64,000 bases of DNA. Origin: Candidatus Spongiisociaceae bacterium (GTDB taxonomy: Bacteria > Actinomycetota > Acidimicrobiia > Spongiisociales > Spongiisociaceae). The stretch is taken from contig OZ241841.1 in NCBI GenBank assembly GCA_965202665.1, positions 1,216,001 through 1,280,000 of the forward strand. Direction: 5' to 3'. The stretch's first letter is position 1. Every line of letters starts with the position of its first letter. The translations under genes and the position numbers were made by a program. The notes under the pieces were generated by a model. That model was not told the origin of the DNA. It searched no databases and saw only the letters and a list, made by a program, of their open reading frames with translations. Of the stretch, positions 1 to 64,000 are shown one piece after another.

Positions 1-3000
1 CCCGTCACCATCAACCCCATCGCCGCTGGGGAACGACCCGGCACGCCTGCTGGGTTCCCACCCCGCAGAGATCGCTGATGACCCCGGTTGCGAGAGTCCC
101 GAAGACCGCCTTGTTGGAAGGACAGGTGACGAGAATTCCCCAACCCCCCCCCCCGTTACCTCCGGCGCGTCACCGCCCTCGTCGGTTGCGCCGGGCCCCT
201 CGCGCACAGATCCGGCAACAGATCCGCCGCCAGCACCCCGAACACCGACATCCCCGACGGACTCGGAATCAGAATCGCCGTCTCGCGAAAACCCTTGCCC
301 CCCCCCCCTAACGGAATTTAGGTCCGGCATTGCGTCGGACGCAAACGCAGTGTCAGATGTCCCCCTACCTGAACTGTTGGAAAAAGATATCGCCTCATCA
401 ACTCTCTCCGCAGGAAACATCTTAGATATAGTTCGAACCGATGAAAGAATCAAGTCATCCTCATACAACCACAACTTTGTGAAAGGCCGATACAACACCT
501 CCCGAATACGCCTCTCGTCAAACACAAGTCTCCTACCTTTCTTCAAAGTAGCCTTCAAAGCACCAGTCCATTTTATGGCACTCAGCGGAGAATCAAGCGT
601 AGACTCTTCAGCAAAGGTTTCACCATAAATTTCCACACGAGCCAACACATCATTGTATTCTTCAATAAGACGTTGAACCTTTATCTCCAATCGTTCTCTG
701 CTAAAAGAATATACGTAAGTATCAAGATTAGTGGCCAAACCCAACGCGTGAGAATGAACAGCGGCATTTCGATGTTTCTTAACACCGCATATTGGTAAAA
801 GCTCCTCAAAGGTGCCATCAGACAGATTCACCCAATCATGCTTTGGGGTTACGGGTACTTCTTCTAAATCAGGATTAGTTATATCTTCCATTTCTTCTAG
901 CCACTGCCATTTTTCCTCTCTGCTATAGTAATCTGGCACCTGAGCATAAAATAGTGAGGCGGGCACTCCTATTCTTTTAGTCGGATTTCTAACTAAAAAG
1001 GATATTTGAACACCGCTACGAGAGCCGCCTTTTCCACTTATTGCATCAAATAACACATCACCTTCCTTAGCTCGCTCTTCTCCTGATTTATAAGCATTAC
1101 CCCGTAAGTTAACAACATAGATAGATGTAAAATCGTCCCTTACTGCAGCCCTGGCTCCAGCCAAAGAAGGGCCGTCTGTCAAAGAATTAGGGTGCACCAA
1201 GCCAATAATAGAAGGGTGGTCTCCATGCAAAATTCTATCAGAGCACCAACGCAAAGCTTTGATATATAAATTTTGTCCAGCCTTGCCAATACCACGGCAG
1301 GTAATCTCCTTATGTTTAGCTCCGTACGTGTCAGAAACTCGATCACTGATAACAGGATATTCTAGCTTGGTAGTGTCGTCACCTGCTTGCTTAGCACCAG
1401 CCGACCAGGGGGGGTTAGCTAAAATTACAGTCATCGGAGTACTATCCTGTTCATATCGACCTTGGATATTTTCTCTGAAAGTATCAAGTTCCTCCTGCTT
1501 CGGGCTACTGAGGAAAGTATCAGTTAGTACTATTTTTGTATAAGGCTGATATATCACTTCTTTCTCAAGTCTTTCGGAGTCTCGGGAATGCTTTGCTTCC
1601 TCGATTTTGATAGCTGCTATATAGTAGGCCAATAGAATAAACTCGTTAGCATGTAGTTCATTTTCATACTTGCGGTCCAAATCTTCATAACTGATTAGAT
1701 AGTTATCATCCTCGTCCTTCATTTCAATTAGACGCGCTAGGTAAGTACCAGTACCAGCGAAAGGGTCTAAAATGTGTAGATTTTCGCTCCCAATGGACCT
1801 CCCGAACTCTTTCTGGCAAATGGCGGCTGCCGAACGGATCATGAAGTCCACTATCTGTACCGGTGTATACACAATCCCCACCCGTTTTACCGTTTCTTTC
1901 ATCGCTGACTGGAAGAATCCATCGTAGATTGCCCGTAGGATATCCACCTTTTCCGCGCTGGTTACCGCTCCGGCAAAAGCGGCCTCCATCTGCCGATAAG
2001 CGCGGGTCAGGGGTCGTAATTCCTCCTCAAATGACACCTTCAACGCCTGGAAGGTTTCAAGAAATCTTTCTATCTCTTGACTGACTGGATTCTGTTTGGC
2101 GAAGCCGCTACCAGCCAACATAACATCAAACACCGGGATGGTCACCACATGCTGGGCGATCATCTCCTGCGCTTGAGCGGAGGCGACATGATCACCAATA
2201 GAATCACGAATGCCCGCCAAAAACCTTTGAAAGGCATCCTTAGCAGGACCACCCTCAGCAATCAGGTTATTTATACGGGTCTGCACCTGACGGCAAATGT
2301 CCGCCGCCCGCTCACCCCAGCGGGGATACATATGCTTGTCGCCGACGATTTCCACCACCTTGGAGGCGATTTCTTGGTTGAGTTGGAACTGCAACTGTTG
2401 TTGCACCCTCTTGCCATTTCCTTCATCAACTCCCGGTCCAACCGGGAAGGAGCACACTCGCAACGGAGCGTTCTTCGCCCAGGCGGAGGCGTTGCTGACG
2501 TAATACTCCATCCGGGAATCATGGGAGCGCAAAGCCCGCACTACCTCCCACACAGTATGAAAGTCGGAAGCTTCCAACTTCTTCTTCGGGTCGGCGTCCT
2601 CCGGAACCACCACCGGAATGATGATGTAACCCTTGCGTTTGCCGGGGGCGGTGCGCATCGCCCGGCCCACCGCCTGAGTGATATCCACCGTGGAAGTACG
2701 ACTGTTCAGAAATATAACCGCGTCCAAGCTAGGAACATCCACTCCTTCGGTGAGCACCCTCGCGTTACTGAGAATCCGGCACACCGGCCTCCCATCCCCC
2801 TCCGCTCTCACATCCCTCAGTTGCTCTAAAAGGTCGGTGCGTTCCGCGGCCGGAGTGGAACCGTCAATATGATTTACATCCAACCTCAGGAATTCTGAAA
2901 AATCCTTCCCCCCCCCCCCATCTCCAACCATGTTGCCCTTTTGCCGGGTCAGGGCATCCACCACTTTCGGCCACACCATGGCCGCCGTCTGTGAAGTGCG

Positions 3001-4506
3001 CACCAAGTTGGTGAAAGCGATAGCCGAACGGGCTGGCTCTCCGCCGTCGGCAAAAATCTGGCCGGGAAACCGACCCGGTAAAACCTCGGTGGTGGCGGGC
3101 GTTGCCAGGGCATCCCAGCATCCGGCCAGCTTCACCGCATCATCCAAAGCTAGATTAGTAGTTTCATGCACCAAAACCTCATGGGACCACCCAGCGTTGG
3201 CTAGGGACTGCATATAGGCCTCTTCCGTAGCGGTTATTACCAGCACCTCGTAGTCGGACAGGTAGCCGTCTTCAACCGCCTCACTGAACTCCATCTCGTA
3301 AAACCGCTCCCCAAAAGTCGCCGTGTCGTCCATGCTGTAGGAATCCCCTTCGAAACCGGGGGCCTCTATCTTCTTCCTCTGCCTAGCCGTAAAAACACGC
3401 GGAGTGGCCGTCATATATAAACGTTTGCCGCCCCGGATGTGGGCGTCTTCGTGCACTATGCGGAACGGGGACACCCCCAAACCTTCTTTGGATTCTTCTA
3501 TGCCGGTGGTGCGGTGGGCTTCATCGCAGATGATCAAATCAAACCCCCACCCCTCCGCGGCCCGGTTTTGCGCTTCGGCAATTCTGGGGGAGGACTGATA
3601 CGTGGAAAACACCACCTGCATCGCATCCCCCGGCACCGGCTTCGCCAACTCTTTAGCCAACCGCGCCGGGTCGGTGGTTACCGGAATAGCCAACTCCGTT
3701 AAATCACCGGCCGTGTCCGCCTGCGCCGAGCCTTTCCGCCCCGCCGTGGTGTCAGAGCACACCCCCAGATAACGCAACGGCATCTCCCGTTGCCGTGACC
3801 ACTCCCGCATCGTCTGCCCAATCAACGCAATCGACGGCACCAAATACAACACCCGGCCACCCAAACCGGCCACCTTCTCCGCCGCCCGTAACGCCACCAA
3901 CGACTTACCCGTCCCACACGGCAAAATCAACTGCCCCCGATCCACATCCCGAAACTTCTCCGCAATATCCCGCACCGCGTCCTGCTGAAAACCATGCAAC
4001 CGATGCTTAGGAGCCGGTGCGATCTCCAGCAGGTCGGGGGTTTCCGCGAACTCCCGCCAGTCATCCACCCACCGGTCCATCTCACTGGTATGCAACACCT
4101 CGCACCGCGGCTCCGCCTTACGCAACTTCGCCAACCCCACCTGGGAAACCCTGGCCGTCGCCACCAACAGGCGAGAAGCGAAATCAGCCGTCCCCGACGC
4201 CCCCAGGAAACTGTCCACCCCGGCGGTGGAAACCTCCGTAGCCCAAAACTTGCACTGGATAGCGCACAACCCGCCCCCGTAAGCCGGAGTTTGCCGGGCC
4301 ACAATATCAACCCCAATGTCCCGCCCGTACCCCCGTTCTTCCCGCTCCGGCCACTCACCCCACAACCACACCTCCTCAAAACGCTCCCGACCATACTCAC
4401 CCGGATGAGCCCGCAACGCCCCCGCCACCAACCGCTCAAACCGCCGCCCCGCCCTCCACGGATCATCCCCCCCAAAACCCCCCAACACCCCATCCAAAAA
4501 CGGCAT
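1..4506 (-). CDS. Type ISP-like R-M enzyme, large subunit, locus 1 (Mrr-type nuclease, SF2 helicase, N6-adenine MTase, TRD); runs off the window edge
   Basis: ATG at 4506 overlaps the upstream TAA (TAATG) and reads MPFLDGVLGG...GRRFERLVAGALRAHPGEYG, nearly identical to locus 2. Frame checked at 4506, 2925 and 420 (all 0 mod 3). NPPW near 1405-1416. It is absent from the ORF track, consistent with no stop before base 1: G11 at 298-308 puts it in the bypass frame (RGGGQGFSRDGDSDSES...). Confidence 0.88.
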   Translation of the reverse strand, partial: MPFLDGVLGGFGGDDPWRAGRRFERLVAGALRAHPGEYGRERFEEVWLWGEWPEREERGYGRDIGVDIVARQTPAYGGGLCAIQCKFWATEVSTAGVDSFLGASGTADFASRLLVATARVSQVGLAKLRKAEPRCEVLHTSEMDRWVDDWREFAETPDLLEIAPAPKHRLHGFQQDAVRDIAEKFRDVDRGQLILPCGTGKSLVALRAAEKVAGLGGRVLYLVPSIALIGQTMREWSRQREMPLRYLGVCSDTTAGRKGSAQADTAGDLTELAIPVTTDPARLAKELAKPVPGDAMQVVFSTYQSSPRIAEAQNRAAEGWGFDLIICDEAHRTTGIEESKEGLGVSPFRIVHEDAHIRGGKRLYMTATPRVFTARQRKKIEAPGFEGDSYSMDDTATFGERFYEMEFSEAVEDGYLSDYEVLVITATEEAYMQSLANAGWSHEVLVHETTNLALDDAVKLAGCWDALATPATTEVLPGRFPGQIFADGGEPARSAIAFTNLVRTSQTAAMVWPKVVDALTRQKGNMVGDGGGGKDFSEFLRLDVNHIDGSTPAAERTDLLEQLRDVRAEGDGRPVCRILSNARVLTEGVDVPSLDAVIFLNSRTSTVDITQAVGRAMRTAPGKRKGYIIIPVVVPEDADPKKKLEASDFHTVWEVVRALRSHDSRMEYYVSNASAWAKNAPLRVCSFPVGPGVDEGNGKRVQQQLQFQLNQEIASKVVEIVGDKHMYPRWGERAADICRQVQTRINNLIAEGGPAKDAFQRFLAGIRDSIGDHVASAQAQEMIAQHVVTIPVFDVMLAGSGFAKQNPVSQEIERFLETFQALKVSFEEELRPLTRAYRQMEAAFAGAVTSAEKVDILRAIYDGFFQSAMKETVKRVGIVYTPVQIVDFMIRSAAAICQKEFGRSIGSENLHILDPFAGTGTYLARLIEMKDEDDNYLISYEDLDRKYENELHANEFILLAYYIAAIKIEEAKHSRDSERLEKEVIYQPYTKIVLTDTFLSSPKQEELDTFRENIQGRYEQDSTPMTVILANPPWSAGAKQAGDDTTKLEYPVISDRVSDTYGAKHKEITCRGIGKAGQNLYIKALRWCSDRILHGDHPSIIGLVHPNSLTDGPSLAGARAAVRDDFTSIYVVNLRGNAYKSGEERAKEGDVLFDAISGKGGSRSGVQISFLVRNPTKRIGVPASLFYAQVPDYYSREEKWQWLEEMEDITNPDLEEVPVTPKHDWVNLSDGTFEELLPICGVKKHRNAAVHSHALGLATNLDTYVYSFSRERLEIKVQRLIEEYNDVLARVEIYGETFAEESTLDSPLSAIKWTGALKATLKKGRRLVFDERRIREVLYRPFTKLWLYEDDLILSSVRTISKMFPAERVDEAISFSNSSGRGTSDTAFASDAMPDLNSVRGGGQGFSRDGDSDSESVGDVGVRGAGGGSVAGSVREGPGATDEGGDAPEVTGGGVGEFSSPVLPTRRSSGLSQPGSSAISAGWEPSRRAGSFPSGDGVDGDG

Positions 4507-5207
4507 TACCGCTGATCTTCCAACGAGGGGGGCAGGCCGGCGATTATCTCCGCCGAACGGACGCTCACATAAACCAACCGCCGCAAATGGCGAATCAACT
4601 CATACGGATCCTTCTCCCACCGCCACCACCCATTCGGATCATCAGTGATGCCAGACGGCTTATCATGCTTATGCCGCAGACTGTCGATCGCCCAATCCAA
4701 CGGCGACCGGCCCGACACCGTATACTCCTGAGCCCGCTCCGGGATGCCGACCAACCGGCACCGCTCGTTGATATGCAACTCGGTGAGGTCTTTCTTCCAT
4801 TCACCGTCCTCGTCCTTGACTTTGTTCCACCGCATCTGTTTCTGAATCCGGTAGGCCTTCTGGTCAGCCCCCTGGTCGGGGAAACCGTCCACCAAAACAT
4901 CCACTCCCTCATACTCAGGACAGTTTTCGTATCCGATGTGCAAATCCATCAGTTCCCGCCCCGCCACCCGGAAGGCCTCAAAATCAGCGGCCAAAGGCAC
5001 ACGGGGCAGATTGCGTTGCAAATCGTTGCGGTAGCGTTTCCGCCAATCGGGGGCGTGCATCACCCCGTACAGATACTCCCAAATGTCGTCCTTGGTAATG
5101 GAAGGGTCCTCATAGCGGGTTTGGAACTCGCTCAGACACCAGTCGGTGATGTTGTCGGTGTCCTCCGTCATACCCTCCAAATCCAAGTCCAAACCCTGAT
5201 CCATCAT
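4506..5207 (-). CDS. Stand-alone Type ISP C-terminal domain protein (small subunit), copy B2
   Basis: DNITDWCL..F...Y....ITKDDIWEYLYGVMHAPDWRKRYRNDLQRNLPRVP...GRELMDLHIGYE...GIPERAQEYTVSGRSPLDW matches the C-terminus of LlaGI/LlaBIII-type enzymes. Likely start ATG 5207 after a purine-rich RBS. Confidence 0.85.
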   Translation of the reverse strand: MMDQGLDLDLEGMTEDTDNITDWCLSEFQTRYEDPSITKDDIWEYLYGVMHAPDWRKRYRNDLQRNLPRVPLAADFEAFRVAGRELMDLHIGYENCPEYEGVDVLVDGFPDQGADQKAYRIQKQMRWNKVKDEDGEWKKDLTELHINERCRLVGIPERAQEYTVSGRSPLDWAIDSLRHKHDKPSGITDDPNGWWRWEKDPYELIRHLRRLVYVSVRSAEIIAGLPPSLEDQR

Positions 5208-5252
5208 TGCGGCGGCCTTCCCTTCTCCCAACCCCACAAAGGGGAGTACTCT

Positions 5253-5281
5253 ATTCTACCCGGCGTTTCCGCGCCCGCCAA
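5253..5281 (-). promoter_or_regulatory. Putative sigma70-type promoter for the B2-locus 1 operon
   Basis: Minus strand TTGGCG-N17-TAGAAT. Conserved as TTGGCG-N18-TAGGAT upstream of B3 (~11645-11674). Confidence 0.5.
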
Positions 5282-5569
5282 ATTTTTCGCCTTCTCTAGC
5301 CCACCCTCCCACCCCCCGCCCGCCCACCCGAAAATATAAAGGGTTTTTTCGGTTTCAACAAGGGGGTCGTTTTCGGGATATGACAAAATCCCTGGTAGAA
5401 GGGCTCTTTAGGGCTAAGAATATTTTTCGCGAGGCGGGTGCTGGGTCGGGACATTTTGCGCCTCGTAAAGGAGAAGGGCCTTTTTGGATTTGGAATATGT
5501 TTCGCGAGGTGGGATTCCGGAAGCAAACACCTCAGCCGGGGCGGAGCCAAACTTCTCCCCCGATCTCTG

Positions 5570-5938
5570 TCGCAGGCAAGAGGGGAGGACGCGGACAACG
5601 GAGTCGCGGGCATATAACCCGATTCTCGTTTCCGGCAATTTCTGTCACAAGCAAGGCAGGACAGGACGGCGGGGGGCGCAGGCATACCATCCAAATTCCC
5701 ATTCCTGATATTTCCTACCACAAACGGAAGGGAACACGAACAGCAGGGTCCGCAGGCATATCGTCCGGTTCTCGTTTCTGGTTTTTCCCCTCACAAGCGA
5801 GGGAGGACACGAACGGCGGGGGGCGCAGGCATACCATCCAAATTCCCATTCCTGATATTTCCTGTCACAAGCGAGGAAGGGCGCGGGCGGCGGGGGCGCG
5901 GGCATATCATCCGATTCTCGTTTCCGATATTTCCTACC
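5570..5938. repeat. Diverged ~73-bp tandem repeat, 5 units (alternating A/B units)
   Basis: GGCATA core recurs at ~5609, 5681, 5755, 5828 and 5901. Units 2 and 4 share ACGGCGGGGGGCGCAGGCATACCATCCAAATTCCCATTCCTGATATTTCCT; units 1, 3 and 5 share GGCATAT..CCG(A/G)TTCTCGTTTC. Confidence 0.8.
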
Positions 5939-6700
5939 AAGAGCGGGGGAGGGCGCGGGTGGCGGGGTCAATTACGTGCAGGTCGGGCAAGGCGTCAGTG
6001 GCTAAAACGGCCGGGCGGGAACGGTTGGAGGGAGCCACGATCAGAATCGCCTCCATCGAGGCGCAACACGGGTGGGGCGGCCCGCCGCATGCAAATCGGA
6101 GAGAATCCGGGTCGCCATCACCGCGAACGGCAACTGCGGATCCTTCATCATCAACAACGCCGGGGGAGCCCCCGCGTCTGGCGGCCGGTGGCGCACAAAT
6201 CGAACAGAACCCCCACCGCGAGCGGCGCGAACGGTAGCTGCTGGGTCTGATTGACCAAGATGAATTCCCTTCCCCCCCCCCCCGCTTCTACCTGCGACGC
6301 GGTATCACCCGCGTCTGCTGACCTGCCGCCATCGTATGCAAATCCGGAAGCCGCCCCGTCGCCAACACCCCCGCCCTCGCCATATTCGACGGACCCGTCA
6401 ACATCAACCCCGTCGTCGGGGAACGACCCGGCACGCCTGCTGGGTTCCCACCCCGCAGAGATCGCTGATGACCCCGGTTGCGAGAGTCCCGAAGACCGCC
6501 TTGTTGGAAGGACAGGTGACGAGAATTCCCCAACCCCCCCCCCCGTTACCTCCGGCGCGTCACCGCCCTCGTCGGTTGCGCCGGGCCCCTGGCGCACAGA
6601 TCCGGCAACAGATCCACTGCCAGCACCCCGAACACCGACATCCCCGACGGACTCGGAATCAGAATCGCCACCTCGTGAAAACCCTTGCCCCCCCCCCCCC
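5934..6700 (-). other. Frameshift-selectable cassette array of locus 2: cassettes C1-C6 plus three poly-G switches
   Basis: Tracts G13 6688-6700, G11 6534-6544, G12 6272-6283. Cassettes C1 6546-6671, C2 6404-6532, C3 6288-6410, C4 6151-6270, C5 6041-6160, C6 5934-6056, each approximating hhh-x(9-10)-LA-x3-h-[PS]DL[HC]-x(4-7)-TR-h-x-PR-stop. Confidence 0.9.
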
Positions 6701-9700
6701 TTGATTGAGGTCTGGCACCACCCCAGCGGCGGACAGATTATCAGACGCACCCCTCATAGAACCACTCGCCACATCAATCCCCTCAACCTCCGCCTCACGG
6801 GGGAACATCGCGGACACCGTTTTCACCGACGAAAGAATCAGGTCATCCTCATACAACCACAACTTCGTATAAGGCCTATACAACACCTGCCTAATACGAC
6901 CCTCATCAAACACAATACGCCTGCCCTTCCGCAAAGACCCCTTCAACGTATCCGTCCATTTAATCGCATCCAACCTAGTATTTGCAGTAACTTCCCCAAT
7001 GTCCTCCCCATGTATCTCTACTAAATCCAATGTCCTGTCATAAATATCGATCAGCCGCTTAACCTTTTGAATAAGCATTTCACGGCTGAACGAATAAACA
7101 TATGTGTCACAAGTAGTTGTTACACCACGAGCATGCTTAGCGACAGCTACTTGCCCATTTTCCTTTTGAATATCACAAACCGCAAGCAGATTATCAAATG
7201 TTCCATCCGACAGATTTACCCAATCGTGGCGGGGATTTACCGGAACTTCCTCTAGCTGTGAGCTCGTCACATCCCAAATTTTTTCCAACCATTCCCACTT
7301 ATCATCCAAACTCATATAATCAGGAACTTGCGCATAATGAAGGTTGGCAGGCTGGCTGATGTCTTTAGATGGATTTCTTACCAGAAAAGTAATTTGAACA
7401 CCGTTGCGTGTTCCTTCGCCAAAAACGGTGTCTCCTTCTCGTTGCCTTTCATCACCCTGTTTAAAGGCGTTGCCTCGCAGATTAATCACATAGATGTCAG
7501 TGAACTCATCCCGTAACGTTCCCCGAACACCGGCCAACGAAGTGCCGTCGGCCAAAGAGTTAGGATGGACAAGCCCGACAATAGCGGGGTGGTCGCCGCG
7601 TTGCGTATTCGGTAAAATCCGATCCGTGCACCAACGCAAGGCCTTCACATACAGATTACCCATAGCGTTGCCTCCGGGCGACTGTCCTACCACTTCTTTA
7701 TGTTTGGCTCCGTAGGTTTTCTCCACCCGTAGGCCAACATCGTGATATTCAAGATTAGGGTTGTCATCGCCCGCCAACTTCTGACCGGATGACCAAGGCG
7801 GATTGGATATTATCACAGTCATCGGAGTAGCATCCTGTTCAAGACGAACTCGTATATTGTCGCCTAAAACATCAAACCCTTCCTGCTCAGGACTAGCCAA
7901 CAACGTATCAGTAAACACTATTTTTTTGAAAGGGTCGTATTTGACTTTACTATCAGACTTTTCTCCATCCCGAAAATGCTTAGATTCTTCTATTTTGAGA
8001 GCGGCGATGTAGTAGGGTAACAGGATAAACTCGTTGACATGCAGTTCTTGTTGATATTTGCGGTCCAGATCTTCAGTGCTTATAAGGTAGTTGCCATCTT
8101 CATCTTTCATCTCTATCAGACGAGAAATGAAAGTCCCGGTGCCAGCGAAAGCATCTAAGATATGTATATTTTCACTACCTATGGATCTCCTGAACTCTTT
8201 TTGACAGATAGCAGCCGCTGAGCGTATCATAAAGTCCACTATCTGCACCGGAGTGTATACTATCCCAACCCGCTTCACCGTTTTTTTCATAGCCGCCTGG
8301 AAAAACCCCTCATAGATTTCTCGCAGAATATCCACCTTTTCGACACTAGATACCGCCCCGGCGAATGCGGCCTCCATTTGTCTGTAGGCGCGGGTTAGAG
8401 GTCTTAGCTCCTCCTCGAACGATACATTCAACTTACGGAATTTTTTGAGTAGCCTTTCTATTTCTTTGCTTACTGGATTCTGCTCGGAGAAACCGCTTTC
8501 AGCCAGCATTACATTGAACACCGGGATGGTGACCACATGCTGAGCGATCATCTCCTGAGCTTGCTCTAAAGTAACGTGATTCCCAACCGACTGACGGATG
8601 CCTTTCAAGAAACGTTGGAAGGCATTCTCGGCAGGGCCGCCTTCGGCTATCAGGTGGTTGATACGGGTTTGCACCTGGCGGCAGATGTCAGCCGCGTGCA
8701 CTCCCCAGCGGGGATACATTTGCTTGTCGCCGATGATTTCCACCACTTTGGATGCAATTTCTTGGCTGAGTTGGAACTGCAACTGATGTTGCACCCGCTC
8801 GTCGTAACCTTCTTCTTCAACATCCCGGCCCAACCGGCAAGTGACCACCCGTAGCGGAGCGTTTTTCTTCCAGGCGGAGGCGTTGCTGACGTAATGTTCC
8901 ATCCGGGAGTCGTGGGAACGCAAAGCCCGCACCACCTCCCACACAGTCTGAAAGTCGGAGGCTTCCAGCATCTTCTGCGGGTCGGCGTCCTCCGGGACTA
9001 CTACAGGAATAATGATGTAGCCTTTGCGTTTGCCGGGGGCGGTGCGCATCGCCCGGCCCACCGCTTGGGTTATATCCACCGTGGAAGTGCGGCTGTTCAG
9101 AAAAAGCACCGCATCCAAGCTGGGAACATCCACCCCTTCGGTTAGCACCCGGGCGTTGCTGAGAATCCGGCACACCGGCCTCCCGGATTCACCCCCGCCC
9201 CCTGCCCTCCCCCTCAGTTGCTCTAGCAGATCAGTCCGTTCCGCGGCCGGAGTGGAACCGTCAATATGATTTACATCCAACCGCAAAAATCTATTTTCGC
9301 CACCCCCCCCCCCGTTCCCTACCAAGTCTCCCCTTTGCCGAGTCAGGGCGCCTACCACTTTCGGCCACACCATGGCAGCCGTCTGCGAGGTGCGCACCCG
9401 GTTGGTGAAAGCGATGGCCGAACGGGCAGGCTCGCCGCCCTCGGGGAAAATCTGGCCGGGAAACCGACCCGGCAAAACCCCGGTGGTGGCGGGAGTGGCC
9501 AGGGCATCCCAGCATCCAGCCAGTTTCACCGTATCGTCCAAAGCCAAATTGGTGTCCTCGCGCACTATCATCTCGTGAGCGAAATCGGCGTTGGCCAAAG
9601 ACTGCAAATAAGCCTCGGCGGAGGCGGTGATAACCAGCACCTCGTAGTCGGACAGATAACCGCCTTCCACCGCCTCGCTGAACTCCATTTCATAAAACCG

Positions 9701-10906
9701 TTCCCCGAAAGTCGCCGCGTCGTCCATGCTGTAGGAGTCCCCTTCGAAACCGGGGGCCTCTATCTTCTTCCTCTGCCGAGCGGTGAACACACGAGGGGTG
9801 GCCGTCATATACAAACGCTTGCTACCCCGGATGTGGGCGTCTTCGTGCACTATGCGGAACGGGGACACCCCCAGCCCTTCTTTGGATTCTTCGATGCCGG
9901 TGGTGCGGTGCGCCTCATCGCAGATAATCAAATCAAACCCCCACCCCTCCGCGGCCCGCTGTTGCGCCTCGGCAATTTTGGGGGAGGACTGATACGTGGA
10001 AAACACCACCTGCATCGAATCCCCCGACACCGGCTTAGACAACTCTTTAGCCAGCCGCGCCGGGTCGGTGGTTACCGGAATAGCCAACTCAGTTAAATCA
10101 CCGGCTATGTCCGCCTGCGCCGAGCCCTTCCGCCCCGCCGTGGTATCCGAGCACACCCCCAGATAACGTAGCGGCATTTCCCGTTGCCGGGACCATTCCC
10201 TCATCGTCTGCCCAATCAACGCAATCGACGGCACCAAATACAACACCCGGCCACCCAACCCCGCCACCTTCTCCGCCGCCCGCAACGCCACCAACGACTT
10301 ACCCGTCCCACACGGCAAAATCAACTGCCCCCGATCCACATCCCGAAACTTCTTCGCAATATCCCGCACCGCGTCCTTCTGAAACCCATACAACCGATGC
10401 TTAGGAGCCGGTGCGATCTCCAGCAGGTCGGGGGTTTCCGCGAACTCCCGCCAGTCATCCACCCACCGGTCCATCTCACTGGTATGCAACACCTCGCACC
10501 GCGGCTCCGCCTTACGCAACTTCGCCAACCCTGTCCGGGAAACCCGCGCCGTCGCCACTAACAGGCGCGATGCAAAATCAACCGTGCCCGACGCGCCCAA
10601 GAAACTGTCCACACCGGCGGTGGAAACCTCCTTTTCCCGGAACTTGCATTGAATGGCGCACAACCCGCCCCCGTAAGCCGGGGTCTGGCGGGCCACAATA
10701 TCAACCCCGATATCCCGCCCGTATCCCCGTTCTTCCCGTTCCGGCCACTCACTCCACAACCACACCTCCTCAAACCGCTCCCGCCCGTACTCACCCGGAT
10801 GAGCGCGCAACGCACCCGCCACCAACCGCTCAAACCGCCTCCCCTGAACCACCGACTTCGGATCATCCGCCACCAAACCTCGCAACACCTCCTGCAAATA
10901 CGGCAT
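6659..10906 (-). CDS. Type ISP-like R-M enzyme, large subunit, locus 2
   Basis: 1415 aa. Mrr motif DIGVDIVA...AIQCK, Walker A LPCGTGKS, DEAH, TATP, QAVGRAMR, MTase motif I DAFAGTG and motif IV NPPW, TRD region YRPYTK. Ends at PDLNQGGGGARVFTRWRF without the usual last ~230 aa. Confidence 0.93.
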   Translation of the reverse strand: MPYLQEVLRGLVADDPKSVVQGRRFERLVAGALRAHPGEYGRERFEEVWLWSEWPEREERGYGRDIGVDIVARQTPAYGGGLCAIQCKFREKEVSTAGVDSFLGASGTVDFASRLLVATARVSRTGLAKLRKAEPRCEVLHTSEMDRWVDDWREFAETPDLLEIAPAPKHRLYGFQKDAVRDIAKKFRDVDRGQLILPCGTGKSLVALRAAEKVAGLGGRVLYLVPSIALIGQTMREWSRQREMPLRYLGVCSDTTAGRKGSAQADIAGDLTELAIPVTTDPARLAKELSKPVSGDSMQVVFSTYQSSPKIAEAQQRAAEGWGFDLIICDEAHRTTGIEESKEGLGVSPFRIVHEDAHIRGSKRLYMTATPRVFTARQRKKIEAPGFEGDSYSMDDAATFGERFYEMEFSEAVEGGYLSDYEVLVITASAEAYLQSLANADFAHEMIVREDTNLALDDTVKLAGCWDALATPATTGVLPGRFPGQIFPEGGEPARSAIAFTNRVRTSQTAAMVWPKVVGALTRQRGDLVGNGGGGGENRFLRLDVNHIDGSTPAAERTDLLEQLRGRAGGGGESGRPVCRILSNARVLTEGVDVPSLDAVLFLNSRTSTVDITQAVGRAMRTAPGKRKGYIIIPVVVPEDADPQKMLEASDFQTVWEVVRALRSHDSRMEHYVSNASAWKKNAPLRVVTCRLGRDVEEEGYDERVQHQLQFQLSQEIASKVVEIIGDKQMYPRWGVHAADICRQVQTRINHLIAEGGPAENAFQRFLKGIRQSVGNHVTLEQAQEMIAQHVVTIPVFNVMLAESGFSEQNPVSKEIERLLKKFRKLNVSFEEELRPLTRAYRQMEAAFAGAVSSVEKVDILREIYEGFFQAAMKKTVKRVGIVYTPVQIVDFMIRSAAAICQKEFRRSIGSENIHILDAFAGTGTFISRLIEMKDEDGNYLISTEDLDRKYQQELHVNEFILLPYYIAALKIEESKHFRDGEKSDSKVKYDPFKKIVFTDTLLASPEQEGFDVLGDNIRVRLEQDATPMTVIISNPPWSSGQKLAGDDNPNLEYHDVGLRVEKTYGAKHKEVVGQSPGGNAMGNLYVKALRWCTDRILPNTQRGDHPAIVGLVHPNSLADGTSLAGVRGTLRDEFTDIYVINLRGNAFKQGDERQREGDTVFGEGTRNGVQITFLVRNPSKDISQPANLHYAQVPDYMSLDDKWEWLEKIWDVTSSQLEEVPVNPRHDWVNLSDGTFDNLLAVCDIQKENGQVAVAKHARGVTTTCDTYVYSFSREMLIQKVKRLIDIYDRTLDLVEIHGEDIGEVTANTRLDAIKWTDTLKGSLRKGRRIVFDEGRIRQVLYRPYTKLWLYEDDLILSSVKTVSAMFPREAEVEGIDVASGSMRGASDNLSAAGVVPDLNQGGGGARVFTRWRF

Positions 10907-11595
10907 TACCGCTGGCCTTCCAACGAGGGGGGCAGGCCGGCGATTATCTCCGCCGAACGGACGCTCACATAAACCAACCGCCGCAAATGGCGAATCAACT
11001 CATACGGATCCTTCTCCCACCGCCACCACCCATTCGGATCATCAGTGATGCCAGACGGCTTATCATGCTTATGCCGTAGGCTGTCGATGGCCCAATCCAA
11101 CGGCGACCGGCCCGACACCGTATACTCCTGAGCCCGCTCCGGGATGCCAACCAACCGGCACCGGTCGTTGATATGCAACACGGTGCGGTCAACCTTCCCC
11201 TTGCCGTCCTCGCCTTTGGCCCGCTCCCACCGCATCTTCTTCTTAATCCGGTAGTCCTCCGGGTCGGGGGAACCGTCCACCACAACTTCCACCCCTTCAT
11301 ATTCGGGACAGGTCTCGTATCCGATGTGCAAATCCATCAGTTCCCGCCCCGCCGCCCGGAAGGCCTCAAAGTCGGCGGCCAAAGGCACCCGGGGCAAATT
11401 GCGTTGCAAATCGTTGCGGTAGCGTTTCCGCCAGTCGGGGGCGTGCATCACCCCGTACAGATACTCCCAAATGTCATCTTTGGTAATGGAAGGGTCCTCA
11501 TAGCGGGTTTGGAACTCGTTCAGACACCAGTCAGTGATGTTGTCGGTGTCCTCCGTCATACCCTCCAAGCCCAAACCCTGGTCCTGGCCCATCAT
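10906..11595 (-). CDS. Stand-alone Type ISP C-terminal domain protein (small subunit), copy B3
   Basis: 229 aa, close paralog of B2. AGGAGG RBS upstream. Its stop overlaps the locus 2 ATG (TAATG). Confidence 0.88.
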   Translation of the reverse strand: MMGQDQGLGLEGMTEDTDNITDWCLNEFQTRYEDPSITKDDIWEYLYGVMHAPDWRKRYRNDLQRNLPRVPLAADFEAFRAAGRELMDLHIGYETCPEYEGVEVVVDGSPDPEDYRIKKKMRWERAKGEDGKGKVDRTVLHINDRCRLVGIPERAQEYTVSGRSPLDWAIDSLRHKHDKPSGITDDPNGWWRWEKDPYELIRHLRRLVYVSVRSAEIIAGLPPSLEGQR

Positions 11596-11781
11596 TCCGG
11601 CAAACCCTCCCTCCTCCTACGCCCCCCGCCCGGGGGAACGCCCTATCCTACCCCGGCGTTTCCGCACCCGCCAAATTTTTTTCAAACCTGCTCGAGCCCA
11701 CCCTCCCACCCCCCGCCCACCCACCCGAAAATATAAAGCACTTTTTCGGTTTCAACAAGGGGGTCGTTTCCGGAGGATGGC

Positions 11782-11806
11782 AAAAGCCCTGCTAGAAGGG
11801 CTTTTT
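11782..11806. terminator. Possible intrinsic terminator after the locus 3 cassette array
   Basis: AAAAGCCCT-gctaga-AGGGCTTTTT hairpin ~85 nt past the last cassette stop; degenerate counterpart at ~5383-5410. Confidence 0.45.
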
Positions 11807-11889
11807 TGGCTAAGAATATTTTTCGCGAGGCGGGATTCTAAAACAAACACACCATTCAGGGCTAGAACAATCTACTCCTCCGACCTCGT

Positions 11890-12506
11890 TCAAAAACGGG
11901 GAAGGGCGCGGGTGGCAGGGTCTATCACGTGCAGGTCGGGCAAAGTGTCTGTTGCTAAAACGGCCGGGCGAGCCCGGTTGGAAGGAGCCACAATCAGAAT
12001 CGCCTCCACCGAGGCAGAACCCGGGTGGGGCGGCCCGACGCGAGCACCGCGAACGGCAACCGCTGGGGCTGATTGGCCAAGACCGATCCCACCCGCTACC
12101 TCCAGCGCAGTATCACCCGCGTCTGCTGACCGGCCGCCATCGTATGCAAATCCGGAAGCCACCCCGTCGCCAACACCCCCGCCCTCGCCATATTCGACGG
12201 ACCCGTAAACATCAGCCCCGTCGCCGGGGAACGACCCGGCAGGCCTGCTGAGTTCCCACCGCGCAGAGATCGCTGATGACCTGGGCTGCGAGAGTCCCGA
12301 AGACTGCCTTGTTCGACGGACAGGTGATGAGAATTCTTGGCTCCCCCCCCCCCCGCTACCTCTAGCGCGGTATCACCCTCGTCTGTTGCGAACCCTTGAT
12401 CGCCGCCAGGTCCGTCAGCCATGCCGCCGCCAGGGCCTGGAAAATCATATTGTTGCCGTTGCTGATCAGAATCACCTTCGCGTGACGACCCTTGCCCCCC
12501 CCCCCC
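11890..12506 (-). other. Frameshift-selectable cassette array of locus 3: C1', C2, C3, C6 plus two poly-G switches
   Basis: G12 at 12495-12506 and G12 at 12343-12354. Cassette stops at 12362, 12212, 12096 and 11890. ORF-track ORFs 12096..12533 and 11890..12162 are bypass-frame-plus-cassette reads. Confidence 0.88.
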
Positions 12507-15500
12507 TAACTGAGTTAAGATCTGGTTGCACATCGTGCGCGATGGGGGTATCGACTGTACCTCGACCGGATCCGCTGGTGAAAGAAACCGCTTCAGTGAT
12601 TTCGCTATGGGGGAACAGTCGGGATGCGCTTCTCACCGATGATAAAATACGGTCATCCTCGTACAACCATAGTTTAGTAAACGGCCGATACAGTACTTGG
12701 CGGATACGAGCAGGGTCAAATACTATTTTTCTGCCTCTTCGCAGTGAATCTTGGATACGGGCAATGCTCCGTAGATATAGTGAATCCTCCACCAACTTCT
12801 CAATCCATTGTTTAGTTGGATGAGTATGGTTTCTTACTTGCAGAAGATACGCATCGTATTCGTCTAATAAATCTCTTATTTTATCTTCCAGGGCTTGCCG
12901 ATTGTATGAGTAGGCCATGAAATCACAGGCGGTAGCTATTCCCAGCGCACTCTTTTGAGAAACTGCTGGTTCTTGATTTGCACCTACAGTGCATATAGGC
13001 ACCATTTTTTCATATGTTCCATCAGACAGGTTTACCCAATCATGTTTTGAGGTCACCGGTACTTCTTTCAATTGATCACTGGTTATATCGCCTAGAAACT
13101 CTAGCCAGTCCCACTTTTGATTTAGTTTTAGGTAATCCGGCACTTGAGCGTAACGGAGAATGGCAGGCCCTTTCAAGTCCTTGCGAGGATTTCGAACCAA
13201 AAATGTTATCTGTGTCCCAAGCATGGCACCAGCTCCGAACACTTTGTCTCCTTCTTTTTGCCATTCTTCACCCGCTTTTTTGGCATTACCTCGTAGGTTA
13301 ACTACATAGATATCAGTAAATTCATCACGAAGAGATGCTCTCATTCCAGCTAAACTGGTCGCATCAGTTAAAGAATTGGGGTGAACAAAACCAATCATTT
13401 TCCCTCGGTTAGCAGGTTCTTTATCTAGTTGATCGGTTGCCCATCTTATAGCCTGTACAAATAAGTTTCCAGCGGCATTTCCACCAAGTCTTAGACCAAG
13501 AGCTTTATGAGATTTATTATAAGTTTCCCTAACTCGCTCTGCTACTTTAGGGAACTGTAATTTGCCAACTTGTCCAGTTCTATTGGCCCCAGAACCCCAA
13601 GGTGGGTTACTAAAAATAATATCCACAGGAGTCTGATCCAAACGGGCCGCTCTTCCAACATTACCCTCAGCATCATCTAATTCGCGTTGTTGACCCCGTC
13701 CACCCCCCAAATTGCCGGAAAGGAAAGTATTCTGCAAAACCAGCCCCTCCCAGGGTTGGTAGTCAGGATCCTGTTCATCACGCCGGTTAATTCTCTTTCG
13801 GTAAGTTTCCTCCACTTGGAGGGCGGAAACATAGTATGCGAGCATAACGATTTCTGATCCATGCATATTTTTCCATACATTCTCTAGCGCGTTGTCGGGT
13901 ACAATAGGTTTTCCATCCCTGCCAAAGGCATCTAGTAAACGCGTGGGGAAGGTACCGGTTCCACAGAACGGATCATAGAACTGAACATATTGATCAGAAA
14001 TATGAACACCAAATTCTTTTTCACAGATAGCGGCAGCCGATTTAATAATAAAATCAACTATTTGAATAGGTGTGTAGACTATACCAAGTTGTTTTATCGC
14101 GTTAGGCATAGCTTCCTTAAAGAATCCATCATATATTTCCCGAAGGACATCTACCTTTTTATCGGCATCTCCAGCTGCATCAAACACCTCTTTCATGCGA
14201 TCATAAGCTCGTTGCAGAGGTGCACAATCACCTTGAAAATTTATTCCCTGCATTTCCAGCGTTTTGCGAAGAGTGTCAATACGTCGACTAATAGGATTCA
14301 CCTGTGCAAAATGCCCGTGGAACATTGCATCGAAAACGGGAATAGTTACAATATGTTGAGCGACCATTTCTTCGGTACTATCGGGATCAACCTGACCACC
14401 CATTACCTTCCCTAACTCATAAACTAACTCTTCAAATGCTTGTTGACACACCGGATCGGTAAGAGAAGATTTTAGTCGCGAGCGAACGTCGGCGCAAACC
14501 TTTGCCGCCTGCTGACCCCATCGAGGCCACATTTTCTTGTCTCCAACTTTATCTACTATTACCGATGCCAACTGCTGGGTGAGTTGAAATCGCAACTGTT
14601 CCACTTCCCGTTGGGTTCGTTTGGTTTTTTTCCCATTGCCAATAACCCTTACATTGAACTTGCCTTTTAGCTGGCATATATCGGGGTCGGACACCCAATA
14701 GTCAACGCGGTCATCGTGCGATCGTAAAGCGCGAACAACGTTGGCTACGTTGGCGAATTCGCTTTGTGCAAGTTTCCGGTTAGGATCTTCTTCTTGCTCA
14801 TCTATCACAACGGGAATAACTATGTGCCCTTTAGTTTTGTGATCAGTGGTACGCATCGCCCGCCCTACCGCTTGAGTAATGTCTACTTCCGATGTTTTAG
14901 GATCTAAGAAAATAACCGCATCTAGGCCGGGAACGTCTACCCCTTCAGTTAGAACTTTCACATTTGTCAAAATCTCACAAATGGGCGATTCCGCATCCTC
15001 ATCTGTTGTCGGTGGTGCATTAGTAACAGTTCGCAACCGGCTTATACGTTTAGTGCGTTCCGCAGCGGGAGTATTGCCATCCACATGATTGACTTTTAAC
15101 TGAAGATAACGGTTAGGTTCTTCGTCAATAGCCGATTGGCGGGAAGCCAGCTCCGCCCATACCATGGCTACTTCTCGGCTTCGGGGAATTTTGTTAGCGT
15201 AAAGCAGGGCGGTACGGGTGGGCCACCCTAATTTTATATCTGTTTTTCCGGCAGGGCGGTGAGGGTCCACCTTTTCAGAATATGGTGTGGACAGGGCATC
15301 CCAAGCACCAGCTAATCGTACTCCATCGCTTAATGACAAGGCTGGCTCTCGCTCTCCAGTTTCAGGGTTTTTCTTACCTTGAGGTTCGTAACCCGGTATG
15401 TCCGCCCATTCCATACCTATATGATCGGAATGGGCCGCCTGCCATCGAAAGCCACGACTAGCTGCTACTACATGTATCTGATAGTCAGACAGAACCGGGC

Positions 15501-16767
15501 GACCATCCGTACGTAGGTTGATCTTCTCTGAAGTTTTACTATCAATCCTTTTACCATCCACAGCCTCCGCGAAAGACAGCTTATAGAAGACCGGCCCGAA
15601 CACACCTTCATCATCCATAGAATAAGATTGCCCATCATAATGCTTATTTTCTATACGACTCTTTTGATGTTCAGTAAAAACCCGGGGGGTAGCGGTCATA
15701 AAAAGCCTTTTGCGACAAGGGATTTGATCATTGCTCAAACCAGTCTGAAATAAGCTACCTTCAGTTTTGTTAATGCCGGTAGTTCGATGCGCCTCATCAA
15801 AAAATGCTAAATCGAACATAAACCCTGGAATAGATTTGATAGATTCTGCGACCATCGGTGACGACTGATATGTACAGAATACGGCTCGCGTCGTTCTCTT
15901 CGCAATGGGCTTTTTAAGAGCGATCGTTAGATGATTGGGATCAGTAGTTACAGGAGCAAATAGTTCGGTGAGCCGACGACGGTCTTCACGACCAACAGAA
16001 CTATCGGAACACACCGCCAAAAACTCTAGCGGCAGAGTTTTGTTGGCGGACCATTCTTTCATACTTTGATCCATCAATGCTAAAGAAGGTACTAGAAATA
16101 ATACAGTTGCTCCCCCCCCCCCCCGTTCCGTCGCCCATAACGAGACTAGCGTCTTTCCGGTACCACATGGCAAAATTAGCTGTCCTCGATCAAAGTCTCT
16201 AAACCCATTATATATTTTATCGATAGCGTCCCGTTGAAATGGATGCGGAGTTTTTGGATGGCTTCGGATAACTAACTTGTTAGGCTCGTCGATAAGAGTA
16301 CGCCAGTCTTCCACCCACCCGTCCATTTCAACAGTGTGCAGAACCTTCCCATCTCGATGGCGGTGTAATGCTTCCTCCCCTTTTCGAGAAACCGGAGCGG
16401 TGGCCACCAACAAAATAGACCGGAACAGATCCGATGAAGGGCGGGAATGTGTGATAAAACGGTCCACCGCTCTGGTAGATATCTCGTTGCGATGAAACTT
16501 GCACTGAACAGCGCACAGGCCGCCACCGTACGCATCGGTTTGCTCCGCCACCAAATCTATACCATCGTCGCCAGCCGCGTACCCGTGCCTCTCCCGATCC
16601 GGCCACTCCCCCCACAACCAAACGTCCCGGAACCGATCCTTGCCCCATTCTCCCGGGTGGGCTAGAAAGGCGGCTTTAACTAATTCCTCAAAGTCACGAC
16701 CTTTTTCCACGGCGGTTGCCGTACGGTCTTCTATCATCTCCAATGCCTCAGTCAAATAACCCATCAT
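12472..16767 (-). CDS. Type ISP-like R-M enzyme, large subunit, locus 3
   Basis: DDGIDLVA...AVQCK, LPCGTGKT, DEAH, QAVGRAMR, DPFCGTG, NPPW, YRPFTK. Start moved to ATG 16767 after AAGGAGG. Ends PDLNSVRGGGARVVTRR. Confidence 0.93.
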   Translation of the reverse strand: MMGYLTEALEMIEDRTATAVEKGRDFEELVKAAFLAHPGEWGKDRFRDVWLWGEWPDRERHGYAAGDDGIDLVAEQTDAYGGGLCAVQCKFHRNEISTRAVDRFITHSRPSSDLFRSILLVATAPVSRKGEEALHRHRDGKVLHTVEMDGWVEDWRTLIDEPNKLVIRSHPKTPHPFQRDAIDKIYNGFRDFDRGQLILPCGTGKTLVSLWATERGGGGATVLFLVPSLALMDQSMKEWSANKTLPLEFLAVCSDSSVGREDRRRLTELFAPVTTDPNHLTIALKKPIAKRTTRAVFCTYQSSPMVAESIKSIPGFMFDLAFFDEAHRTTGINKTEGSLFQTGLSNDQIPCRKRLFMTATPRVFTEHQKSRIENKHYDGQSYSMDDEGVFGPVFYKLSFAEAVDGKRIDSKTSEKINLRTDGRPVLSDYQIHVVAASRGFRWQAAHSDHIGMEWADIPGYEPQGKKNPETGEREPALSLSDGVRLAGAWDALSTPYSEKVDPHRPAGKTDIKLGWPTRTALLYANKIPRSREVAMVWAELASRQSAIDEEPNRYLQLKVNHVDGNTPAAERTKRISRLRTVTNAPPTTDEDAESPICEILTNVKVLTEGVDVPGLDAVIFLDPKTSEVDITQAVGRAMRTTDHKTKGHIVIPVVIDEQEEDPNRKLAQSEFANVANVVRALRSHDDRVDYWVSDPDICQLKGKFNVRVIGNGKKTKRTQREVEQLRFQLTQQLASVIVDKVGDKKMWPRWGQQAAKVCADVRSRLKSSLTDPVCQQAFEELVYELGKVMGGQVDPDSTEEMVAQHIVTIPVFDAMFHGHFAQVNPISRRIDTLRKTLEMQGINFQGDCAPLQRAYDRMKEVFDAAGDADKKVDVLREIYDGFFKEAMPNAIKQLGIVYTPIQIVDFIIKSAAAICEKEFGVHISDQYVQFYDPFCGTGTFPTRLLDAFGRDGKPIVPDNALENVWKNMHGSEIVMLAYYVSALQVEETYRKRINRRDEQDPDYQPWEGLVLQNTFLSGNLGGGRGQQRELDDAEGNVGRAARLDQTPVDIIFSNPPWGSGANRTGQVGKLQFPKVAERVRETYNKSHKALGLRLGGNAAGNLFVQAIRWATDQLDKEPANRGKMIGFVHPNSLTDATSLAGMRASLRDEFTDIYVVNLRGNAKKAGEEWQKEGDKVFGAGAMLGTQITFLVRNPRKDLKGPAILRYAQVPDYLKLNQKWDWLEFLGDITSDQLKEVPVTSKHDWVNLSDGTYEKMVPICTVGANQEPAVSQKSALGIATACDFMAYSYNRQALEDKIRDLLDEYDAYLLQVRNHTHPTKQWIEKLVEDSLYLRSIARIQDSLRRGRKIVFDPARIRQVLYRPFTKLWLYEDDRILSSVRSASRLFPHSEITEAVSFTSGSGRGTVDTPIAHDVQPDLNSVRGGGARVVTRR

Positions 16768-16904
16768 CGCTCCTCCTTGTCCTCCTGTTCCTAATGTCCC
16801 TTGGCAATAGCAGTGCTTCCACGACGGACGCGGATCTCGCCAAAAAACCAACCGGTGGCATTGTGTTCCCCGTCAATCCCTCCAGCCACAGCCTAGTAAT
16901 ATTC

Positions 16905-16913
16905 ATTATACCA
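16905..16913 (-). promoter_or_regulatory. Extended -10 promoter element for locus 3
   Basis: TGGTATAAT on the minus strand ~140 nt upstream of the start codon in AT-rich intergenic DNA. Confidence 0.55.
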
Positions 16914-16925
16914 TCTCTTCTTAAT

Positions 16926-18599
16926 TCAACCCAGACCGCAGACGGTTTCCTCGGTTGCTTGGTCTATTTTTTTTAGGTCTGAGTCGTCGTTTAGCAGCTC
17001 CCAGCGTAGGAGGGAGAGTGGGAGGTTGCCGTTTTGCCATAGGAAATCGTGGAATGAACGCAACGAGAAGTTTTTCCCCTGCGCTTGTTTGGCGTCGTGC
17101 AGCAGGCGTATTATTTCCAGTTTGCCCACCATGTAGCTCATCGCCAGGCCGGGGCAGGCTACGTAGAGGGCGGTTTCCTCCAAGGCGGTTTGTTCGTCGA
17201 TGGGGATCATCTTCATAAACGTCTCGACGCCTTCGGCGGGGGAGATTTCGCCGGTCACCAAACCCACGTCCACGATGGTGCGCAGGCACCGCAGGCGGTT
17301 CATGTTGTGGACGGCCTGTTGTGACCAGGGGGCGTCGTCGAACAGGCCCGCCTGCAGCATCATCTCCTCGTTGTAAAAAGCGATGCCCTCGTTGGGAACG
17401 GAATCGTAGTAGCGGCGGCGGAGCGGGTTGGGGTGCGCCCAGGAGGTGGTCAGTTGTTTGAAATGGGCTCCCTCGTGCACGATTCCCAGCCGGGGATCAT
17501 GCGCGTTGGCGTAGGCGAAATACTGCAGTTCCCCCGCCGGGGAGATGGTGTAGGACACCCCGTCCTGGTGCAAGCGCAGGTCGGAGGTCAGGTCGTTGAA
17601 CACCCCCAGCCAGCGCAACCGCTCCACATAGGGGGGCATCACCGCCGTGTGATAACGGCGCAACGCGTCCGGTTGCGACAGCAGGTCGTGCCGCTCGTAG
17701 AATTCCCGCACCTCCTGTTCGTTCCGTATCTGGGTTTCCACCTGTTCTTCGGCGGAGGCGGCCCGCGTCGGGCCCGACCGGGTCCGGTTGCGGTTGGCGG
17801 CCATCTCCTCCCAGACCGAAGCCCGTTCCAGTTCCCGCCGGGCGTTTAGGAGCAGGACTTCCGGTTGATGGGGCAACAGCGCCACATTGCGCAGATACCA
17901 CAGGAAAGCCTCCCGCCCCACCGGTTCGGCGGAGGGCATCTGCGGCAGAAAACCGGCCAGCCACTCCCGGAAGCCGACCAGGGCCCGAGCGGCGACCTCC
18001 CCCCGGGCCGCCAATTCGGAGCGGGCGGCGCCGTCGAAAAGGGGGGACAGCGCCTCCAGGGCCTGCGGCAGGTCGGAGTCTATGTTGCGCAGCAGTTTCA
18101 AAGCCAACTCGGCCAGTTGCCGGGTTCCCGCCCGGGACAGGTTTTCCCGGGCGGTCTCCAACTGCCCGCCCACGTAGTCCAGTCGGAACAGGACGCCCTC
18201 CTGCCGTTCCCGGTCGAAAGGCGGCAACGGCAACATCAGGTCGTAGGCCGGCCCCAGGGCCTGATGCAGTTGCATGACCGCGTCCCGCTCCCAGCCCGCC
18301 AGCCTCCCCACCTCCCATTCCACCCGGCGGATGGCGGAACCCACCAGCCGGTAATCCACTTGCGTTCCCACCGGGGCGCCCGCCGCGTCCAAACTCCGCC
18401 AGCGTTCCAGAAACTCCCCGGCCCGGGCCAGCCGTTCCCGCGCCGAAGCCCGGTCGAAGCGGGGCCGCCAGTCCGGGGGATGATCCACGCGGGGGATGTC
18501 GTCGGCGCTGCGGAAAGAAGAGGCGATCCGCCACTCCCAAAACTCTTCCCCCAGTTCCCGCACCGCCTGATGCGGATCGGGCGCCGGACCCCCGTTCAC
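16926..18599 (-). CDS. DUF885-family protein (putative metallopeptidase-like)
   Basis: HEGAHFKQL...NEGIAFYNEE...R.IVDVGL...PGLAMSYMVGKLEI...FSLRSFHD motifs. GTG start at 18599 overlaps the upstream stop (GTGA). Confidence 0.75.
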   Translation of the reverse strand: MNGGPAPDPHQAVRELGEEFWEWRIASSFRSADDIPRVDHPPDWRPRFDRASARERLARAGEFLERWRSLDAAGAPVGTQVDYRLVGSAIRRVEWEVGRLAGWERDAVMQLHQALGPAYDLMLPLPPFDRERQEGVLFRLDYVGGQLETARENLSRAGTRQLAELALKLLRNIDSDLPQALEALSPLFDGAARSELAARGEVAARALVGFREWLAGFLPQMPSAEPVGREAFLWYLRNVALLPHQPEVLLLNARRELERASVWEEMAANRNRTRSGPTRAASAEEQVETQIRNEQEVREFYERHDLLSQPDALRRYHTAVMPPYVERLRWLGVFNDLTSDLRLHQDGVSYTISPAGELQYFAYANAHDPRLGIVHEGAHFKQLTTSWAHPNPLRRRYYDSVPNEGIAFYNEEMMLQAGLFDDAPWSQQAVHNMNRLRCLRTIVDVGLVTGEISPAEGVETFMKMIPIDEQTALEETALYVACPGLAMSYMVGKLEIIRLLHDAKQAQGKNFSLRSFHDFLWQNGNLPLSLLRWELLNDDSDLKKIDQATEETVCGLG

Positions 18600-20227
18600 C
18601 CGGCCAGTTCCAAACGGCGGTCCCGGGCCCGGTCTGCTTCGGAACGCAAAGCGGGATCCCCCCAGCCGCCCCCGCCGCCGGTTTTGACCAGGATTTTGGT
18701 TCCGGTTTCCACCCGCAGGCCGTTGGCTTTCAAAATTTTCTCCGGGGGGCGGCCCGGCCGGTTCACCCACACCTCCGGGGGGGCGCCGTCCCGCCCGCCG
18801 AACAAGCCCCAGGAGGGTTGCTCCGACCGCTCGAACCACAACTGCACCGTGCACGGGGCCAGCACCTCGTATTCCCGCACGATGCCCAAGCCGCCCCGCC
18901 AGCGGCCCTCCCCCCCGGAGCCGTTGCGCAGGCTGTGGGAGAGAAGCCGCAGGGGATAGCGGTGCTCCATGGTCTCAATCGGGAAGTTTTTGAAATCCCC
19001 CGCCGCCGAATGTATCAGGGCCGACTCCCCGTCCCCGCCCTCGTAGGCCCCCCATCCTCCGGTCAGCGACTCCCCGGACAGGAACATTCCGTTTTGGCCC
19101 TCCCCCACGAAAATGACGTTCCAGGAGTCCCCCACGTGCCCGGCGGCGCACCGTTCCGGGACGGCTTCGCTCAAAGCCCGGATCATCAGGTCCATGGCCA
19201 GCATCAGGTGCGGGCCGTAGTGCAGGCAGGGGGCGGTTTCGGACGGGTTGAAGCAGGTGCCCGCCGGGGCTATCACCTCCAAATTCCGGAAGTTGCCGCC
19301 CGACACCGGGGAATGGGGGTTGGTTAAAAATTTGAAAGCCTGTTCGACGGCGGAGCGGGTTTGGACGATGCCGCTGTTGGTGCTGCCCACGCACTGCGGG
19401 TTGGAGCCGGTCAGGTCCACCGTCATCCGATCGCCGGCGATGGAAACCGCCACTTGCACCCGCACCGGGCCTTCGGTCACCCCGTCGTTGTCCAACCGCC
19501 CGGCGGCGGTGTAGGTTCCGTCCGGAATGTCCGACACCGCTTGCCGATCCTCCCGTTCCGCCTGGGCGAAGACGGCTTCCACCGACTGCCTGACCTGCTC
19601 CCATCCAAACCGCTCCACTATGGACTGAAACCTTTCCACCCCGGTGCGGCAGGCGGAAATCTCGGCCATCAGATCCCCCACCAGGGCGGTGGGCAGCCGG
19701 GAGTTGAGGGCGATCAAGTCCAGAATCTGCTGGTCCAAAACGCCCGCCCGGATCAGGCAGGTGGGGCCGATGCGCAACCCTTCCTGGAAAATGTCCACCG
19801 TGTCCCCCACGTAGCCCGCTTCTTTCGCCCCGATGTCGTTCCAGTGGGCTTTGGCGGCTGAAAACCCCCGCAGGGCGCCGGCGGCGTGGATGGGGGCGAA
19901 CACGGTCACATCGTTCAAATGGCTGCCGCAGATGGTGGAATCGTTGACGATCCACACATCCCCCTCCTGGAAGGCCTCCCTCCCTTTGATGGCTATCACC
20001 GCCCGCAGGGTGCCGCCCAAACTGCCCAGGAAAAACGGCAAGCCGGGGGCCTGCCCCAGCAAACGGCCCTGCGCGTCGTAGATGCCCACCGAGCAGTCTT
20101 TCATTTCGTAGATGACCGGGCTGTGGGCGCTCCGGTAAAGGTTGCGGCGCATCTGTTCCGCCCCGGAAATGAAAGCGTGGCGCACCACTTCCACGGTGGC
20201 GGGCGACGGGGCGGCGGCCTCGGTCAT
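18596..20227 (-). CDS. Hydantoinase B/oxoprolinase family protein
   Basis: SAHSPVIYEMKDCS, GSHLNDV, AHWNDIG, TGGGGGWGDP motifs. Confidence 0.9.
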   Translation of the reverse strand: MTEAAAPSPATVEVVRHAFISGAEQMRRNLYRSAHSPVIYEMKDCSVGIYDAQGRLLGQAPGLPFFLGSLGGTLRAVIAIKGREAFQEGDVWIVNDSTICGSHLNDVTVFAPIHAAGALRGFSAAKAHWNDIGAKEAGYVGDTVDIFQEGLRIGPTCLIRAGVLDQQILDLIALNSRLPTALVGDLMAEISACRTGVERFQSIVERFGWEQVRQSVEAVFAQAEREDRQAVSDIPDGTYTAAGRLDNDGVTEGPVRVQVAVSIAGDRMTVDLTGSNPQCVGSTNSGIVQTRSAVEQAFKFLTNPHSPVSGGNFRNLEVIAPAGTCFNPSETAPCLHYGPHLMLAMDLMIRALSEAVPERCAAGHVGDSWNVIFVGEGQNGMFLSGESLTGGWGAYEGGDGESALIHSAAGDFKNFPIETMEHRYPLRLLSHSLRNGSGGEGRWRGGLGIVREYEVLAPCTVQLWFERSEQPSWGLFGGRDGAPPEVWVNRPGRPPEKILKANGLRVETGTKILVKTGGGGGWGDPALRSEADRARDRRLELAG

Positions 20228-20230
20228 CGT

Positions 20231-22225
20231 TTACCCCGTTTTTTCCAAGATCATATGGCCGCCCCGGTCGGAGGCCCGCCAGCCGGGGGGTATGACGGTG
20301 GTGGTGGAAGGTTCTACCGCGATGGCCGGGCCGGGCAGGGAATCCCCCACCAGGGCCCGGGGAACCACCGGGGTGTCCATCGCTTGGCCGGCGAACGTCA
20401 CCCGCTCCCGGGTGATTTCCCCTTCTTCGACCCCTCCGGCCGGGCCGTCTTCCGCCCCCCGGTCGAATTCCATTACCGCCGTCAGCCGGATGGCCACCAG
20501 TTCGATGGGGGCCTGCGGGTTGGAATGGCCGTAGCGTTGCTGATAGCGGTCGTGGAAAGCGGCCCGCAGGGCGTCGTCGGCCGCCGAACCGGGCAGGGGG
20601 ACCGGCAGGGAATACTCCTGGCCGACGTAACGCAGTTCCACGTTGACTTCGAACCGCATCCGTTTTTGCGCCTCTTCGTCCGCCCGCATTTCCCGGCAGG
20701 CCCTGTCCCGCAACAAGGCGATCGGCTCGGACAGGTCCAGTTGCGGGGCGTCCAACCGGCGGTAGAAGGTGAGCACCACATCGTGGCGGATGTCGCCCTG
20801 CAACATGCCCCAGGCGGAAAAAACCCCCGGGTCGGCGGGCACGATCACCCGCTCCACTTCCAACTCTTCGGCCAGAAAAGCGGCGTGCAACGGCCCCGCT
20901 CCCCCGAAGGCGGCGATGGTGAAATCTTTCGGATGCAGGCCCCGCTCCACCGTCAACTCCCGGATGGCTTCCGCCATGACGAAATGGGTGACATCCAAAG
21001 CCTGTTCGGCCAGTTCCTCCGCTGAAATGCGGAAAGCGGAGGCCACCGACTGCAGGGCCCGCCGGGCGGCCTCCAAATCCAGGGCCAGCGACCCGGCCAG
21101 TTTGCGGGAAGCGGGCAACCGCCCCAACACCGCGTTGGCGTCGGAGACGGTGGGCCGGGTTCCCCCCCGGCCGTAGCAGGCCGGGCCCGGAACCGACCCG
21201 GCCGAAGACGGCCCCACCCGCAAGCCGCCGTTCCGCTCGTAGATGAGGCTGCCGCCCCCCGCCCCGATGCTGACCAGTTCCACCGCCGGGGCCAGCACCG
21301 GCAAACCCTGCAGTTCAAATTCGGACTGCATGCCGACCCGCCCGTCCCGCACCAGGCTCACATCGAAGGAGGTGCCGCCCATGTCGATGCAAATCAGGTT
21401 GGGATGGCCGGCCCGCCGTCCCGCCTCCCGGCTGCCGATCACCCCGCCCACCGGCCCCGAATACATGGTGAGGATGGCCCGGTCAGCGGCCCGGTCGGCG
21501 GTCATCGCCCCCCCGTTGGAGCCGGTGATGAGCAGAGGCGAAGACAGGCCCCGTTCGGCCAGGGAAGCCGACAACCGTTGCAGGTAGTGGCGCACTTTGG
21601 GGGTGATGTAGACGGAGGTGACGGTGGTGGAAGTCCGCTCGTATTCCCGCCATTCGGGGGCGATTTCGTGGCTGAGGGCGATGGGAACGCCGGGGAGCAT
21701 TTCCCGCAGGCGGTCCCGCACTTCCAGTTCGTGCAACGGGTCCACGTAGGAGTGGATGAGGCATACCGCCACCGCCTCGTAATCCCCTTCGGCGATGGCT
21801 TTGCCGGCCATTTCCACCGAATTCGGATCCAGGGGGCTGATCACCTCCCCGGAGGCGGAAAGCCGCTCGTCCACCTCGAAGATGGCGTCCCGTTCCAAAA
21901 GGGGGACGGGTTTGCGGTAGCGCAGGTCGTACATTTCCGCCCGGTGCCCCCGGCCGATCAGATAGGCGTCCCGGTAGCCGCGGGTGGTGACCAGGGCCAC
22001 CCGTCCCCCGGAACGTTCCAGGAAAGCGTTGAGGCCGACGGTGGTGCCGTGAATGAACACGTCCACTTCCGGCAGGGACACCTCCGCCCGCTTCAAAACG
22101 TCTAACACGCCCCGCACCAAATCGTCGGGGGTGGACAGGGCTTTGGCGATAACCGAGCCCCGCCCGGTTTCCAAAACCAGATCCGTGAAAGTTCCACCGA
22201 TGTCGATGGCGACCCGAGCGCCCAT
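20231..22225 (-). CDS. Hydantoinase A/oxoprolinase family protein
   Basis: DIGGTFTD, HGTTVGLN, EYERTSTT, SGPVGG, DMGGTSFD, GAGGGS, PGPACYGRGG. Confidence 0.92.
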   Translation of the reverse strand: MGARVAIDIGGTFTDLVLETGRGSVIAKALSTPDDLVRGVLDVLKRAEVSLPEVDVFIHGTTVGLNAFLERSGGRVALVTTRGYRDAYLIGRGHRAEMYDLRYRKPVPLLERDAIFEVDERLSASGEVISPLDPNSVEMAGKAIAEGDYEAVAVCLIHSYVDPLHELEVRDRLREMLPGVPIALSHEIAPEWREYERTSTTVTSVYITPKVRHYLQRLSASLAERGLSSPLLITGSNGGAMTADRAADRAILTMYSGPVGGVIGSREAGRRAGHPNLICIDMGGTSFDVSLVRDGRVGMQSEFELQGLPVLAPAVELVSIGAGGGSLIYERNGGLRVGPSSAGSVPGPACYGRGGTRPTVSDANAVLGRLPASRKLAGSLALDLEAARRALQSVASAFRISAEELAEQALDVTHFVMAEAIRELTVERGLHPKDFTIAAFGGAGPLHAAFLAEELEVERVIVPADPGVFSAWGMLQGDIRHDVVLTFYRRLDAPQLDLSEPIALLRDRACREMRADEEAQKRMRFEVNVELRYVGQEYSLPVPLPGSAADDALRAAFHDRYQQRYGHSNPQAPIELVAIRLTAVMEFDRGAEDGPAGGVEEGEITRERVTFAGQAMDTPVVPRALVGDSLPGPAIAVEPSTTTVIPPGWRASDRGGHMILEKTG

Positions 22226-22383
22226 GCCCGTCCTTTGCTCCCGTTTTCTTCCCGTCGGTTGCGCGTAGTAGCGTAAATCCTAGCCGGACGGCAGGCGCCG
22301 GGGCGGGCAACCCGGTTTGTGCGTCCGCGCCCGCAAAGCCCAACCAGCGGATTGGCAACGGCCCCCTTAAATTGTTGACCTGA

Positions 22384-22767
22384 TCAGTCCAAACCAATTA
22401 GCGTGGCTTCCATAGATTCGTACGCTTTGTCCCGTTCGGTCAGCACCTCTCGATCCGTAGGCGGCACGCCCTTTTCCAACAGACCGCGGATCACTTGCCG
22501 CTTGTTCCGGATGATGCCGGTAATAGTCGAGTCGCAATGGCGGAAATACGTCCGAGCTTGCGGATAGTCGGAGGCCAGACGATGAACGAACCGGGTACCC
22601 CGTCGCTCCCAAACGATGGGTGCTCCAGATGCCCGGGCCCGGCGGAACCAGCCGTTCAAAGTACCTCGCGATACCTGGAAGCGCTTCCTCAGATCCTGCT
22701 TGGTTGCCTCCGCGCCTCCCAACATAAAGTCCAGGAAGCGAACATAACCGCTACTGTCATTTCTCAT
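22384..22767 (-). CDS. Hypothetical protein with probable N-terminal HTH
   Basis: 127 aa; ATKQDLRKRFQVSRGTLNGWFRRAR resembles an HTH; starts 3 nt after the upstream stop. Confidence 0.6.
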   Translation of the reverse strand: MRNDSSGYVRFLDFMLGGAEATKQDLRKRFQVSRGTLNGWFRRARASGAPIVWERRGTRFVHRLASDYPQARTYFRHCDSTITGIIRNKRQVIRGLLEKGVPPTDREVLTERDKAYESMEATLIGLD

Positions 22768-22769
22768 AT

Positions 22770-23528
22770 TCAGTTCCCTTCTGTAAGAGAACCGATAAGA
22801 GCGTCCACATCAGTAGAAACTCCCTCAATTGCCATATCCAGCGCATCCATCGCTTGACGCAAGCCAGACTGGAACTCCCGCAGCTTCTCCAACTGCTCAT
22901 CCGTAAACCGGTGGTCTTTATTCAAGTCCGCCACCGCGTCCCGGATAATCTTCGCCGCGACATACAAATCTCCGATAGCCGCCGGGAACTCCAACCCAGT
23001 CGGCTCATCATCAGGTATCGAACCCCGCCGTATGACCCTCTCGACCGCCTTGCGCCGCTCAGCCGCCTTCAAAGCCACAGCCGCCGCGTCGAAGGTTTCA
23101 GCAGGCTCGCCGGCCTGGAGATGCGTTTCACGCTCCAACTCAATCTCGGCTTTGATGTCGTCAGCGGCCATCCGCCAACCTGAGTCCTGCGACATCGACC
23201 CCAATGCCCGGTTCTCGATCTTCGCCAAAGCCTGAAAAGCTTCACCCCGGTCAGCGCTCATATGCGCCAACCGACGAGCATCCGTGAGACTTATTTCGAT
23301 GGACCGGTCCATCAAAATTTCCCAAGCGCGGGCATCAGACCTAATCGTGCTTCCGTCCACACCCGTCTGCCGGCCGTACTCAGCGTAGGACAGACGCTGG
23401 GGGTTGTCCTCATTCCGAGTCCAGTGCCAGCGCAACTCGGCCAAGCTCTTACCTGCCTGGGCTTCCGCCCCTCGCAGGTTCCTGTCTTCTTCCACCACCC
23501 TGCGGGGCAGAGACTGGCTAGTAGACAT
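22770..23528 (-). CDS. Hypothetical protein (HTH-like segment, helical C-terminus)
   Basis: 252 aa; AAAGGAG RBS before the ATG; LSYAEYGRQTGVDGSTIRSD is HTH-like. Confidence 0.7.
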   Translation of the reverse strand: MSTSQSLPRRVVEEDRNLRGAEAQAGKSLAELRWHWTRNEDNPQRLSYAEYGRQTGVDGSTIRSDARAWEILMDRSIEISLTDARRLAHMSADRGEAFQALAKIENRALGSMSQDSGWRMAADDIKAEIELERETHLQAGEPAETFDAAAVALKAAERRKAVERVIRRGSIPDDEPTGLEFPAAIGDLYVAAKIIRDAVADLNKDHRFTDEQLEKLREFQSGLRQAMDALDMAIEGVSTDVDALIGSLTEGN

Positions 23529-23869
23529 AGCATTGGCTCCTTTCGGTTCGTTTGATGCCCATTAGGCGGCCGGTATGCCTGTTGCCGCCCGCGGGGCCGT
23601 AGCCCGGTGCGGGCAAGTCGGGTTCGCAACGGGTATCTTACCAAGGAATCTAGTAAACATATTGGCCGAGGTGCTTGCGCTGCTCCAGAGGAGCGGTTGC
23701 CAGCCATCTTTGCGTGTACGGCGACAGGCCGCAGGAACCTCCGGGAGGGTGCTTTTGCCTCACGACTGTCCCGTCCGACTCCGAAACGGCCCTGCGGGCG
23801 GGCGGCGGCCGGGGGCGCTGTCCTGGGCTGGAAGCCGAACAAGAGCCGGGAACCCAACACGAAGAGCCT

Positions 23870-25012
23870 TTAGAAACGGTGGGGGCTGAAAGGTTCCAGG
23901 TCCCGGTCGGGGGGGAGATCCAGGGCCAGGCGGGCCAGGGTGCGTCCCAACAGGGGGCCGGCGGTTAGGCCCATGTGGGGGTAGGTTCCCACCAACAATC
24001 CGGGGGGGCCGGGGGTTCCTATTATCGGGCGCAGGTCGGGGGTGGTCAGGCCCACTCCCGCCCAGGACCGGTAGACGCGCGCTCCGGCCAGGGAAGGGAC
24101 TGCTTGCAGGGCGGCCCGGGTGTTGGAAATCAGGGAAGCGGGATTCACTTTGGGGAGGCCGGTGGCCGGGTCCACGTCGGCACGCCACCCGCCTCCTATC
24201 AGGATGGAGCCGGCGGCGGCCTGTTTCAAGGTCAACTTGTCGTCGGCGAAGTAGATCAAATGTTTGATTAGCGGGGCCAGCGGTTCGGTGGCGGCCAGCT
24301 GGGCCGGTTCGTCGGCTATGGGCAGTTCCCTCCCCCACAGGTGGGAGAAGCGGTTCAGTTGGTTGCCGCAGGCCAGGATAACTTTGCGGGCGGCGGTTCG
24401 CCCGCGGGCGGTGCGGACTTGAAAAACCCCGGCGGATTCTTCGATGCCCAAAACCGGGGCGTTGGTTTTCACCACCGCTCCCCGGCGGCGGGCGGCCCGG
24501 GCGAAAGCGGGGGCGGCCAGCAACGAGTTGGCTTTGCCTTCCACCCGGCACAGCTGCCCCCCCGCCAGCGACGGGGACAGGCAGGGGGCCAGCCGGCGCA
24601 GATCGTCCCCGGACAGCATCTCCGACTCCACCCCGGCGCTCCTTTCCAACTCCGTTTTGCGTTCGATCAGGGGCAAATGCCGGGGGTCGTCGGCCACCAG
24701 CAGGCCGCCGTTCAAAGACACTTCCAAGTCGGCCTGCAACTCTTCATCCAGCGTTTTCCACATGGGCAGGGAGTCGGACAGGAAACGGAGGGCGGGCAGG
24801 AAACTCTTCCCCCACTCTTCGCCCAGTTCCTGAAAAGAAGGGTATTGGATCTGGCCGTGCAGGCTGCCCGCGTTGCGGCCCGAAGCCAGCGTGTTCAGGT
24901 CGTGTTCTTCCAGCAGGAGCGCCTGCGCCCCCAGCCCGGCCAGGTGCCAGGCGGCCGCGCAACCGGTGATCCCCCCTCCCACCACCAGCACATCGCAGTC
25001 GGCGGATCCCAT
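23870..25012 (-). CDS. FAD-dependent oxidoreductase (DAO/sarcosine oxidase beta family)
   Basis: VVGGGITG, ASGRNAG, WAG...TPDLRPIIG. Confidence 0.88.
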   Translation of the reverse strand: MGSADCDVLVVGGGITGCAAAWHLAGLGAQALLLEEHDLNTLASGRNAGSLHGQIQYPSFQELGEEWGKSFLPALRFLSDSLPMWKTLDEELQADLEVSLNGGLLVADDPRHLPLIERKTELERSAGVESEMLSGDDLRRLAPCLSPSLAGGQLCRVEGKANSLLAAPAFARAARRRGAVVKTNAPVLGIEESAGVFQVRTARGRTAARKVILACGNQLNRFSHLWGRELPIADEPAQLAATEPLAPLIKHLIYFADDKLTLKQAAAGSILIGGGWRADVDPATGLPKVNPASLISNTRAALQAVPSLAGARVYRSWAGVGLTTPDLRPIIGTPGPPGLLVGTYPHMGLTAGPLLGRTLARLALDLPPDRDLEPFSPHRF

Positions 25013-25019
25013 CCGGCCG

Positions 25020-25775
25020 TCAAGCCTCCCCCAGGGAACGGAAGGCGGACAGCTCCTGCGCGGTGGGCGGCTCCAGTTCGACCAGGCGGGGGGAAACCCG
25101 CAACGGCCACCGGGTACGCTCCCGCGCCTGCGCCGCCGTCGCCCCCGGATGGACGGCGGTCAAAGTCAACTCCCGCTCCTCCCCCGTCCCGGTCGGTTGC
25201 AGAATCCCCAGGTCGGTGATGACCGTCTGCGGTCCGGCGCCGGTCAGGCCCAGTTCGGCCCGCTCCCCGGGGGTGCGTCCGAAACCCACCGAAGTTACGA
25301 AATCCACTTCGGGGACGAAAGCCCGGGGTTGATGGCGCATAATCACCGTGATTTCCCGGCAGAAACCGGCGATTTCGGGAGCTCCCCCCGCTCCGGGCAA
25401 CCGCACCGTCGGGGAATGGTAGTCGCCGATGACGGTGGTGTTCAGGTTGCCCCATCGGTCAATCTGGGCGGCGGCCAAGTATCCGACGTCGATGCGGCCC
25501 CCCTGCACCCAGTAGTTGAACATTTCCGGAACCGGCACCACCGCCGCCGCCGTCTCCGCCAACTCGCCGTCGCCGATGGACAGGGGCAGCCGGTCGGGAC
25601 GGGAGCCGATGGTTCCCGACTCGTAAACCAGCGTCAGGCCGGGGGCGTGGGTGAGGCGGGCCAGGTTCACCACCCGCCCTGGCCGCCCGATGCCCACGAA
25701 ACAGGACATCCCGTCTCGCAAGCGCCGGGCTCCGGCCACGGCCATCATCTCCTCCGGCGTCCAGTCCCGGCTCAC
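25020..25775 (-). CDS. CoA-transferase beta subunit (GctB/PcaJ-like)
   Basis: FVGIG.P, YESGTIG, AAQIDRWGNLNTT, RLPGAGGAPEI. Start GTG 25775 overlaps the alpha-subunit stop. Confidence 0.85.
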   Translation of the reverse strand: MSRDWTPEEMMAVAGARRLRDGMSCFVGIGRPGRVVNLARLTHAPGLTLVYESGTIGSRPDRLPLSIGDGELAETAAAVVPVPEMFNYWVQGGRIDVGYLAAAQIDRWGNLNTTVIGDYHSPTVRLPGAGGAPEIAGFCREITVIMRHQPRAFVPEVDFVTSVGFGRTPGERAELGLTGAGPQTVITDLGILQPTGTGEERELTLTAVHPGATAAQARERTRWPLRVSPRLVELEPPTAQELSAFRSLGEA

Positions 25776-26581
25776 GCCGCCTCCAGCACGTTCTCCTCCA
25801 ACCAGCGGGTGAAAGTTTCCCGCTCCCGGCTTATTTCCGCCCATCGCCGATAGGCGGCGTTGTCCCGCTGGTAGAAACCGTGGGCGTAGGAGGGACGGGC
25901 CCCGCCAGGAACCAGGCACACCGCGCTGACCGCCATAGCGGGCAGGTAAACGTCGCCGGGGCGGCAGTCGAACTCGTCCACCACCTCCTCCACGGTCACG
26001 ATGGAACGGCGGGAAGCCAAAACCGCTTCTTTCTGAACCCCGGAAATGCCCCACAGCTGGATGTTGCCCTCCCGGTCGGCCCGCTGGGCGTGCACAATTC
26101 CCACATCCGGGTTGAGGGCCGCCACCGCCGCCACCGCCGTTCCGGTGAACGGGCAGTCCAGCAGAGCCACGTTTTCGGTCACAGCGGGGAGGGAAGTGCC
26201 CGCATAGCCTTTCATCACCGCAAAAGGGAGGCGGGAGGCCCCCGCCGCGTAGCGGTTGGCCATCCCGGCGTGGCTGTGCTCCTCCAGCTGCAAAGGGCGG
26301 GGCCAGCCGTTTTCCACCGCGTCCCGCAAACGCAACAGCGGCCCCACGCCCGGGTTGCCTCCCCAGGAGAACACCAGTTTGCGGGCGCACCCGGCCCCGA
26401 TCAGCTGGTCGTAGATCAGGTCGGGGGTCATGCGGGCCAAAGTCAGATCCCGGCGGCCTTGGCGGATGATCTCGTGGCCGGCCGCGAAAGGAATCAGGTG
26501 GGTGAAGCCTTCCGCGGCCACCAAATCCCCGTCCCGTACATAGCGGGCCACCGCCTCGGACAGGCTCAGATGTTCGGCCAA
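25772..26581 (-). CDS. CoA-transferase alpha subunit (GctA/PcaI-like)
   Basis: EGFTHLIPFAAGHEIIRQ, RMTPDLIYDQLIG, FSWGGNPGVG. Confidence 0.88.
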   Translation of the reverse strand: MAEHLSLSEAVARYVRDGDLVAAEGFTHLIPFAAGHEIIRQGRRDLTLARMTPDLIYDQLIGAGCARKLVFSWGGNPGVGPLLRLRDAVENGWPRPLQLEEHSHAGMANRYAAGASRLPFAVMKGYAGTSLPAVTENVALLDCPFTGTAVAAVAALNPDVGIVHAQRADREGNIQLWGISGVQKEAVLASRRSIVTVEEVVDEFDCRPGDVYLPAMAVSAVCLVPGGARPSYAHGFYQRDNAAYRRWAEISRERETFTRWLEENVLEAA

Positions 26582-26628
26582 ACTTCCCCTTTCGCAACTC
26601 TCAGATTACCCGCCGGGAAGGATCGGGT

Positions 26629-27399
<771 letters not shown>

Positions 27400-27445
27400 G
27401 TCGGCGCTCCTTGGTCGCGGGCGGAAAGGGACGGGCGGGGGGAAA

Positions 27446-29551
27446 TCATCGTTCCCCCAGCCCCACGTTGCGTTCGTAACGCCTGCTCATCTTGGAGAAG
27501 GCGTAGGTGAAAATCCAGTAGAAGAGGGCCATGAAAAACATCATCTGCGTGATGGTGCCCTGGAAACTGGGGTTGCTCTGCTGGGGGATGGCGGAGCGGG
27601 CGATGAGCAACACGTCGGTCAGGCCGATGATGGCCACCAGGGAAGTGTCTTTGAAAGACACGATGATGTGGCTGACCAGGGCGGGGATGACGGTGCGGAT
27701 GGCCTGCGGCAAGATGACCAGCGAAGTGGACTGGACGGTGGACAAACCCACCGCCTGCGCCGCCTCGTACTGGCCTTTGCCCACCGCCTGCAACCCTCCT
27801 TGGATGTTTACCGCCACATAGGCCGAGCTGAAAATGGCCAAAGCCCCGATCACCCCCACCAACTCGTCGAACTCCACCCCTTGGGGGAGGAAAGCCACCA
27901 GCATGGACGCCCCGAAGAACAGCCAGGTGATGAGGGGGACGCTGCGCACCAGTTCGATGTAGCCGGTGCAAACCAACCGGAAAATGGACAGGGAAGAGTT
28001 GCGGCCCAAAGCCAGCAACACCCCGAGGGGGAAAGACAGGGCGATGCCGGTGATGGTGAGCAAAATGGTCAGGTTGAACCCGCCCAGGAAAGTGGTGCTC
28101 TGATACTCCAAACCGGTTTCGGCCACCCCCAGCCGGAAGGAGACCACCAGCAGGGCGGCCACTATCGCCCATCCGACCGTCAGGTTGCGCCGCCCGGCCG
28201 GGGTTCCCCCGAAGGTGGGGGCCCCCAAGACCAGCAGGGCGAAGGCGGTCACCAGCGCCCGGTAGAGGAAAGGCATGGGCAGGGCCCACACCGCGGCCGC
28301 CGCCAAAGCCAGGCAGGTTCCGACCACCCGCACCGCCTCCACCCGGTCGGCCACCCGCCACACCCCCAGCATCATCACCGTCGTCAGCGCCGCCGCCAAC
28401 AGCACATCGGTGAGACCCCCCAGGGGCAGAAGGGCCGCCAGCCAAGCGGGAGGGTCGCCGATGAGCAAAGCCCCGCCCACCAGGCAAAACCCGATCCCCC
28501 AGGCCGCCGCCCCCACTTCCTTTTTGGAGCGGGGAAGGGACACGATCCACAGGGCCGCCCCGCCCAGGAGGCCGAAGACGAGCAACGTCCCCAGGTCGGA
28601 GGCGAAGAAAGAAACCTGCCCGAAACCCAAAATGTCCGCCCACTCCAACACCGGCTTGCGCTGGATGACCATCACGATCACCGGGTAGGAGAAAATCCAG
28701 GCGATGCGCAGAAAGCGCCGCATGCCTACCGGAAAACGGTTCTGCAAGGGGACGGCCAAAAGGTAGGCGGCGATGGTCACCGCGAACAGGATGGTCCATG
28801 GGCGGGCGGTGGTGGCGGCGATGCGGGCGGTGGTTTCGTCGAACTGGCCGTCCACCACCGGCAGGCGGGCGGTCCACAACACAATGGCGATGACGGCCAT
28901 GGCCGCCGCGGGCAGGAGCAGGACGGGAAAGGCGGGCTCGGATTCCCCGCCGCTCAGCCGGGAAGCCTCCCGCACCCGGCGCCCCCACAGATGGGCCGCG
29001 GCCGCCGCGGCGGCCGCCGCCAGGAAAATCCACAGCCGGGCCCCGCCCCAGTCGGCCGGGTTGTCCACCTGCAACAGGGGCGGCCCCCACACCCGGGCCT
29101 CGGCCCCGTGATGCATGACGGCCATCACCGCCAAGATGGCCCCGGCGGAGCGGAGCATGGACAGCAACCTGCCCAAAGGCATGCTCCCCCCCACCTCCCA
29201 GGAACGGAGCGACCAGGCGGCCAGCACGGCCACGATGCCGATGGAAGTCCAAATGCGGATCATGTCGTCCCCGGGGAAAGCCTGCACCATCAGCAACTTC
29301 ATGTTGTAGGTGACCGCCGACCATTTGCGGGCCGGGTCGAAGGTGTAGGTGGTGACGAACCGAAGCAGGTTCAGCCCGATGAGCAGAAAAGCAAGGGTCA
29401 GTAAGCCGTTGCCGGCGATCTTGGGCCAAGTTTCCCCGGAAAACAGGTTCTCCCGCATCCACCGCCACGGCCCGGCGGGCGGCGGCTCCGGGGGCGGGGC
29501 CGAAGAAGGCGGCTCTAAGAACACCCGGCCGGGGCGGCGTTCCTCGTCCAT
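27446..29551 (-). CDS. Amino-acid ABC permease (AapM-like), unusually long
   Basis: Many TM segments; [35 protein letters not shown]. Confidence 0.88.
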
Positions 29552-29552
29552 C

Positions 29553-31118
29553 TCAGCGCTCCACCAGTTTCATCTTGCGGTTGTAATAGTTGACCACCGA
29601 GGCCAGGCTGAGGCTGACGGCGGAGAAAAAGGTCATCCAGATGATGAACACCGCCAGGGCCTGGCCGGTCTGGTTGAAGATGGTCTGCCCCACCTGCACG
29701 ATTTCGGCGTAGGCCACCGCGATTCCCAGGGAAGTGTTTTTGGCCAGGTTCAGATACTGGGAACCGAGCGGCGGGAGGATAATGCGGGAAGCCTGCGGCA
29801 GCACCACCAGCCGCAAAGCCCGTCCCCGGTGCATCCCCAACGCGGCCGCCGCCTCCCCCTGTCCTTTGGGCACTCCCATAATCCCGGCCCGCACGATCTC
29901 GCCTATGAAAGCGGCCGTGTACAAGGTGACTCCCAGCCAGATGGCCAAAAAGCCAGGGGTGAGGGAATGGCCCGCCTCCTGCGAATACTGGGGGAAGCGG
30001 GTGGGAACCACCACCTCCGGGCGGGTGAAACGGAAAGGGTTGCCGGTGGAAAAATCGAATTTGGATGCCAGGAAATCAAAGGTGGGTTCCAACCCCCAGT
30101 TCATTTTGAAAAAGTCGCTACGCCCCAGCAGGCGATCCACGATGACCGCGCCCCATCCGGTCATGAAAAATACAGCTACCGCCAAGCCGATCACGCCCAC
30201 TAAGGCCATGCGGAAATAGTCCTCGTCGGTCAGTTTTGCCAACCCGGCCGGGGTGCGGCGGCTGGCCAGAAAGCGGCGGATGTACCAGAAGGCCAGCCAC
30301 AGGGCCAGCAGGGCCAGGACTATTTGCGCAACCAGCGCCGGTACCGCCCCCCACACCCAGGCCAAGGCGGAAAACACCCATCCCAGAATCCCCATGACCG
30401 GATGGGCGAACCATCCCGCCACCAGGAAGGCGACCACCACCGCGGCCGCCCAAGTGAAGGCGTAGGTTTCCCGGCCCTGTTCCTCCAACAGCGCCACCCG
30501 CCGTTTGTAAACCCAACGGGCGGCGAACAGGCCCGCCAGGACCAGGGCCAAATACTGCCATCGTCCGGCCAGGGGGGTGAGCCAGGGAAAAGCCACCCCT
30601 TTCGGACTGGCGAAAAACCATCCGGTTCCCTCCTGGTCGACTGTGAGGTCGGGGAAGGTGCTGATAACCAGGGCCAGCCAGAAAAAAACCTGCACCAAAA
30701 GCGGGATGTTGCGGAAAAACTCGATGTAGGCGTTGGCGATGCGGGACACGATCCAGTTGGAGGAAAGGCGGGCGATGCCGATGAGTGCCCCCAGCAGGGT
30801 GGCGACGATAATCCCGCTCCAGGTGACGCGCAACATGTTCACCATCCCCACCGTCATAGCCTCCAAAGAGGTGGCCGGGTCGGTGTTGAACCCCTCCCCC
30901 AGTTTGATTCCCACCGGCTCCCCCAGGAAATCCCAGGAGAAGGAGATGCCGGTGGCCCGCAGGTTGGCGGTGGCCTGGGTGATCAGAACCCACAGCATCC
31001 AGGCGAAGCCGAACAGGAAAACGATCTGCGCCACCCATTTCAAGATGAGGGCGTTGCGCCAGAAAGGGGGGCGGGCGTGTTCGGAGGCCCGGGAAGGAGG
31101 GCGGACCGGGGCGGTCAT
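29553..31118 (-). CDS. Amino-acid ABC permease (AapQ-like)
   Basis: YIEFFRNIPLLVQ, EIVRAGI..VPKGQ.EAA, YLNLAKNTSL. Confidence 0.9.
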   Translation of the reverse strand: MTAPVRPPSRASEHARPPFWRNALILKWVAQIVFLFGFAWMLWVLITQATANLRATGISFSWDFLGEPVGIKLGEGFNTDPATSLEAMTVGMVNMLRVTWSGIIVATLLGALIGIARLSSNWIVSRIANAYIEFFRNIPLLVQVFFWLALVISTFPDLTVDQEGTGWFFASPKGVAFPWLTPLAGRWQYLALVLAGLFAARWVYKRRVALLEEQGRETYAFTWAAAVVVAFLVAGWFAHPVMGILGWVFSALAWVWGAVPALVAQIVLALLALWLAFWYIRRFLASRRTPAGLAKLTDEDYFRMALVGVIGLAVAVFFMTGWGAVIVDRLLGRSDFFKMNWGLEPTFDFLASKFDFSTGNPFRFTRPEVVVPTRFPQYSQEAGHSLTPGFLAIWLGVTLYTAAFIGEIVRAGIMGVPKGQGEAAAALGMHRGRALRLVVLPQASRIILPPLGSQYLNLAKNTSLGIAVAYAEIVQVGQTIFNQTGQALAVFIIWMTFFSAVSLSLASVVNYYNRKMKLVER

Positions 31119-31298
31119 CGGAGGCCGGCCCCGCCGGGGAGTTCCCGCTTGCTACGCATAGGGAAACATTAGCAATCCGCAGTAAGCCGGGGCGGCGTCG
31201 GCATCATCCCGCAACCGGCCGCCCTCTCCGCCGTCCGAGTCATTTCGGTGACGGGAAAGAGGGGGATGCGAGAAGGGGCGCGGGGGATAGCGGCCACC

Positions 31299-32342
31299 CT
31301 ATCGGCGTTTGTCGCTTATCAGAGCAACACCGGTCCTGGAGGCCGCCACCGCTTGCTTGGCTATGGAGGGAATCTCCACGGCCATTTCTTCGGGGCTGAA
31401 CTTCCCGGCCCAGTTGGCCAGATAACTGACTGCGTTGCCCTCTGTGCCACAAGTTACGTCATCGCTCGGCGCGCGGCCGAGCGACAAACCCATTAACCAG
31501 TTGGCGCTGTCGGCAATCAGCTCCTCCCTCGCGTAAGGGAGGGAACCGAATTCCGTCGATGTCTCTCTTTCCGTTCCCGGCAAGACCGATGTGGCGTGCG
31601 CCAGCTCGTGGCAGAGGGTAGATTCCGCGGCTGCAGCGTTTTCGAAACGCTCCAGGATGGGGAGGGTTATCAGCTTCTCCTTTGGTTGGAAACTACCGCT
31701 GGGAGCTTGTGGATCGAACTCAACCTCAATAGGCGAGCGGTCGTGGATCCTGTCGATCCATTCTCTAACTCTTTCAGTTCTCCCCGATACCTTCATTCTG
31801 GGCGGGTCCCATCCGTCAACCTGGTCGGCGTTGAAAACCGGCGCCATTCCAAACGACATGCGCAAGTTGGAAAAGGTTTGACATTTGTTGCATTTTGATT
31901 TGGTAAGTCCATGATCCTCGCAAACGCGGTACAGACGCGGCACGAAAATGTGCGTTGGCTTCTCGCCTTTGCGAACTTGGGCCTCCAAACCCTCCCATTG
32001 TTTGCAAGTGGCCCACCAGCCGGTGGTGTAAGGGTTCTCCGGCTTTTTACCGTCCCAAGAGGGGGTTTGGTTGCCCCATGCCTGGCTTACCCGAAGGAAA
32101 AGGGTGTTCCACCTCCCCTGGTAGGCGCGCCCGGTGGCGGCGCTGGTGGGGACCAAGCCCAGGCCGGACAGCCCGGAGTTCCAATCCCAACGCTCGCCCC
32201 TCTTAGCCTTGGCGACCGCTCCGAGGAGCAGTCCTTCGGCGACCGCCTGCAGGCGGTCGGCGAGACTCGCTCCTTTCATTGTCGCTTCTTCCGTGGGTCG
32301 TCCCGGGTTGTCATCGCCGCCGCCCGCCCCCTGGCGGCTCAT
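31299..32342 (-). CDS. ardC: ArdC-like ssDNA-binding antirestriction protein (DUF1738 plus zincin-like domain)
   Basis: P.SAATGRAYQG.WN, WATCKQW....AQVRKGEK, VFNADQV, HELAH, FGSLPYAREELIA. Alternative start at 32279. Confidence 0.8.
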   Translation of the reverse strand: MSRQGAGGGDDNPGRPTEEATMKGASLADRLQAVAEGLLLGAVAKAKRGERWDWNSGLSGLGLVPTSAATGRAYQGRWNTLFLRVSQAWGNQTPSWDGKKPENPYTTGWWATCKQWEGLEAQVRKGEKPTHIFVPRLYRVCEDHGLTKSKCNKCQTFSNLRMSFGMAPVFNADQVDGWDPPRMKVSGRTERVREWIDRIHDRSPIEVEFDPQAPSGSFQPKEKLITLPILERFENAAAAESTLCHELAHATSVLPGTERETSTEFGSLPYAREELIADSANWLMGLSLGRAPSDDVTCGTEGNAVSYLANWAGKFSPEEMAVEIPSIAKQAVAASRTGVALISDKRR

Positions 32343-32722
32343 CAGCTCCCCCGTCTCGCAATGGCTACCGCCTCCCGGAGGGTGTCCGCCACCAGCGGGT
32401 CCTCCCCGATGCGCGCAACGATGAACCCGGAACCGAACGGGCGAATTCTGTAGGACCCGACCAACAGGTACGGGTTGCCGCCCTTGTACATACCGAACAC
32501 CGAAATCTGGGAGGGCATCAACTCCCGTCCCGACTCGGCTTCGGTCTCCGATTCGGGGGCATCGGCCAACTCAGCCGCCCGCCTCCCTCCGTGGTCCAGG
32601 CAGTTCCCGTCCTCGTCCAGCGGGGCTCCGCATACGCACGGTTTCTTCCCCGCCTCCAACGTGGCCTGCTGGCGGCGCATATGCTCCAACGCCGCTTCCG
32701 GCGTGCTAAACCAAACCTCCAT
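32342..32722 (-). CDS. Hypothetical protein coupled to ardC
   Basis: 126 aa with a CxC-x9-C cluster; its stop overlaps the ardC ATG (TGATG). Confidence 0.6.
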   Translation of the reverse strand: MEVWFSTPEAALEHMRRQQATLEAGKKPCVCGAPLDEDGNCLDHGGRRAAELADAPESETEAESGRELMPSQISVFGMYKGGNPYLLVGSYRIRPFGSGFIVARIGEDPLVADTLREAVAIARRGS

Positions 32723-32778
32723 TTTTCGCCTTTCCCGCTCGCATGTTCATCCGCGCTTTGCCGTCTTGGTTAAGCAAA

Positions 32779-32808
32779 TGAAGGGGACGCCGGGCGGCGT
32801 CCCCTTCA
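32779..32808. terminator. Intrinsic terminator or stabilising hairpin after the substrate-binding gene
   Basis: Perfect 13-bp stem TGAAGGGGACGCC-gggc-GGCGTCCCCTTCA, 24 nt past the stop at 32832. Confidence 0.75.
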
Positions 32809-32831
32809 CCTGTTTTTAATCCCGGTTGGGT

Positions 32832-34034
32832 TTACCGAGCGGGCGGGGCGTAGACCAGGCCCCCATCGGTCCAACGGGCGTTGGCCGAACCGGCCCGGGT
32901 GAAACCGAGCGGACCCAGGTTGCGGGTGTATATCTCGTCGTAGTTGCCCACCTGCCGGATGGCGTTGGCGAAAGCGTCCGCGTCCAAGTCCAAAGCCGTC
33001 TGCCTCTCGTCTTCGGAGGAACCCAGCAGGCGCCCTACCTCCGGGTCCTCCGGGTCGACAGCCATCTGGTCCACGTTGGACGAAGTGACGCCTTTTTCAT
33101 CGGCGATGATGAGGGCGAACACCGTCCAGTTGATCACGTCGCCCCAGGCGCTGTCGTTTTGCCGGTACATCGGGCCCAACGGCTCCTTGGAGATGGGCGT
33201 GGTCGGGAAAATGATCCAGTCGCCTTCGCTGATCTCGCCGTTCTGGATGGCCGAATAACGTTGGCCGAACAGCCCGGAACCGTCAGTGGTCACCAAGTCG
33301 CACGAACCGGCCCGGAACAGTTCCATCGCCTCCGGGAAGGCTTCCACCGTCACCAGTTCGATGGTGGCGCCCACCGTCCTGGCCCCTTCGGTGATGTTCT
33401 TTTCGGTGGTGGTTCCGGCGTTGGTGCACAACCGGGCCCCATCCACGTCGACCAAGGTGGAGGCGTCGGTGAAACCGAACGAGGCCTGGCCCATGATCTG
33501 CTGGCCGTCGTAGAAGGTGGTGGGACCGAAGTCGCCGCCCAACTCCGTGTCGCGACTCTGCGTCCAAGTGGTGTTGCGGAACAGCACGTCCACGTCGCCG
33601 GCGGTGAGGGCGTTGAACCGTTCGGCGGCGGTCAAGCCCACAAATTCCACCGCATTGGCGTCGCCCAACACGGCGGCCGCCACCGCCCGGCAGAAGTCGG
33701 CGTCGAATCCGGAGGAGGAACCATCTTCCTGCGGCTCGGAGAAGCCGATGGCCCCGGTGGAAACCCCGCATCGCAAAGAGCCGCGGGCTCTCACCGCATC
33801 CAAAGTGCTTTCGCCTTGCGTCACGGTCACGTCCACCGCGGTGGTGGTGGTTTCACCCGCTTCGGTGGTGGTGGCCTCGGCAGCCTCGGCGGCGGTGGTG
33901 GTGGCCTCGGACTCGGCCGCGGCCGTGGAAGAAGTAGCCGGAGCGACCGTGGTTTCGGGGGCGCTATCCCCGCCTCCGCAGGCCGCGGCTGCCATAACCA
34001 GGGCGACTGTCATCGCCAAAAGTTTAATTTTCAT
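32832..34034 (-). CDS. Amino-acid ABC substrate-binding lipoprotein (AapJ/BztA-like)
   Basis: Lipobox AAAC, T/A/E-rich linker, GFDADFCRAVAAA, RNTTWT.SRD, SKEPLGP, GLVYAPP.R. Confidence 0.92.
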   Translation of the reverse strand: MKIKLLAMTVALVMAAAACGGGDSAPETTVAPATSSTAAAESEATTTAAEAAEATTTEAGETTTTAVDVTVTQGESTLDAVRARGSLRCGVSTGAIGFSEPQEDGSSSGFDADFCRAVAAAVLGDANAVEFVGLTAAERFNALTAGDVDVLFRNTTWTQSRDTELGGDFGPTTFYDGQQIMGQASFGFTDASTLVDVDGARLCTNAGTTTEKNITEGARTVGATIELVTVEAFPEAMELFRAGSCDLVTTDGSGLFGQRYSAIQNGEISEGDWIIFPTTPISKEPLGPMYRQNDSAWGDVINWTVFALIIADEKGVTSSNVDQMAVDPEDPEVGRLLGSSEDERQTALDLDADAFANAIRQVGNYDEIYTRNLGPLGFTRAGSANARWTDGGLVYAPPAR

Positions 34035-34153
34035 TAGGTTTCGTACCCTCCCTCTTCCAGGTCTTGGTGGTAGGTGTTTGCTTCTAAACATAATAACATC
34101 CGGCTGGCAAAATCAAAAATCGTCGGAAAAAACAGGTCGCTTCCCCGGCCCGG

Positions 34154-35221
34154 TCAGCGGGCGGGCGGAGCGTAAATTAAACCTCCTTCCGTCCAACGGG
34201 CGTTGGCGGTTCCCACCCGGGTGAACCCCAAAGCCCCCAAACTGCGGTTGTAAATCTCATCGTAGTTGCCGACCTGCCGGATGGCGGCCGCGAAAGCGTC
34301 GGGGGCCAAGCCCAAAGCCGACTGCTTCTCGTCGTCGGAAACCCCCAGCAGGCGCCCCGCCTCCGGGTCGGGCGGGTTGGCCGCCATTTGATCCACGTTG
34401 GCGGAGGTGATCCCTTTTTCATCGGCGATGACCAGGGCGAACACCGTCCAGTTTACGACATCGGCCCATTCGCTGTCGTTCTGCCGGTACACCGGGCCCA
34501 GCGGTTCTTTGGAAAAAGGGGTTCTGGGGAAAATAACCCATTCGCCGGGGGCTATTTCCCCTCGGGAGACGGCCGCGAACCGCTCCCCGGCCAGCACCGA
34601 ATTGTCGGTGGTGAACAGGTCGCAGGCGGAGGCCTTGAACGACTCCAATGCTTCGGTAAGGGACTCCGAGGTGATCAGTTCGATGTCCGCCCCGGCCGCC
34701 CTGGCCCCCTCCGCCATGTTCTTTTCGGTGGTGGTGCCGGCGTTGGTGCACACCCGGGCCCCGTCGATGTCGGCCAGGGTGGAATCGTCGGTGAACCCGA
34801 CCGAGGCCCGCCCCATGACCTGCTGTCCGTCGTAAAAAGTCACCGGCCCGAAGTCGGTTCCCAACTCCACATCCCGGGTCTGGCTCCAAGTGGTGTTGCG
34901 GAAGATTACGTCGATTCCGCCCGAGGCGAGCACGATGAACCGGTTGGCTTCCACCCCCACGAACTGCACCGCCCCGGCGTCGCCCAGCACGGCGGCCGCC
35001 ACCGCCCGGCAGAAGTCGGCGTCGAACCCCTCATAGGAACCTTCGGCGGTGGGAACCGCGAAACCGATGGCGGAAGAGGCCACCCCGCACCGCAACGACC
35101 CGCGGGCCTGCACCTCGGCCAAAGTGCCCCCGGCGGCTCCGGAGTCGGTCTGGGCCATCGGGGCGGCGGAGGTTACGTACACCATCGCCAGCGCCAACAG
35201 AGTCGCCCAGATTCTTTTCAT
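34154..35221 (-). CDS. Second AapJ/BztA-like substrate-binding protein
   Basis: Same motifs as 32832-34034; Sec-type signal peptide without a lipobox Cys. Confidence 0.9.
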   Translation of the reverse strand: MKRIWATLLALAMVYVTSAAPMAQTDSGAAGGTLAEVQARGSLRCGVASSAIGFAVPTAEGSYEGFDADFCRAVAAAVLGDAGAVQFVGVEANRFIVLASGGIDVIFRNTTWSQTRDVELGTDFGPVTFYDGQQVMGRASVGFTDDSTLADIDGARVCTNAGTTTEKNMAEGARAAGADIELITSESLTEALESFKASACDLFTTDNSVLAGERFAAVSRGEIAPGEWVIFPRTPFSKEPLGPVYRQNDSEWADVVNWTVFALVIADEKGITSANVDQMAANPPDPEAGRLLGVSDDEKQSALGLAPDAFAAAIRQVGNYDEIYNRSLGALGFTRVGTANARWTEGGLIYAPPAR

Positions 35222-35323
35222 AGCCCCTTTGCCCCTTTCCCCGCCCCGGACACCGGCAAGTTTACCATATCTCCGCATCTCCGCCCGCGGCTCCCCCGGG
35301 CGAGCCGTTTTCGGGCCTTCGTT

Positions 35324-37285
35324 TCACCCGGCGGCCGGAGGGCGGGCCGACACCGGTTGGATGTGCTTGCGGGCTTCGGCCGCGATACCCTCCGCGTCCA
35401 AAGAAAACATGCTCAAAATCTCCTCCACTTCCCCGTGCGGAATGTGAACGGCGGGCAGGCCCAGGGCAACCACCGGAGTTTCGGTGGAGGCGGAAACCTG
35501 ATCCCGGACGGCGGCCCCGATCCCCCCCTCCCGCAGGCCGTCTTCAACGGTTACCACCAGCCGGTGGCGCACCGCGTCGGCGATCATCACCGGGTCCAAA
35601 GGTTTCACCACCCGCGGGTCCCACACCGAACAGCTCACCCCCTCCGCTTCCAACAGGCGGGCCGCCTCCCGGACGGCGGTCAGCATCTTCCCCACCCCAA
35701 TCAGGCACACCTCCGACCCGGCGGCGACTTGGCGGGCGGCCAGCCCCCGTCCCGTCTCCTCCGGTCCGACGCGGGGGGCGGCGGTTTTGGGCCAGCGCAG
35801 GGCGGAGGGCCCGCCGGTGATGTTCAAGGCCTCTTCCAGCATCACCGCCACCTCCTCGTAGGAGGAAGGGGCGAAAATGGTCATTCCCGGAATTTTGGAC
35901 AGCAACACCAGATCCAGCGCGCCGTGATGGGAGGGGCCGTCGTCCCCGGTGACCCCCGCCCGGTCGATGCCGAACACCACCGGACATCCGTGCAAGGCGG
36001 CGTCCAAGTTGATCTGATCCAAGGCCCGGGTCAGGAAAGTGGAGTAGACGGCCACCACCGGGCGCATTCCGCCCATGGCCATCCCGGCCGCCATGGTCAC
36101 CGCGTGCTGTTCGGCGATTCCCACATCGAAACTTCGCTCCGGGAACTCTTCCATAAAAGGAAGCAACCCGGTGGAGTCGGGCATGGCGGCGGTGATGGCC
36201 GCCACCTCCGGGCGGCGCCGCCCGGCGGCCAGCAGGGCCTGCGAGAAGGCGTCGGTGTAGGAACCTTCCCGGATGGAGGACATGTCGTGCAGGTTTTTGA
36301 TGGGATCGGCCTCGGCCGGCGCGTATCCCCGCCCTTTTTGGGTGATGACATGCACCACGGTCGGCCCCTCCATCTGCTCCACATTGGACAGGGCCTTTTC
36401 CAACTCGGCGATGTCGTGGCCGTTGTAAGGCCCCATGTAACTGACGCCCAGCTGTTCGAAAAAGGCGGGAGGTTCCCACATTTGGCGCACCGCCGCTTTG
36501 GTGGCGTCGATGCCCCGTCGCAACATGTCCCCCACCCAGGGCACTGATTCGGCGATGGACTCCAAAGCCCGTTGCCGCCTGCGGTACACCGGGTTGGAGC
36601 GTATTTTGACCAGGCTTTCGGACAGGCGGGAAACGGTGGGGGCGTAGGAGCGGCCGTTGTCGTTGAGCACGATGGTCACGTTGGATTGGGAATGGCCCAG
36701 GTTGTTCAAACCTTCGAAGGACATCCCGCCGGTGAGCGACCCGTCCCCCACCACCGCCGCCACCCGCCGGGAGTTGCCGGCGGCGGCAAAGGCGGAAGCC
36801 AAGCCGTGGGCGTAGGAGAGGGCGGTGGAGGCGTGGCTGTTTTCGATCCAGTCATGCGGGGATTCCATCCGGCTGGGATAACCGGACATTCCGCCGGGGC
36901 GGCGAAGGGAGGCGAAGGCCCCTCGCCGGCCGGTGAGCAACTTGTGGGGATAGGTCTGATGGCCGGTGTCGAACAGAATCACATCCCGGGGGGAGTCGTA
37001 CACCCGGTGCAGGGCGATGGTCAGTTCCACTATTCCCAGGTTGGACCCCAGATGGCCGCCGTTGGCGCTGACGGTGGCTACGATCACCGACCTGATTTCC
37101 CCGGCCAGGCGTACCATCTCCTCCGGGTTCAGCCGGCGCAGATGGCTGGGTTCGCTTATGCGGTCCAGCAGGGGGGTGGCGGGCGGGGATTGGCGGGACT
37201 GGGAAATTTCGGGTTCCAAATCGTCGGACGGGGGTAGCGGGGACAGGCTAATGGGGGCCGTCTGCTCGGCGGGCGGCCCCTCCAT
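35324..37285 (-). CDS. dxs: 1-deoxy-D-xylulose-5-phosphate synthase
   Basis: GGHLGSNLG, DTGHQTYPHK, GDGSLTGG..FEGLNN, DVGIAEQHA, DGPSHHG. Confidence 0.95.
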   Translation of the reverse strand: MEGPPAEQTAPISLSPLPPSDDLEPEISQSRQSPPATPLLDRISEPSHLRRLNPEEMVRLAGEIRSVIVATVSANGGHLGSNLGIVELTIALHRVYDSPRDVILFDTGHQTYPHKLLTGRRGAFASLRRPGGMSGYPSRMESPHDWIENSHASTALSYAHGLASAFAAAGNSRRVAAVVGDGSLTGGMSFEGLNNLGHSQSNVTIVLNDNGRSYAPTVSRLSESLVKIRSNPVYRRRQRALESIAESVPWVGDMLRRGIDATKAAVRQMWEPPAFFEQLGVSYMGPYNGHDIAELEKALSNVEQMEGPTVVHVITQKGRGYAPAEADPIKNLHDMSSIREGSYTDAFSQALLAAGRRRPEVAAITAAMPDSTGLLPFMEEFPERSFDVGIAEQHAVTMAAGMAMGGMRPVVAVYSTFLTRALDQINLDAALHGCPVVFGIDRAGVTGDDGPSHHGALDLVLLSKIPGMTIFAPSSYEEVAVMLEEALNITGGPSALRWPKTAAPRVGPEETGRGLAARQVAAGSEVCLIGVGKMLTAVREAARLLEAEGVSCSVWDPRVVKPLDPVMIADAVRHRLVVTVEDGLREGGIGAAVRDQVSASTETPVVALGLPAVHIPHGEVEEILSMFSLDAEGIAAEARKHIQPVSARPPAAG

Positions 37286-37286
37286 C

Positions 37287-39332
37287 TTACCCTGTTTTTC
37301 CGCCCGCCGCGGACAGGGGGGAGCGGCGCAGGGCCCGCTCCATCAGCGACTGATGCAAATCCACCTGGCCCGTCCCGCCCCGGCGCAGATAGGAGCCGTC
37401 CGGTTGCAGAAGCCACGACAGGTGGTCGTCGGCCCGGCACAAATCCAGAATCTCCTCCAAGCGCTCCTGCAAAGCCGGGTCTTCGATGGGGGTGAGGGAC
37501 TCCACCCGCCGGTCCAGGTTGCGGGGCATCCAGTCGGCGGACCCGATGTAGTAGGTGAAGCCCCGTTCGGGGCGTCCGAAACGGACGATGCGGGAATGTT
37601 CCAGAAAACGGCCCACGATGGAGCGGACGGTGATGTTGTCGCTCATCCCGGGCACCCCGGGGCGCAAACGGCAGATGCCGCGCACGATCAGTTCGATGCG
37701 GGTCCCGGCCTGCGAGGCCCGGTACAGGGCGTCGATCATCGGCTGGTCCACCAGGGAGTTCATTTTGGCCACCACGTGCCCGTCCTCGTAGGAGGATTCC
37801 CGTTCCACCATTTCCAACAGCTGGTCCCGCAAATGGGCGGGGGCTACCAGCAGTTTGCCGTAGGAGCGCCGGGCCCCGTAGCCGGTCAGGTGGTTGAAAA
37901 GCCCGCTGACGTCGGCCCCGATCTCCGGGTCGCGGGTGAAAAATCCGATGTCTTCGTAGAGGCGGGCGGTGCGTTCATTGTAGTTGCCGGTGGAAGTGTG
38001 CACGTAGCGCACCAGCTCCGAACCTTCCCGGCGCACCACCAAGCACAGTTTGGCGTGGGTTTTCAACCCGACCAGCCCGTAGGCCACATGGGCCCCCGAT
38101 TCTTCCAAAGCCTCCGCCCGCTCGATGTTGCGGGCCTCCTCGAACCGGGCTTTCAGCTCCACCAGGGCCGCCACCTGCTTGCCCCGCTCAGCGGCTTCGA
38201 TCAGGGCGTTGACCACGGAGGAGTCGGGGGAGGCTCGGTACAGGGTCTGTTTGATGGCCAGCACCTGCGGGTCGCGGGCCGCTTGGCGCAGAAACTCACC
38301 GGTGGTGGCCCCGAACGACTCGTAGGGGTGATGCACCAGCAGGTCGCCGCGGCTGATCACTTCGAACAGGTCGTCGCCCGCCGCCACCCGGGGCGGGGTT
38401 ACCGGCTGGTAGGGCGGCCAGCGGTGCCGGGGAAAATCCATTCCCGCCTGGCCGGACAAATCGCCCAACCCGATCAGGCCGGACACTCGGTAGACGTGCC
38501 GTTCCTCGATTTCCAGCTCCCGCACCAGCAGGCGCAGGGCGTCCGGGTCGATGTTGCGTTCCACCTCCAAGCGGGCCACCCGCCCGAAGCGGCTTCTTCC
38601 CAACTCGGAGCGAATGGCCTCCATCAGGTCGTCCACCTGCATGTCCGGCACGTCGATGTCGTTGTAACGGGTCACCCGGAACGGATGGCAACGGGTTATT
38701 TCCAAACCGGGGAACAACTCGTCCAAATGGGCGGTGATCACCTGCTCCAAAGGAACATGGCCGTCCCCGTCCGGCAGTTCCACGAAGCGGGGCAGCACCG
38801 GAGGCACTTTGACGCGGGCGAAACGTTCGGTGCGGGAATCGGGCTCCCGCACCATCACCGCCAAATTGAGGGACAGGTTGGAGATGAAAGGAAAAGGATG
38901 GGCGGGGTCCACCGCCAGCGGAGTCAGAACCGGGAACAATTGTTCGTGAAAAACATCGCACAAAACCTTGCGGTCTTGGTCGTCCAGCGAATCCCACAGG
39001 CGGACGGGGGCCCCTATTTCGGCGAGGCCCGGTTGGATGACGGTGCGGAAAATGGCGCTCTGGCGGGCGTATATTTCTTCCACTCCGGCCCGCACTTCGG
39101 CCAGGCGGCGGCGGGCCCCGCCCGCTTTGACCGGCAAGCCGCGCATGCCCGCCTCCTGCCGTTCCTCCAACTCGGCGATGCGCACCTGGAAAAACTCGTC
39201 CAACAGTTCGCTGACGATGGCCACGTAGTTGACCCGTTCCAACAGCGGCGTGTTCTCGTTTTCCGCCTGGGCCAGAACCCGGCGCACAAACTGCAGCCAG
39301 GACAGGGCGTTGTCAAAATATTTCCGGGCCAT
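37287..39332 (-). CDS. ppk1: Polyphosphate kinase 1
   Basis: LDEFFQVR, HPFPFISNLS, HHPYESF, ELKARFEE, KTHAK, STGNYN, FLEHSR, GSADWMPRNLDRRVE. Confidence 0.95.
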   Translation of the reverse strand: MARKYFDNALSWLQFVRRVLAQAENENTPLLERVNYVAIVSELLDEFFQVRIAELEERQEAGMRGLPVKAGGARRRLAEVRAGVEEIYARQSAIFRTVIQPGLAEIGAPVRLWDSLDDQDRKVLCDVFHEQLFPVLTPLAVDPAHPFPFISNLSLNLAVMVREPDSRTERFARVKVPPVLPRFVELPDGDGHVPLEQVITAHLDELFPGLEITRCHPFRVTRYNDIDVPDMQVDDLMEAIRSELGRSRFGRVARLEVERNIDPDALRLLVRELEIEERHVYRVSGLIGLGDLSGQAGMDFPRHRWPPYQPVTPPRVAAGDDLFEVISRGDLLVHHPYESFGATTGEFLRQAARDPQVLAIKQTLYRASPDSSVVNALIEAAERGKQVAALVELKARFEEARNIERAEALEESGAHVAYGLVGLKTHAKLCLVVRREGSELVRYVHTSTGNYNERTARLYEDIGFFTRDPEIGADVSGLFNHLTGYGARRSYGKLLVAPAHLRDQLLEMVERESSYEDGHVVAKMNSLVDQPMIDALYRASQAGTRIELIVRGICRLRPGVPGMSDNITVRSIVGRFLEHSRIVRFGRPERGFTYYIGSADWMPRNLDRRVESLTPIEDPALQERLEEILDLCRADDHLSWLLQPDGSYLRRGGTGQVDLHQSLMERALRRSPLSAAGGKTG

Positions 39333-39347
39333 ATCCCCGTCTGTTCG

Positions 39348-40013
39348 CTATCCGCCGCGCTCCGCCGCCGGTTCCGCGGAGGACCGGGCGGGGGGCGGGG
39401 CGTCCGGGTCCGCCGCCAAACCGGTCAGCAACAGGTCGGTGACCGCCCGGACGACTAAAGGCAGGTCCCGTTGCGGCTGGTCGGAATCGATGAGGGTGCG
39501 GGCGGCGGACATTATCAGGTTGTACAAAAACATCTCGGCCAACGGCCCGGGCAGCGGCTTGAACTCCCCCTGCTCCGCCCCCGACCGGTAAACGGCAGCC
39601 AACTCTTCGGACAACGTCCCGTGGGCGGCCGCCACCCGCTGATGGACGGGACGGGGCAGTTTAGGGGTTTCCCGGTGCAACAGATGTCCCAAGGCGGGGT
39701 CGTGGACCACGAACTCCAGCATGGTGGAGGCCAGAAACCGCAAGCGGGCGGAGGGCGGATAATCGGGGGCCCGGCCCACCATCTCCCCGATGATCCGGGG
39801 CAGGAACTCTTCCACCAAAGAGGCCAGCATGTCGTGCTTGTCGGTGAAATAGTCGTACAGGGTGGTGCGGCCCAGATCGCATTTCTCCGCCACCAAAGCG
39901 AAAGAGACCTTTTCGTAACCATGGTTGGCGAACAGGTCCAAAGCGGCCTGCAGAATCTGCGACCGGGTGAGGGTTTTGTGTTCGGCGATGGAGCCGGCGC
40001 GTATCCGGGGCAT
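39348..40013 (-). CDS. TetR/AcrR family regulator
   Basis: N-terminal ILQAALDLF...GY...S...VA....GRTTLYDYFTDK HTH. Confidence 0.88.
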   Translation of the reverse strand: MPRIRAGSIAEHKTLTRSQILQAALDLFANHGYEKVSFALVAEKCDLGRTTLYDYFTDKHDMLASLVEEFLPRIIGEMVGRAPDYPPSARLRFLASTMLEFVVHDPALGHLLHRETPKLPRPVHQRVAAAHGTLSEELAAVYRSGAEQGEFKPLPGPLAEMFLYNLIMSAARTLIDSDQPQRDLPLVVRAVTDLLLTGLAADPDAPPPARSSAEPAAERGG

Positions 40014-40098
40014 GTCCCCAGACTACCCCCGGCGGGCGGTTGCGCGCGGCGAACGGGCGACGGCTATCCTCAGCGGCAGCAACGGGGAGGTTCCGGTA

Positions 40099-41370
40099 AT
40101 GCCCGCCGCGATCGTGGTAGGAGCGCAATGGGGCGATGAAGGCAAAGGCCGGGTAACCGACCTGCTTTCCCAGCACGCCGATTACGTGGTCCGCTACCAG
40201 GGGGGCAACAACGCCGGCCACACCATCGTCATCGGCTCGGAGCGGTTCGCCCTGTCGCTGGTCCCCTCCGGGGTCATGTACCCGGACACCACGCCGGTCA
40301 TCGCCTCCGGGGCGGTCATCGACCCGTCCGTTTTGCTGTCCGAGCTGGAAATGTTGCGCAACCGGGGGGTGGATCCGTCCCGGTTGCGCATCTCCGGCAA
40401 CGCCCACCTGATAATGCCCTACCACCGGCGGTTGGACGCGGTGATGGAACGTTATCTGGGGCGCAACCGGATCGGCACCACCCGGCGCGGCATCGGCCCC
40501 GCCTACACCGACAAGTACGCCCGCAACGGCATCCGCGTGCAGGACCTGTTCGACCCGAAAATTTTCCGGGACAAACTGGAAACGGTTCTGGTGGAGAAAA
40601 ACCGGATTCTCACCCGCGTCTACAACCAGTTGCCTATGAAAGCGGAGGAAATAGCGGCCGAATATCTGGAATACGCCCCCCGGCTTATTCCGATGGCGGA
40701 GGATGTTTCCCTGCTGATCTGGTCCGCCCTGCAAGAAGGGCGGGAAGTGTTGTTGGAGGGGGCGCAGGGGACGTTGCTGGACGTGGATCACGGCACCTAC
40801 CCTTTCGTGACTTCCTCCAATCCCACCGCCGGGGGCGGGCCGGTGGGGGTGGGAATCGGCCCCAAAGCCATCGACCGGGTGGTGGGGGTGGCGAAGGCCT
40901 ACATTTCCCGGGTGGGGAGCGGGCCTTTTCCCACTGAGTTGCGCGATGAAACCGGGGAGCGGATGGTAACGGCGGGGGGCGAATTCGGCACGGTCACCGG
41001 ACGGCGACGGCGGTGCGGGTGGCTGGACTTGGCAGCCTTGCGCTACGCCTGCCGCATCAACTCCCTCACCGAATTGTTCCTCACCAAACTGGACGTGCTG
41101 TCCGGGATTGATCCGTTGCGGGTGGCCACCGCCTACCAGGCCGGGGGGGAAACCCACCGGGAGTTCCCCCGTCAGCAACGAACCCTCTACGAATGCTCCC
41201 CCCGCTATGAGGAACTGCCCGGTTGGGAAGAGGACATTTCCGGGATAACCGAATTCTCCCGCCTGCCCGGGGCGGCGCAGGACTACGTGCGTTTCATAGA
41301 GGAGGAGGTCGCCACCCCGATACACTGGGTGTCGGTGGGCCAAGAACGGGGACAGGTAATCGCCCGGTAA
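40099..41370 (+). CDS. purA: Adenylosuccinate synthetase
   Basis: GAQWGDEGKG, GGNNAGHT, EGAQG, GTYPFVTSS, TVTGRRRRCGW. Confidence 0.97.
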   Translation: MPAAIVVGAQWGDEGKGRVTDLLSQHADYVVRYQGGNNAGHTIVIGSERFALSLVPSGVMYPDTTPVIASGAVIDPSVLLSELEMLRNRGVDPSRLRISGNAHLIMPYHRRLDAVMERYLGRNRIGTTRRGIGPAYTDKYARNGIRVQDLFDPKIFRDKLETVLVEKNRILTRVYNQLPMKAEEIAAEYLEYAPRLIPMAEDVSLLIWSALQEGREVLLEGAQGTLLDVDHGTYPFVTSSNPTAGGGPVGVGIGPKAIDRVVGVAKAYISRVGSGPFPTELRDETGERMVTAGGEFGTVTGRRRRCGWLDLAALRYACRINSLTELFLTKLDVLSGIDPLRVATAYQAGGETHREFPRQQRTLYECSPRYEELPGWEEDISGITEFSRLPGAAQDYVRFIEEEVATPIHWVSVGQERGQVIAR

Positions 41371-41396
41371 CGAACGGCGGGAAGGCGACTTATTCC

Positions 41397-42428
41397 ATGC
41401 AACCCGTACGGCACAACTTTTATTCCGACACCCAGACCCGGCCGGGGCCGGGGATGCTGGCCGCGGCGGTGGAGGCGGAGGTGGGCGACGAGCAACTGTT
41501 CGCCGACCCCACCACCCTCCGCTTGGAGGAACGGACCGCGCAACTGCTGGGCAAAGAGGCGGCCGTTTTTCTGCCCACCGGCACCATGTGCAACGAAATC
41601 GCCATCAGGGCCCACACGCAACCGGGGGACGAGGTTATCTGCGAACGCTCCAGCCACATAGTGGTGATGGAAGGGGGCGGCCCGGCCGCCCTGTCGGGGG
41701 TGATGATCAACGGCTTGGACGGGGAGCGGGGGCGTTTCACCGCCGACCAGTTGCGGGCCGCCCTGCGCCCGGCCTCCCGCTACATGCCCCGCTCCCGGAT
41801 GGCGGCGGTGGAGCAGACCGCCAACTTGGCCGGCGGGACGGTGTGGCCGGTGGGGGAACTGGACGAGGTGGCGGCGGCGGCCCGGGAGGCGGGCCTGGTC
41901 ACCCATATGGACGGAGCCCGGTTGCTGAACGCCGTCACGGCGACCGGCGTCGCCGCCGACCGTTACGCCCGGGACATGGACAGCGTGTGGCTGGACCTCA
42001 CCAAAGGCCTGGGGGCTCCGGTGGGGGCGGTGCTGGCCGGGTCGGGGGATTTCATCGAACGGGCCTGGAGGTGGAAGCAGCAGTGGGGCGGTGCCATGCG
42101 CCAGTCGGGGGTGCTGGCCGCCATGGGGATTTACGCTTTGGACAACAACGTGGAGCGCCTGGCCGACGACCACCGGCGGGCGGCCCGCATCGGGGAGGCC
42201 CTGGCCGGAATGCGGCTGGCGGCGGAGACGGCCCCGGTGGAAACCAACATCGTGGTGGCCGCTCTGGCCCCGGAGATGACCGCCCCCCGCCTGGCCGAAA
42301 TTCTGTTGCGGGCGGAGGCGGCGGTTTCGGTCCTGGATGAGCGCCGAATCCGCATCGTAACCCACTTGGATGTGGACGACGCCGATGTGGACGCCCTGCT
42401 GGAGGCCCTGTCCGCCGCCCTCGACTGA
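41397..42428 (+). CDS. ltaE: Low-specificity L-threonine aldolase family (PLP)
   Basis: SDTQTRP, PTGTMCN, HMDGARL.NA, TKGLGAPVG, GGAMRQSG. Confidence 0.88.
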   Translation: MQPVRHNFYSDTQTRPGPGMLAAAVEAEVGDEQLFADPTTLRLEERTAQLLGKEAAVFLPTGTMCNEIAIRAHTQPGDEVICERSSHIVVMEGGGPAALSGVMINGLDGERGRFTADQLRAALRPASRYMPRSRMAAVEQTANLAGGTVWPVGELDEVAAAAREAGLVTHMDGARLLNAVTATGVAADRYARDMDSVWLDLTKGLGAPVGAVLAGSGDFIERAWRWKQQWGGAMRQSGVLAAMGIYALDNNVERLADDHRRAARIGEALAGMRLAAETAPVETNIVVAALAPEMTAPRLAEILLRAEAAVSVLDERRIRIVTHLDVDDADVDALLEALSAALD

Positions 42429-42588
42429 GGCGGGGGCCCCTTCAGCCGCCCCCCGTCGGCACCCCAAATATCTAATTTTGCATAAGGGTATACTGAATTT
42501 ACCATAAAAAATAAAGTGCTATGCTAAAAAAACAAGGAAAATTCGCTAATGCATTAGCAAAAATTCGAGAAAAGGTAAGGAAAGGGCT

Positions 42589-43989
42589 ATGAAGCCGGGC
42601 TTTATACAGCAAGAATTGGTCAGAACCAACCGCTGGTGGCATGAACCCGAAACTTGGGATCGCGATGACGAAGACCTGAATCGAGCCTCCCTGGCTCCTT
42701 TCGACTATTCGGCGAGCGTCTTGGACGATTTGGCGCCCGGGGGCCTGTACACGCTGAGCGGGCCTCGTCGGGTGGGAAAATCGGTGGCGGTGAAGCAAAC
42801 CATCAAAAGGCTGATAGGGGACGGCGTAAACCCAGTCTCCATATCCCATTTTTCGGTCGACGGCTGGCGGGTGGGTGATTTGACGAAGTTGGCGAACGCC
42901 GTCCGCCAGATGAGCCCGTGGAGCGGGAGCCGTTACTGGTTTTTAGACGAGATCACGGGAATGTCGGGCGAATGGCCGCACCATATCAAATGGTTGCGCG
43001 ACAACTACCCCGGCTTTGGCCGCGACACGGTGATTCTCACCGGTTCCTCCTCCTCCGACCTGCGGGAAGCGGCGGGCTTGTGGGGAGGAAGGCACGGTCC
43101 GGCGACTGACCCGTATCGGGTGCTGTTGCCGATGGGGTTTCGTTCTTTCGCCGCCCTGATCGGATCGCCCGGGGGAATGCCGGAGCAGGTCGGCCCGTTG
43201 CGCATCGCCGACCTTAGTCGGCAACGGCTGACGGAAGCGACCTACCAGCTGATGCCCTGGCTGAATGACCTCATTCAGGCTTGGGAAATATATTTGCAGG
43301 TGGGAGGCTTCCCAGAAGCGGTGAGCGACTACCTGCGGGCCGCTAAAAGCCTGTTGCCCGATGAGCTGTTTCGGATTATCAGCGGAGGGGCCTTTCGCAG
43401 GACGCAAATGTCCAACCTGCAGTCCCGCATCTTGTTGCAACTGCTGACCGAAGGATTATGCTCGCCGACCAACATCGCCAACTTGGCCCGCGACCTGGAT
43501 GTAACGAGCGTCACTATGAAACAGCGGCTAACCGACTTGCGGGAGTCGTTTGCGACGTGGCCCGCCCATCGCGAAAAAAACGGACGAGCCCAACTCAGGG
43601 CCCGTCGCAAGACGTACTTCACCGATCCGATATTCACCAGGCTGGCGGACGACGGCTGGTTGGATTTGAGCATCCTGTCCGAACAGCAACTGGGGATGGC
43701 CCTGGTGCGCAACCTGGAACGGCGGTACCCGGGCAGCTATATGGACTTTGGGCGGGTGCTCTACCACCGCACCCCCGCCGGGGCCGAAATCGACTTTACC
43801 GGCCCGGACTTCGGCGGCGCGGCCATCGAATCAAAATATGTGGACGATGGCTGGAGAAGGGGGGCCCTCCGCACGCTGAAGGCCTCCCCCTGGGAAGGGA
43901 TCGTGGCCACCCGCGGCCTGATCGACCTGAGCGACCCGGAAGCGGCCGCCGTCCCCGCCGCCTTCCTAGCCTGGCTACTCGACACCTGA
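42589..43989 (+). CDS. AAA_14-type ATPase with DUF4143-like C-terminus
   Basis: GPRRVGKS, FLDEI, LTGSS, YLQVGGFP, KTYFTDP, YHRT..G.EIDF.......IESK. Confidence 0.85.
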   Translation: MKPGFIQQELVRTNRWWHEPETWDRDDEDLNRASLAPFDYSASVLDDLAPGGLYTLSGPRRVGKSVAVKQTIKRLIGDGVNPVSISHFSVDGWRVGDLTKLANAVRQMSPWSGSRYWFLDEITGMSGEWPHHIKWLRDNYPGFGRDTVILTGSSSSDLREAAGLWGGRHGPATDPYRVLLPMGFRSFAALIGSPGGMPEQVGPLRIADLSRQRLTEATYQLMPWLNDLIQAWEIYLQVGGFPEAVSDYLRAAKSLLPDELFRIISGGAFRRTQMSNLQSRILLQLLTEGLCSPTNIANLARDLDVTSVTMKQRLTDLRESFATWPAHREKNGRAQLRARRKTYFTDPIFTRLADDGWLDLSILSEQQLGMALVRNLERRYPGSYMDFGRVLYHRTPAGAEIDFTGPDFGGAAIESKYVDDGWRRGALRTLKASPWEGIVATRGLIDLSDPEAAAVPAAFLAWLLDT

Positions 43990-44018
43990 TTACCGGGTGC
44001 GCAGACCCGATGGGCGAC

Positions 44019-44480
44019 TCATCCCCGGGCCGAACGGCGGTCCGTGAAAAAATCTTCCAGGGCCCGGCGGCACTCCGCTTCCCGCACCCCCGCAACCAGC
44101 TCCATCCGATGGTTGAGACGACGGTCTTGGGGGATGTTGTACAAACTCCAGGCCGCGCCCGCCGCCGGGTCCGACGCCCCGTAGACGATACGCTCCAACC
44201 GGGCGTTGACGGCCGCCCCGGCGCACATCGGGCACGGCTCCAAAGTAACCACCAAGGTGCAGCCCTCCAGCCGCCATCCGCCCAAAACGCGGGAGGCCGC
44301 CGACAGAACCAGAATTTCCGCGTGAGCGGTCGGGTCGCCGAGTTGCTCGCGGCGGTTGCGGTCGGCGCTCACCGGCCGGCCGTCCGGGCCCACCAAGACC
44401 GCCCCCACCGGCACTTCGCCCCGCTCCGCCGCCTCCCGGGCCATCGCCAGCGCCCCGTCCATGTGCTCGACCCAAGACAT
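44019..44480 (-). CDS. tadA: tRNA adenosine(34) deaminase
   Basis: GEVPVGA, DPTAHAE, TLEPCPMCAGA. Confidence 0.93.
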   Translation of the reverse strand: MSWVEHMDGALAMAREAAERGEVPVGAVLVGPDGRPVSADRNRREQLGDPTAHAEILVLSAASRVLGGWRLEGCTLVVTLEPCPMCAGAAVNARLERIVYGASDPAAGAAWSLYNIPQDRRLNHRMELVAGVREAECRRALEDFFTDRRSARG

Positions 44481-44514
44481 AACCGCCCGTCCGTTCCTCA
44501 GCCGTACGCCGAAA

Positions 44515-44783
44515 CCGTGCCGCCCGCCGTCGAATGCCGATGCCGCGGCGCTGAAACGGCCGCCGGCTCGGGCCAGGCAACCCCGCGGCGCCCGGCGAAC
44601 AACGCTTAGGGCTGCTTCCTCCCGGACCTGACCCAGTTCACGAAGACGCCGCCGCGCGGGACCCAGCGGTCAACACTGCGCACCGCCCGCTTACCGCCGC
44701 ACCGCACACCCTTCGACGGGCGATCCGCCCCGCCTAAGAGGGTTTCGGGCTACAGGGCACCCCTAGCGCCCCGCGTAGCACGG
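44515..44783 (-). ncRNA. ffs: Signal recognition particle RNA, large (Alu-domain-containing) type
   Basis: 5' CCGTGCTACGCGGGGCGCTAGGGGTGCCCTGTAGCCCG (Bacillus scRNA-like Alu start). Helix-8 motif GGGTCAGGTCCGGGAGGAAGCAGCCC. 3' end GGCACGG pairs with the 5' CCGTGC. ~270 nt. Confidence 0.88.
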
Positions 44784-44855
44784 TCGGGGCCCACATTACA
44801 CGACTTGCGGAGATAAGTTAACCGCAGGGAAGCGCCCGGAGGCGGGCCAACCCGG

Positions 44856-44945
44856 CGGAGGGAGTGGGATTTGAACCCACGAGGCGCGGATAACGCCAAC
44901 ACGCTTTCCAGGCGTGCGCACTAGGCCAGACTATGCGATCCCTCC
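44856..44945 (-). tRNA. tRNA-Ser(GGA)
   Basis: GGAGGGA/TCCCTCC acceptor stem, CACGC-CTGGAAA-GCGTG anticodon arm, long variable arm, GGTTCAAATCC T arm; CCA not encoded. Confidence 0.95.
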
Positions 44946-44994
44946 CCTGCCTCCTTAATATTAGGCGCTTCCAACGGCCTTAGCGCGCCGGGGG

Positions 44995-45630
44995 TCAAGG
45001 CTTGGTCAAAATCACCCCGTATACGAAGCCGAGCGGCCCCATGCGCCACGACTCCGACACTTGCAGGGGCCCCCCGGCGTACAACTCCTCCGGCGGGGGG
45101 AAGCGATCCAACGACCGGTGCAGATAGCGATATTCCCGCCCCGCCCCGATGGCCGCCCCCGCCAAAGGCAACAGCACGGCGGTGCCCGCCCGGTGCAGGG
45201 CGGCCAGGGCCCGGCGGGCGGGCCGTCCCAAGTCCACAATCCCCGCTTGGCCGCCCGGCCGCAACACCCGTGCCGTCTCCGCCAAAGTTTCCGGCAGCGA
45301 ATCAAGGTTGCGCACCGCAAAAGCCGAAAACACGGCGTCGAACGATCCGTCGGCGAACGGCAGCCGCTCCCCCATTCCCTCCACCCGCCAAGCGGCCGGG
45401 TTGCGTTCCAGCATCTCCGCCACCGGATCCAGCGCCGCCGTCTCCCGGCCGCCGAACAGGGGGAGGGCCGCCCCGGTGCCCGACCCCAGATCCAACAGGC
45501 GGCCCGGGGGCAGGCGGTCAGCCACCGCCCGGCGCCAGGCGCGGTCCCGTCCCAGGGAAAGAATTCTGTTCAGCCGGTCGTAGCGGTCGGCGATCTTGGC
45601 GAAAACCGCGTCCGGGGTGCGGGAGGTCAC
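44995..45630 (-). CDS. UbiE/MenG-family methyltransferase
   Basis: VFAKIADRYDRLNRILSLGRDRAWR, LDLGSGTG, LPFADGSFD, RVLRPGG. Confidence 0.85.
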   Translation of the reverse strand: MTSRTPDAVFAKIADRYDRLNRILSLGRDRAWRRAVADRLPPGRLLDLGSGTGAALPLFGGRETAALDPVAEMLERNPAAWRVEGMGERLPFADGSFDAVFSAFAVRNLDSLPETLAETARVLRPGGQAGIVDLGRPARRALAALHRAGTAVLLPLAGAAIGAGREYRYLHRSLDRFPPPEELYAGGPLQVSESWRMGPLGFVYGVILTKP

Positions 45631-45643
45631 CGCCGCCCGCCGC

Positions 45644-46906
45644 TCACCGCCCCGGCTCCACCCGGTCGAATCCCACGTAGGGCTGCAGGGCGGCCGGGAT
45701 GGCGATGGACCCGTCCCGGCGTTGATGGTTCTCCATCAAGGCGATCAACATCCGGCCCACCGCCACCGCCGTGCCGTTCAAAGTGTGCACCAAGCGGGTC
45801 CCCCCCTCCGACCGGTAACGGATGGCCAGCCGGCGGGCCTGAAAATCGGTGGTGTTGGAACAGGAAGTGATTTCCCGGTAACGGCCCTGGCCGGGAATCC
45901 ACGCCTCCAGATCGTATTTTTTGGCGGCTGAGGAACCCAAGTCGCCCGCCGCCACGTTCACCACCCGGTAGGGGACCTCCAGGCTTTGCACGATCTGCTC
46001 CTCTATGGACAGCAGGAAATCGTGCTCCTCCCAGGAGCGCTCCGGGTGGCAGAAGGAAAACATTTCCACTTTGTCGAACTGGTGCACCCGGAAAATTCCG
46101 GCCGTGTCCTTGCCGTGGGCGCCCGCCTCCCTTCGGAAACAGGTGGAGAAGCCGGCGTAGCGCAACGGCAGATCATCCTCGTCCAAAATCTCATCGGCGC
46201 GGTAGGCGGCCAAAGCCACCTCCGAGGTGCCGGCCAAAAACAGGTCGTCTTTGGGCAGTTCGTAAACCTGCTGGTCGTCGTCGGGGAAAAACCCGGTGCC
46301 GAACAAGGCCTCCTCCCGCACCAGAACCGGCGGGACCACCGGCGTAAAGCCGTGGCCGCCCAGCAGATCCAAGGTCATGCGCACCAAGCCGAACTCCATG
46401 AGAACCGCCGGACCGGTCAAGTAGCCGAACCGGGAGCCCGACACTTTTGCCCCCCGCTCCATGTCGATCATTCCCAGCGCGGACCCCAACTCCCGGTGAT
46501 CCAAAACCGGCCAGTCCCGCTCCTCTATCTCCCCCCACCGTCTCATCTCCCGGTTGTCTTCTTCGGCGAAGCCGTCGGCGGCGGTGGGATGGGCCATGTT
46601 GGGGACCCGCGCCCACATCTCCTCAAAGCGTTCGTCCAGCTGGTCGGCTTCGGCCAGCGTCGCTTTGTAGCGTTCGGCCAGTTGGGAGGCCTCCCGTATG
46701 GCCTCCTCTTTGTCCGCGCCCCGCAGGGCGGGAATCAGTTTGCCGGACTTGCGTTGCCGGGCCCGCGTCTCCTCCGCTTGCGTCCGCACCCGCCGCCGTT
46801 CCCGATCCAAGTCGGCCATCGCCGGCACGTCCATGCTCAGCCCGCGCCGGCGGAGGGCCTCCCGCAGGGCGTCCGGGTCGTCGCGCAGTATCCGAATGTC
46901 GATCAT
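45644..46906 (-). CDS. serS: Serine--tRNA ligase
   Basis: MIDIRILR, GTSEV, CFRREAG...DT.GIFRVHQFDKVE, EITSCSNTTDFQARR, HTLNGT. Confidence 0.97.
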   Translation of the reverse strand: MIDIRILRDDPDALREALRRRGLSMDVPAMADLDRERRRVRTQAEETRARQRKSGKLIPALRGADKEEAIREASQLAERYKATLAEADQLDERFEEMWARVPNMAHPTAADGFAEEDNREMRRWGEIEERDWPVLDHRELGSALGMIDMERGAKVSGSRFGYLTGPAVLMEFGLVRMTLDLLGGHGFTPVVPPVLVREEALFGTGFFPDDDQQVYELPKDDLFLAGTSEVALAAYRADEILDEDDLPLRYAGFSTCFRREAGAHGKDTAGIFRVHQFDKVEMFSFCHPERSWEEHDFLLSIEEQIVQSLEVPYRVVNVAAGDLGSSAAKKYDLEAWIPGQGRYREITSCSNTTDFQARRLAIRYRSEGGTRLVHTLNGTAVAVGRMLIALMENHQRRDGSIAIPAALQPYVGFDRVEPGR

Positions 46907-47026
46907 CCCGGTTGATGGTACATCCCCCGGAGCCGCCGTAGTTCCAAAACCCTCTCCGCCCTCCCCTCCGCCCCGAACGAACCCGGTAATATGGAGCTGG
47001 CACGGGGAGCATTAAGGAGGGACGGG

Positions 47027-47308
47027 ATGGCGGAACAGGAAGCGCAAAAGTTCAACATTGAAGGGGCGACCCCGGAGATGCTGGCCGGGGTGTACGCCAA
47101 CTTCGCGGCCGTCAACCATTCCCCCTTCGAATTTACGTTGGACTTTTTCCGCCGCGATTTTTCCCGGGGCGGGGCCACCGGCCCGTTGGTGGCGCGCATC
47201 AACATGTCGCCCCTGTTCGTCCGCCAACTGATCGACATGTTGCAAACCAACTGGGAAAAATACGCCGACAAGGCGATGCCCCCCGAAGCGCGCGGCCCCT
47301 CCGCCTGA
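47027..47308 (+). CDS. DUF3467-like small protein
   Basis: GVYANFAAVNHSPFEFTLDF...VARINMSP; AAGGAGG RBS. Confidence 0.75.
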   Translation: MAEQEAQKFNIEGATPEMLAGVYANFAAVNHSPFEFTLDFFRRDFSRGGATGPLVARINMSPLFVRQLIDMLQTNWEKYADKAMPPEARGPSA

Positions 47309-47315
47309 CGGCCCC

Positions 47316-48317
47316 CTAACCGGCGGGGTTGAACCGGATCCCCGACTCCCAAATGTTGTCCTCGGCGTTCACCTCTTCGTCCACCACCGTCAGGTTGAAC
47401 GAAAGCGAATAAGCCCGCCCCGGCTCCACCGGGACCGCATCGAACAGGACCGAGCGGTTCTCCCCCGCCGCCAAATCGATGCCGCGGCTGTCCTGGGTGG
47501 AAATCACACCCTCCTCGTTTCGGAAATTGGCCGACAGGAACAGGCTCTTCTGATCCACGTTGCCCCGGTTGCCGATTACCGCGCTGAACCGCAACCGGTC
47601 GGAGGCCGGAAAAATCATTTCCCCGCTGCTCCCTTGGGCGCCGGTAGGAAGCGGGTCGAACACCACCTGCAACACTCCCACATCGCTGCGCATGGCCATG
47701 GCGGTGCTGTTGCGGGCCGCCCGGGCCAGAATGTCGGCGTTTAGCAACACCGGATCGGAGGACACGAAAGCCACCTGCGGCAACTCCCCGATGGTTACGT
47801 CCAAGTCGTCAATCAGGGAAAGGGCGTTGTCGTAGGAAAGTTGGTACAACAGGTCGCCCACCCGCATGTCGGCGATGGCCGAAGCCAGGGTGTCCACCGG
47901 GGCGGAGGCCAACGGGTCGTCCACCAGTTGCAGAACCGCCGCCCGGAACTGATCCAAACCGGACGCCCAAGAACGGAAAGCCAAACTCTGCAGTCCGGCG
48001 GCCGCTTCCGCCGCCGGGGGGCGGTCCAGGCGGGAAAACGCCAGCCGATTCTCCACCACCTGCGAATGAAGCCGTTCCGCCAAGTTGTCGAAATCGTCGC
48101 GGGTGATGGTTCCGAACTGGTTGCGCACCAGGTTGCTGAACGAGTCGGCCGCATCCCCCGTGTCCTGGAGCAGGGGCCGGGCCTGGTCGAAGTAGGCGGC
48201 CAGCCGGCGGTTGTCGGTGCGGATCGCCCCGGTGAGCAGGGCTAAAACCAACGCCCCGATCACGGCCGGTACCACCCACCAGAGCAAACGGCGGCGACGG
48301 CGGTAGGAGTGGAACAT
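47316..48317 (-). CDS. Membrane-anchored hypothetical protein with Ig/CARDB-like C-terminus
   Basis: Basic N-terminus plus one TM helix; C-terminal N.GN...LAAGE...E.NAEDN pattern. Confidence 0.65.
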   Translation of the reverse strand: MFHSYRRRRRLLWWVVPAVIGALVLALLTGAIRTDNRRLAAYFDQARPLLQDTGDAADSFSNLVRNQFGTITRDDFDNLAERLHSQVVENRLAFSRLDRPPAAEAAAGLQSLAFRSWASGLDQFRAAVLQLVDDPLASAPVDTLASAIADMRVGDLLYQLSYDNALSLIDDLDVTIGELPQVAFVSSDPVLLNADILARAARNSTAMAMRSDVGVLQVVFDPLPTGAQGSSGEMIFPASDRLRFSAVIGNRGNVDQKSLFLSANFRNEEGVISTQDSRGIDLAAGENRSVLFDAVPVEPGRAYSLSFNLTVVDEEVNAEDNIWESGIRFNPAG

Positions 48318-48468
48318 GGCGGGGGCGGCCGTTCAGCCGGACGCGCCTCGCCCGGGCGGCGGGGGGGCATGGTCGGTCATCGGTCAAAGATTAGGCGGCG
48401 GGGAAAACTACCTGCTCCGACCGGTTACAATATGCCTGGCCGGCGGCCGGGCCGGGCCGCGTTCAGCG

Positions 48469-48555
48469 GGGCGAGTGGCGGAATTTGGCAGACGCGCTGG
48501 GTTCAGGACCCAGTGGGCTTTTTTGCCCGTGGAGGTTCGAGTCCTCTCTCGCCCA
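48469..48555 (+). tRNA. tRNA-Leu(CAG)
   Basis: GGGCGAG/CTCGCCC acceptor stem, CTGGG-TTCAGGA-CCCAG anticodon arm, variable arm, GGTTCGAGTCC. Confidence 0.95.
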
Positions 48556-48558
48556 CCC

Positions 48559-49116
48559 TCATCTTCCCGGCGACGGACGCGGCCCCCGGCACACCAGCGC
48601 CGAACAGCGGACGGCGGCGGTTAAGCCCACTTGGCGGGCGCGCTCCACGTCCACGCAATCCCGCCGGGCGGCCTGATAGGCGGTTCCGTCGATCTCCACC
48701 GTGCAGGAGCCGGAAATGACGAAGATCAGCACATCCTCCTCCGGGGACACATCCAAGCGGTAGGGGTGGTCCGGGTCCAAGTTGACCGCCGTCACCCGCA
48801 ACCGCAGATCCGAGTCGGACAGGAGCGCCTGCGGTTGGTCGGTGCGCACCGTGCCCTGCCGGGCTCGATGGCCGCCCAGGCTGGGCAACAACTGGGCCAA
48901 AGGCAGATCCAGGGCTTTGCCGATGCGCAACAGCACCGGCAGCGACGGATGGGTGCGGCCTTTTTCCACATCGCTCAGATGGGCGGCGGAAATGCCAGCC
49001 GCCTCCGCCACTTGGCGCAAAGTGCGGGACAACTGGGCGCGCCGCTCCCGCAACCTGGCCCCCACCTCCTGGGAAATTTTGGCGGGCAGTTGCCCGACGT
49101 CGAAGCCGGCGGCCAT
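48559..49116 (-). CDS. XRE-family HTH plus cupin regulator
   Basis: LRQVAEAAGISAAHLSDVEKGRTHPSL; C-terminal cupin. Confidence 0.85.
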   Translation of the reverse strand: MAAGFDVGQLPAKISQEVGARLRERRAQLSRTLRQVAEAAGISAAHLSDVEKGRTHPSLPVLLRIGKALDLPLAQLLPSLGGHRARQGTVRTDQPQALLSDSDLRLRVTAVNLDPDHPYRLDVSPEEDVLIFVISGSCTVEIDGTAYQAARRDCVDVERARQVGLTAAVRCSALVCRGPRPSPGR

Positions 49117-49118
49117 GA

Positions 49119-49664
49119 TCAAACCAGCGCCGGACAGGTGATGACCAAAGCCAGCACCGGCTCGCTCCCCTCGCAAATGATTTCGTGCGTCTCGTGGGAG
49201 GCGTAGTGCAGGGAGCCGCCCGGGCCCAAGCGGTAGAGGTCGGAACCGAATCGAAGGTCCACCCGGCCCGACAGCACCAGCAGAAACCGCTCCCCGTAAT
49301 GGCGGTAGACGGCGGGGGCGTCGTTCAGCTCCAGCACAAAAGCCGAATAGGACCCCGCCGCGCCGTGGCTTCCCACAATTTGGAACGACCGGTCGTCGGG
49401 CAGGCGCAACTCTTTCCCCTCCCCGGCCCGGGTTATATGCACCGCCGGCCCGGGGGCGGAGTCCAACAGGGTGGTCATCTCCACCTCCAAGGCCATGGCC
49501 ACCATGGCCAAAGCGGTCAGCGAAGGCACATAGGTTCCCCTCTCGATCTGGGAAATGTGGGAGGCGGTGTAACCGGTAGCCTCCGCCAAATCCACCAACC
49601 TCATCCCCCGGGCGTTGCGCAACCGGCTCACGTTGCGGCCCAGGGCGGCCAGTTCAATATCCAC
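49119..49664 (-). CDS. XRE-family HTH plus cupin regulator
   Basis: LVDLAEATGYTASHISQIERG..VPSL; H.GE...VLSG....LGPGGS.....HETH. Confidence 0.87.
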   Translation of the reverse strand: MDIELAALGRNVSRLRNARGMRLVDLAEATGYTASHISQIERGTYVPSLTALAMVAMALEVEMTTLLDSAPGPAVHITRAGEGKELRLPDDRSFQIVGSHGAAGSYSAFVLELNDAPAVYRHYGERFLLVLSGRVDLRFGSDLYRLGPGGSLHYASHETHEIICEGSEPVLALVITCPALV

Positions 49665-49687
49665 GCCCGGCTCCCCGCCGCCCCGGG

Positions 49688-50686
49688 TCAGCTTCCCAGG
49701 CGGTCGGTCAAAAACCGTATCAGGTTGCCGCCCATAACCCGGCGGGCTGCGTCTTCGCCCAAACGTTCCGCTAAAGCCTCCCCCGTCGCCGGATAGTCGC
49801 GGGCCGACCGCAGTTCCGGTATCACCGGGATCTTCTCCACCAAAAACCCTTCGCTGATGGGGTCCACGATGGGCATCAGGTCATCGATGAAATCCGCCCC
49901 CAAGCCGACCGCCTCCGGGCCGATGACCTCCGTCGCATGGGCGATGTGATCCACGTAGTCGGGGAGGGACGGTTGGGCGCTCAGGAACCCTCCGAAAGCG
50001 TTGGCGCACACTATTCCGCCGGTGGCGGCCACCTCCCGCAGTTGCCCGTCGGTCAAGTTGCGGGGGTGATCGTACAAGTCCCGGCAGGAAGAATGGGTGG
50101 CCATAATCGGGGCTTGGGCTACTTGCAGCACATCCCGCAACCCGGCGTCGGACAGGTGGCTTACGTCCGCCGTTATCCCGCAACGTTCAAACTCGGAGAC
50201 CGCCCGGCGCCCCAGGGAAGTCAGTCCGCCGCCGGTGGCCCGCTCCCCCACTCCGTCGGCCATCATCGTACGGCGGTTCCAAGTCAGGGAAGCGATGCGC
50301 ACTCCCAGCCGGGCCATGCCGTCCACCAGTCCCAAATCGGCCCCGAAAGGCTCGCCGCCCTCCAAAGCCAGCACCAGGGCCATCCGCCCCGAGCCGACAA
50401 CGGCTTGTATTTCATCTCCGGTTTCGACGATGGCGACATCGGAGGAGTGCAGGTCGGCCATCCAACGGGCCGTTTCCATAATCACCATCGCCCGGCGCAG
50501 GGCGTCGCCCCCGACGAACTCCTCCTCGGTGTAGATGGGAAGCACTTGCAGGACCACCCCGCCGTCCCGCAACTGCGGCAACCAGAAATCGCCGAACGGG
50601 TCGGAGAAACCGCGCCGGCGCTGGTGCTCCACCGCCAACAGCAGATCGTTGTGGGCGTCGGCTACCGGAAAGGCGGGGGCGGCCAT
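49688..50686 (-). CDS. Membrane dipeptidase (peptidase M19) family
   Basis: DAHNDL, LEG, LTWN, DVSHLS, ATHSS, HPRNLTD, GLGADF. Confidence 0.9.
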   Translation of the reverse strand: MAAPAFPVADAHNDLLLAVEHQRRRGFSDPFGDFWLPQLRDGGVVLQVLPIYTEEEFVGGDALRRAMVIMETARWMADLHSSDVAIVETGDEIQAVVGSGRMALVLALEGGEPFGADLGLVDGMARLGVRIASLTWNRRTMMADGVGERATGGGLTSLGRRAVSEFERCGITADVSHLSDAGLRDVLQVAQAPIMATHSSCRDLYDHPRNLTDGQLREVAATGGIVCANAFGGFLSAQPSLPDYVDHIAHATEVIGPEAVGLGADFIDDLMPIVDPISEGFLVEKIPVIPELRSARDYPATGEALAERLGEDAARRVMGGNLIRFLTDRLGS

Positions 50687-50688
50687 GT

Positions 50689-52236
50689 TCAAGAACCCAA
50701 CCGGCCGGCCGCCTTCACCTGCACCCGGCAACCGCCGCCCGGAATGTAGGTCATCGGCACCTCCGTCACCGACGTCACCCGCACATGGTCCGGGTCGGCC
50801 CCCGCCTGCACGGCCGCCGCCTTCGCCTCGGCGCGGGCCTCGGCCAGGCATTCCTCCCGGCTGGACGAATCGTACTGGTAAACCCGATCCACCGTTCCCG
50901 AGGCTTCGGCGATGGCCGCGCCGAAAGCGTTGGCCACCGGATAATGGTCGGGCCGGACCACCTCGGAAGCCCCGGTCACCCGCTCCGGCACCAGATGGGC
51001 CCCGCCCCCCACCGCCAGCAGGGGCATTGGTTCCCGGCTGGCTTTCATCCGCTCGCAACGGGCGGCCAGCTGCTCGTCCACCCAGCGCAGGGCCCCGGTC
51101 ACCGCCGCCGGGTCGGCGTCGGCGACCAAAGCGGGATCGCCGAAACCGGACAAACGTCCGCCCGCCACCGAAACATCGGACAAGGTCAAAGTGGAGCCGC
51201 CGCACACCAGGGCCTCTTCGGTGACCCGGTAACCCACCGAATCGGGCCCCACCGACACCCCGTCCTCCCCGGGGCGGACGATGGTCCCCCCGCCCAAACC
51301 GATGGAAATCAGGTCGGGCATGCGGAAGTTGGTGCGCACCCCGCCCACATAGACGGCGGTGGCCGACTCCCGGGGGAAGCCGTCCACCAGAATGCCGATG
51401 TCGGTGGAAGTCCCGCCCACGTCCACCACCAAGGCGTCGGTCAGGCCGGCCAAAGAGCAGGCCCCCCGCATGGAGTTGGTGGGACCGGAACCCAAAGACA
51501 GCACCGGCATCTCCAACGCGCGGTCGGCGGTCATCAAAGTTCCGTCGTTTTGGGTGATGTAGGCCATGGCGTCGATGCCGTGTCGGCGCAAAGCGCGGCG
51601 GAACCCGTCCACCACCCTCCGGGCCACCCCCAGCAGGGCGGCGTTGAGCATGGTGGCGTTCTCCCGCTCCAACAGGCCCAGGGTGCCCACCCGGTGGCTT
51701 AGGGAAACCGGAAAATCATCCCCCGCTTCTTCAACCAGGAATGCGGCGGCGCGCAGTTCATGTTCGTAGTTGGCGGGGCTGAAAGCGCAGGACACGGCCG
51801 CCGCGTCCGCGGTCCCGGCCGCCAAGTTGGCGAAGCGGCGCACCGCCGACTCGTCCAGTTCGGCGATCACCCGCCCGTCGTATTCGTAGCCGCCTTCGAT
51901 GATTTCCTCGGCGACGATCACCGCCGACCGCAGGTCGTCCGGCCAGTCGGCCCCGGGGGGGACGGCCAGCGACGACGGGGCCGCCAAGCGCAGAATCGCC
52001 ACTTTCCCCAAGCCCCGGCGCTGGATGATGGCGTTGGCGGAATGGGTGGTGCCCAGCATGGCCTTGCCCACCTCGGACAAATCCGCCTCCCGTCCCACCG
52101 CGGCCATGGCGGCGCTGATCCCGTCCAGCGGATCCTCGGTGGTGGGGGCCTTGTGCGTGGCCCGCACCCGGCCCTCCTCGTCCACCAGCACCGCGTCGGT
52201 GTTGGTCCCCCCTACGTCGATTCCCATTCGCAGCAT
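50689..52236 (-). CDS. Hydantoinase/oxoprolinase-family protein (DUF917-associated type)
   Basis: GIDVGGTNTD, GLLERENAT.LNA, SGPTNSMRGA, GGVRTNFRMPD; ATG overlaps the upstream TAA. Confidence 0.88.
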   Translation of the reverse strand: MLRMGIDVGGTNTDAVLVDEEGRVRATHKAPTTEDPLDGISAAMAAVGREADLSEVGKAMLGTTHSANAIIQRRGLGKVAILRLAAPSSLAVPPGADWPDDLRSAVIVAEEIIEGGYEYDGRVIAELDESAVRRFANLAAGTADAAAVSCAFSPANYEHELRAAAFLVEEAGDDFPVSLSHRVGTLGLLERENATMLNAALLGVARRVVDGFRRALRRHGIDAMAYITQNDGTLMTADRALEMPVLSLGSGPTNSMRGACSLAGLTDALVVDVGGTSTDIGILVDGFPRESATAVYVGGVRTNFRMPDLISIGLGGGTIVRPGEDGVSVGPDSVGYRVTEEALVCGGSTLTLSDVSVAGGRLSGFGDPALVADADPAAVTGALRWVDEQLAARCERMKASREPMPLLAVGGGAHLVPERVTGASEVVRPDHYPVANAFGAAIAEASGTVDRVYQYDSSSREECLAEARAEAKAAAVQAGADPDHVRVTSVTEVPMTYIPGGGCRVQVKAAGRLGS

Positions 52237-53303
52237 TACGCACCAAGCCTTTTGTATTCGAGGTCGTATCCGAACGCCCTTGGTCCTACCAGTTCCAACA
52301 TTCCCTCCCGATGCCATTCCGGGGCGCACGGCATGGCCACCACGTTCACCCGTTGCCCGTAAGTGAGGGTTTCGGTGGTGATGGGGGTGGCGGTTTCGGC
52401 GTCCAGAATGCATATCAGGTCGGGGGAGGTGACCACCGGTTCGCCGTCCCGGAAAGCCACCAGAAACTCGTTCTGTATTCCGACTTTCATTACGCTGTCC
52501 GACCCGTCCCGGGCTTCGATGGTCACCGTCCCTTTGGCGAACCCTTCGGTGGTGCGCCGCTCCACATCGACGATGGTGCCGGAGAAGACGATGCGTCCTT
52601 CGGCGAACTCCAAAAACCGGTCGTAGGCCCCCGCCTCCCCCTGTTGCACCGCCGACAGCCTCCTCCCCAACTCGGTGCAGTAGGAGACCGAGCCGATGAT
52701 GGCGTGTTCGGCTACTTCACCGGCGGTCATGGTGTAGGAGGCCATGGCGTTGGCCAACGTGAGGGACATCACCGCCCCCCGCACCAGAATCTCCCCTAGT
52801 TGGTTGGTGTTGGTTTCAAACACGCACAGGTTGCCTTTTTCGTCGGCCACCGCCATCGGGGAGGCGGAAATGCCCGCCAAGGTGAAGATGGTCATCTCGA
52901 TCTGGGGGAAGGCCCGCCGCATCCCGTCGGCGTCCACCACCGGCAACCCCATCTCCACGGCGGTTGCCAAAGGGAGCAACGTGTTCAACCCGCCCACTTC
53001 GATGGGCATCAAAGCGGCCGGTTCCCGGCCCAGATAGGAGGACAAAGCCTTGACGGAGGTCGTAAACTCGGTGCCGGCCGGTATCTTCTCCAACAGGACG
53101 GTGGGGGCCCCCACCACGGCGGTGGTCATCACCAGCCCGTCGGGGGGCAGTTCGCCGGCTTCTATCACCCTCACCGGCCCGTAACGGCTGATGGCCCCGC
53201 GCAACATCAGCCGGGCCACGTAGGGGTCGCCGCCCCCCCCGGTGCCCAGCAACGTGGCCCCCAAGGCCAGGTCGTCCACTTGATCCAACGTCAGTTCCCT
53301 CAT
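52236..53303 (-). CDS. DUF917-family protein
   Basis: GATLLGTGGGGDP, EVGGLN, VDADGMRRAFP, QNEFL, PDLI. Confidence 0.87.
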   Translation of the reverse strand: MRELTLDQVDDLALGATLLGTGGGGDPYVARLMLRGAISRYGPVRVIEAGELPPDGLVMTTAVVGAPTVLLEKIPAGTEFTTSVKALSSYLGREPAALMPIEVGGLNTLLPLATAVEMGLPVVDADGMRRAFPQIEMTIFTLAGISASPMAVADEKGNLCVFETNTNQLGEILVRGAVMSLTLANAMASYTMTAGEVAEHAIIGSVSYCTELGRRLSAVQQGEAGAYDRFLEFAEGRIVFSGTIVDVERRTTEGFAKGTVTIEARDGSDSVMKVGIQNEFLVAFRDGEPVVTSPDLICILDAETATPITTETLTYGQRVNVVAMPCAPEWHREGMLELVGPRAFGYDLEYKRLGA

Positions 53304-54278
53304 CTAGGCCCTCCGGCTTCTCGTCCAGTTGTCGGCGGTCACGGCCAACACAATCGCCCCTCCCTGTATCAGACGCCGGATAATCGGATCTATCTGCAAC
53401 AGGTTAAACCCGTTGATGATCAGGGCGATGAAAAAAGCCCCGAACAGGGTGCGCCAAATGGCGCCCTCCCCCCCGGCGATGGAAGTGCCGCCCACGATCA
53501 CCGCGGTCAGCACCGCGAACACGAAAGTGAAGTCGTCGTGGGGCTGGCCCACCAAAGTGCGGGAAGCGGACAGGGCCCCGGCCAAACCGGTGGCCGCCCC
53601 GGTCAGCGCGAAAGTGAGCAAGGTCACCATGTTCACCCGGATTCCGGCCAGGCGGGCCGCCTCCGGGTTGCCCCCGGCGGCGTAAATGTGGCGGCCGAAA
53701 CGGGTGCGGGACAGCATAATCCAAAACACGGCCACCACCACCGCCGCAATCCAGGTGGCTTTGGTGATGCCGAAAATGCGCCCGCGGGCGATGTTGGAAA
53801 ATTCGATGGCCTCCACCCGCACGATGCTGCGGTTGCTTATCAAAAAAGCCACCCCGTAAAACACGAAAGAGGTGGCCAAAGTGGCGATGAAAGAGTTGAT
53901 GCGCCCCCAGGCCACAATTCCGCCGTTGATGACTCCGAACAGGGAACTGACGGCGATGCCGGCCAGCAAAGCCAACTGCCAGGAGCCGGTGGCGTTCATG
54001 GTGAGGGCGGTGGCGATGCCGGCGTTGATGAAAGAGGCGGACAGGGAAATGTCGAAGTTGCCTCCGATGAGGGTGAGTGTCATGGCGGAACCGGCGATCA
54101 GGAAAAAAGCCTGCTGATCGAGGATGTTGCGCAGGTTGGCGGGGGTGAAAAAGGCGTCGGCGGTGAGAGACAGCAAAATGAAGATGAGAAGGGTCACCCA
54201 GATGATCCCGTAGTCGGCCAGGAGGGCCCATCCCCGGCTGCGGGAGGAAGGGGGGCTTTCCAGCATTTTCACCGTCAT
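53304..54278 (-). CDS. CUT2-type (RbsC-like) ABC permease
   Basis: GNFDISL, INSFIATLA, GGNPEAARLAGI, AVIVGGTSIAGGEG. Confidence 0.9.
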   Translation of the reverse strand: MTVKMLESPPSSRSRGWALLADYGIIWVTLLIFILLSLTADAFFTPANLRNILDQQAFFLIAGSAMTLTLIGGNFDISLSASFINAGIATALTMNATGSWQLALLAGIAVSSLFGVINGGIVAWGRINSFIATLATSFVFYGVAFLISNRSIVRVEAIEFSNIARGRIFGITKATWIAAVVVAVFWIMLSRTRFGRHIYAAGGNPEAARLAGIRVNMVTLLTFALTGAATGLAGALSASRTLVGQPHDDFTFVFAVLTAVIVGGTSIAGGEGAIWRTLFGAFFIALIINGFNLLQIDPIIRRLIQGGAIVLAVTADNWTRSRRA

Positions 54279-55795
54279 TGGGCGCCTCCGAAAGCCAGGG
54301 CCATCACCGACGACTCCGTGGCCTCCCCGCCCGGTTCCTCCCCCGCCAACCGGCCGTTGCGCATCACCAGCACCCGGTGGGCCAGCCCCAGCACCTCTTC
54401 TATTTCGGAGGAAACCAGGAGCACCGCCATCCCGTCGGCGGCCAAACCGGCCAGCAGGTCGTAGATGCCCCGCTTGGCCCCCACATCAACCCCCCGGGTC
54501 GGTTCATCGGCTACAAAAAGCCGGGGACGGGACACCAGCCAACGTCCGAACAGGGCCTTCTGCTGGTTGCCGCCCGACAACTGGGCCGTCGCCGACTCGA
54601 TGGTGGCCCCGGTGAGGCGCACGGTGCGGGCCGCCTCCTCGGCGGCCGCCGTTTCCGGGCGGGAACGGATCAACCCCCCCGGGGTTGTGAAGCGGGACAG
54701 GTGGGCCAAAGTCATATTGGCCCGCACCGTCATGCGGGACAGCAACCCCTGCGCGGCGCGGGATTCGGGAACCATCGCCACCCCGGCCCGGATGGCCTGC
54801 CGCGGGGAGGCGGGGGCGTAAGGGCGGCCGTCCAAAGTCATGCGCCCGGCGGTGGCCCGGTCGGCCCCGAAAATGACCCGCGCCAGTTCGGAGCGGCCCG
54901 AACCGACCAGGCCCGCCAAGATGACGATTTCCCCTTCCCTGACTTGGAAAGTGGCTTCGGCGAAAGCCCCCTCCCGGCCCAGGTTCTCCACCTCCAGCAC
55001 CGGCGGGGCCTGCGGCGGGGGGGAGCGGCGGGGCGGGAAAACGGCGTCCAGGCTGCGTCCCACGATCCCTTCGATCAGGCTGTCCCGGGTTTCTTCCGCG
55101 GCCGGGGAGGTGCGCACCACCGCCCCGTCCCGCATAATCGTCACCCGGTCGGCGATGGCCAGCACCTCCTCCAAAAAATGGGAGACGTATACCACGGTGA
55201 CCCCCCCGTCGGCCAAGCGCCGCACCGTTTCCCGCAGGCCCCGGGCTTCGGCCGAGGACAGGCGGGCGGTGGGCTCGTCCATTACGATCAGTTTTGCGTT
55301 GCGGGCCAAAGAACGAAGGATCTCCACCTTCTGCTGGTCGGCCACCGACAGGCGGCTCACCGGCAGGTCGGGATGGACTTCTATTCCGTATTCTTCCGCT
55401 AAGCGGGCGAAGCGGTCCCGGTCCCGCCCGGCGGCGATGAAAGGGCCGCGCCCGCTTTCCATCCCCAAAAAAACGTTGTCTAAAACGGTCCGTTGCGGAA
55501 CCAACGACAACTCCTGGGCCACCATGGTGATGCCCATCTCCAAGGCGCGGCGCGGGGAGCGGAGCTCCGCCGGCCGGCCGTTGACCGACACCGTCCCTTC
55601 GTCGGGGGACAGGGAACCGGCCATGATTTTGCCCAAAGTGCTTTTTCCGGCCCCGTTCTCCCCGACCAGGGCGTGCACCGTCCCGGCCTCCACCGCCGCG
55701 TCCACCGCCCGCAGGGCCACGGCGCCTCCGAAACGTTTGGAGACGCCGCGTACCTCTAGGTGCGGGGGGTTCAAAGCGCCGCTCGGATCATCCAT
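54275..55795 (-). CDS. CUT2-type (RbsA-like) ABC ATP-binding protein
   Basis: GENGAGKST, MDEPT, LSGGNQQK, DEPTRGVDVGAK. Confidence 0.92.
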   Translation of the reverse strand: MDDPSGALNPPHLEVRGVSKRFGGAVALRAVDAAVEAGTVHALVGENGAGKSTLGKIMAGSLSPDEGTVSVNGRPAELRSPRRALEMGITMVAQELSLVPQRTVLDNVFLGMESGRGPFIAAGRDRDRFARLAEEYGIEVHPDLPVSRLSVADQQKVEILRSLARNAKLIVMDEPTARLSSAEARGLRETVRRLADGGVTVVYVSHFLEEVLAIADRVTIMRDGAVVRTSPAAEETRDSLIEGIVGRSLDAVFPPRRSPPPQAPPVLEVENLGREGAFAEATFQVREGEIVILAGLVGSGRSELARVIFGADRATAGRMTLDGRPYAPASPRQAIRAGVAMVPESRAAQGLLSRMTVRANMTLAHLSRFTTPGGLIRSRPETAAAEEAARTVRLTGATIESATAQLSGGNQQKALFGRWLVSRPRLFVADEPTRGVDVGAKRGIYDLLAGLAADGMAVLLVSSEIEEVLGLAHRVLVMRNGRLAGEEPGGEATESSVMALAFGGAQ

Positions 55796-56759
55796 CCCAC
55801 TGGGCGTCGAACTCGTCGGCGTTGTCCTGGGTCATCAGGCCGCGGTTGGGGACGCTCTGCGACGGGTCCACCCCGCCCTGATCCGTCCCGTCCAAAGCGG
55901 CCACCATGGCCTGCATGGCCAACTCGCCTTCCGTGTAGGGGGCTCCGTACAGATTGCCCCACCAACGGCCTTCTTTGACGGCGGTCACCCCGGCCCGGCT
56001 GCCGCCGAAGCCCAGAATGCGCACATCGCCCATACCTTCTTCGTTCAAGGCGATCTCCGCCCCCTGCATGGACTGGTCGGCGCCAACCACCAAGTGAATG
56101 TCGGATTGGGAAACCAGGATGTCCTGCATGGCGGCCAAGCCCACGTCGGGGCCCAGATACTGCCCTTCGGCTTCGGCCACCACGTTGACGGAGGAACCGG
56201 CCACGGTGGCGTCCCAGCCGCCCCGCACCGCCACGTCCAGCGGAATGCCTTTGATGCCGAAGAAATAAACCACGTTGCATGGGTTGAACCCTTCGCAGGC
56301 CATCAGGGTGAGTTCGCCCAGGCGGACGCCCCGCTGATAGGGGGGTTCGAAGACCATGGCCGAAATCCCGTCCACCTGCGGTTCCACCGTGGTGAAGTCC
56401 TCTCCGATCACCTGGTTCAGGCCCACCACTTTGATGCCTTCGCCCACAGCGTCCAAGATGTCGGGAATGTGGGCGGCGCCGCCCAAGGCGGTGATGATGA
56501 TCCCGTCGTAGAGGCCGGTGGCGACCGCGTCTTGGAACTGTTGCACCTGCATGTCGAAGTTGAACTGGGCGTCGAACTCGACCATTTCAATGTTGTTGGC
56601 CGTGGCCACTTCCTCCATGGCGGTGCGGGAGGCGGCCAGCCAGGTGTTGGCCGAAGAAGCCGACAGGTAGGCCACCTGTCGCGGGCTGTCGTCGCCGCCG
56701 CAGGCGATGGCCAACAGCATAAGCGACAGCGCCGCTCCCAGAATCTTGGTGCCTTTCAT
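55788..56759 (-). CDS. Periplasmic-binding-protein type 1 lipoprotein (RbsB-like)
   Basis: Lipobox LAIAC; AGGAGG RBS; first gene of the operon. Confidence 0.85.
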   Translation of the reverse strand: MKGTKILGAALSLMLLAIACGGDDSPRQVAYLSASSANTWLAASRTAMEEVATANNIEMVEFDAQFNFDMQVQQFQDAVATGLYDGIIITALGGAAHIPDILDAVGEGIKVVGLNQVIGEDFTTVEPQVDGISAMVFEPPYQRGVRLGELTLMACEGFNPCNVVYFFGIKGIPLDVAVRGGWDATVAGSSVNVVAEAEGQYLGPDVGLAAMQDILVSQSDIHLVVGADQSMQGAEIALNEEGMGDVRILGFGGSRAGVTAVKEGRWWGNLYGAPYTEGELAMQAMVAALDGTDQGGVDPSQSVPNRGLMTQDNADEFDAQWDG

Positions 56760-56956
56760 ACTTTCCTCCTTTATTGTGGTTCAAGGGGTTGCCGTAAGTT
56801 GCCAACTTGTTAGCCAACACTTTACCCGTTTCATACCCGCCGCGCCGAAAAAATCCCGTTTCCTGCTTTAGCGCTACAACTCCATTATGTAGGACCCCAC
56901 CCCCAACCAGCGCAATCCCCCCAACCCCTACTCCCCCTCAAACGCGAAGAAACCGG

Positions 56957-58414
56957 TTAACTGGTGATGGACCAGACCGCGCCGGCGCGGGGCGGAACCG
57001 ACACTCGAACCGCCTCCCCCTCCCGGACGGCGGTTCCCGTCCCCCACGCCCGCTCCCAGTCCCCGGCTTCCTCCGCCAGTTCCGTCGTGGCCGGGTGGCG
57101 GCCTGCGTTCACCGCCGCCATCAGCCGTCGCCCTTCGTACTCCCGCTGAAAAATGTAGAAGTCGCCGCCGGACGGGGCGTGCCGTACCTGATAGACGCCC
57201 CGGCGCAGGGCTGGATGCTCCCGGCGCAGGCGGGCCAGGCTGGTGAAAGTTTCCAGCAGCTCCCGGTTCCAGTCCTGTTCTCTGTCCCAGGGGAAGGAGG
57301 CCCGGCACCCCGGGTCTTTGCCTCCGGTTAGGCCGATTTCATCCCCGTAGAAGATGCAGGGGGCCCCGGGGGAGGCGAACATCAGCAGGGCCGCCAGCCG
57401 CACCGCCTCCGCATCCCCGCCCGCCACCGACAGGATGCGGGCCGTGTCGTGCGACCCCAGCAAGTTGAGATGGGCGGCCAAAGTGTGGGGCGGATAGAGG
57501 TCGGCCAACCCTTGCACGGCGGCCGCGTAACCGGCGGCGTCCATCGGCTCCACCCGGTACTGCAGGCCCTCCGCCGCCTGAGGGTCAACGTTTCCGCCGG
57601 TGGCGAAGGACGTCCCGTAGCCGCACAGGAGATAGTTCATCGTCCCGTCGAACCGTTCCCCGGTGGCCGTCCACCAACTGGCGTCCCCCCAGATTTCCCC
57701 CACCAGGTAGGCTTCCGGGTTGCGGGCCCGCATCCGGCGGCGGAACTCCTCCCAGAACCCTTCGGTTTTGATCTCTTCGGGAACGTCCAACCGCCATCCG
57801 TCAATCCCCTGCTCCATCCAGTATTCGCCCACTTGCATCAGGTATTCCCGAACCTCCGGGTTGTCGGTGTTGAATTCGGGCAGGGCGGGCATGCCCCACC
57901 AGGCCCCGTAGCGGGGAGGGCCGTGCCTTTGGTCGTAGGCGTTGAGCGGGAAGCCGTGGATATGGAACCAGTCCAAGTAGGGGCTGTGCTCGCCCTGTTC
58001 CAGCACGTGGTTGAACTGGAAGAAGCCGCGGGCGGCGTGGTTGAACACTCCGTCCAACACCACCCGTATCCCCCGGTCGCGACAGGCTTTCAGCAGATTT
58101 TGGAAAGCCTCGTCTCCGCCCAGCAACGGTCCCACCCGGTAATAGTCGTGGGTGTGGTAGCGGTGGTTGGCCGTGGACTGGAAAATCGGGTTCAGGTAGA
58201 TGGCGTTGCACCCCAGATCCTGGATCCAATCCAGCCGTTCCATCACCCCGATCAGGTCGCCCCCTTTGAAACCGAACAGGGTCGGTTCGGAATCCCACGG
58301 CTCCAAGCGGTGCGGTTGCGCCACCTTCCCCGACCGGGCGAAGCGGTCCGGGAACACCTGGTAGAAAATCGCATCCGCCGCCCAAGAAGGCGGGCGGTCA
58401 AACGGGGTGGTCAT
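56957..58414 (-). CDS. GH13 alpha-amylase family (neopullulanase/cyclomaltodextrinase-like)
   Basis: FYQVFPDRF, LDGVFNH, DGWRLDV, VGEIW, LGSHDT.R, YGDEIG. Confidence 0.92.
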   Translation of the reverse strand: MTTPFDRPPSWAADAIFYQVFPDRFARSGKVAQPHRLEPWDSEPTLFGFKGGDLIGVMERLDWIQDLGCNAIYLNPIFQSTANHRYHTHDYYRVGPLLGGDEAFQNLLKACRDRGIRVVLDGVFNHAARGFFQFNHVLEQGEHSPYLDWFHIHGFPLNAYDQRHGPPRYGAWWGMPALPEFNTDNPEVREYLMQVGEYWMEQGIDGWRLDVPEEIKTEGFWEEFRRRMRARNPEAYLVGEIWGDASWWTATGERFDGTMNYLLCGYGTSFATGGNVDPQAAEGLQYRVEPMDAAGYAAAVQGLADLYPPHTLAAHLNLLGSHDTARILSVAGGDAEAVRLAALLMFASPGAPCIFYGDEIGLTGGKDPGCRASFPWDREQDWNRELLETFTSLARLRREHPALRRGVYQVRHAPSGGDFYIFQREYEGRRLMAAVNAGRHPATTELAEEAGDWERAWGTGTAVREGEAVRVSVPPRAGAVWSITS

Positions 58415-58660
58415 TTACCTCCTATATGATGAAACAGCCCCGCCTGCCAGACGGGGCCGCCGCCCGGAAAAGTTCCGGGCCCGCCCCCACTATAACGCGA
58501 ACCCCGCCCCGTCCGTTCCAAGCAGGCGTCCAACCAAGAGCGGCGATGCGAACCGGCCGCCCCGCGCAGGTCGGATCGGACGTCGGATTACCCCCCTGGT
58601 AACATACCGGGCGCGAAGTTCCGGCGGCGAACAGCCGTTGCTAGATGAAAGGAAACGCGC

Positions 58661-59506
58661 GTGGACATTTGCGCCCTCCGGAACCGGTTCCGTAAACCGC
58701 GTAACGCCCCCGACCCGGAGGCGGCCGTCGTCATCGACGGCGCCGAGTTCCGGTACGGGAAAGTTCCCGCCCTGCGGGGGGTTTCCGTTTCCATCCCCAA
58801 AGGCGCGGTCGCCGTCGTTCTGGGCTCCAACGGTTCCGGAAAAAGCACTTTGCTGCACGGAATAGCCGGGCTGACGCGGCCCCATTCGGGAACGGTGTCC
58901 GTTGTCGTATCCAGGCGGCGGGCGGCCTACGTGCTCCAAAATACGTCGGTCAACAGGTCGTTGCCTTTGACGTTGGAGGAAGTGGTGCGAATGGGAAGGT
59001 ACTCTGGGATGACGGCGGGCGCCTACCGGGCCGCGGACCGGGCGGCGGTTTCGGAAGCCATGCGCCGCACCGGCGTAACCCATCTGGCGCGCCGGCCGTT
59101 CTCGCATCTGTCAGGAGGGGAAAAGCAACGCGCTCTGCTGGCGCAAGGCTTGTCGGCGCAACCGAAACTGCTACTGCTCGACGAACCGACGACCGGCCTT
59201 GACGTCGCCTCGATAGAACGCATCCACCGGGTGATAGCCGAAGAGAAACGGCAGGGGAACACGACGGTGATGTCCTCGCACAACCTGGACGAAGCCAGGG
59301 AGTCCGACTTTGTCATCCTGCTGGCGGGGGGGAGGGTGGTGGCCGCCGACGCCCCCGGCAAAACGCTAACCGCGGCCAACCTGGCCTCCGCCTACGGGCA
59401 AACTTCCGAACATGTGGACGACCCCTGCCACGAACAGAACCCAGCCCATTTCCACGAACGCTCCATCCACCTGGAAACGGACCCCGCCGCCGTCCATGGG
59501 GATTAA
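58661..59506 (+). CDS. Metal (Zn/Mn) ABC transporter ATP-binding protein
   Basis: GSNGSGKST, LPLT..EVV.MGRY, LSGGEKQR, LDEPTTGLD, His-rich tail. Confidence 0.85.
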   Translation: MDICALRNRFRKPRNAPDPEAAVVIDGAEFRYGKVPALRGVSVSIPKGAVAVVLGSNGSGKSTLLHGIAGLTRPHSGTVSVVVSRRRAAYVLQNTSVNRSLPLTLEEVVRMGRYSGMTAGAYRAADRAAVSEAMRRTGVTHLARRPFSHLSGGEKQRALLAQGLSAQPKLLLLDEPTTGLDVASIERIHRVIAEEKRQGNTTVMSSHNLDEARESDFVILLAGGRVVAADAPGKTLTAANLASAYGQTSEHVDDPCHEQNPAHFHERSIHLETDPAAVHGD

Positions 59507-59542
59507 CCGCAACAGGCGGGGACGGCCCTGGTCGTCGAAGGG

Positions 59543-60007
59543 TTATCGGGTTTCTTCTCCGACCGCCGGCGGGTAACGATCCGGGTCCAACTGGTGGAGG
59601 AACGTCGCGCACCGTATCCGTTCCTCGTTTTCCCCGATCCGCTCCGCCATCCGCCCCAAACCCTCCAAGCAGAGCAGGAAACCCCGGTTGTGGCGATCTT
59701 CCCATTTCACCAGCTGCGCCCCCCGCCAACCGGCGGCCCGCAACGCGTCCAATCCCCGATGGTATCCGACCCGGAAACATGCGTAGGCCCCGATCACGGC
59801 CATCACCGAAGAGTCCGCCTCCGACTCCCACCGCTCCCCCAACGCGGCCCACGCTTGCAGGCAATCCGGGTTGGAAATGGTGATTTTGGCCAACCAGTCC
59901 CGACGCCCGCCCGCCTCGCGGAGCAACCGGGCGGTCATCGCGTCCGGAGGCGGCAGAATCACCCGCCCCGGCCCGTCAACGTTGAAATTAACCTCTTGAA
60001 CGGTCAT
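59543..60007 (-). CDS. DUF3151-family protein
   Basis: AYACFRVGYHRGLDALRAAGWRG....W....NRGFL....IGE.EE..RC..FL..LDP. Confidence 0.85.
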   Translation of the reverse strand: MTVQEVNFNVDGPGRVILPPPDAMTARLLREAGGRRDWLAKITISNPDCLQAWAALGERWESEADSSVMAVIGAYACFRVGYHRGLDALRAAGWRGAQLVKWEDRHNRGFLLCLEGLGRMAERIGENEERIRCATFLHQLDPDRYPPAVGEETR

Positions 60008-60071
60008 TTTCGCCAGCCTACCAACCCAAAACCGCCCCATCCTTTGGGACGCCCCGGCCAAGTACGCCTAG

Positions 60072-61112
60072 TCAGGCGGGGACAAGGGTTTCGGTTTGGG
60101 TTTGGTCTGTTTCGGGGGCGGGTTCGGGCGGGGGGTTGACCGAAGCCAGGACTTGGGCTTGGAGTTGCATGGCCACCTCCGGGTTCTCCCGCAGGAAAGC
60201 CTTGGCCTTCTCCCGGCCCTGACCCAACTGATCGCCGTCGAAGGTGTACCAGGCGCCGCTTTTCTTCACGATGCCCTCCGCCACCGCCACATCCAGCAAG
60301 CTCCCCTCCCAAGAAATGCCTTTCCCGAACATGATGTCGAACTCAGCCACCCGAAACGGAGGGGCCACCTTGTTTTTCACCACCCGCGCCCGCACCCGGT
60401 TGCCGATCTGAACGCCGCCGTCCTTGATCGCCTCGATGCGCCGCACGTCAATACGCACGCTGGAATAAAACTTCAACGCCCGCCCACCCGGCGTCACCTC
60501 CGGTGATCCGTACACCACCCCAATCTTCTCCCTAATCTGATTGATAAACACCGCCGTGGTGGACGACCGGTTTATTCCCGCCGTCAACTTCCGCAACGCC
60601 TGCGACATCAACCGAGCCTGCAAACCCACATGGGTGTCGCCCATCTCCCCTTCGATTTCCGCCCGCGGCACCAGCGCGGCCACCGAATCAACCACCACCA
60701 CGTCCAAAGCATTGGAACGCACCAAAATATCGGCAATCTCCAAAGCCTGTTCCCCCGTGTCCGGTTGCGACAGCAGCAGCTCGTCGGTGTCCACCCCCAG
60801 TGCTTGGGCGTACACCGGATCCAACGCGTGTTCGGCGTCCACAAACGCCGCCAACCCCCCATTGCGTTGCGCCTCCGCCACCACATGCAAAGCCAACGTA
60901 GTCTTCCCGCTGGATTCAGGGCCGTACACCTCCACCACCCGCCCCCGGGGCACCCCCCCGATGCCCAAGGCGATATCCAGGGCCAAAGCCCCGGTGGAAA
61001 TGTGCTCAATCTTCAAGTGGGTCCCCTCGCCCAACTTCATGATCGCACCCTTGCCGAACTGCCGCTCAATCTGCGACATCGCCCCATCCAAAGCCTGACT
61101 CTTTTCCTTCAT
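60072..61112 (-). CDS. recA: Recombinase RecA
   Basis: [49 protein letters not shown]; GGAG RBS before ATG 61112. Confidence 0.98.
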
Positions 61113-61208
61113 CGTACCATCTCCTTCAGTCTCCACGACGCAACCTGCGCCCACTCCGCCCGGAACCAAACCCCGGCCCCGGTCGGCGATTCTTCGCCGA
61201 TGGAACAC

Positions 61209-61231
61209 AAGATAGGAACCGCCTGTGACAA
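61209..61231 (-). promoter_or_regulatory. RecA-NDp/PafBC-type promoter candidate
   Basis: TTGTCAC-N10-TATCTT ~100 nt upstream of recA, resembling the TGTCGG-N10-TA-N3-T consensus. Confidence 0.5.
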
Positions 61232-61436
61232 AAACGGGGGCGGGTTTAGGTTGCGAGGATTTTCGTTCAGAGCGGAGAGGGCGGGCGAGGCTTGGATGCG
61301 TGGTTTTTATGACCTCACGGCAAGCAATCTGGCGGGGGCCAGGAAGATACATATTTCTCGCTTTTGGTGTGAAATGGTGGGGGATAATGCGGTATAGTTG
61401 ACAAAATGTTACATATATATCTCATATAGGAGGGTG

Positions 61437-61655
61437 ATGACTCCCAAGGAAATCGGAACCGAAATACGGCGCCAGCGGCAACGTTTGCGTCTCACCCAGG
61501 AGGATGCGGCCGACTTGGCGGAGGTGAACCGCCGGCTGATATCGGAAGTGGAGCGGGGACTGGCCTCCGTTTCCTTGCGCAACCTGATCGCCGTCTGCGA
61601 TGCGGTGGGGTTGGAACTTGCCTGCCGTCCCCGCCGGCCCGGAAGGCGGCTTTGA
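61437..61655 (+). CDS. hipB: HipB-like XRE antitoxin
   Basis: IRRQRQRLRLTQEDAADLAEVNRRLISEVERG; GGAGG RBS; TTGACA at 61398; stop overlaps the hipA start. Confidence 0.8.
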   Translation: MTPKEIGTEIRRQRQRLRLTQEDAADLAEVNRRLISEVERGLASVSLRNLIAVCDAVGLELACRPRRPGRRL

Positions 61656-62807
61656 CTTTGGACCCGGCGGAGTTCAAAAGGATGGAGGCGGCGGATGTTT
61701 TCTGCGGCGGCCAACGGGCGGGACAGTTGCGGCGCCGGGAAGAACACATTGAGTTCTCCTACCTCCCCGACTACTTGAGTATGGGGGGGCGGGCGGCGGC
61801 GGTCACCCTCCCCCTGCGGGAAGAACCCTATCGTTCGCCGGGCGGAATGGTTCCCGCCTTCTTCGCCGGGTTGCTGCCGGAAGGGGTGCGCCTGCAGGCG
61901 GTGATAGAAGCCGTCAACACCTCCCCCGACGATGAGTTGTCCCTGTTGCTGGCGGTGGGCGGAGATACGGTGGGGGCGGTGACGGTGGTTCCGGCGGGCG
62001 GGCAACCCCGGGATCCCGCCACGGAACCGGAGGCCGGCCACCCTGCCCGGCGTGCAGGAAAAACTGTCCGACGCCCTCATTTCTTTTCCGGTCAAGGCCG
62101 GAGAGGGACCCGCCATCTTGAAACTGTCCCCGGATCGCTATCCGCAACTGGTGGAAAACGAGGCTTTCTTCCTGAAAATGGCCGAGTCGTGCGGCCTGCG
62201 CGTCCCGCCGCACCGGATAGTGAAAGACCACTCCGGGGCTTCCGGCCTGCTGGTGGAACGGTTCGACCGGCTCCGAACGGCGGGGCGGGTGGTGCGCCTG
62301 CCCCAGGAGGACGCCTGCCAGTTGATCGGGCGGCGGCCGGTTGACAAATACCGTCTTTCCCTGCGGGAGGTGGCCGGAGCGGTGACGGAGGCGGTGGCGG
62401 CCCCGGCGGTCGCCATCCTGGAACTGACATTGTTGACCGCCTTCTCCTATCTGATCGGCAACGGGGATTGCCACGGCAAAAACGTAAGCGTGCGCTGGCT
62501 GCCGGAGGAGCGGATGGCGGAGGTGACCCCGATGTACGACCTGCTGTCCACCGCCCCCTATGGCTTGGACGACCGGCTGGCCCTGCCCATGGACGGACGC
62601 GACAACCGGATATGGGGGAAAGACTTGGTCCGGTTTGCCGAAACCTGGGAGATCCCGGCTCAGCTGGTGCGGCGCAAACTGGAGAACATGTTGCAACGGG
62701 CGGAGCCCTGGCCGGAACGGGTGGGGGAAATCGGGCTTGCCGCCTCCGCTGCGGAGCGGCTGGCCCGGACTATGCGCTCCCGGATGGAGGAACTAAAAAC
62801 CTTTTAG
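61652..62807 (+). pseudogene. hipA: HipA-family kinase toxin, frameshifted near 62030-62050
   Basis: N-terminal coupling domain (FSYLPDY...LPL...PAFFAGLLPEG...GGDTVGAV) is in one frame; the kinase part (LPGVQEKLS, LVENEAF, LLVERFDR, QEDACQ, IGNGDCHGKN, PMYD) is in another. Confidence 0.75.
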
Positions 62808-63196
62808 CCGAGCAAATCGGTGGGGTCCATAACCTTTTGGCGCACCACGATCTCCCGGCGGGAAAGTTGCGGCTCGCGCGCCGTCTGCTCGGATTCGGCC
62901 AGCTTGCGGCGCAGGCGGCGCACCTCGGCCCGCAGGGCGGTGTTTTCGGCGTCCAACAGCAGAATCCGTTTCACGCCCTCCAGGTTCACCCCGGCCCCGG
63001 TCAACTCCGAAATAAGGGCCAGCCGTTGCAGGTCGGCCTCCGAATAACGGCGGGTGCCGCCCGGGGTGCGGAACGGTTCGATCAGCCCCCGGCGTTCGTA
63101 GATGCGCAAAGTCTGCGGGTGCATGCCCGACAGGGAGGCCGCCACCGAAATGACGTACACCGCCTCCGCTTCCTTGGACATCCTTCTTTTAGCCAT
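62804..63196 (-). CDS. hspR: Heat-shock repressor HspR (MerR family)
   Basis: VYVISVAASLSGMHPQTLRIYERRGLIEP.RT.GGTRRYS, GVNLEGVKRI; downstream of dnaJ. Confidence 0.93.
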   Translation of the reverse strand: MAKRRMSKEAEAVYVISVAASLSGMHPQTLRIYERRGLIEPFRTPGGTRRYSEADLQRLALISELTGAGVNLEGVKRILLLDAENTALRAEVRRLRRKLAESEQTAREPQLSRREIVVRQKVMDPTDLLG

Positions 63197-63208
63197 AGCC
63201 GCCTTCCT

Positions 63209-64000
63209 TTAGTCGTCCGATTTCTTCCCGCGCCGATGCGAACCGGCTCCCCCTCTCTCAAAGCGTTCCCGAAACTCTTCCAACATTTTGCGGGCCGCCC
63301 GGGGCAGTTTGGCGGGCACGGTCACCTCCGCCTCCACCAACAGGTCCCCTTGATGCCCCGAGGCGCGCGCCACCCCCTGGTTGCGGATTCGGAAAATCCG
63401 CCCCGCGGGGGTTCCGGCGGGAATCTTCAAAGTCACCGAACCGTTCAGGGTGGGGGCCTGAACTTTTGCCCCTAAGGCGGCGTCGGTGAAAGACAACGGC
63501 AGTTTCATATGCAGGTCGTTCCCGCGGCGGGTGAAAAGGGGATGCGGCTCCACCTGTACGTTTACCAGCAGGTCGCCGGGCGGGCCGCCGCCGGAACCGG
63601 GGGCCCCTTTGCCCGGCAAGCGGATTCTGCCGCCGTCTTTCACCCCGGCCGGGACTTTCACGTTGATGCGGCGGGTGCGCCGTTGCCGGCCCGAACCCCG
63701 GCAGGTAACGCACGGCTTGGTGACCAACTGTCCGGAGCCCCGGCAATGAGGGCAGGGATCGGCGAAGGAGAACACTCCCTGGTTGGAGGAGACCGTACCC
63801 TCCCCGCCGCAGGGCCGGCACTGCTCCACCTGCGAACCCGGTTCCGCCCCCCGCCCCCGGCAACGGACGCAAAGGGCCTCCCCGTAGGCTTCTACGGAAG
63901 TGGTGGTTCCTTTGATGGCGTTTTCAAACGAGAGGCGAAGGTCGGCGGTCTGGTCTTCTCCCGCTCGGCGGCGGCTGTTGCGGCGACCGAAGTTGCTGAA
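63209..64000 (-). CDS. dnaJ: Chaperone DnaJ (5' part outside window)
   Basis: CxxCxGxG repeats, VKVPAGVKDG.RIRL.GKG.PG, GDL, ALGAKV..PT; frame continues to the window edge. Confidence 0.93.
   Translation of the reverse strand, partial: FSNFGRRNSRRRAGEDQTADLRLSFENAIKGTTTSVEAYGEALCVRCRGRGAEPGSQVEQCRPCGGEGTVSSNQGVFSFADPCPHCRGSGQLVTKPCVTCRGSGRQRRTRRINVKVPAGVKDGGRIRLPGKGAPGSGGGPPGDLLVNVQVEPHPLFTRRGNDLHMKLPLSFTDAALGAKVQAPTLNGSVTLKIPAGTPAGRIFRIRNQGVARASGHQGDLLVEAEVTVPAKLPRAARKMLEEFRERFERGGAGSHRRGKKSDD

What the first reader, a model, noticed from the sequence alone, without database searches (positions are those of the whole stretch)
5934..6790. Ternary poly-G frameshift decision tree choosing one of seven alternative specificity-region C-termini for a Type ISP R-M enzyme
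Seen in sequence (minus strand, every stop codon checked by hand). The large subunit ends in cassette C0 (GIDVASGSMRGASDNLSAAGVVPDLNQGGGGARVFTRW), which contains tract T1 (G13, 6688-6700). Six homologous cassettes follow: C1 AILIPSPSGMSVFGVLAVDLLPDLCARGPAQPTRAVTRRR*, C2 GILVTCPSNKAVFGTLATGVISDLCGVGTQQACRVVPRRRG*, C3 GLMLTGPSNMARAGVLATGRLPDLHTMAAGQQTRVIPRRR*, C4 FILVNQTQQLPFAPLAVGVLFDLCATGRQTRGLPRRC*, C5 ALLMMKDPQLPFAVMATRILSDLHAAGRPTRVAPRWRRF*, C6 AILIVAPSNRSRPAVLATDALPDLHVIDPATRALPRSW*. Every frame leaving every tract has a meaningful outcome. At T1, G13 gives C0, G14 or G11 gives C1, and G12 opens a bypass to T2. At T2 (6534-6544), G12 gives C2, G10 gives C3, and G11 bypasses to T3. At T3 (6272-6283), G12 gives C4, G13 gives C5, and G11 gives C6. 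The C1 and C3 stops sit immediately before T2 and T3, so only the bypass frame reaches the next switch. Established: long poly-G tracts are slipped-strand contingency loci, and the h-h-h...PDL...PR segment lies in the target-recognition region of LlaGI/LlaBIII-type enzymes. Tract-driven ON/OFF or truncation-type specificity changes are known in other R-M types. Inference: this is a recombinase-free, triple-coded, multi-state specificity switch. I know of no description of such a nested system.
Basis: partly seen in the sequence, partly recalled or inferred. Interest (0 to 1): 0.98.

Follow-up and report, generated by a model that had tools for sequence, protein, structure and literature searches.

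The report
Nested frameshift dial for restriction specificity
A bacterial DNA-defence enzyme gene ends in six overlapping spare copies of a small DNA-reading part, laid out in all three reading frames behind three slippery G-runs, so one-letter slips would let each cell pick one of seven endings and likely change which DNA sequence the enzyme methylates and cuts, without any recombinase.

Summary
Confirmed. All seven outcomes at the three poly-G tracts reproduce. The gene is a Type ISP restriction-modification enzyme split into a large subunit and a separate small subunit. Each cassette is a copy of the LlaGI 1345-1379 module: beta-hairpin plus Loop VI, which reads target position +3. The design is conserved. 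In 85 distinct related loci, mostly sponge Acidimicrobiia, 501 of 519 frames leaving a repeat give a module or a bypass, and 68 loci are perfect 2n+1 trees. Repeat units are 1, 2, 4, 5, 7 or 10 nt, never a multiple of three. Frames that must be read through hold no stop in 438 segments (about 184 expected); dead frames hold stops in 168 of 316. One-tract versions occur in distant Type ISP proteins (Cardiobacterium/Neisseria-like, Acinetobacter ursingii). A two-state precedent exists in H. pylori (PMC3936762), so the principle is known. I found no description of the nested, triple-coded, multi-state form. Not shown: switching within one population, module displacement, and the actual target motifs.

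The parts
6659..10906 (-). Large subunit L (locus B), 1415 aa as assembled: Mrr nuclease, SF2 ATPase, coupler, N6-adenine MTase, N-terminal part of the TRD
   Evidence: Pfam; PDB LlaBIII E 1.5e-193, LlaGI E 4.8e-187
9303..9313 (-). T0, mid-gene G11 tract in the ATPase region; ON/OFF switch (plus or minus 1 gives 538 or 544 aa)
   Evidence: a related assembly has it out of frame (P0014)
6659..6781 (-). C0, resident module of L, interrupted by T1 inside Loop VI
6688..6700 (-). T1, G13
6546..6668 (-). Cassette C1 with stop
6534..6544 (-). T2, G11
6404..6529 (-). Cassette C2 with stop
6288..6410 (-). Cassette C3 with stop
6272..6283 (-). T3, G12
6151..6267 (-). Cassette C4 with stop
6041..6163 (-). 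Cassette C5 with stop
5934..6053 (-). Cassette C6 with stop
6284..6687 (-). Stop-free bypass frame over C1 and over C2+C3 (low-complexity linker)
   Evidence: bypass frames across loci are rich in S, P, R, G, A and D
10906..11595 (-). Small subunit S (229 aa): remaining TRD core helices plus guide (LlaGI about 1394-1565); its stop overlaps the L start (TAATG)
   Evidence: Pfam Type_ISP_C positions 165-339
11728..11755 (-). Promoter-like site upstream of S of locus B (consensus match only)
1..4506 (-). Paralogous locus A: L gene and the same 7-way tree (tracts 2908-2919, 298-308, 144-154; third tract and C3-C6 lie just left of the window); assembled in the bypass-bypass-C4 state
4506..5207 (-). 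Small subunit S of locus A, coupled to L of locus A
11890..16764 (-). Paralogous locus C: L gene (tracts 16112-16124, 12495-12506, 12343-12354) with a 5-way tree; no S gene of its own upstream

Best explanation
The locus is a split Type ISP restriction-modification enzyme whose large subunit ends in a replaceable 38-40 residue TRD module, and replication slippage in three nested poly-G tracts likely selects, heritably and reversibly, which of seven modules is translated as the C-terminus, which is predicted to change the one or two target bases next to the methylated adenine. Shown from sequence: each tract has three usable exits (two modules plus one bypass, or three modules at the last tract), so n tracts give 2n+1 states; the rest of the TRD is a separate gene (S), so the module can be C-terminal; a mid-gene tract adds ON/OFF. 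Inferred: the terminal module, tethered by a 10-210 residue disordered linker, plugs into the TRD beta-sheet in place of C0, which has lost its last strand; S completes the core; Loop VI then reads position +3 and perhaps +2 (that is -2/-1 from the m6A); methylation and restriction change together. Likely role: bet-hedging against phage and foreign DNA in clonal symbiont populations, with possible epigenetic side effects.
For: Seven outcomes reproduce. The module aligns with LlaGI chain 1183-1215, i.e. residues 1347-1379 (the profile's only PDB hit, weak, E 0.098). That stretch holds the hairpin 1347-1358 and Loop VI, whose H1368/G1372/Q1373 (N1360 in LlaBIII) read +3 (PMC4872093). The residue at the H1368 position differs by cassette type: H, C, A, N, K or S. 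In 85 loci: 68 perfect trees; 85 of 88 inner tracts have exactly one bypass; 76 of 85 last tracts have three productive frames; all 173 repeat units are non-triplet. Stops: 0 of 438 needed segments against 168 of 316 dead ones, with about 184 expected. Out-of-frame cassettes diverge mostly at third codon positions of their own frame. About 10 cassette types are conserved across genera, and only 3 of 85 loci repeat a type. 29 of 85 assemblies sit in a bypass state, including locus A. 72 of 85 loci have the first repeat before any module, so a tethered terminal module must be the normal active form. L is broken in 12 of 24 loci with a mid-gene repeat against 4 of 46 without. No MutS or MutL match and NucS present in this 94% complete genome; mycobacterial NucS does not repair 1-2 bp indels (PMC11551767). 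A displacing C-terminal TRD duplicate changes the -1/-2 bases in H. pylori (PMC3936762).
Against: No methylome, proteome or RNA data. Tract-length mixtures within one sample were not shown: only assembled contigs were available and the two best-matching runs listed no tract indels. Loop VI is known to read one position (+3), so seven modules need +2 or degenerate readout, which is inferred from H. pylori only. The loci are related, so the P values overstate. Within-type contrasts are uneven: clear for T7, T9, T4 and T1, but several types occur in only one kind of position. The AlphaFold model was low-confidence (pTM 0.39) and its alignment favoured C4, so displacement of C0 is not shown. 17 of 85 loci are imperfect trees.
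Confidence: 0.8

Rival explanations
1. Slippage happens during transcription or translation, so each cell makes a mixture of isoforms (several specificities at once) instead of one heritable state.
For: Long homopolymers can slip in RNA polymerase (general knowledge, recalled). No within-sample DNA variation was seen. It could add to the DNA-level switch.
Against: The same role is filled by 2-, 4-, 5-, 7- and 10-nt units up to 148 nt long, typical of replication slippage. Repeat copy number differs between near-identical proteins (P0136/P0287, P0134/P0284, P0137/P0292). Different assemblies are fixed in different branches.
Confidence: 0.08
2. The cassettes are silent donors that are copied or deleted into the expression site by recombination, and the repeats are secondary.
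For: Cassette order is shuffled between genera. A junction motif recurs at 64 of 241 non-first cassette starts. Locus C has lost C4 and C5 by an in-frame deletion.
Against: Silent donors need no open alternative frames, yet stops are absent only where frames are read through. DNA identity between the six cassettes of locus B is low, with longest exact matches of 6-24 nt. No cassette was found on the opposite strand. The junction motif is also explained by the overlapping stop. Recombination probably explains evolution of the arrays, not the switching.
Confidence: 0.06
3. The cassettes are translated as free peptides by stop-start coupling and plug into the L+S complex in trans.
For: Several cassettes overlap the previous stop, and 130 of 412 have an in-frame ATG near their start.
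Against: 282 of 412 lack such an ATG. Free peptides would not need open bypass frames or repeats placed exactly at block starts.
Confidence: 0.04
4. The array is a decaying set of tandem duplications, and the tracts only switch the enzyme off.
For: 17 of 85 loci have a dead or doubled branch. Homopolymer lengths in an assembly can be wrong.
Against: Zero stops in 10,908 read-through codons, a coding-type substitution pattern, conserved cassette types across genera, and counts of 3, 5 or 7 modules that match 1, 2 or 3 tracts.
Confidence: 0.02

Closest known systems
H. pylori Type IIG Hpy99XIV (JHP1272) / HpyAXVI (HP1353-1354) frameshift specificity switch (PMC3936762; sections 22, 25, 33 and passages read)
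   Same: One tract for ON/OFF and another that adds a C-terminal duplicate of part of the TRD. The authors propose that it displaces the resident part, and they measured a change at the -1/-2 bases (GGWTAA to GGWCNA; CRTTAA to CRTCNA). By the Type ISP numbering these are +2/+3, the position Loop VI reads (my inference).
   Different: Two specificity states, one added domain of about 94 aa, no ATPase, single polypeptide. Here: a Type ISP enzyme with a split-off S subunit, all three frames used at every tract, overlapping triple-coded cassettes, bypass frames and nesting to 5-7 states or more. Sequence homology of the CTRD to these cassettes was not tested.
[quoted passage not shown]
   Same: Same domain order and clear sequence homology over L and S; the cassette equals hairpin 1347-1358 plus Loop VI.
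   Different: Single polypeptides with one fixed module; no repeats or alternative modules described in the text read.
Truncation or fusion switches: NgoAV hsdS (seen only as cited in PMC5953494) and HpyUM032XIII S1/S2 (PMC4450513, passages)
   Same: A poly-G length change alters recognition specificity.
   Different: Binary; a whole TRD is added or lost; no alternative modules in other frames.
Invertible hsdS loci and shufflons such as pneumococcal SpnIII (recalled, not from a call)
   Same: A multi-state (about six) specificity switch of a restriction-modification system.
   Different: Those need a recombinase and inverted repeats and rearrange DNA; here all cassettes lie on one strand and only repeat length changes.

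Membership tests
Type ISP R-M enzyme | Mrr nuclease, SF2 ATPase, coupler, gamma-class N6A MTase and TRD in that order | tested here: met
   nuclease, Walker A, DEAH, MTase motif I and NPPW motifs present in the translation
Type ISP R-M enzyme | All functions in a single polypeptide | tested here: not met
   The TRD is split: L covers Type_ISP_C 6-152 and S covers 165-339 as a separate upstream gene. An unsplit 1615-aa paralogue exists elsewhere in the genome. So this is a split, Type ISP-derived enzyme.
Type ISP R-M enzyme | ATP-driven translocation-collision cleavage and one-strand m6A methylation | not testable with these tools
   needs biochemistry or a methylome
SSR phase-variable R-M systems | Non-triplet simple repeat inside the coding sequence whose length differs between strains | tested here: met
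SSR phase-variable R-M systems | High-frequency reversible switching within a population | tested here: inconclusive
   only contigs were available; no tract indels listed in the two best runs; one contig of another run is one base shorter at T1 but is a diverged allele
H. pylori CTRD-type frameshift specificity switch | A frameshift adds a C-terminal duplicate of a base-reading TRD element, alongside a separate ON/OFF tract | tested here: met
H. pylori CTRD-type frameshift specificity switch | Type IIG architecture without an ATPase | tested here: not met
   SF2 ATPase present
H. pylori CTRD-type frameshift specificity switch | Measured change of the methylated motif at -1/-2 | not testable with these tools
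   needs SMRT or nanopore methylomes of locked isoforms
Shufflon / invertible hsdS | Cassettes in inverted orientation | tested here: not met
   no cassette hit of 5 bits or more on the reverse strand of the 2.5 kb downstream of 122 anchored loci
Shufflon / invertible hsdS | Adjacent site-specific recombinase | not tested
   neighbouring ORFs were listed but not scanned for recombinase families

The most novel reading that the evidence does not exclude
This is a general genetic device not described before: a recombinase-free frameshift multiplexer in which nested simple repeats and triple-coded DNA pick one of 2n+1 interchangeable protein modules, delivered on a disordered tether into a scaffold that was split into two genes to allow it. 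It is widespread in Type ISP enzymes, from a three-state form in culturable Proteobacteria to 5-7 or more states in sponge symbionts, and it provides a natural library of plug-in modules that set the bases next to the methylated adenine. With three loci and ON/OFF tracts, this one genome could reach 8 x 8 x 6 = 384 combined states.
Probability: 0.7. Interest if true: 0.93.

Novelty: new variant of a known kind. Interest (0 to 1): 0.87.

Why it matters
It extends phase variation from ON/OFF or two-state switches to a multi-state decision tree written in overlapping frames. It is a natural case of triple-coded bacterial DNA kept open by selection, and gene callers cannot see it. About ten conserved module types give a ready natural test of the Type ISP recognition code at +2/+3, which PMC4872093 left open for +2, and a route to re-programming these enzymes by swapping about 40 residues. 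It suggests how uncultured sponge symbionts, whose genomes are enriched in R-M genes (PMC5649159, passages), vary their defence within a host. Simple versions in culturable bacteria make it testable now.

Tried and rejected
My first reading that the cassette carries Loop V was wrong: residue mapping puts Loop V in the constant part of L. The first stop-codon test counted the functional terminator of the preceding cassette among dead-frame stops; it was redone without that region and only the corrected figures are used. AlphaFold2 on the natural C0-bypass-C4 product of locus A gave pTM 0.39 (C0 pLDDT 40-46 and unstructured; C4 56-69 with two strands), but nearly all alignment rows backed C4 and the structure match ended before either module: inconclusive. 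Complex prediction of L-TRD + S + C3 returned no answer. No RNA holder was listed among sequencing runs. Contigs laid on the array could not show within-sample tract variation, and no second set of runs was examined. No relatives in viral contigs. Two Nitrosomonas plasmid regions were fetched but not analysed further. DNA context for the Neisseria and Acinetobacter proteins was not obtained, so their layout is read from protein sequences only, and a search with the C-terminal region of the L119 large subunit could not be made. The supplementary text of PMC4872093 (File004), which may bear on the +2/+3 code, was too large to read; File005 is an alignment. Three look-ups of earlier scan findings returned nothing.
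Full report
1. Observation. The three tracts are at the stated places (G13 6688-6700, G11 6534-6544, G12 6272-6283). The C1 and C3 stops lie 1 and 4 nt before T2 and T3. T1 lies inside C0, so every isoform keeps C0 up to its Loop VI and only the C0 state keeps its last strand. The tracts are not background. The 2.77-Mb genome has 96 G/C runs of 8, one of 9, none of 10 and 66 of 11-13. Of 75 runs of 10 or more, 24 sit between TTGAC(A/T) and a -10-like hexamer with spacers of 15, 16 or 17 nt. Exact tract lengths in an assembly may be wrong, but the architecture does not depend on them.

2. The enzyme. The 1415-aa ORF has Mrr nuclease, SF2 helicase, ISP coupler, N6 MTase and positions 6-152 of Type_ISP_C. 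The 229-aa ORF at 10906-11595 has positions 165-339. Both match LlaBIII, LlaGI and DrdV. The small gene S lies upstream of L, with a promoter-like site and a TAATG stop-start overlap. The window holds three such L genes in tandem. Locus A has the same seven-way tree and is assembled in the bypass-bypass-C4 state. Locus C has two tracts and five outcomes, with C4 and C5 deleted in frame inside the bypass, and no S of its own. Each L has a further mid-gene G tract whose slip truncates it. A fourth paralogue elsewhere in the genome is an ordinary unsplit 1615-aa enzyme with one module.

3. What the cassette is. The end of L aligns with LlaGI chain residues up to 1215, which is residue 1379 (offset 164 from the deletion of residues 2-165 described). 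A profile of 86 cassettes has LlaGI 1183-1215 as its only PDB hit, a weak one (E 0.098). In PMC4872093 (parts 2-6 of 7 read) this stretch holds the beta-hairpin 1347-1358, which packs on Loop VI and the phosphate backbone, and Loop VI 1365-1374, whose H1368, G1372 and Q1373 (N1360 in LlaBIII) read position +3. How some enzymes read +2 was left open. Loop V is in the constant part of L: model residue 144 superposes on LlaGI 1328 (Z 10.6, rmsd 2.2, 96 aligned). The residue at the H1368 position is H, C, A, N, K or S depending on cassette type. S supplies the core helices and guide from about residue 1394, which explains how the module can be C-terminal.

4. Relatives. DNA of the array matched 11 of 41 genomes searched, this one included, all in its family. 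An alignment of the last 200 residues of L found 77 loci in named genomes and 32 in metagenomes. Titles are mostly Acidimicrobiia, including sponge-symbiont candidate families, with single Caldilineaceae, Dehalococcoidia, Longimicrobiales and Thermodesulfobacteriota records. The best hits are titled Ca. Spongiisociaceae, and several runs holding the stretch are labelled sponge or marine metagenome. Of 122 anchored loci I dropped 16 duplicates, 2 distant loci, 11 with fewer than two cassettes and 8 truncated or N-containing ones, leaving 85, three of them from this genome. I removed by hand 12-nt AACC/ACCA repeats that lie inside cassette coding sequence and merged broken poly-C runs in two loci. 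Results: 173 tracts with units of 1 (126), 2 (35), 4 (8), 5 (2), 7 (1) and 10 (1) nt, none a multiple of three although such units were searched for; 501 of 519 exit frames lead to a module, a C0-type tail or the next tract; 85 of 88 inner tracts have exactly one bypass; 76 of 85 last tracts have three productive frames; 68 of 85 loci are perfect trees, with 3, 5 and 7 outcomes for 1, 2 and 3 tracts in 19, 32 and 18 loci (69 by count, one more than the perfect trees); 17 are imperfect. In 72 of 85 loci the first repeat precedes every module. On a quick tree of L (careful search unfinished) the first repeat's class changes at least 31 times, so the repeat sequence turns over while its position is kept.

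5. Selection on the hidden frames. For each cassette I classed its two other frames as needed (crossed on the way to a later cassette or tract) or dead, by position alone. With the terminator region excluded, 0 of 143 needed +1 segments and 0 of 295 needed +2 segments contain a stop (10,908 codons), against 145 of 234 and 23 of 82 dead ones. Synonymous resampling expects 66 and 118 needed segments with stops. Within types that occur in both kinds of position the contrast holds (T7 +1: 0 of 3 against 15 of 16; T4 +1: 0 of 41 against 5 of 11; T1 +2: 0 of 18 against 18 of 52), but some types occupy one kind of position only, and the loci are kin, so the P values overstate. Orthologous C4, C5 and C6 differ mostly at third positions of their own frame (34-38% against 4-12% at second positions). 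About ten types recur across genera (median best identity to another locus 86%, within a locus 37%), and only 3 of 85 loci repeat a type. Bypass frames are rich in S, P, R, G, A and D.

6. Do the repeats change? Between genomes, yes. 29 of 85 assemblies read through at least two tracts, and 78 of 85 end in a full cassette. L is broken in 12 of 24 loci with a mid-gene repeat against 4 of 46 without. A close relative of locus B has T0 out of frame (P0013/P0014). No MutS or MutL match and one NucS match were found in this 94% complete genome, and mycobacterial NucS does not repair 1-2 bp indels (PMC11551767, passages). Within one population it is not shown: only assembled contigs could be laid, the two best runs list no tract indels, and the one-base-shorter T1 in another run lies on a diverged allele.

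7. Wider distribution. L119, a distant metagenomic hit (26%) whose S clusters with a Cardiobacterium hominis protein, has a one-tract version: resident module, (CGAA)13, then module 1, or module 2 with a TAATG overlap to S, or a third frame that runs in frame into S. All three states appear as natural proteins of this type: L119, P0142 and the 1793-aa P0314 in a cluster that includes Neisseria lactamica S proteins. A module-profile search of 1.84 billion representatives gave 833 hits; 17 of the 150 listed have two modules, several separated by translated repeats, including an Acinetobacter ursingii cluster whose members differ in repeat number. Free S-sized proteins with their own start occur in several named Neisseria. 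DNA context for these was not seen. Whether the sponge and proteobacterial forms share one origin was not tested; L119 falls outside the sponge clade on a long branch.

8. Mechanism. Shown: tree logic, split gene, module identity, selection on read-through frames, length change between genomes. Inferred: replication slippage as the switch, insertion of the tethered terminal module in place of C0, and change of target at +3 and perhaps +2. Support from outside: in H. pylori a frameshift-added duplicate changes the -1/-2 bases and is proposed to displace the resident part (PMC3936762). By the Type ISP convention those are +2/+3, and the switched site CRTCNA equals the first six bases of LlaGI's methylated strand (reverse complement of CTNGAYG; my derivation). 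That paper also reports incomplete exclusion of the old specificity for one enzyme, so C0 may still compete here. Structure prediction was inconclusive. Rivals are transcription slippage (0.08), recombination donors (0.06), free peptides (0.04) and decay (0.02).

9. Novelty. Ten full-text searches found the H. pylori two-state switch and truncation or fusion switches (PMC4450513 passages; NgoAV only as cited in PMC5953494), and no nested, multi-frame or Type ISP case. A 2026 review showed no passage on it (PMC13076061). The library lacks most subscription papers, and the supplementary text of PMC4872093 could not be read. Invertible hsdS systems are recalled, not retrieved. I rate it a new variant of a known kind with an unusually far-reaching design; interest 0.87.

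Noticed in passing
G000 genome-wide, e.g. C1:7152, 486753-514321, 1013927-1028658, 1460534-1587591 (outside the window): 24 poly-G tracts (G11-13) sit between TTGAC(A/T) and a -10-like hexamer, giving spacers of 15, 16 or 17 nt, mostly upstream of paralogous proteins with signal-peptide-like N-termini: likely promoter-spacer phase variation of surface-protein families in a symbiont.
   Followed up: partly
window 9303-9313, 2908-2919, 16112-16124: Mid-gene ON/OFF tracts lie in the ATPase region. A gene caller predicted an 873-aa downstream product holding the MTase and TRD in an out-of-frame relative (P0013), so the OFF state might still methylate if translation restarts; H. pylori HP0669 alone is an active MTase. 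Untested.
   Followed up: partly
window 5605-5934: Degenerate tandem repeat (4.5 copies, consensus period 73, 70% matches) starting right at the C6 stop; role unknown.
   Followed up: no
window 11890-16764: Locus C has no S gene of its own and would have to borrow one of the two S proteins (87-88% identical) in trans.
   Followed up: partly
G000:C1:1191756-1196589 (L132): Unsplit 1615-aa Type ISP paralogue with a single module and a mid-gene G13 tract.
   Followed up: partly
L119:7578-8100: Three-state version in a Cardiobacterium-like contig in which one frame re-fuses L and S into a single polypeptide, a plausible ancestral form.
   Followed up: yes
L021-L118: The S gene lies downstream, upstream or divergently transcribed relative to L in different loci, so it is mobile relative to its partner.
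   Followed up: partly
proteins P0139, P0189, P0230, P0237, P0258, P0259, P0271: A separate, lysine-rich lineage of two-module Type ISP-like proteins, some with translated dinucleotide or 7-mer repeats between the modules; host unnamed.
   Followed up: no
L035, L075, L081, L097: Arrays in records titled Caldilineaceae, Thermodesulfobacteriota, Longimicrobiales and Dehalococcoidia fall among the Acidimicrobiia sequences on a quick tree, suggesting transfer between co-symbionts (or binning error); not tested.
   Followed up: no
window 31299-32342: 347-aa ORF that resembles ArdC-type anti-restriction / ssDNA-binding proteins by eye (recalled, not scanned).
   Followed up: no
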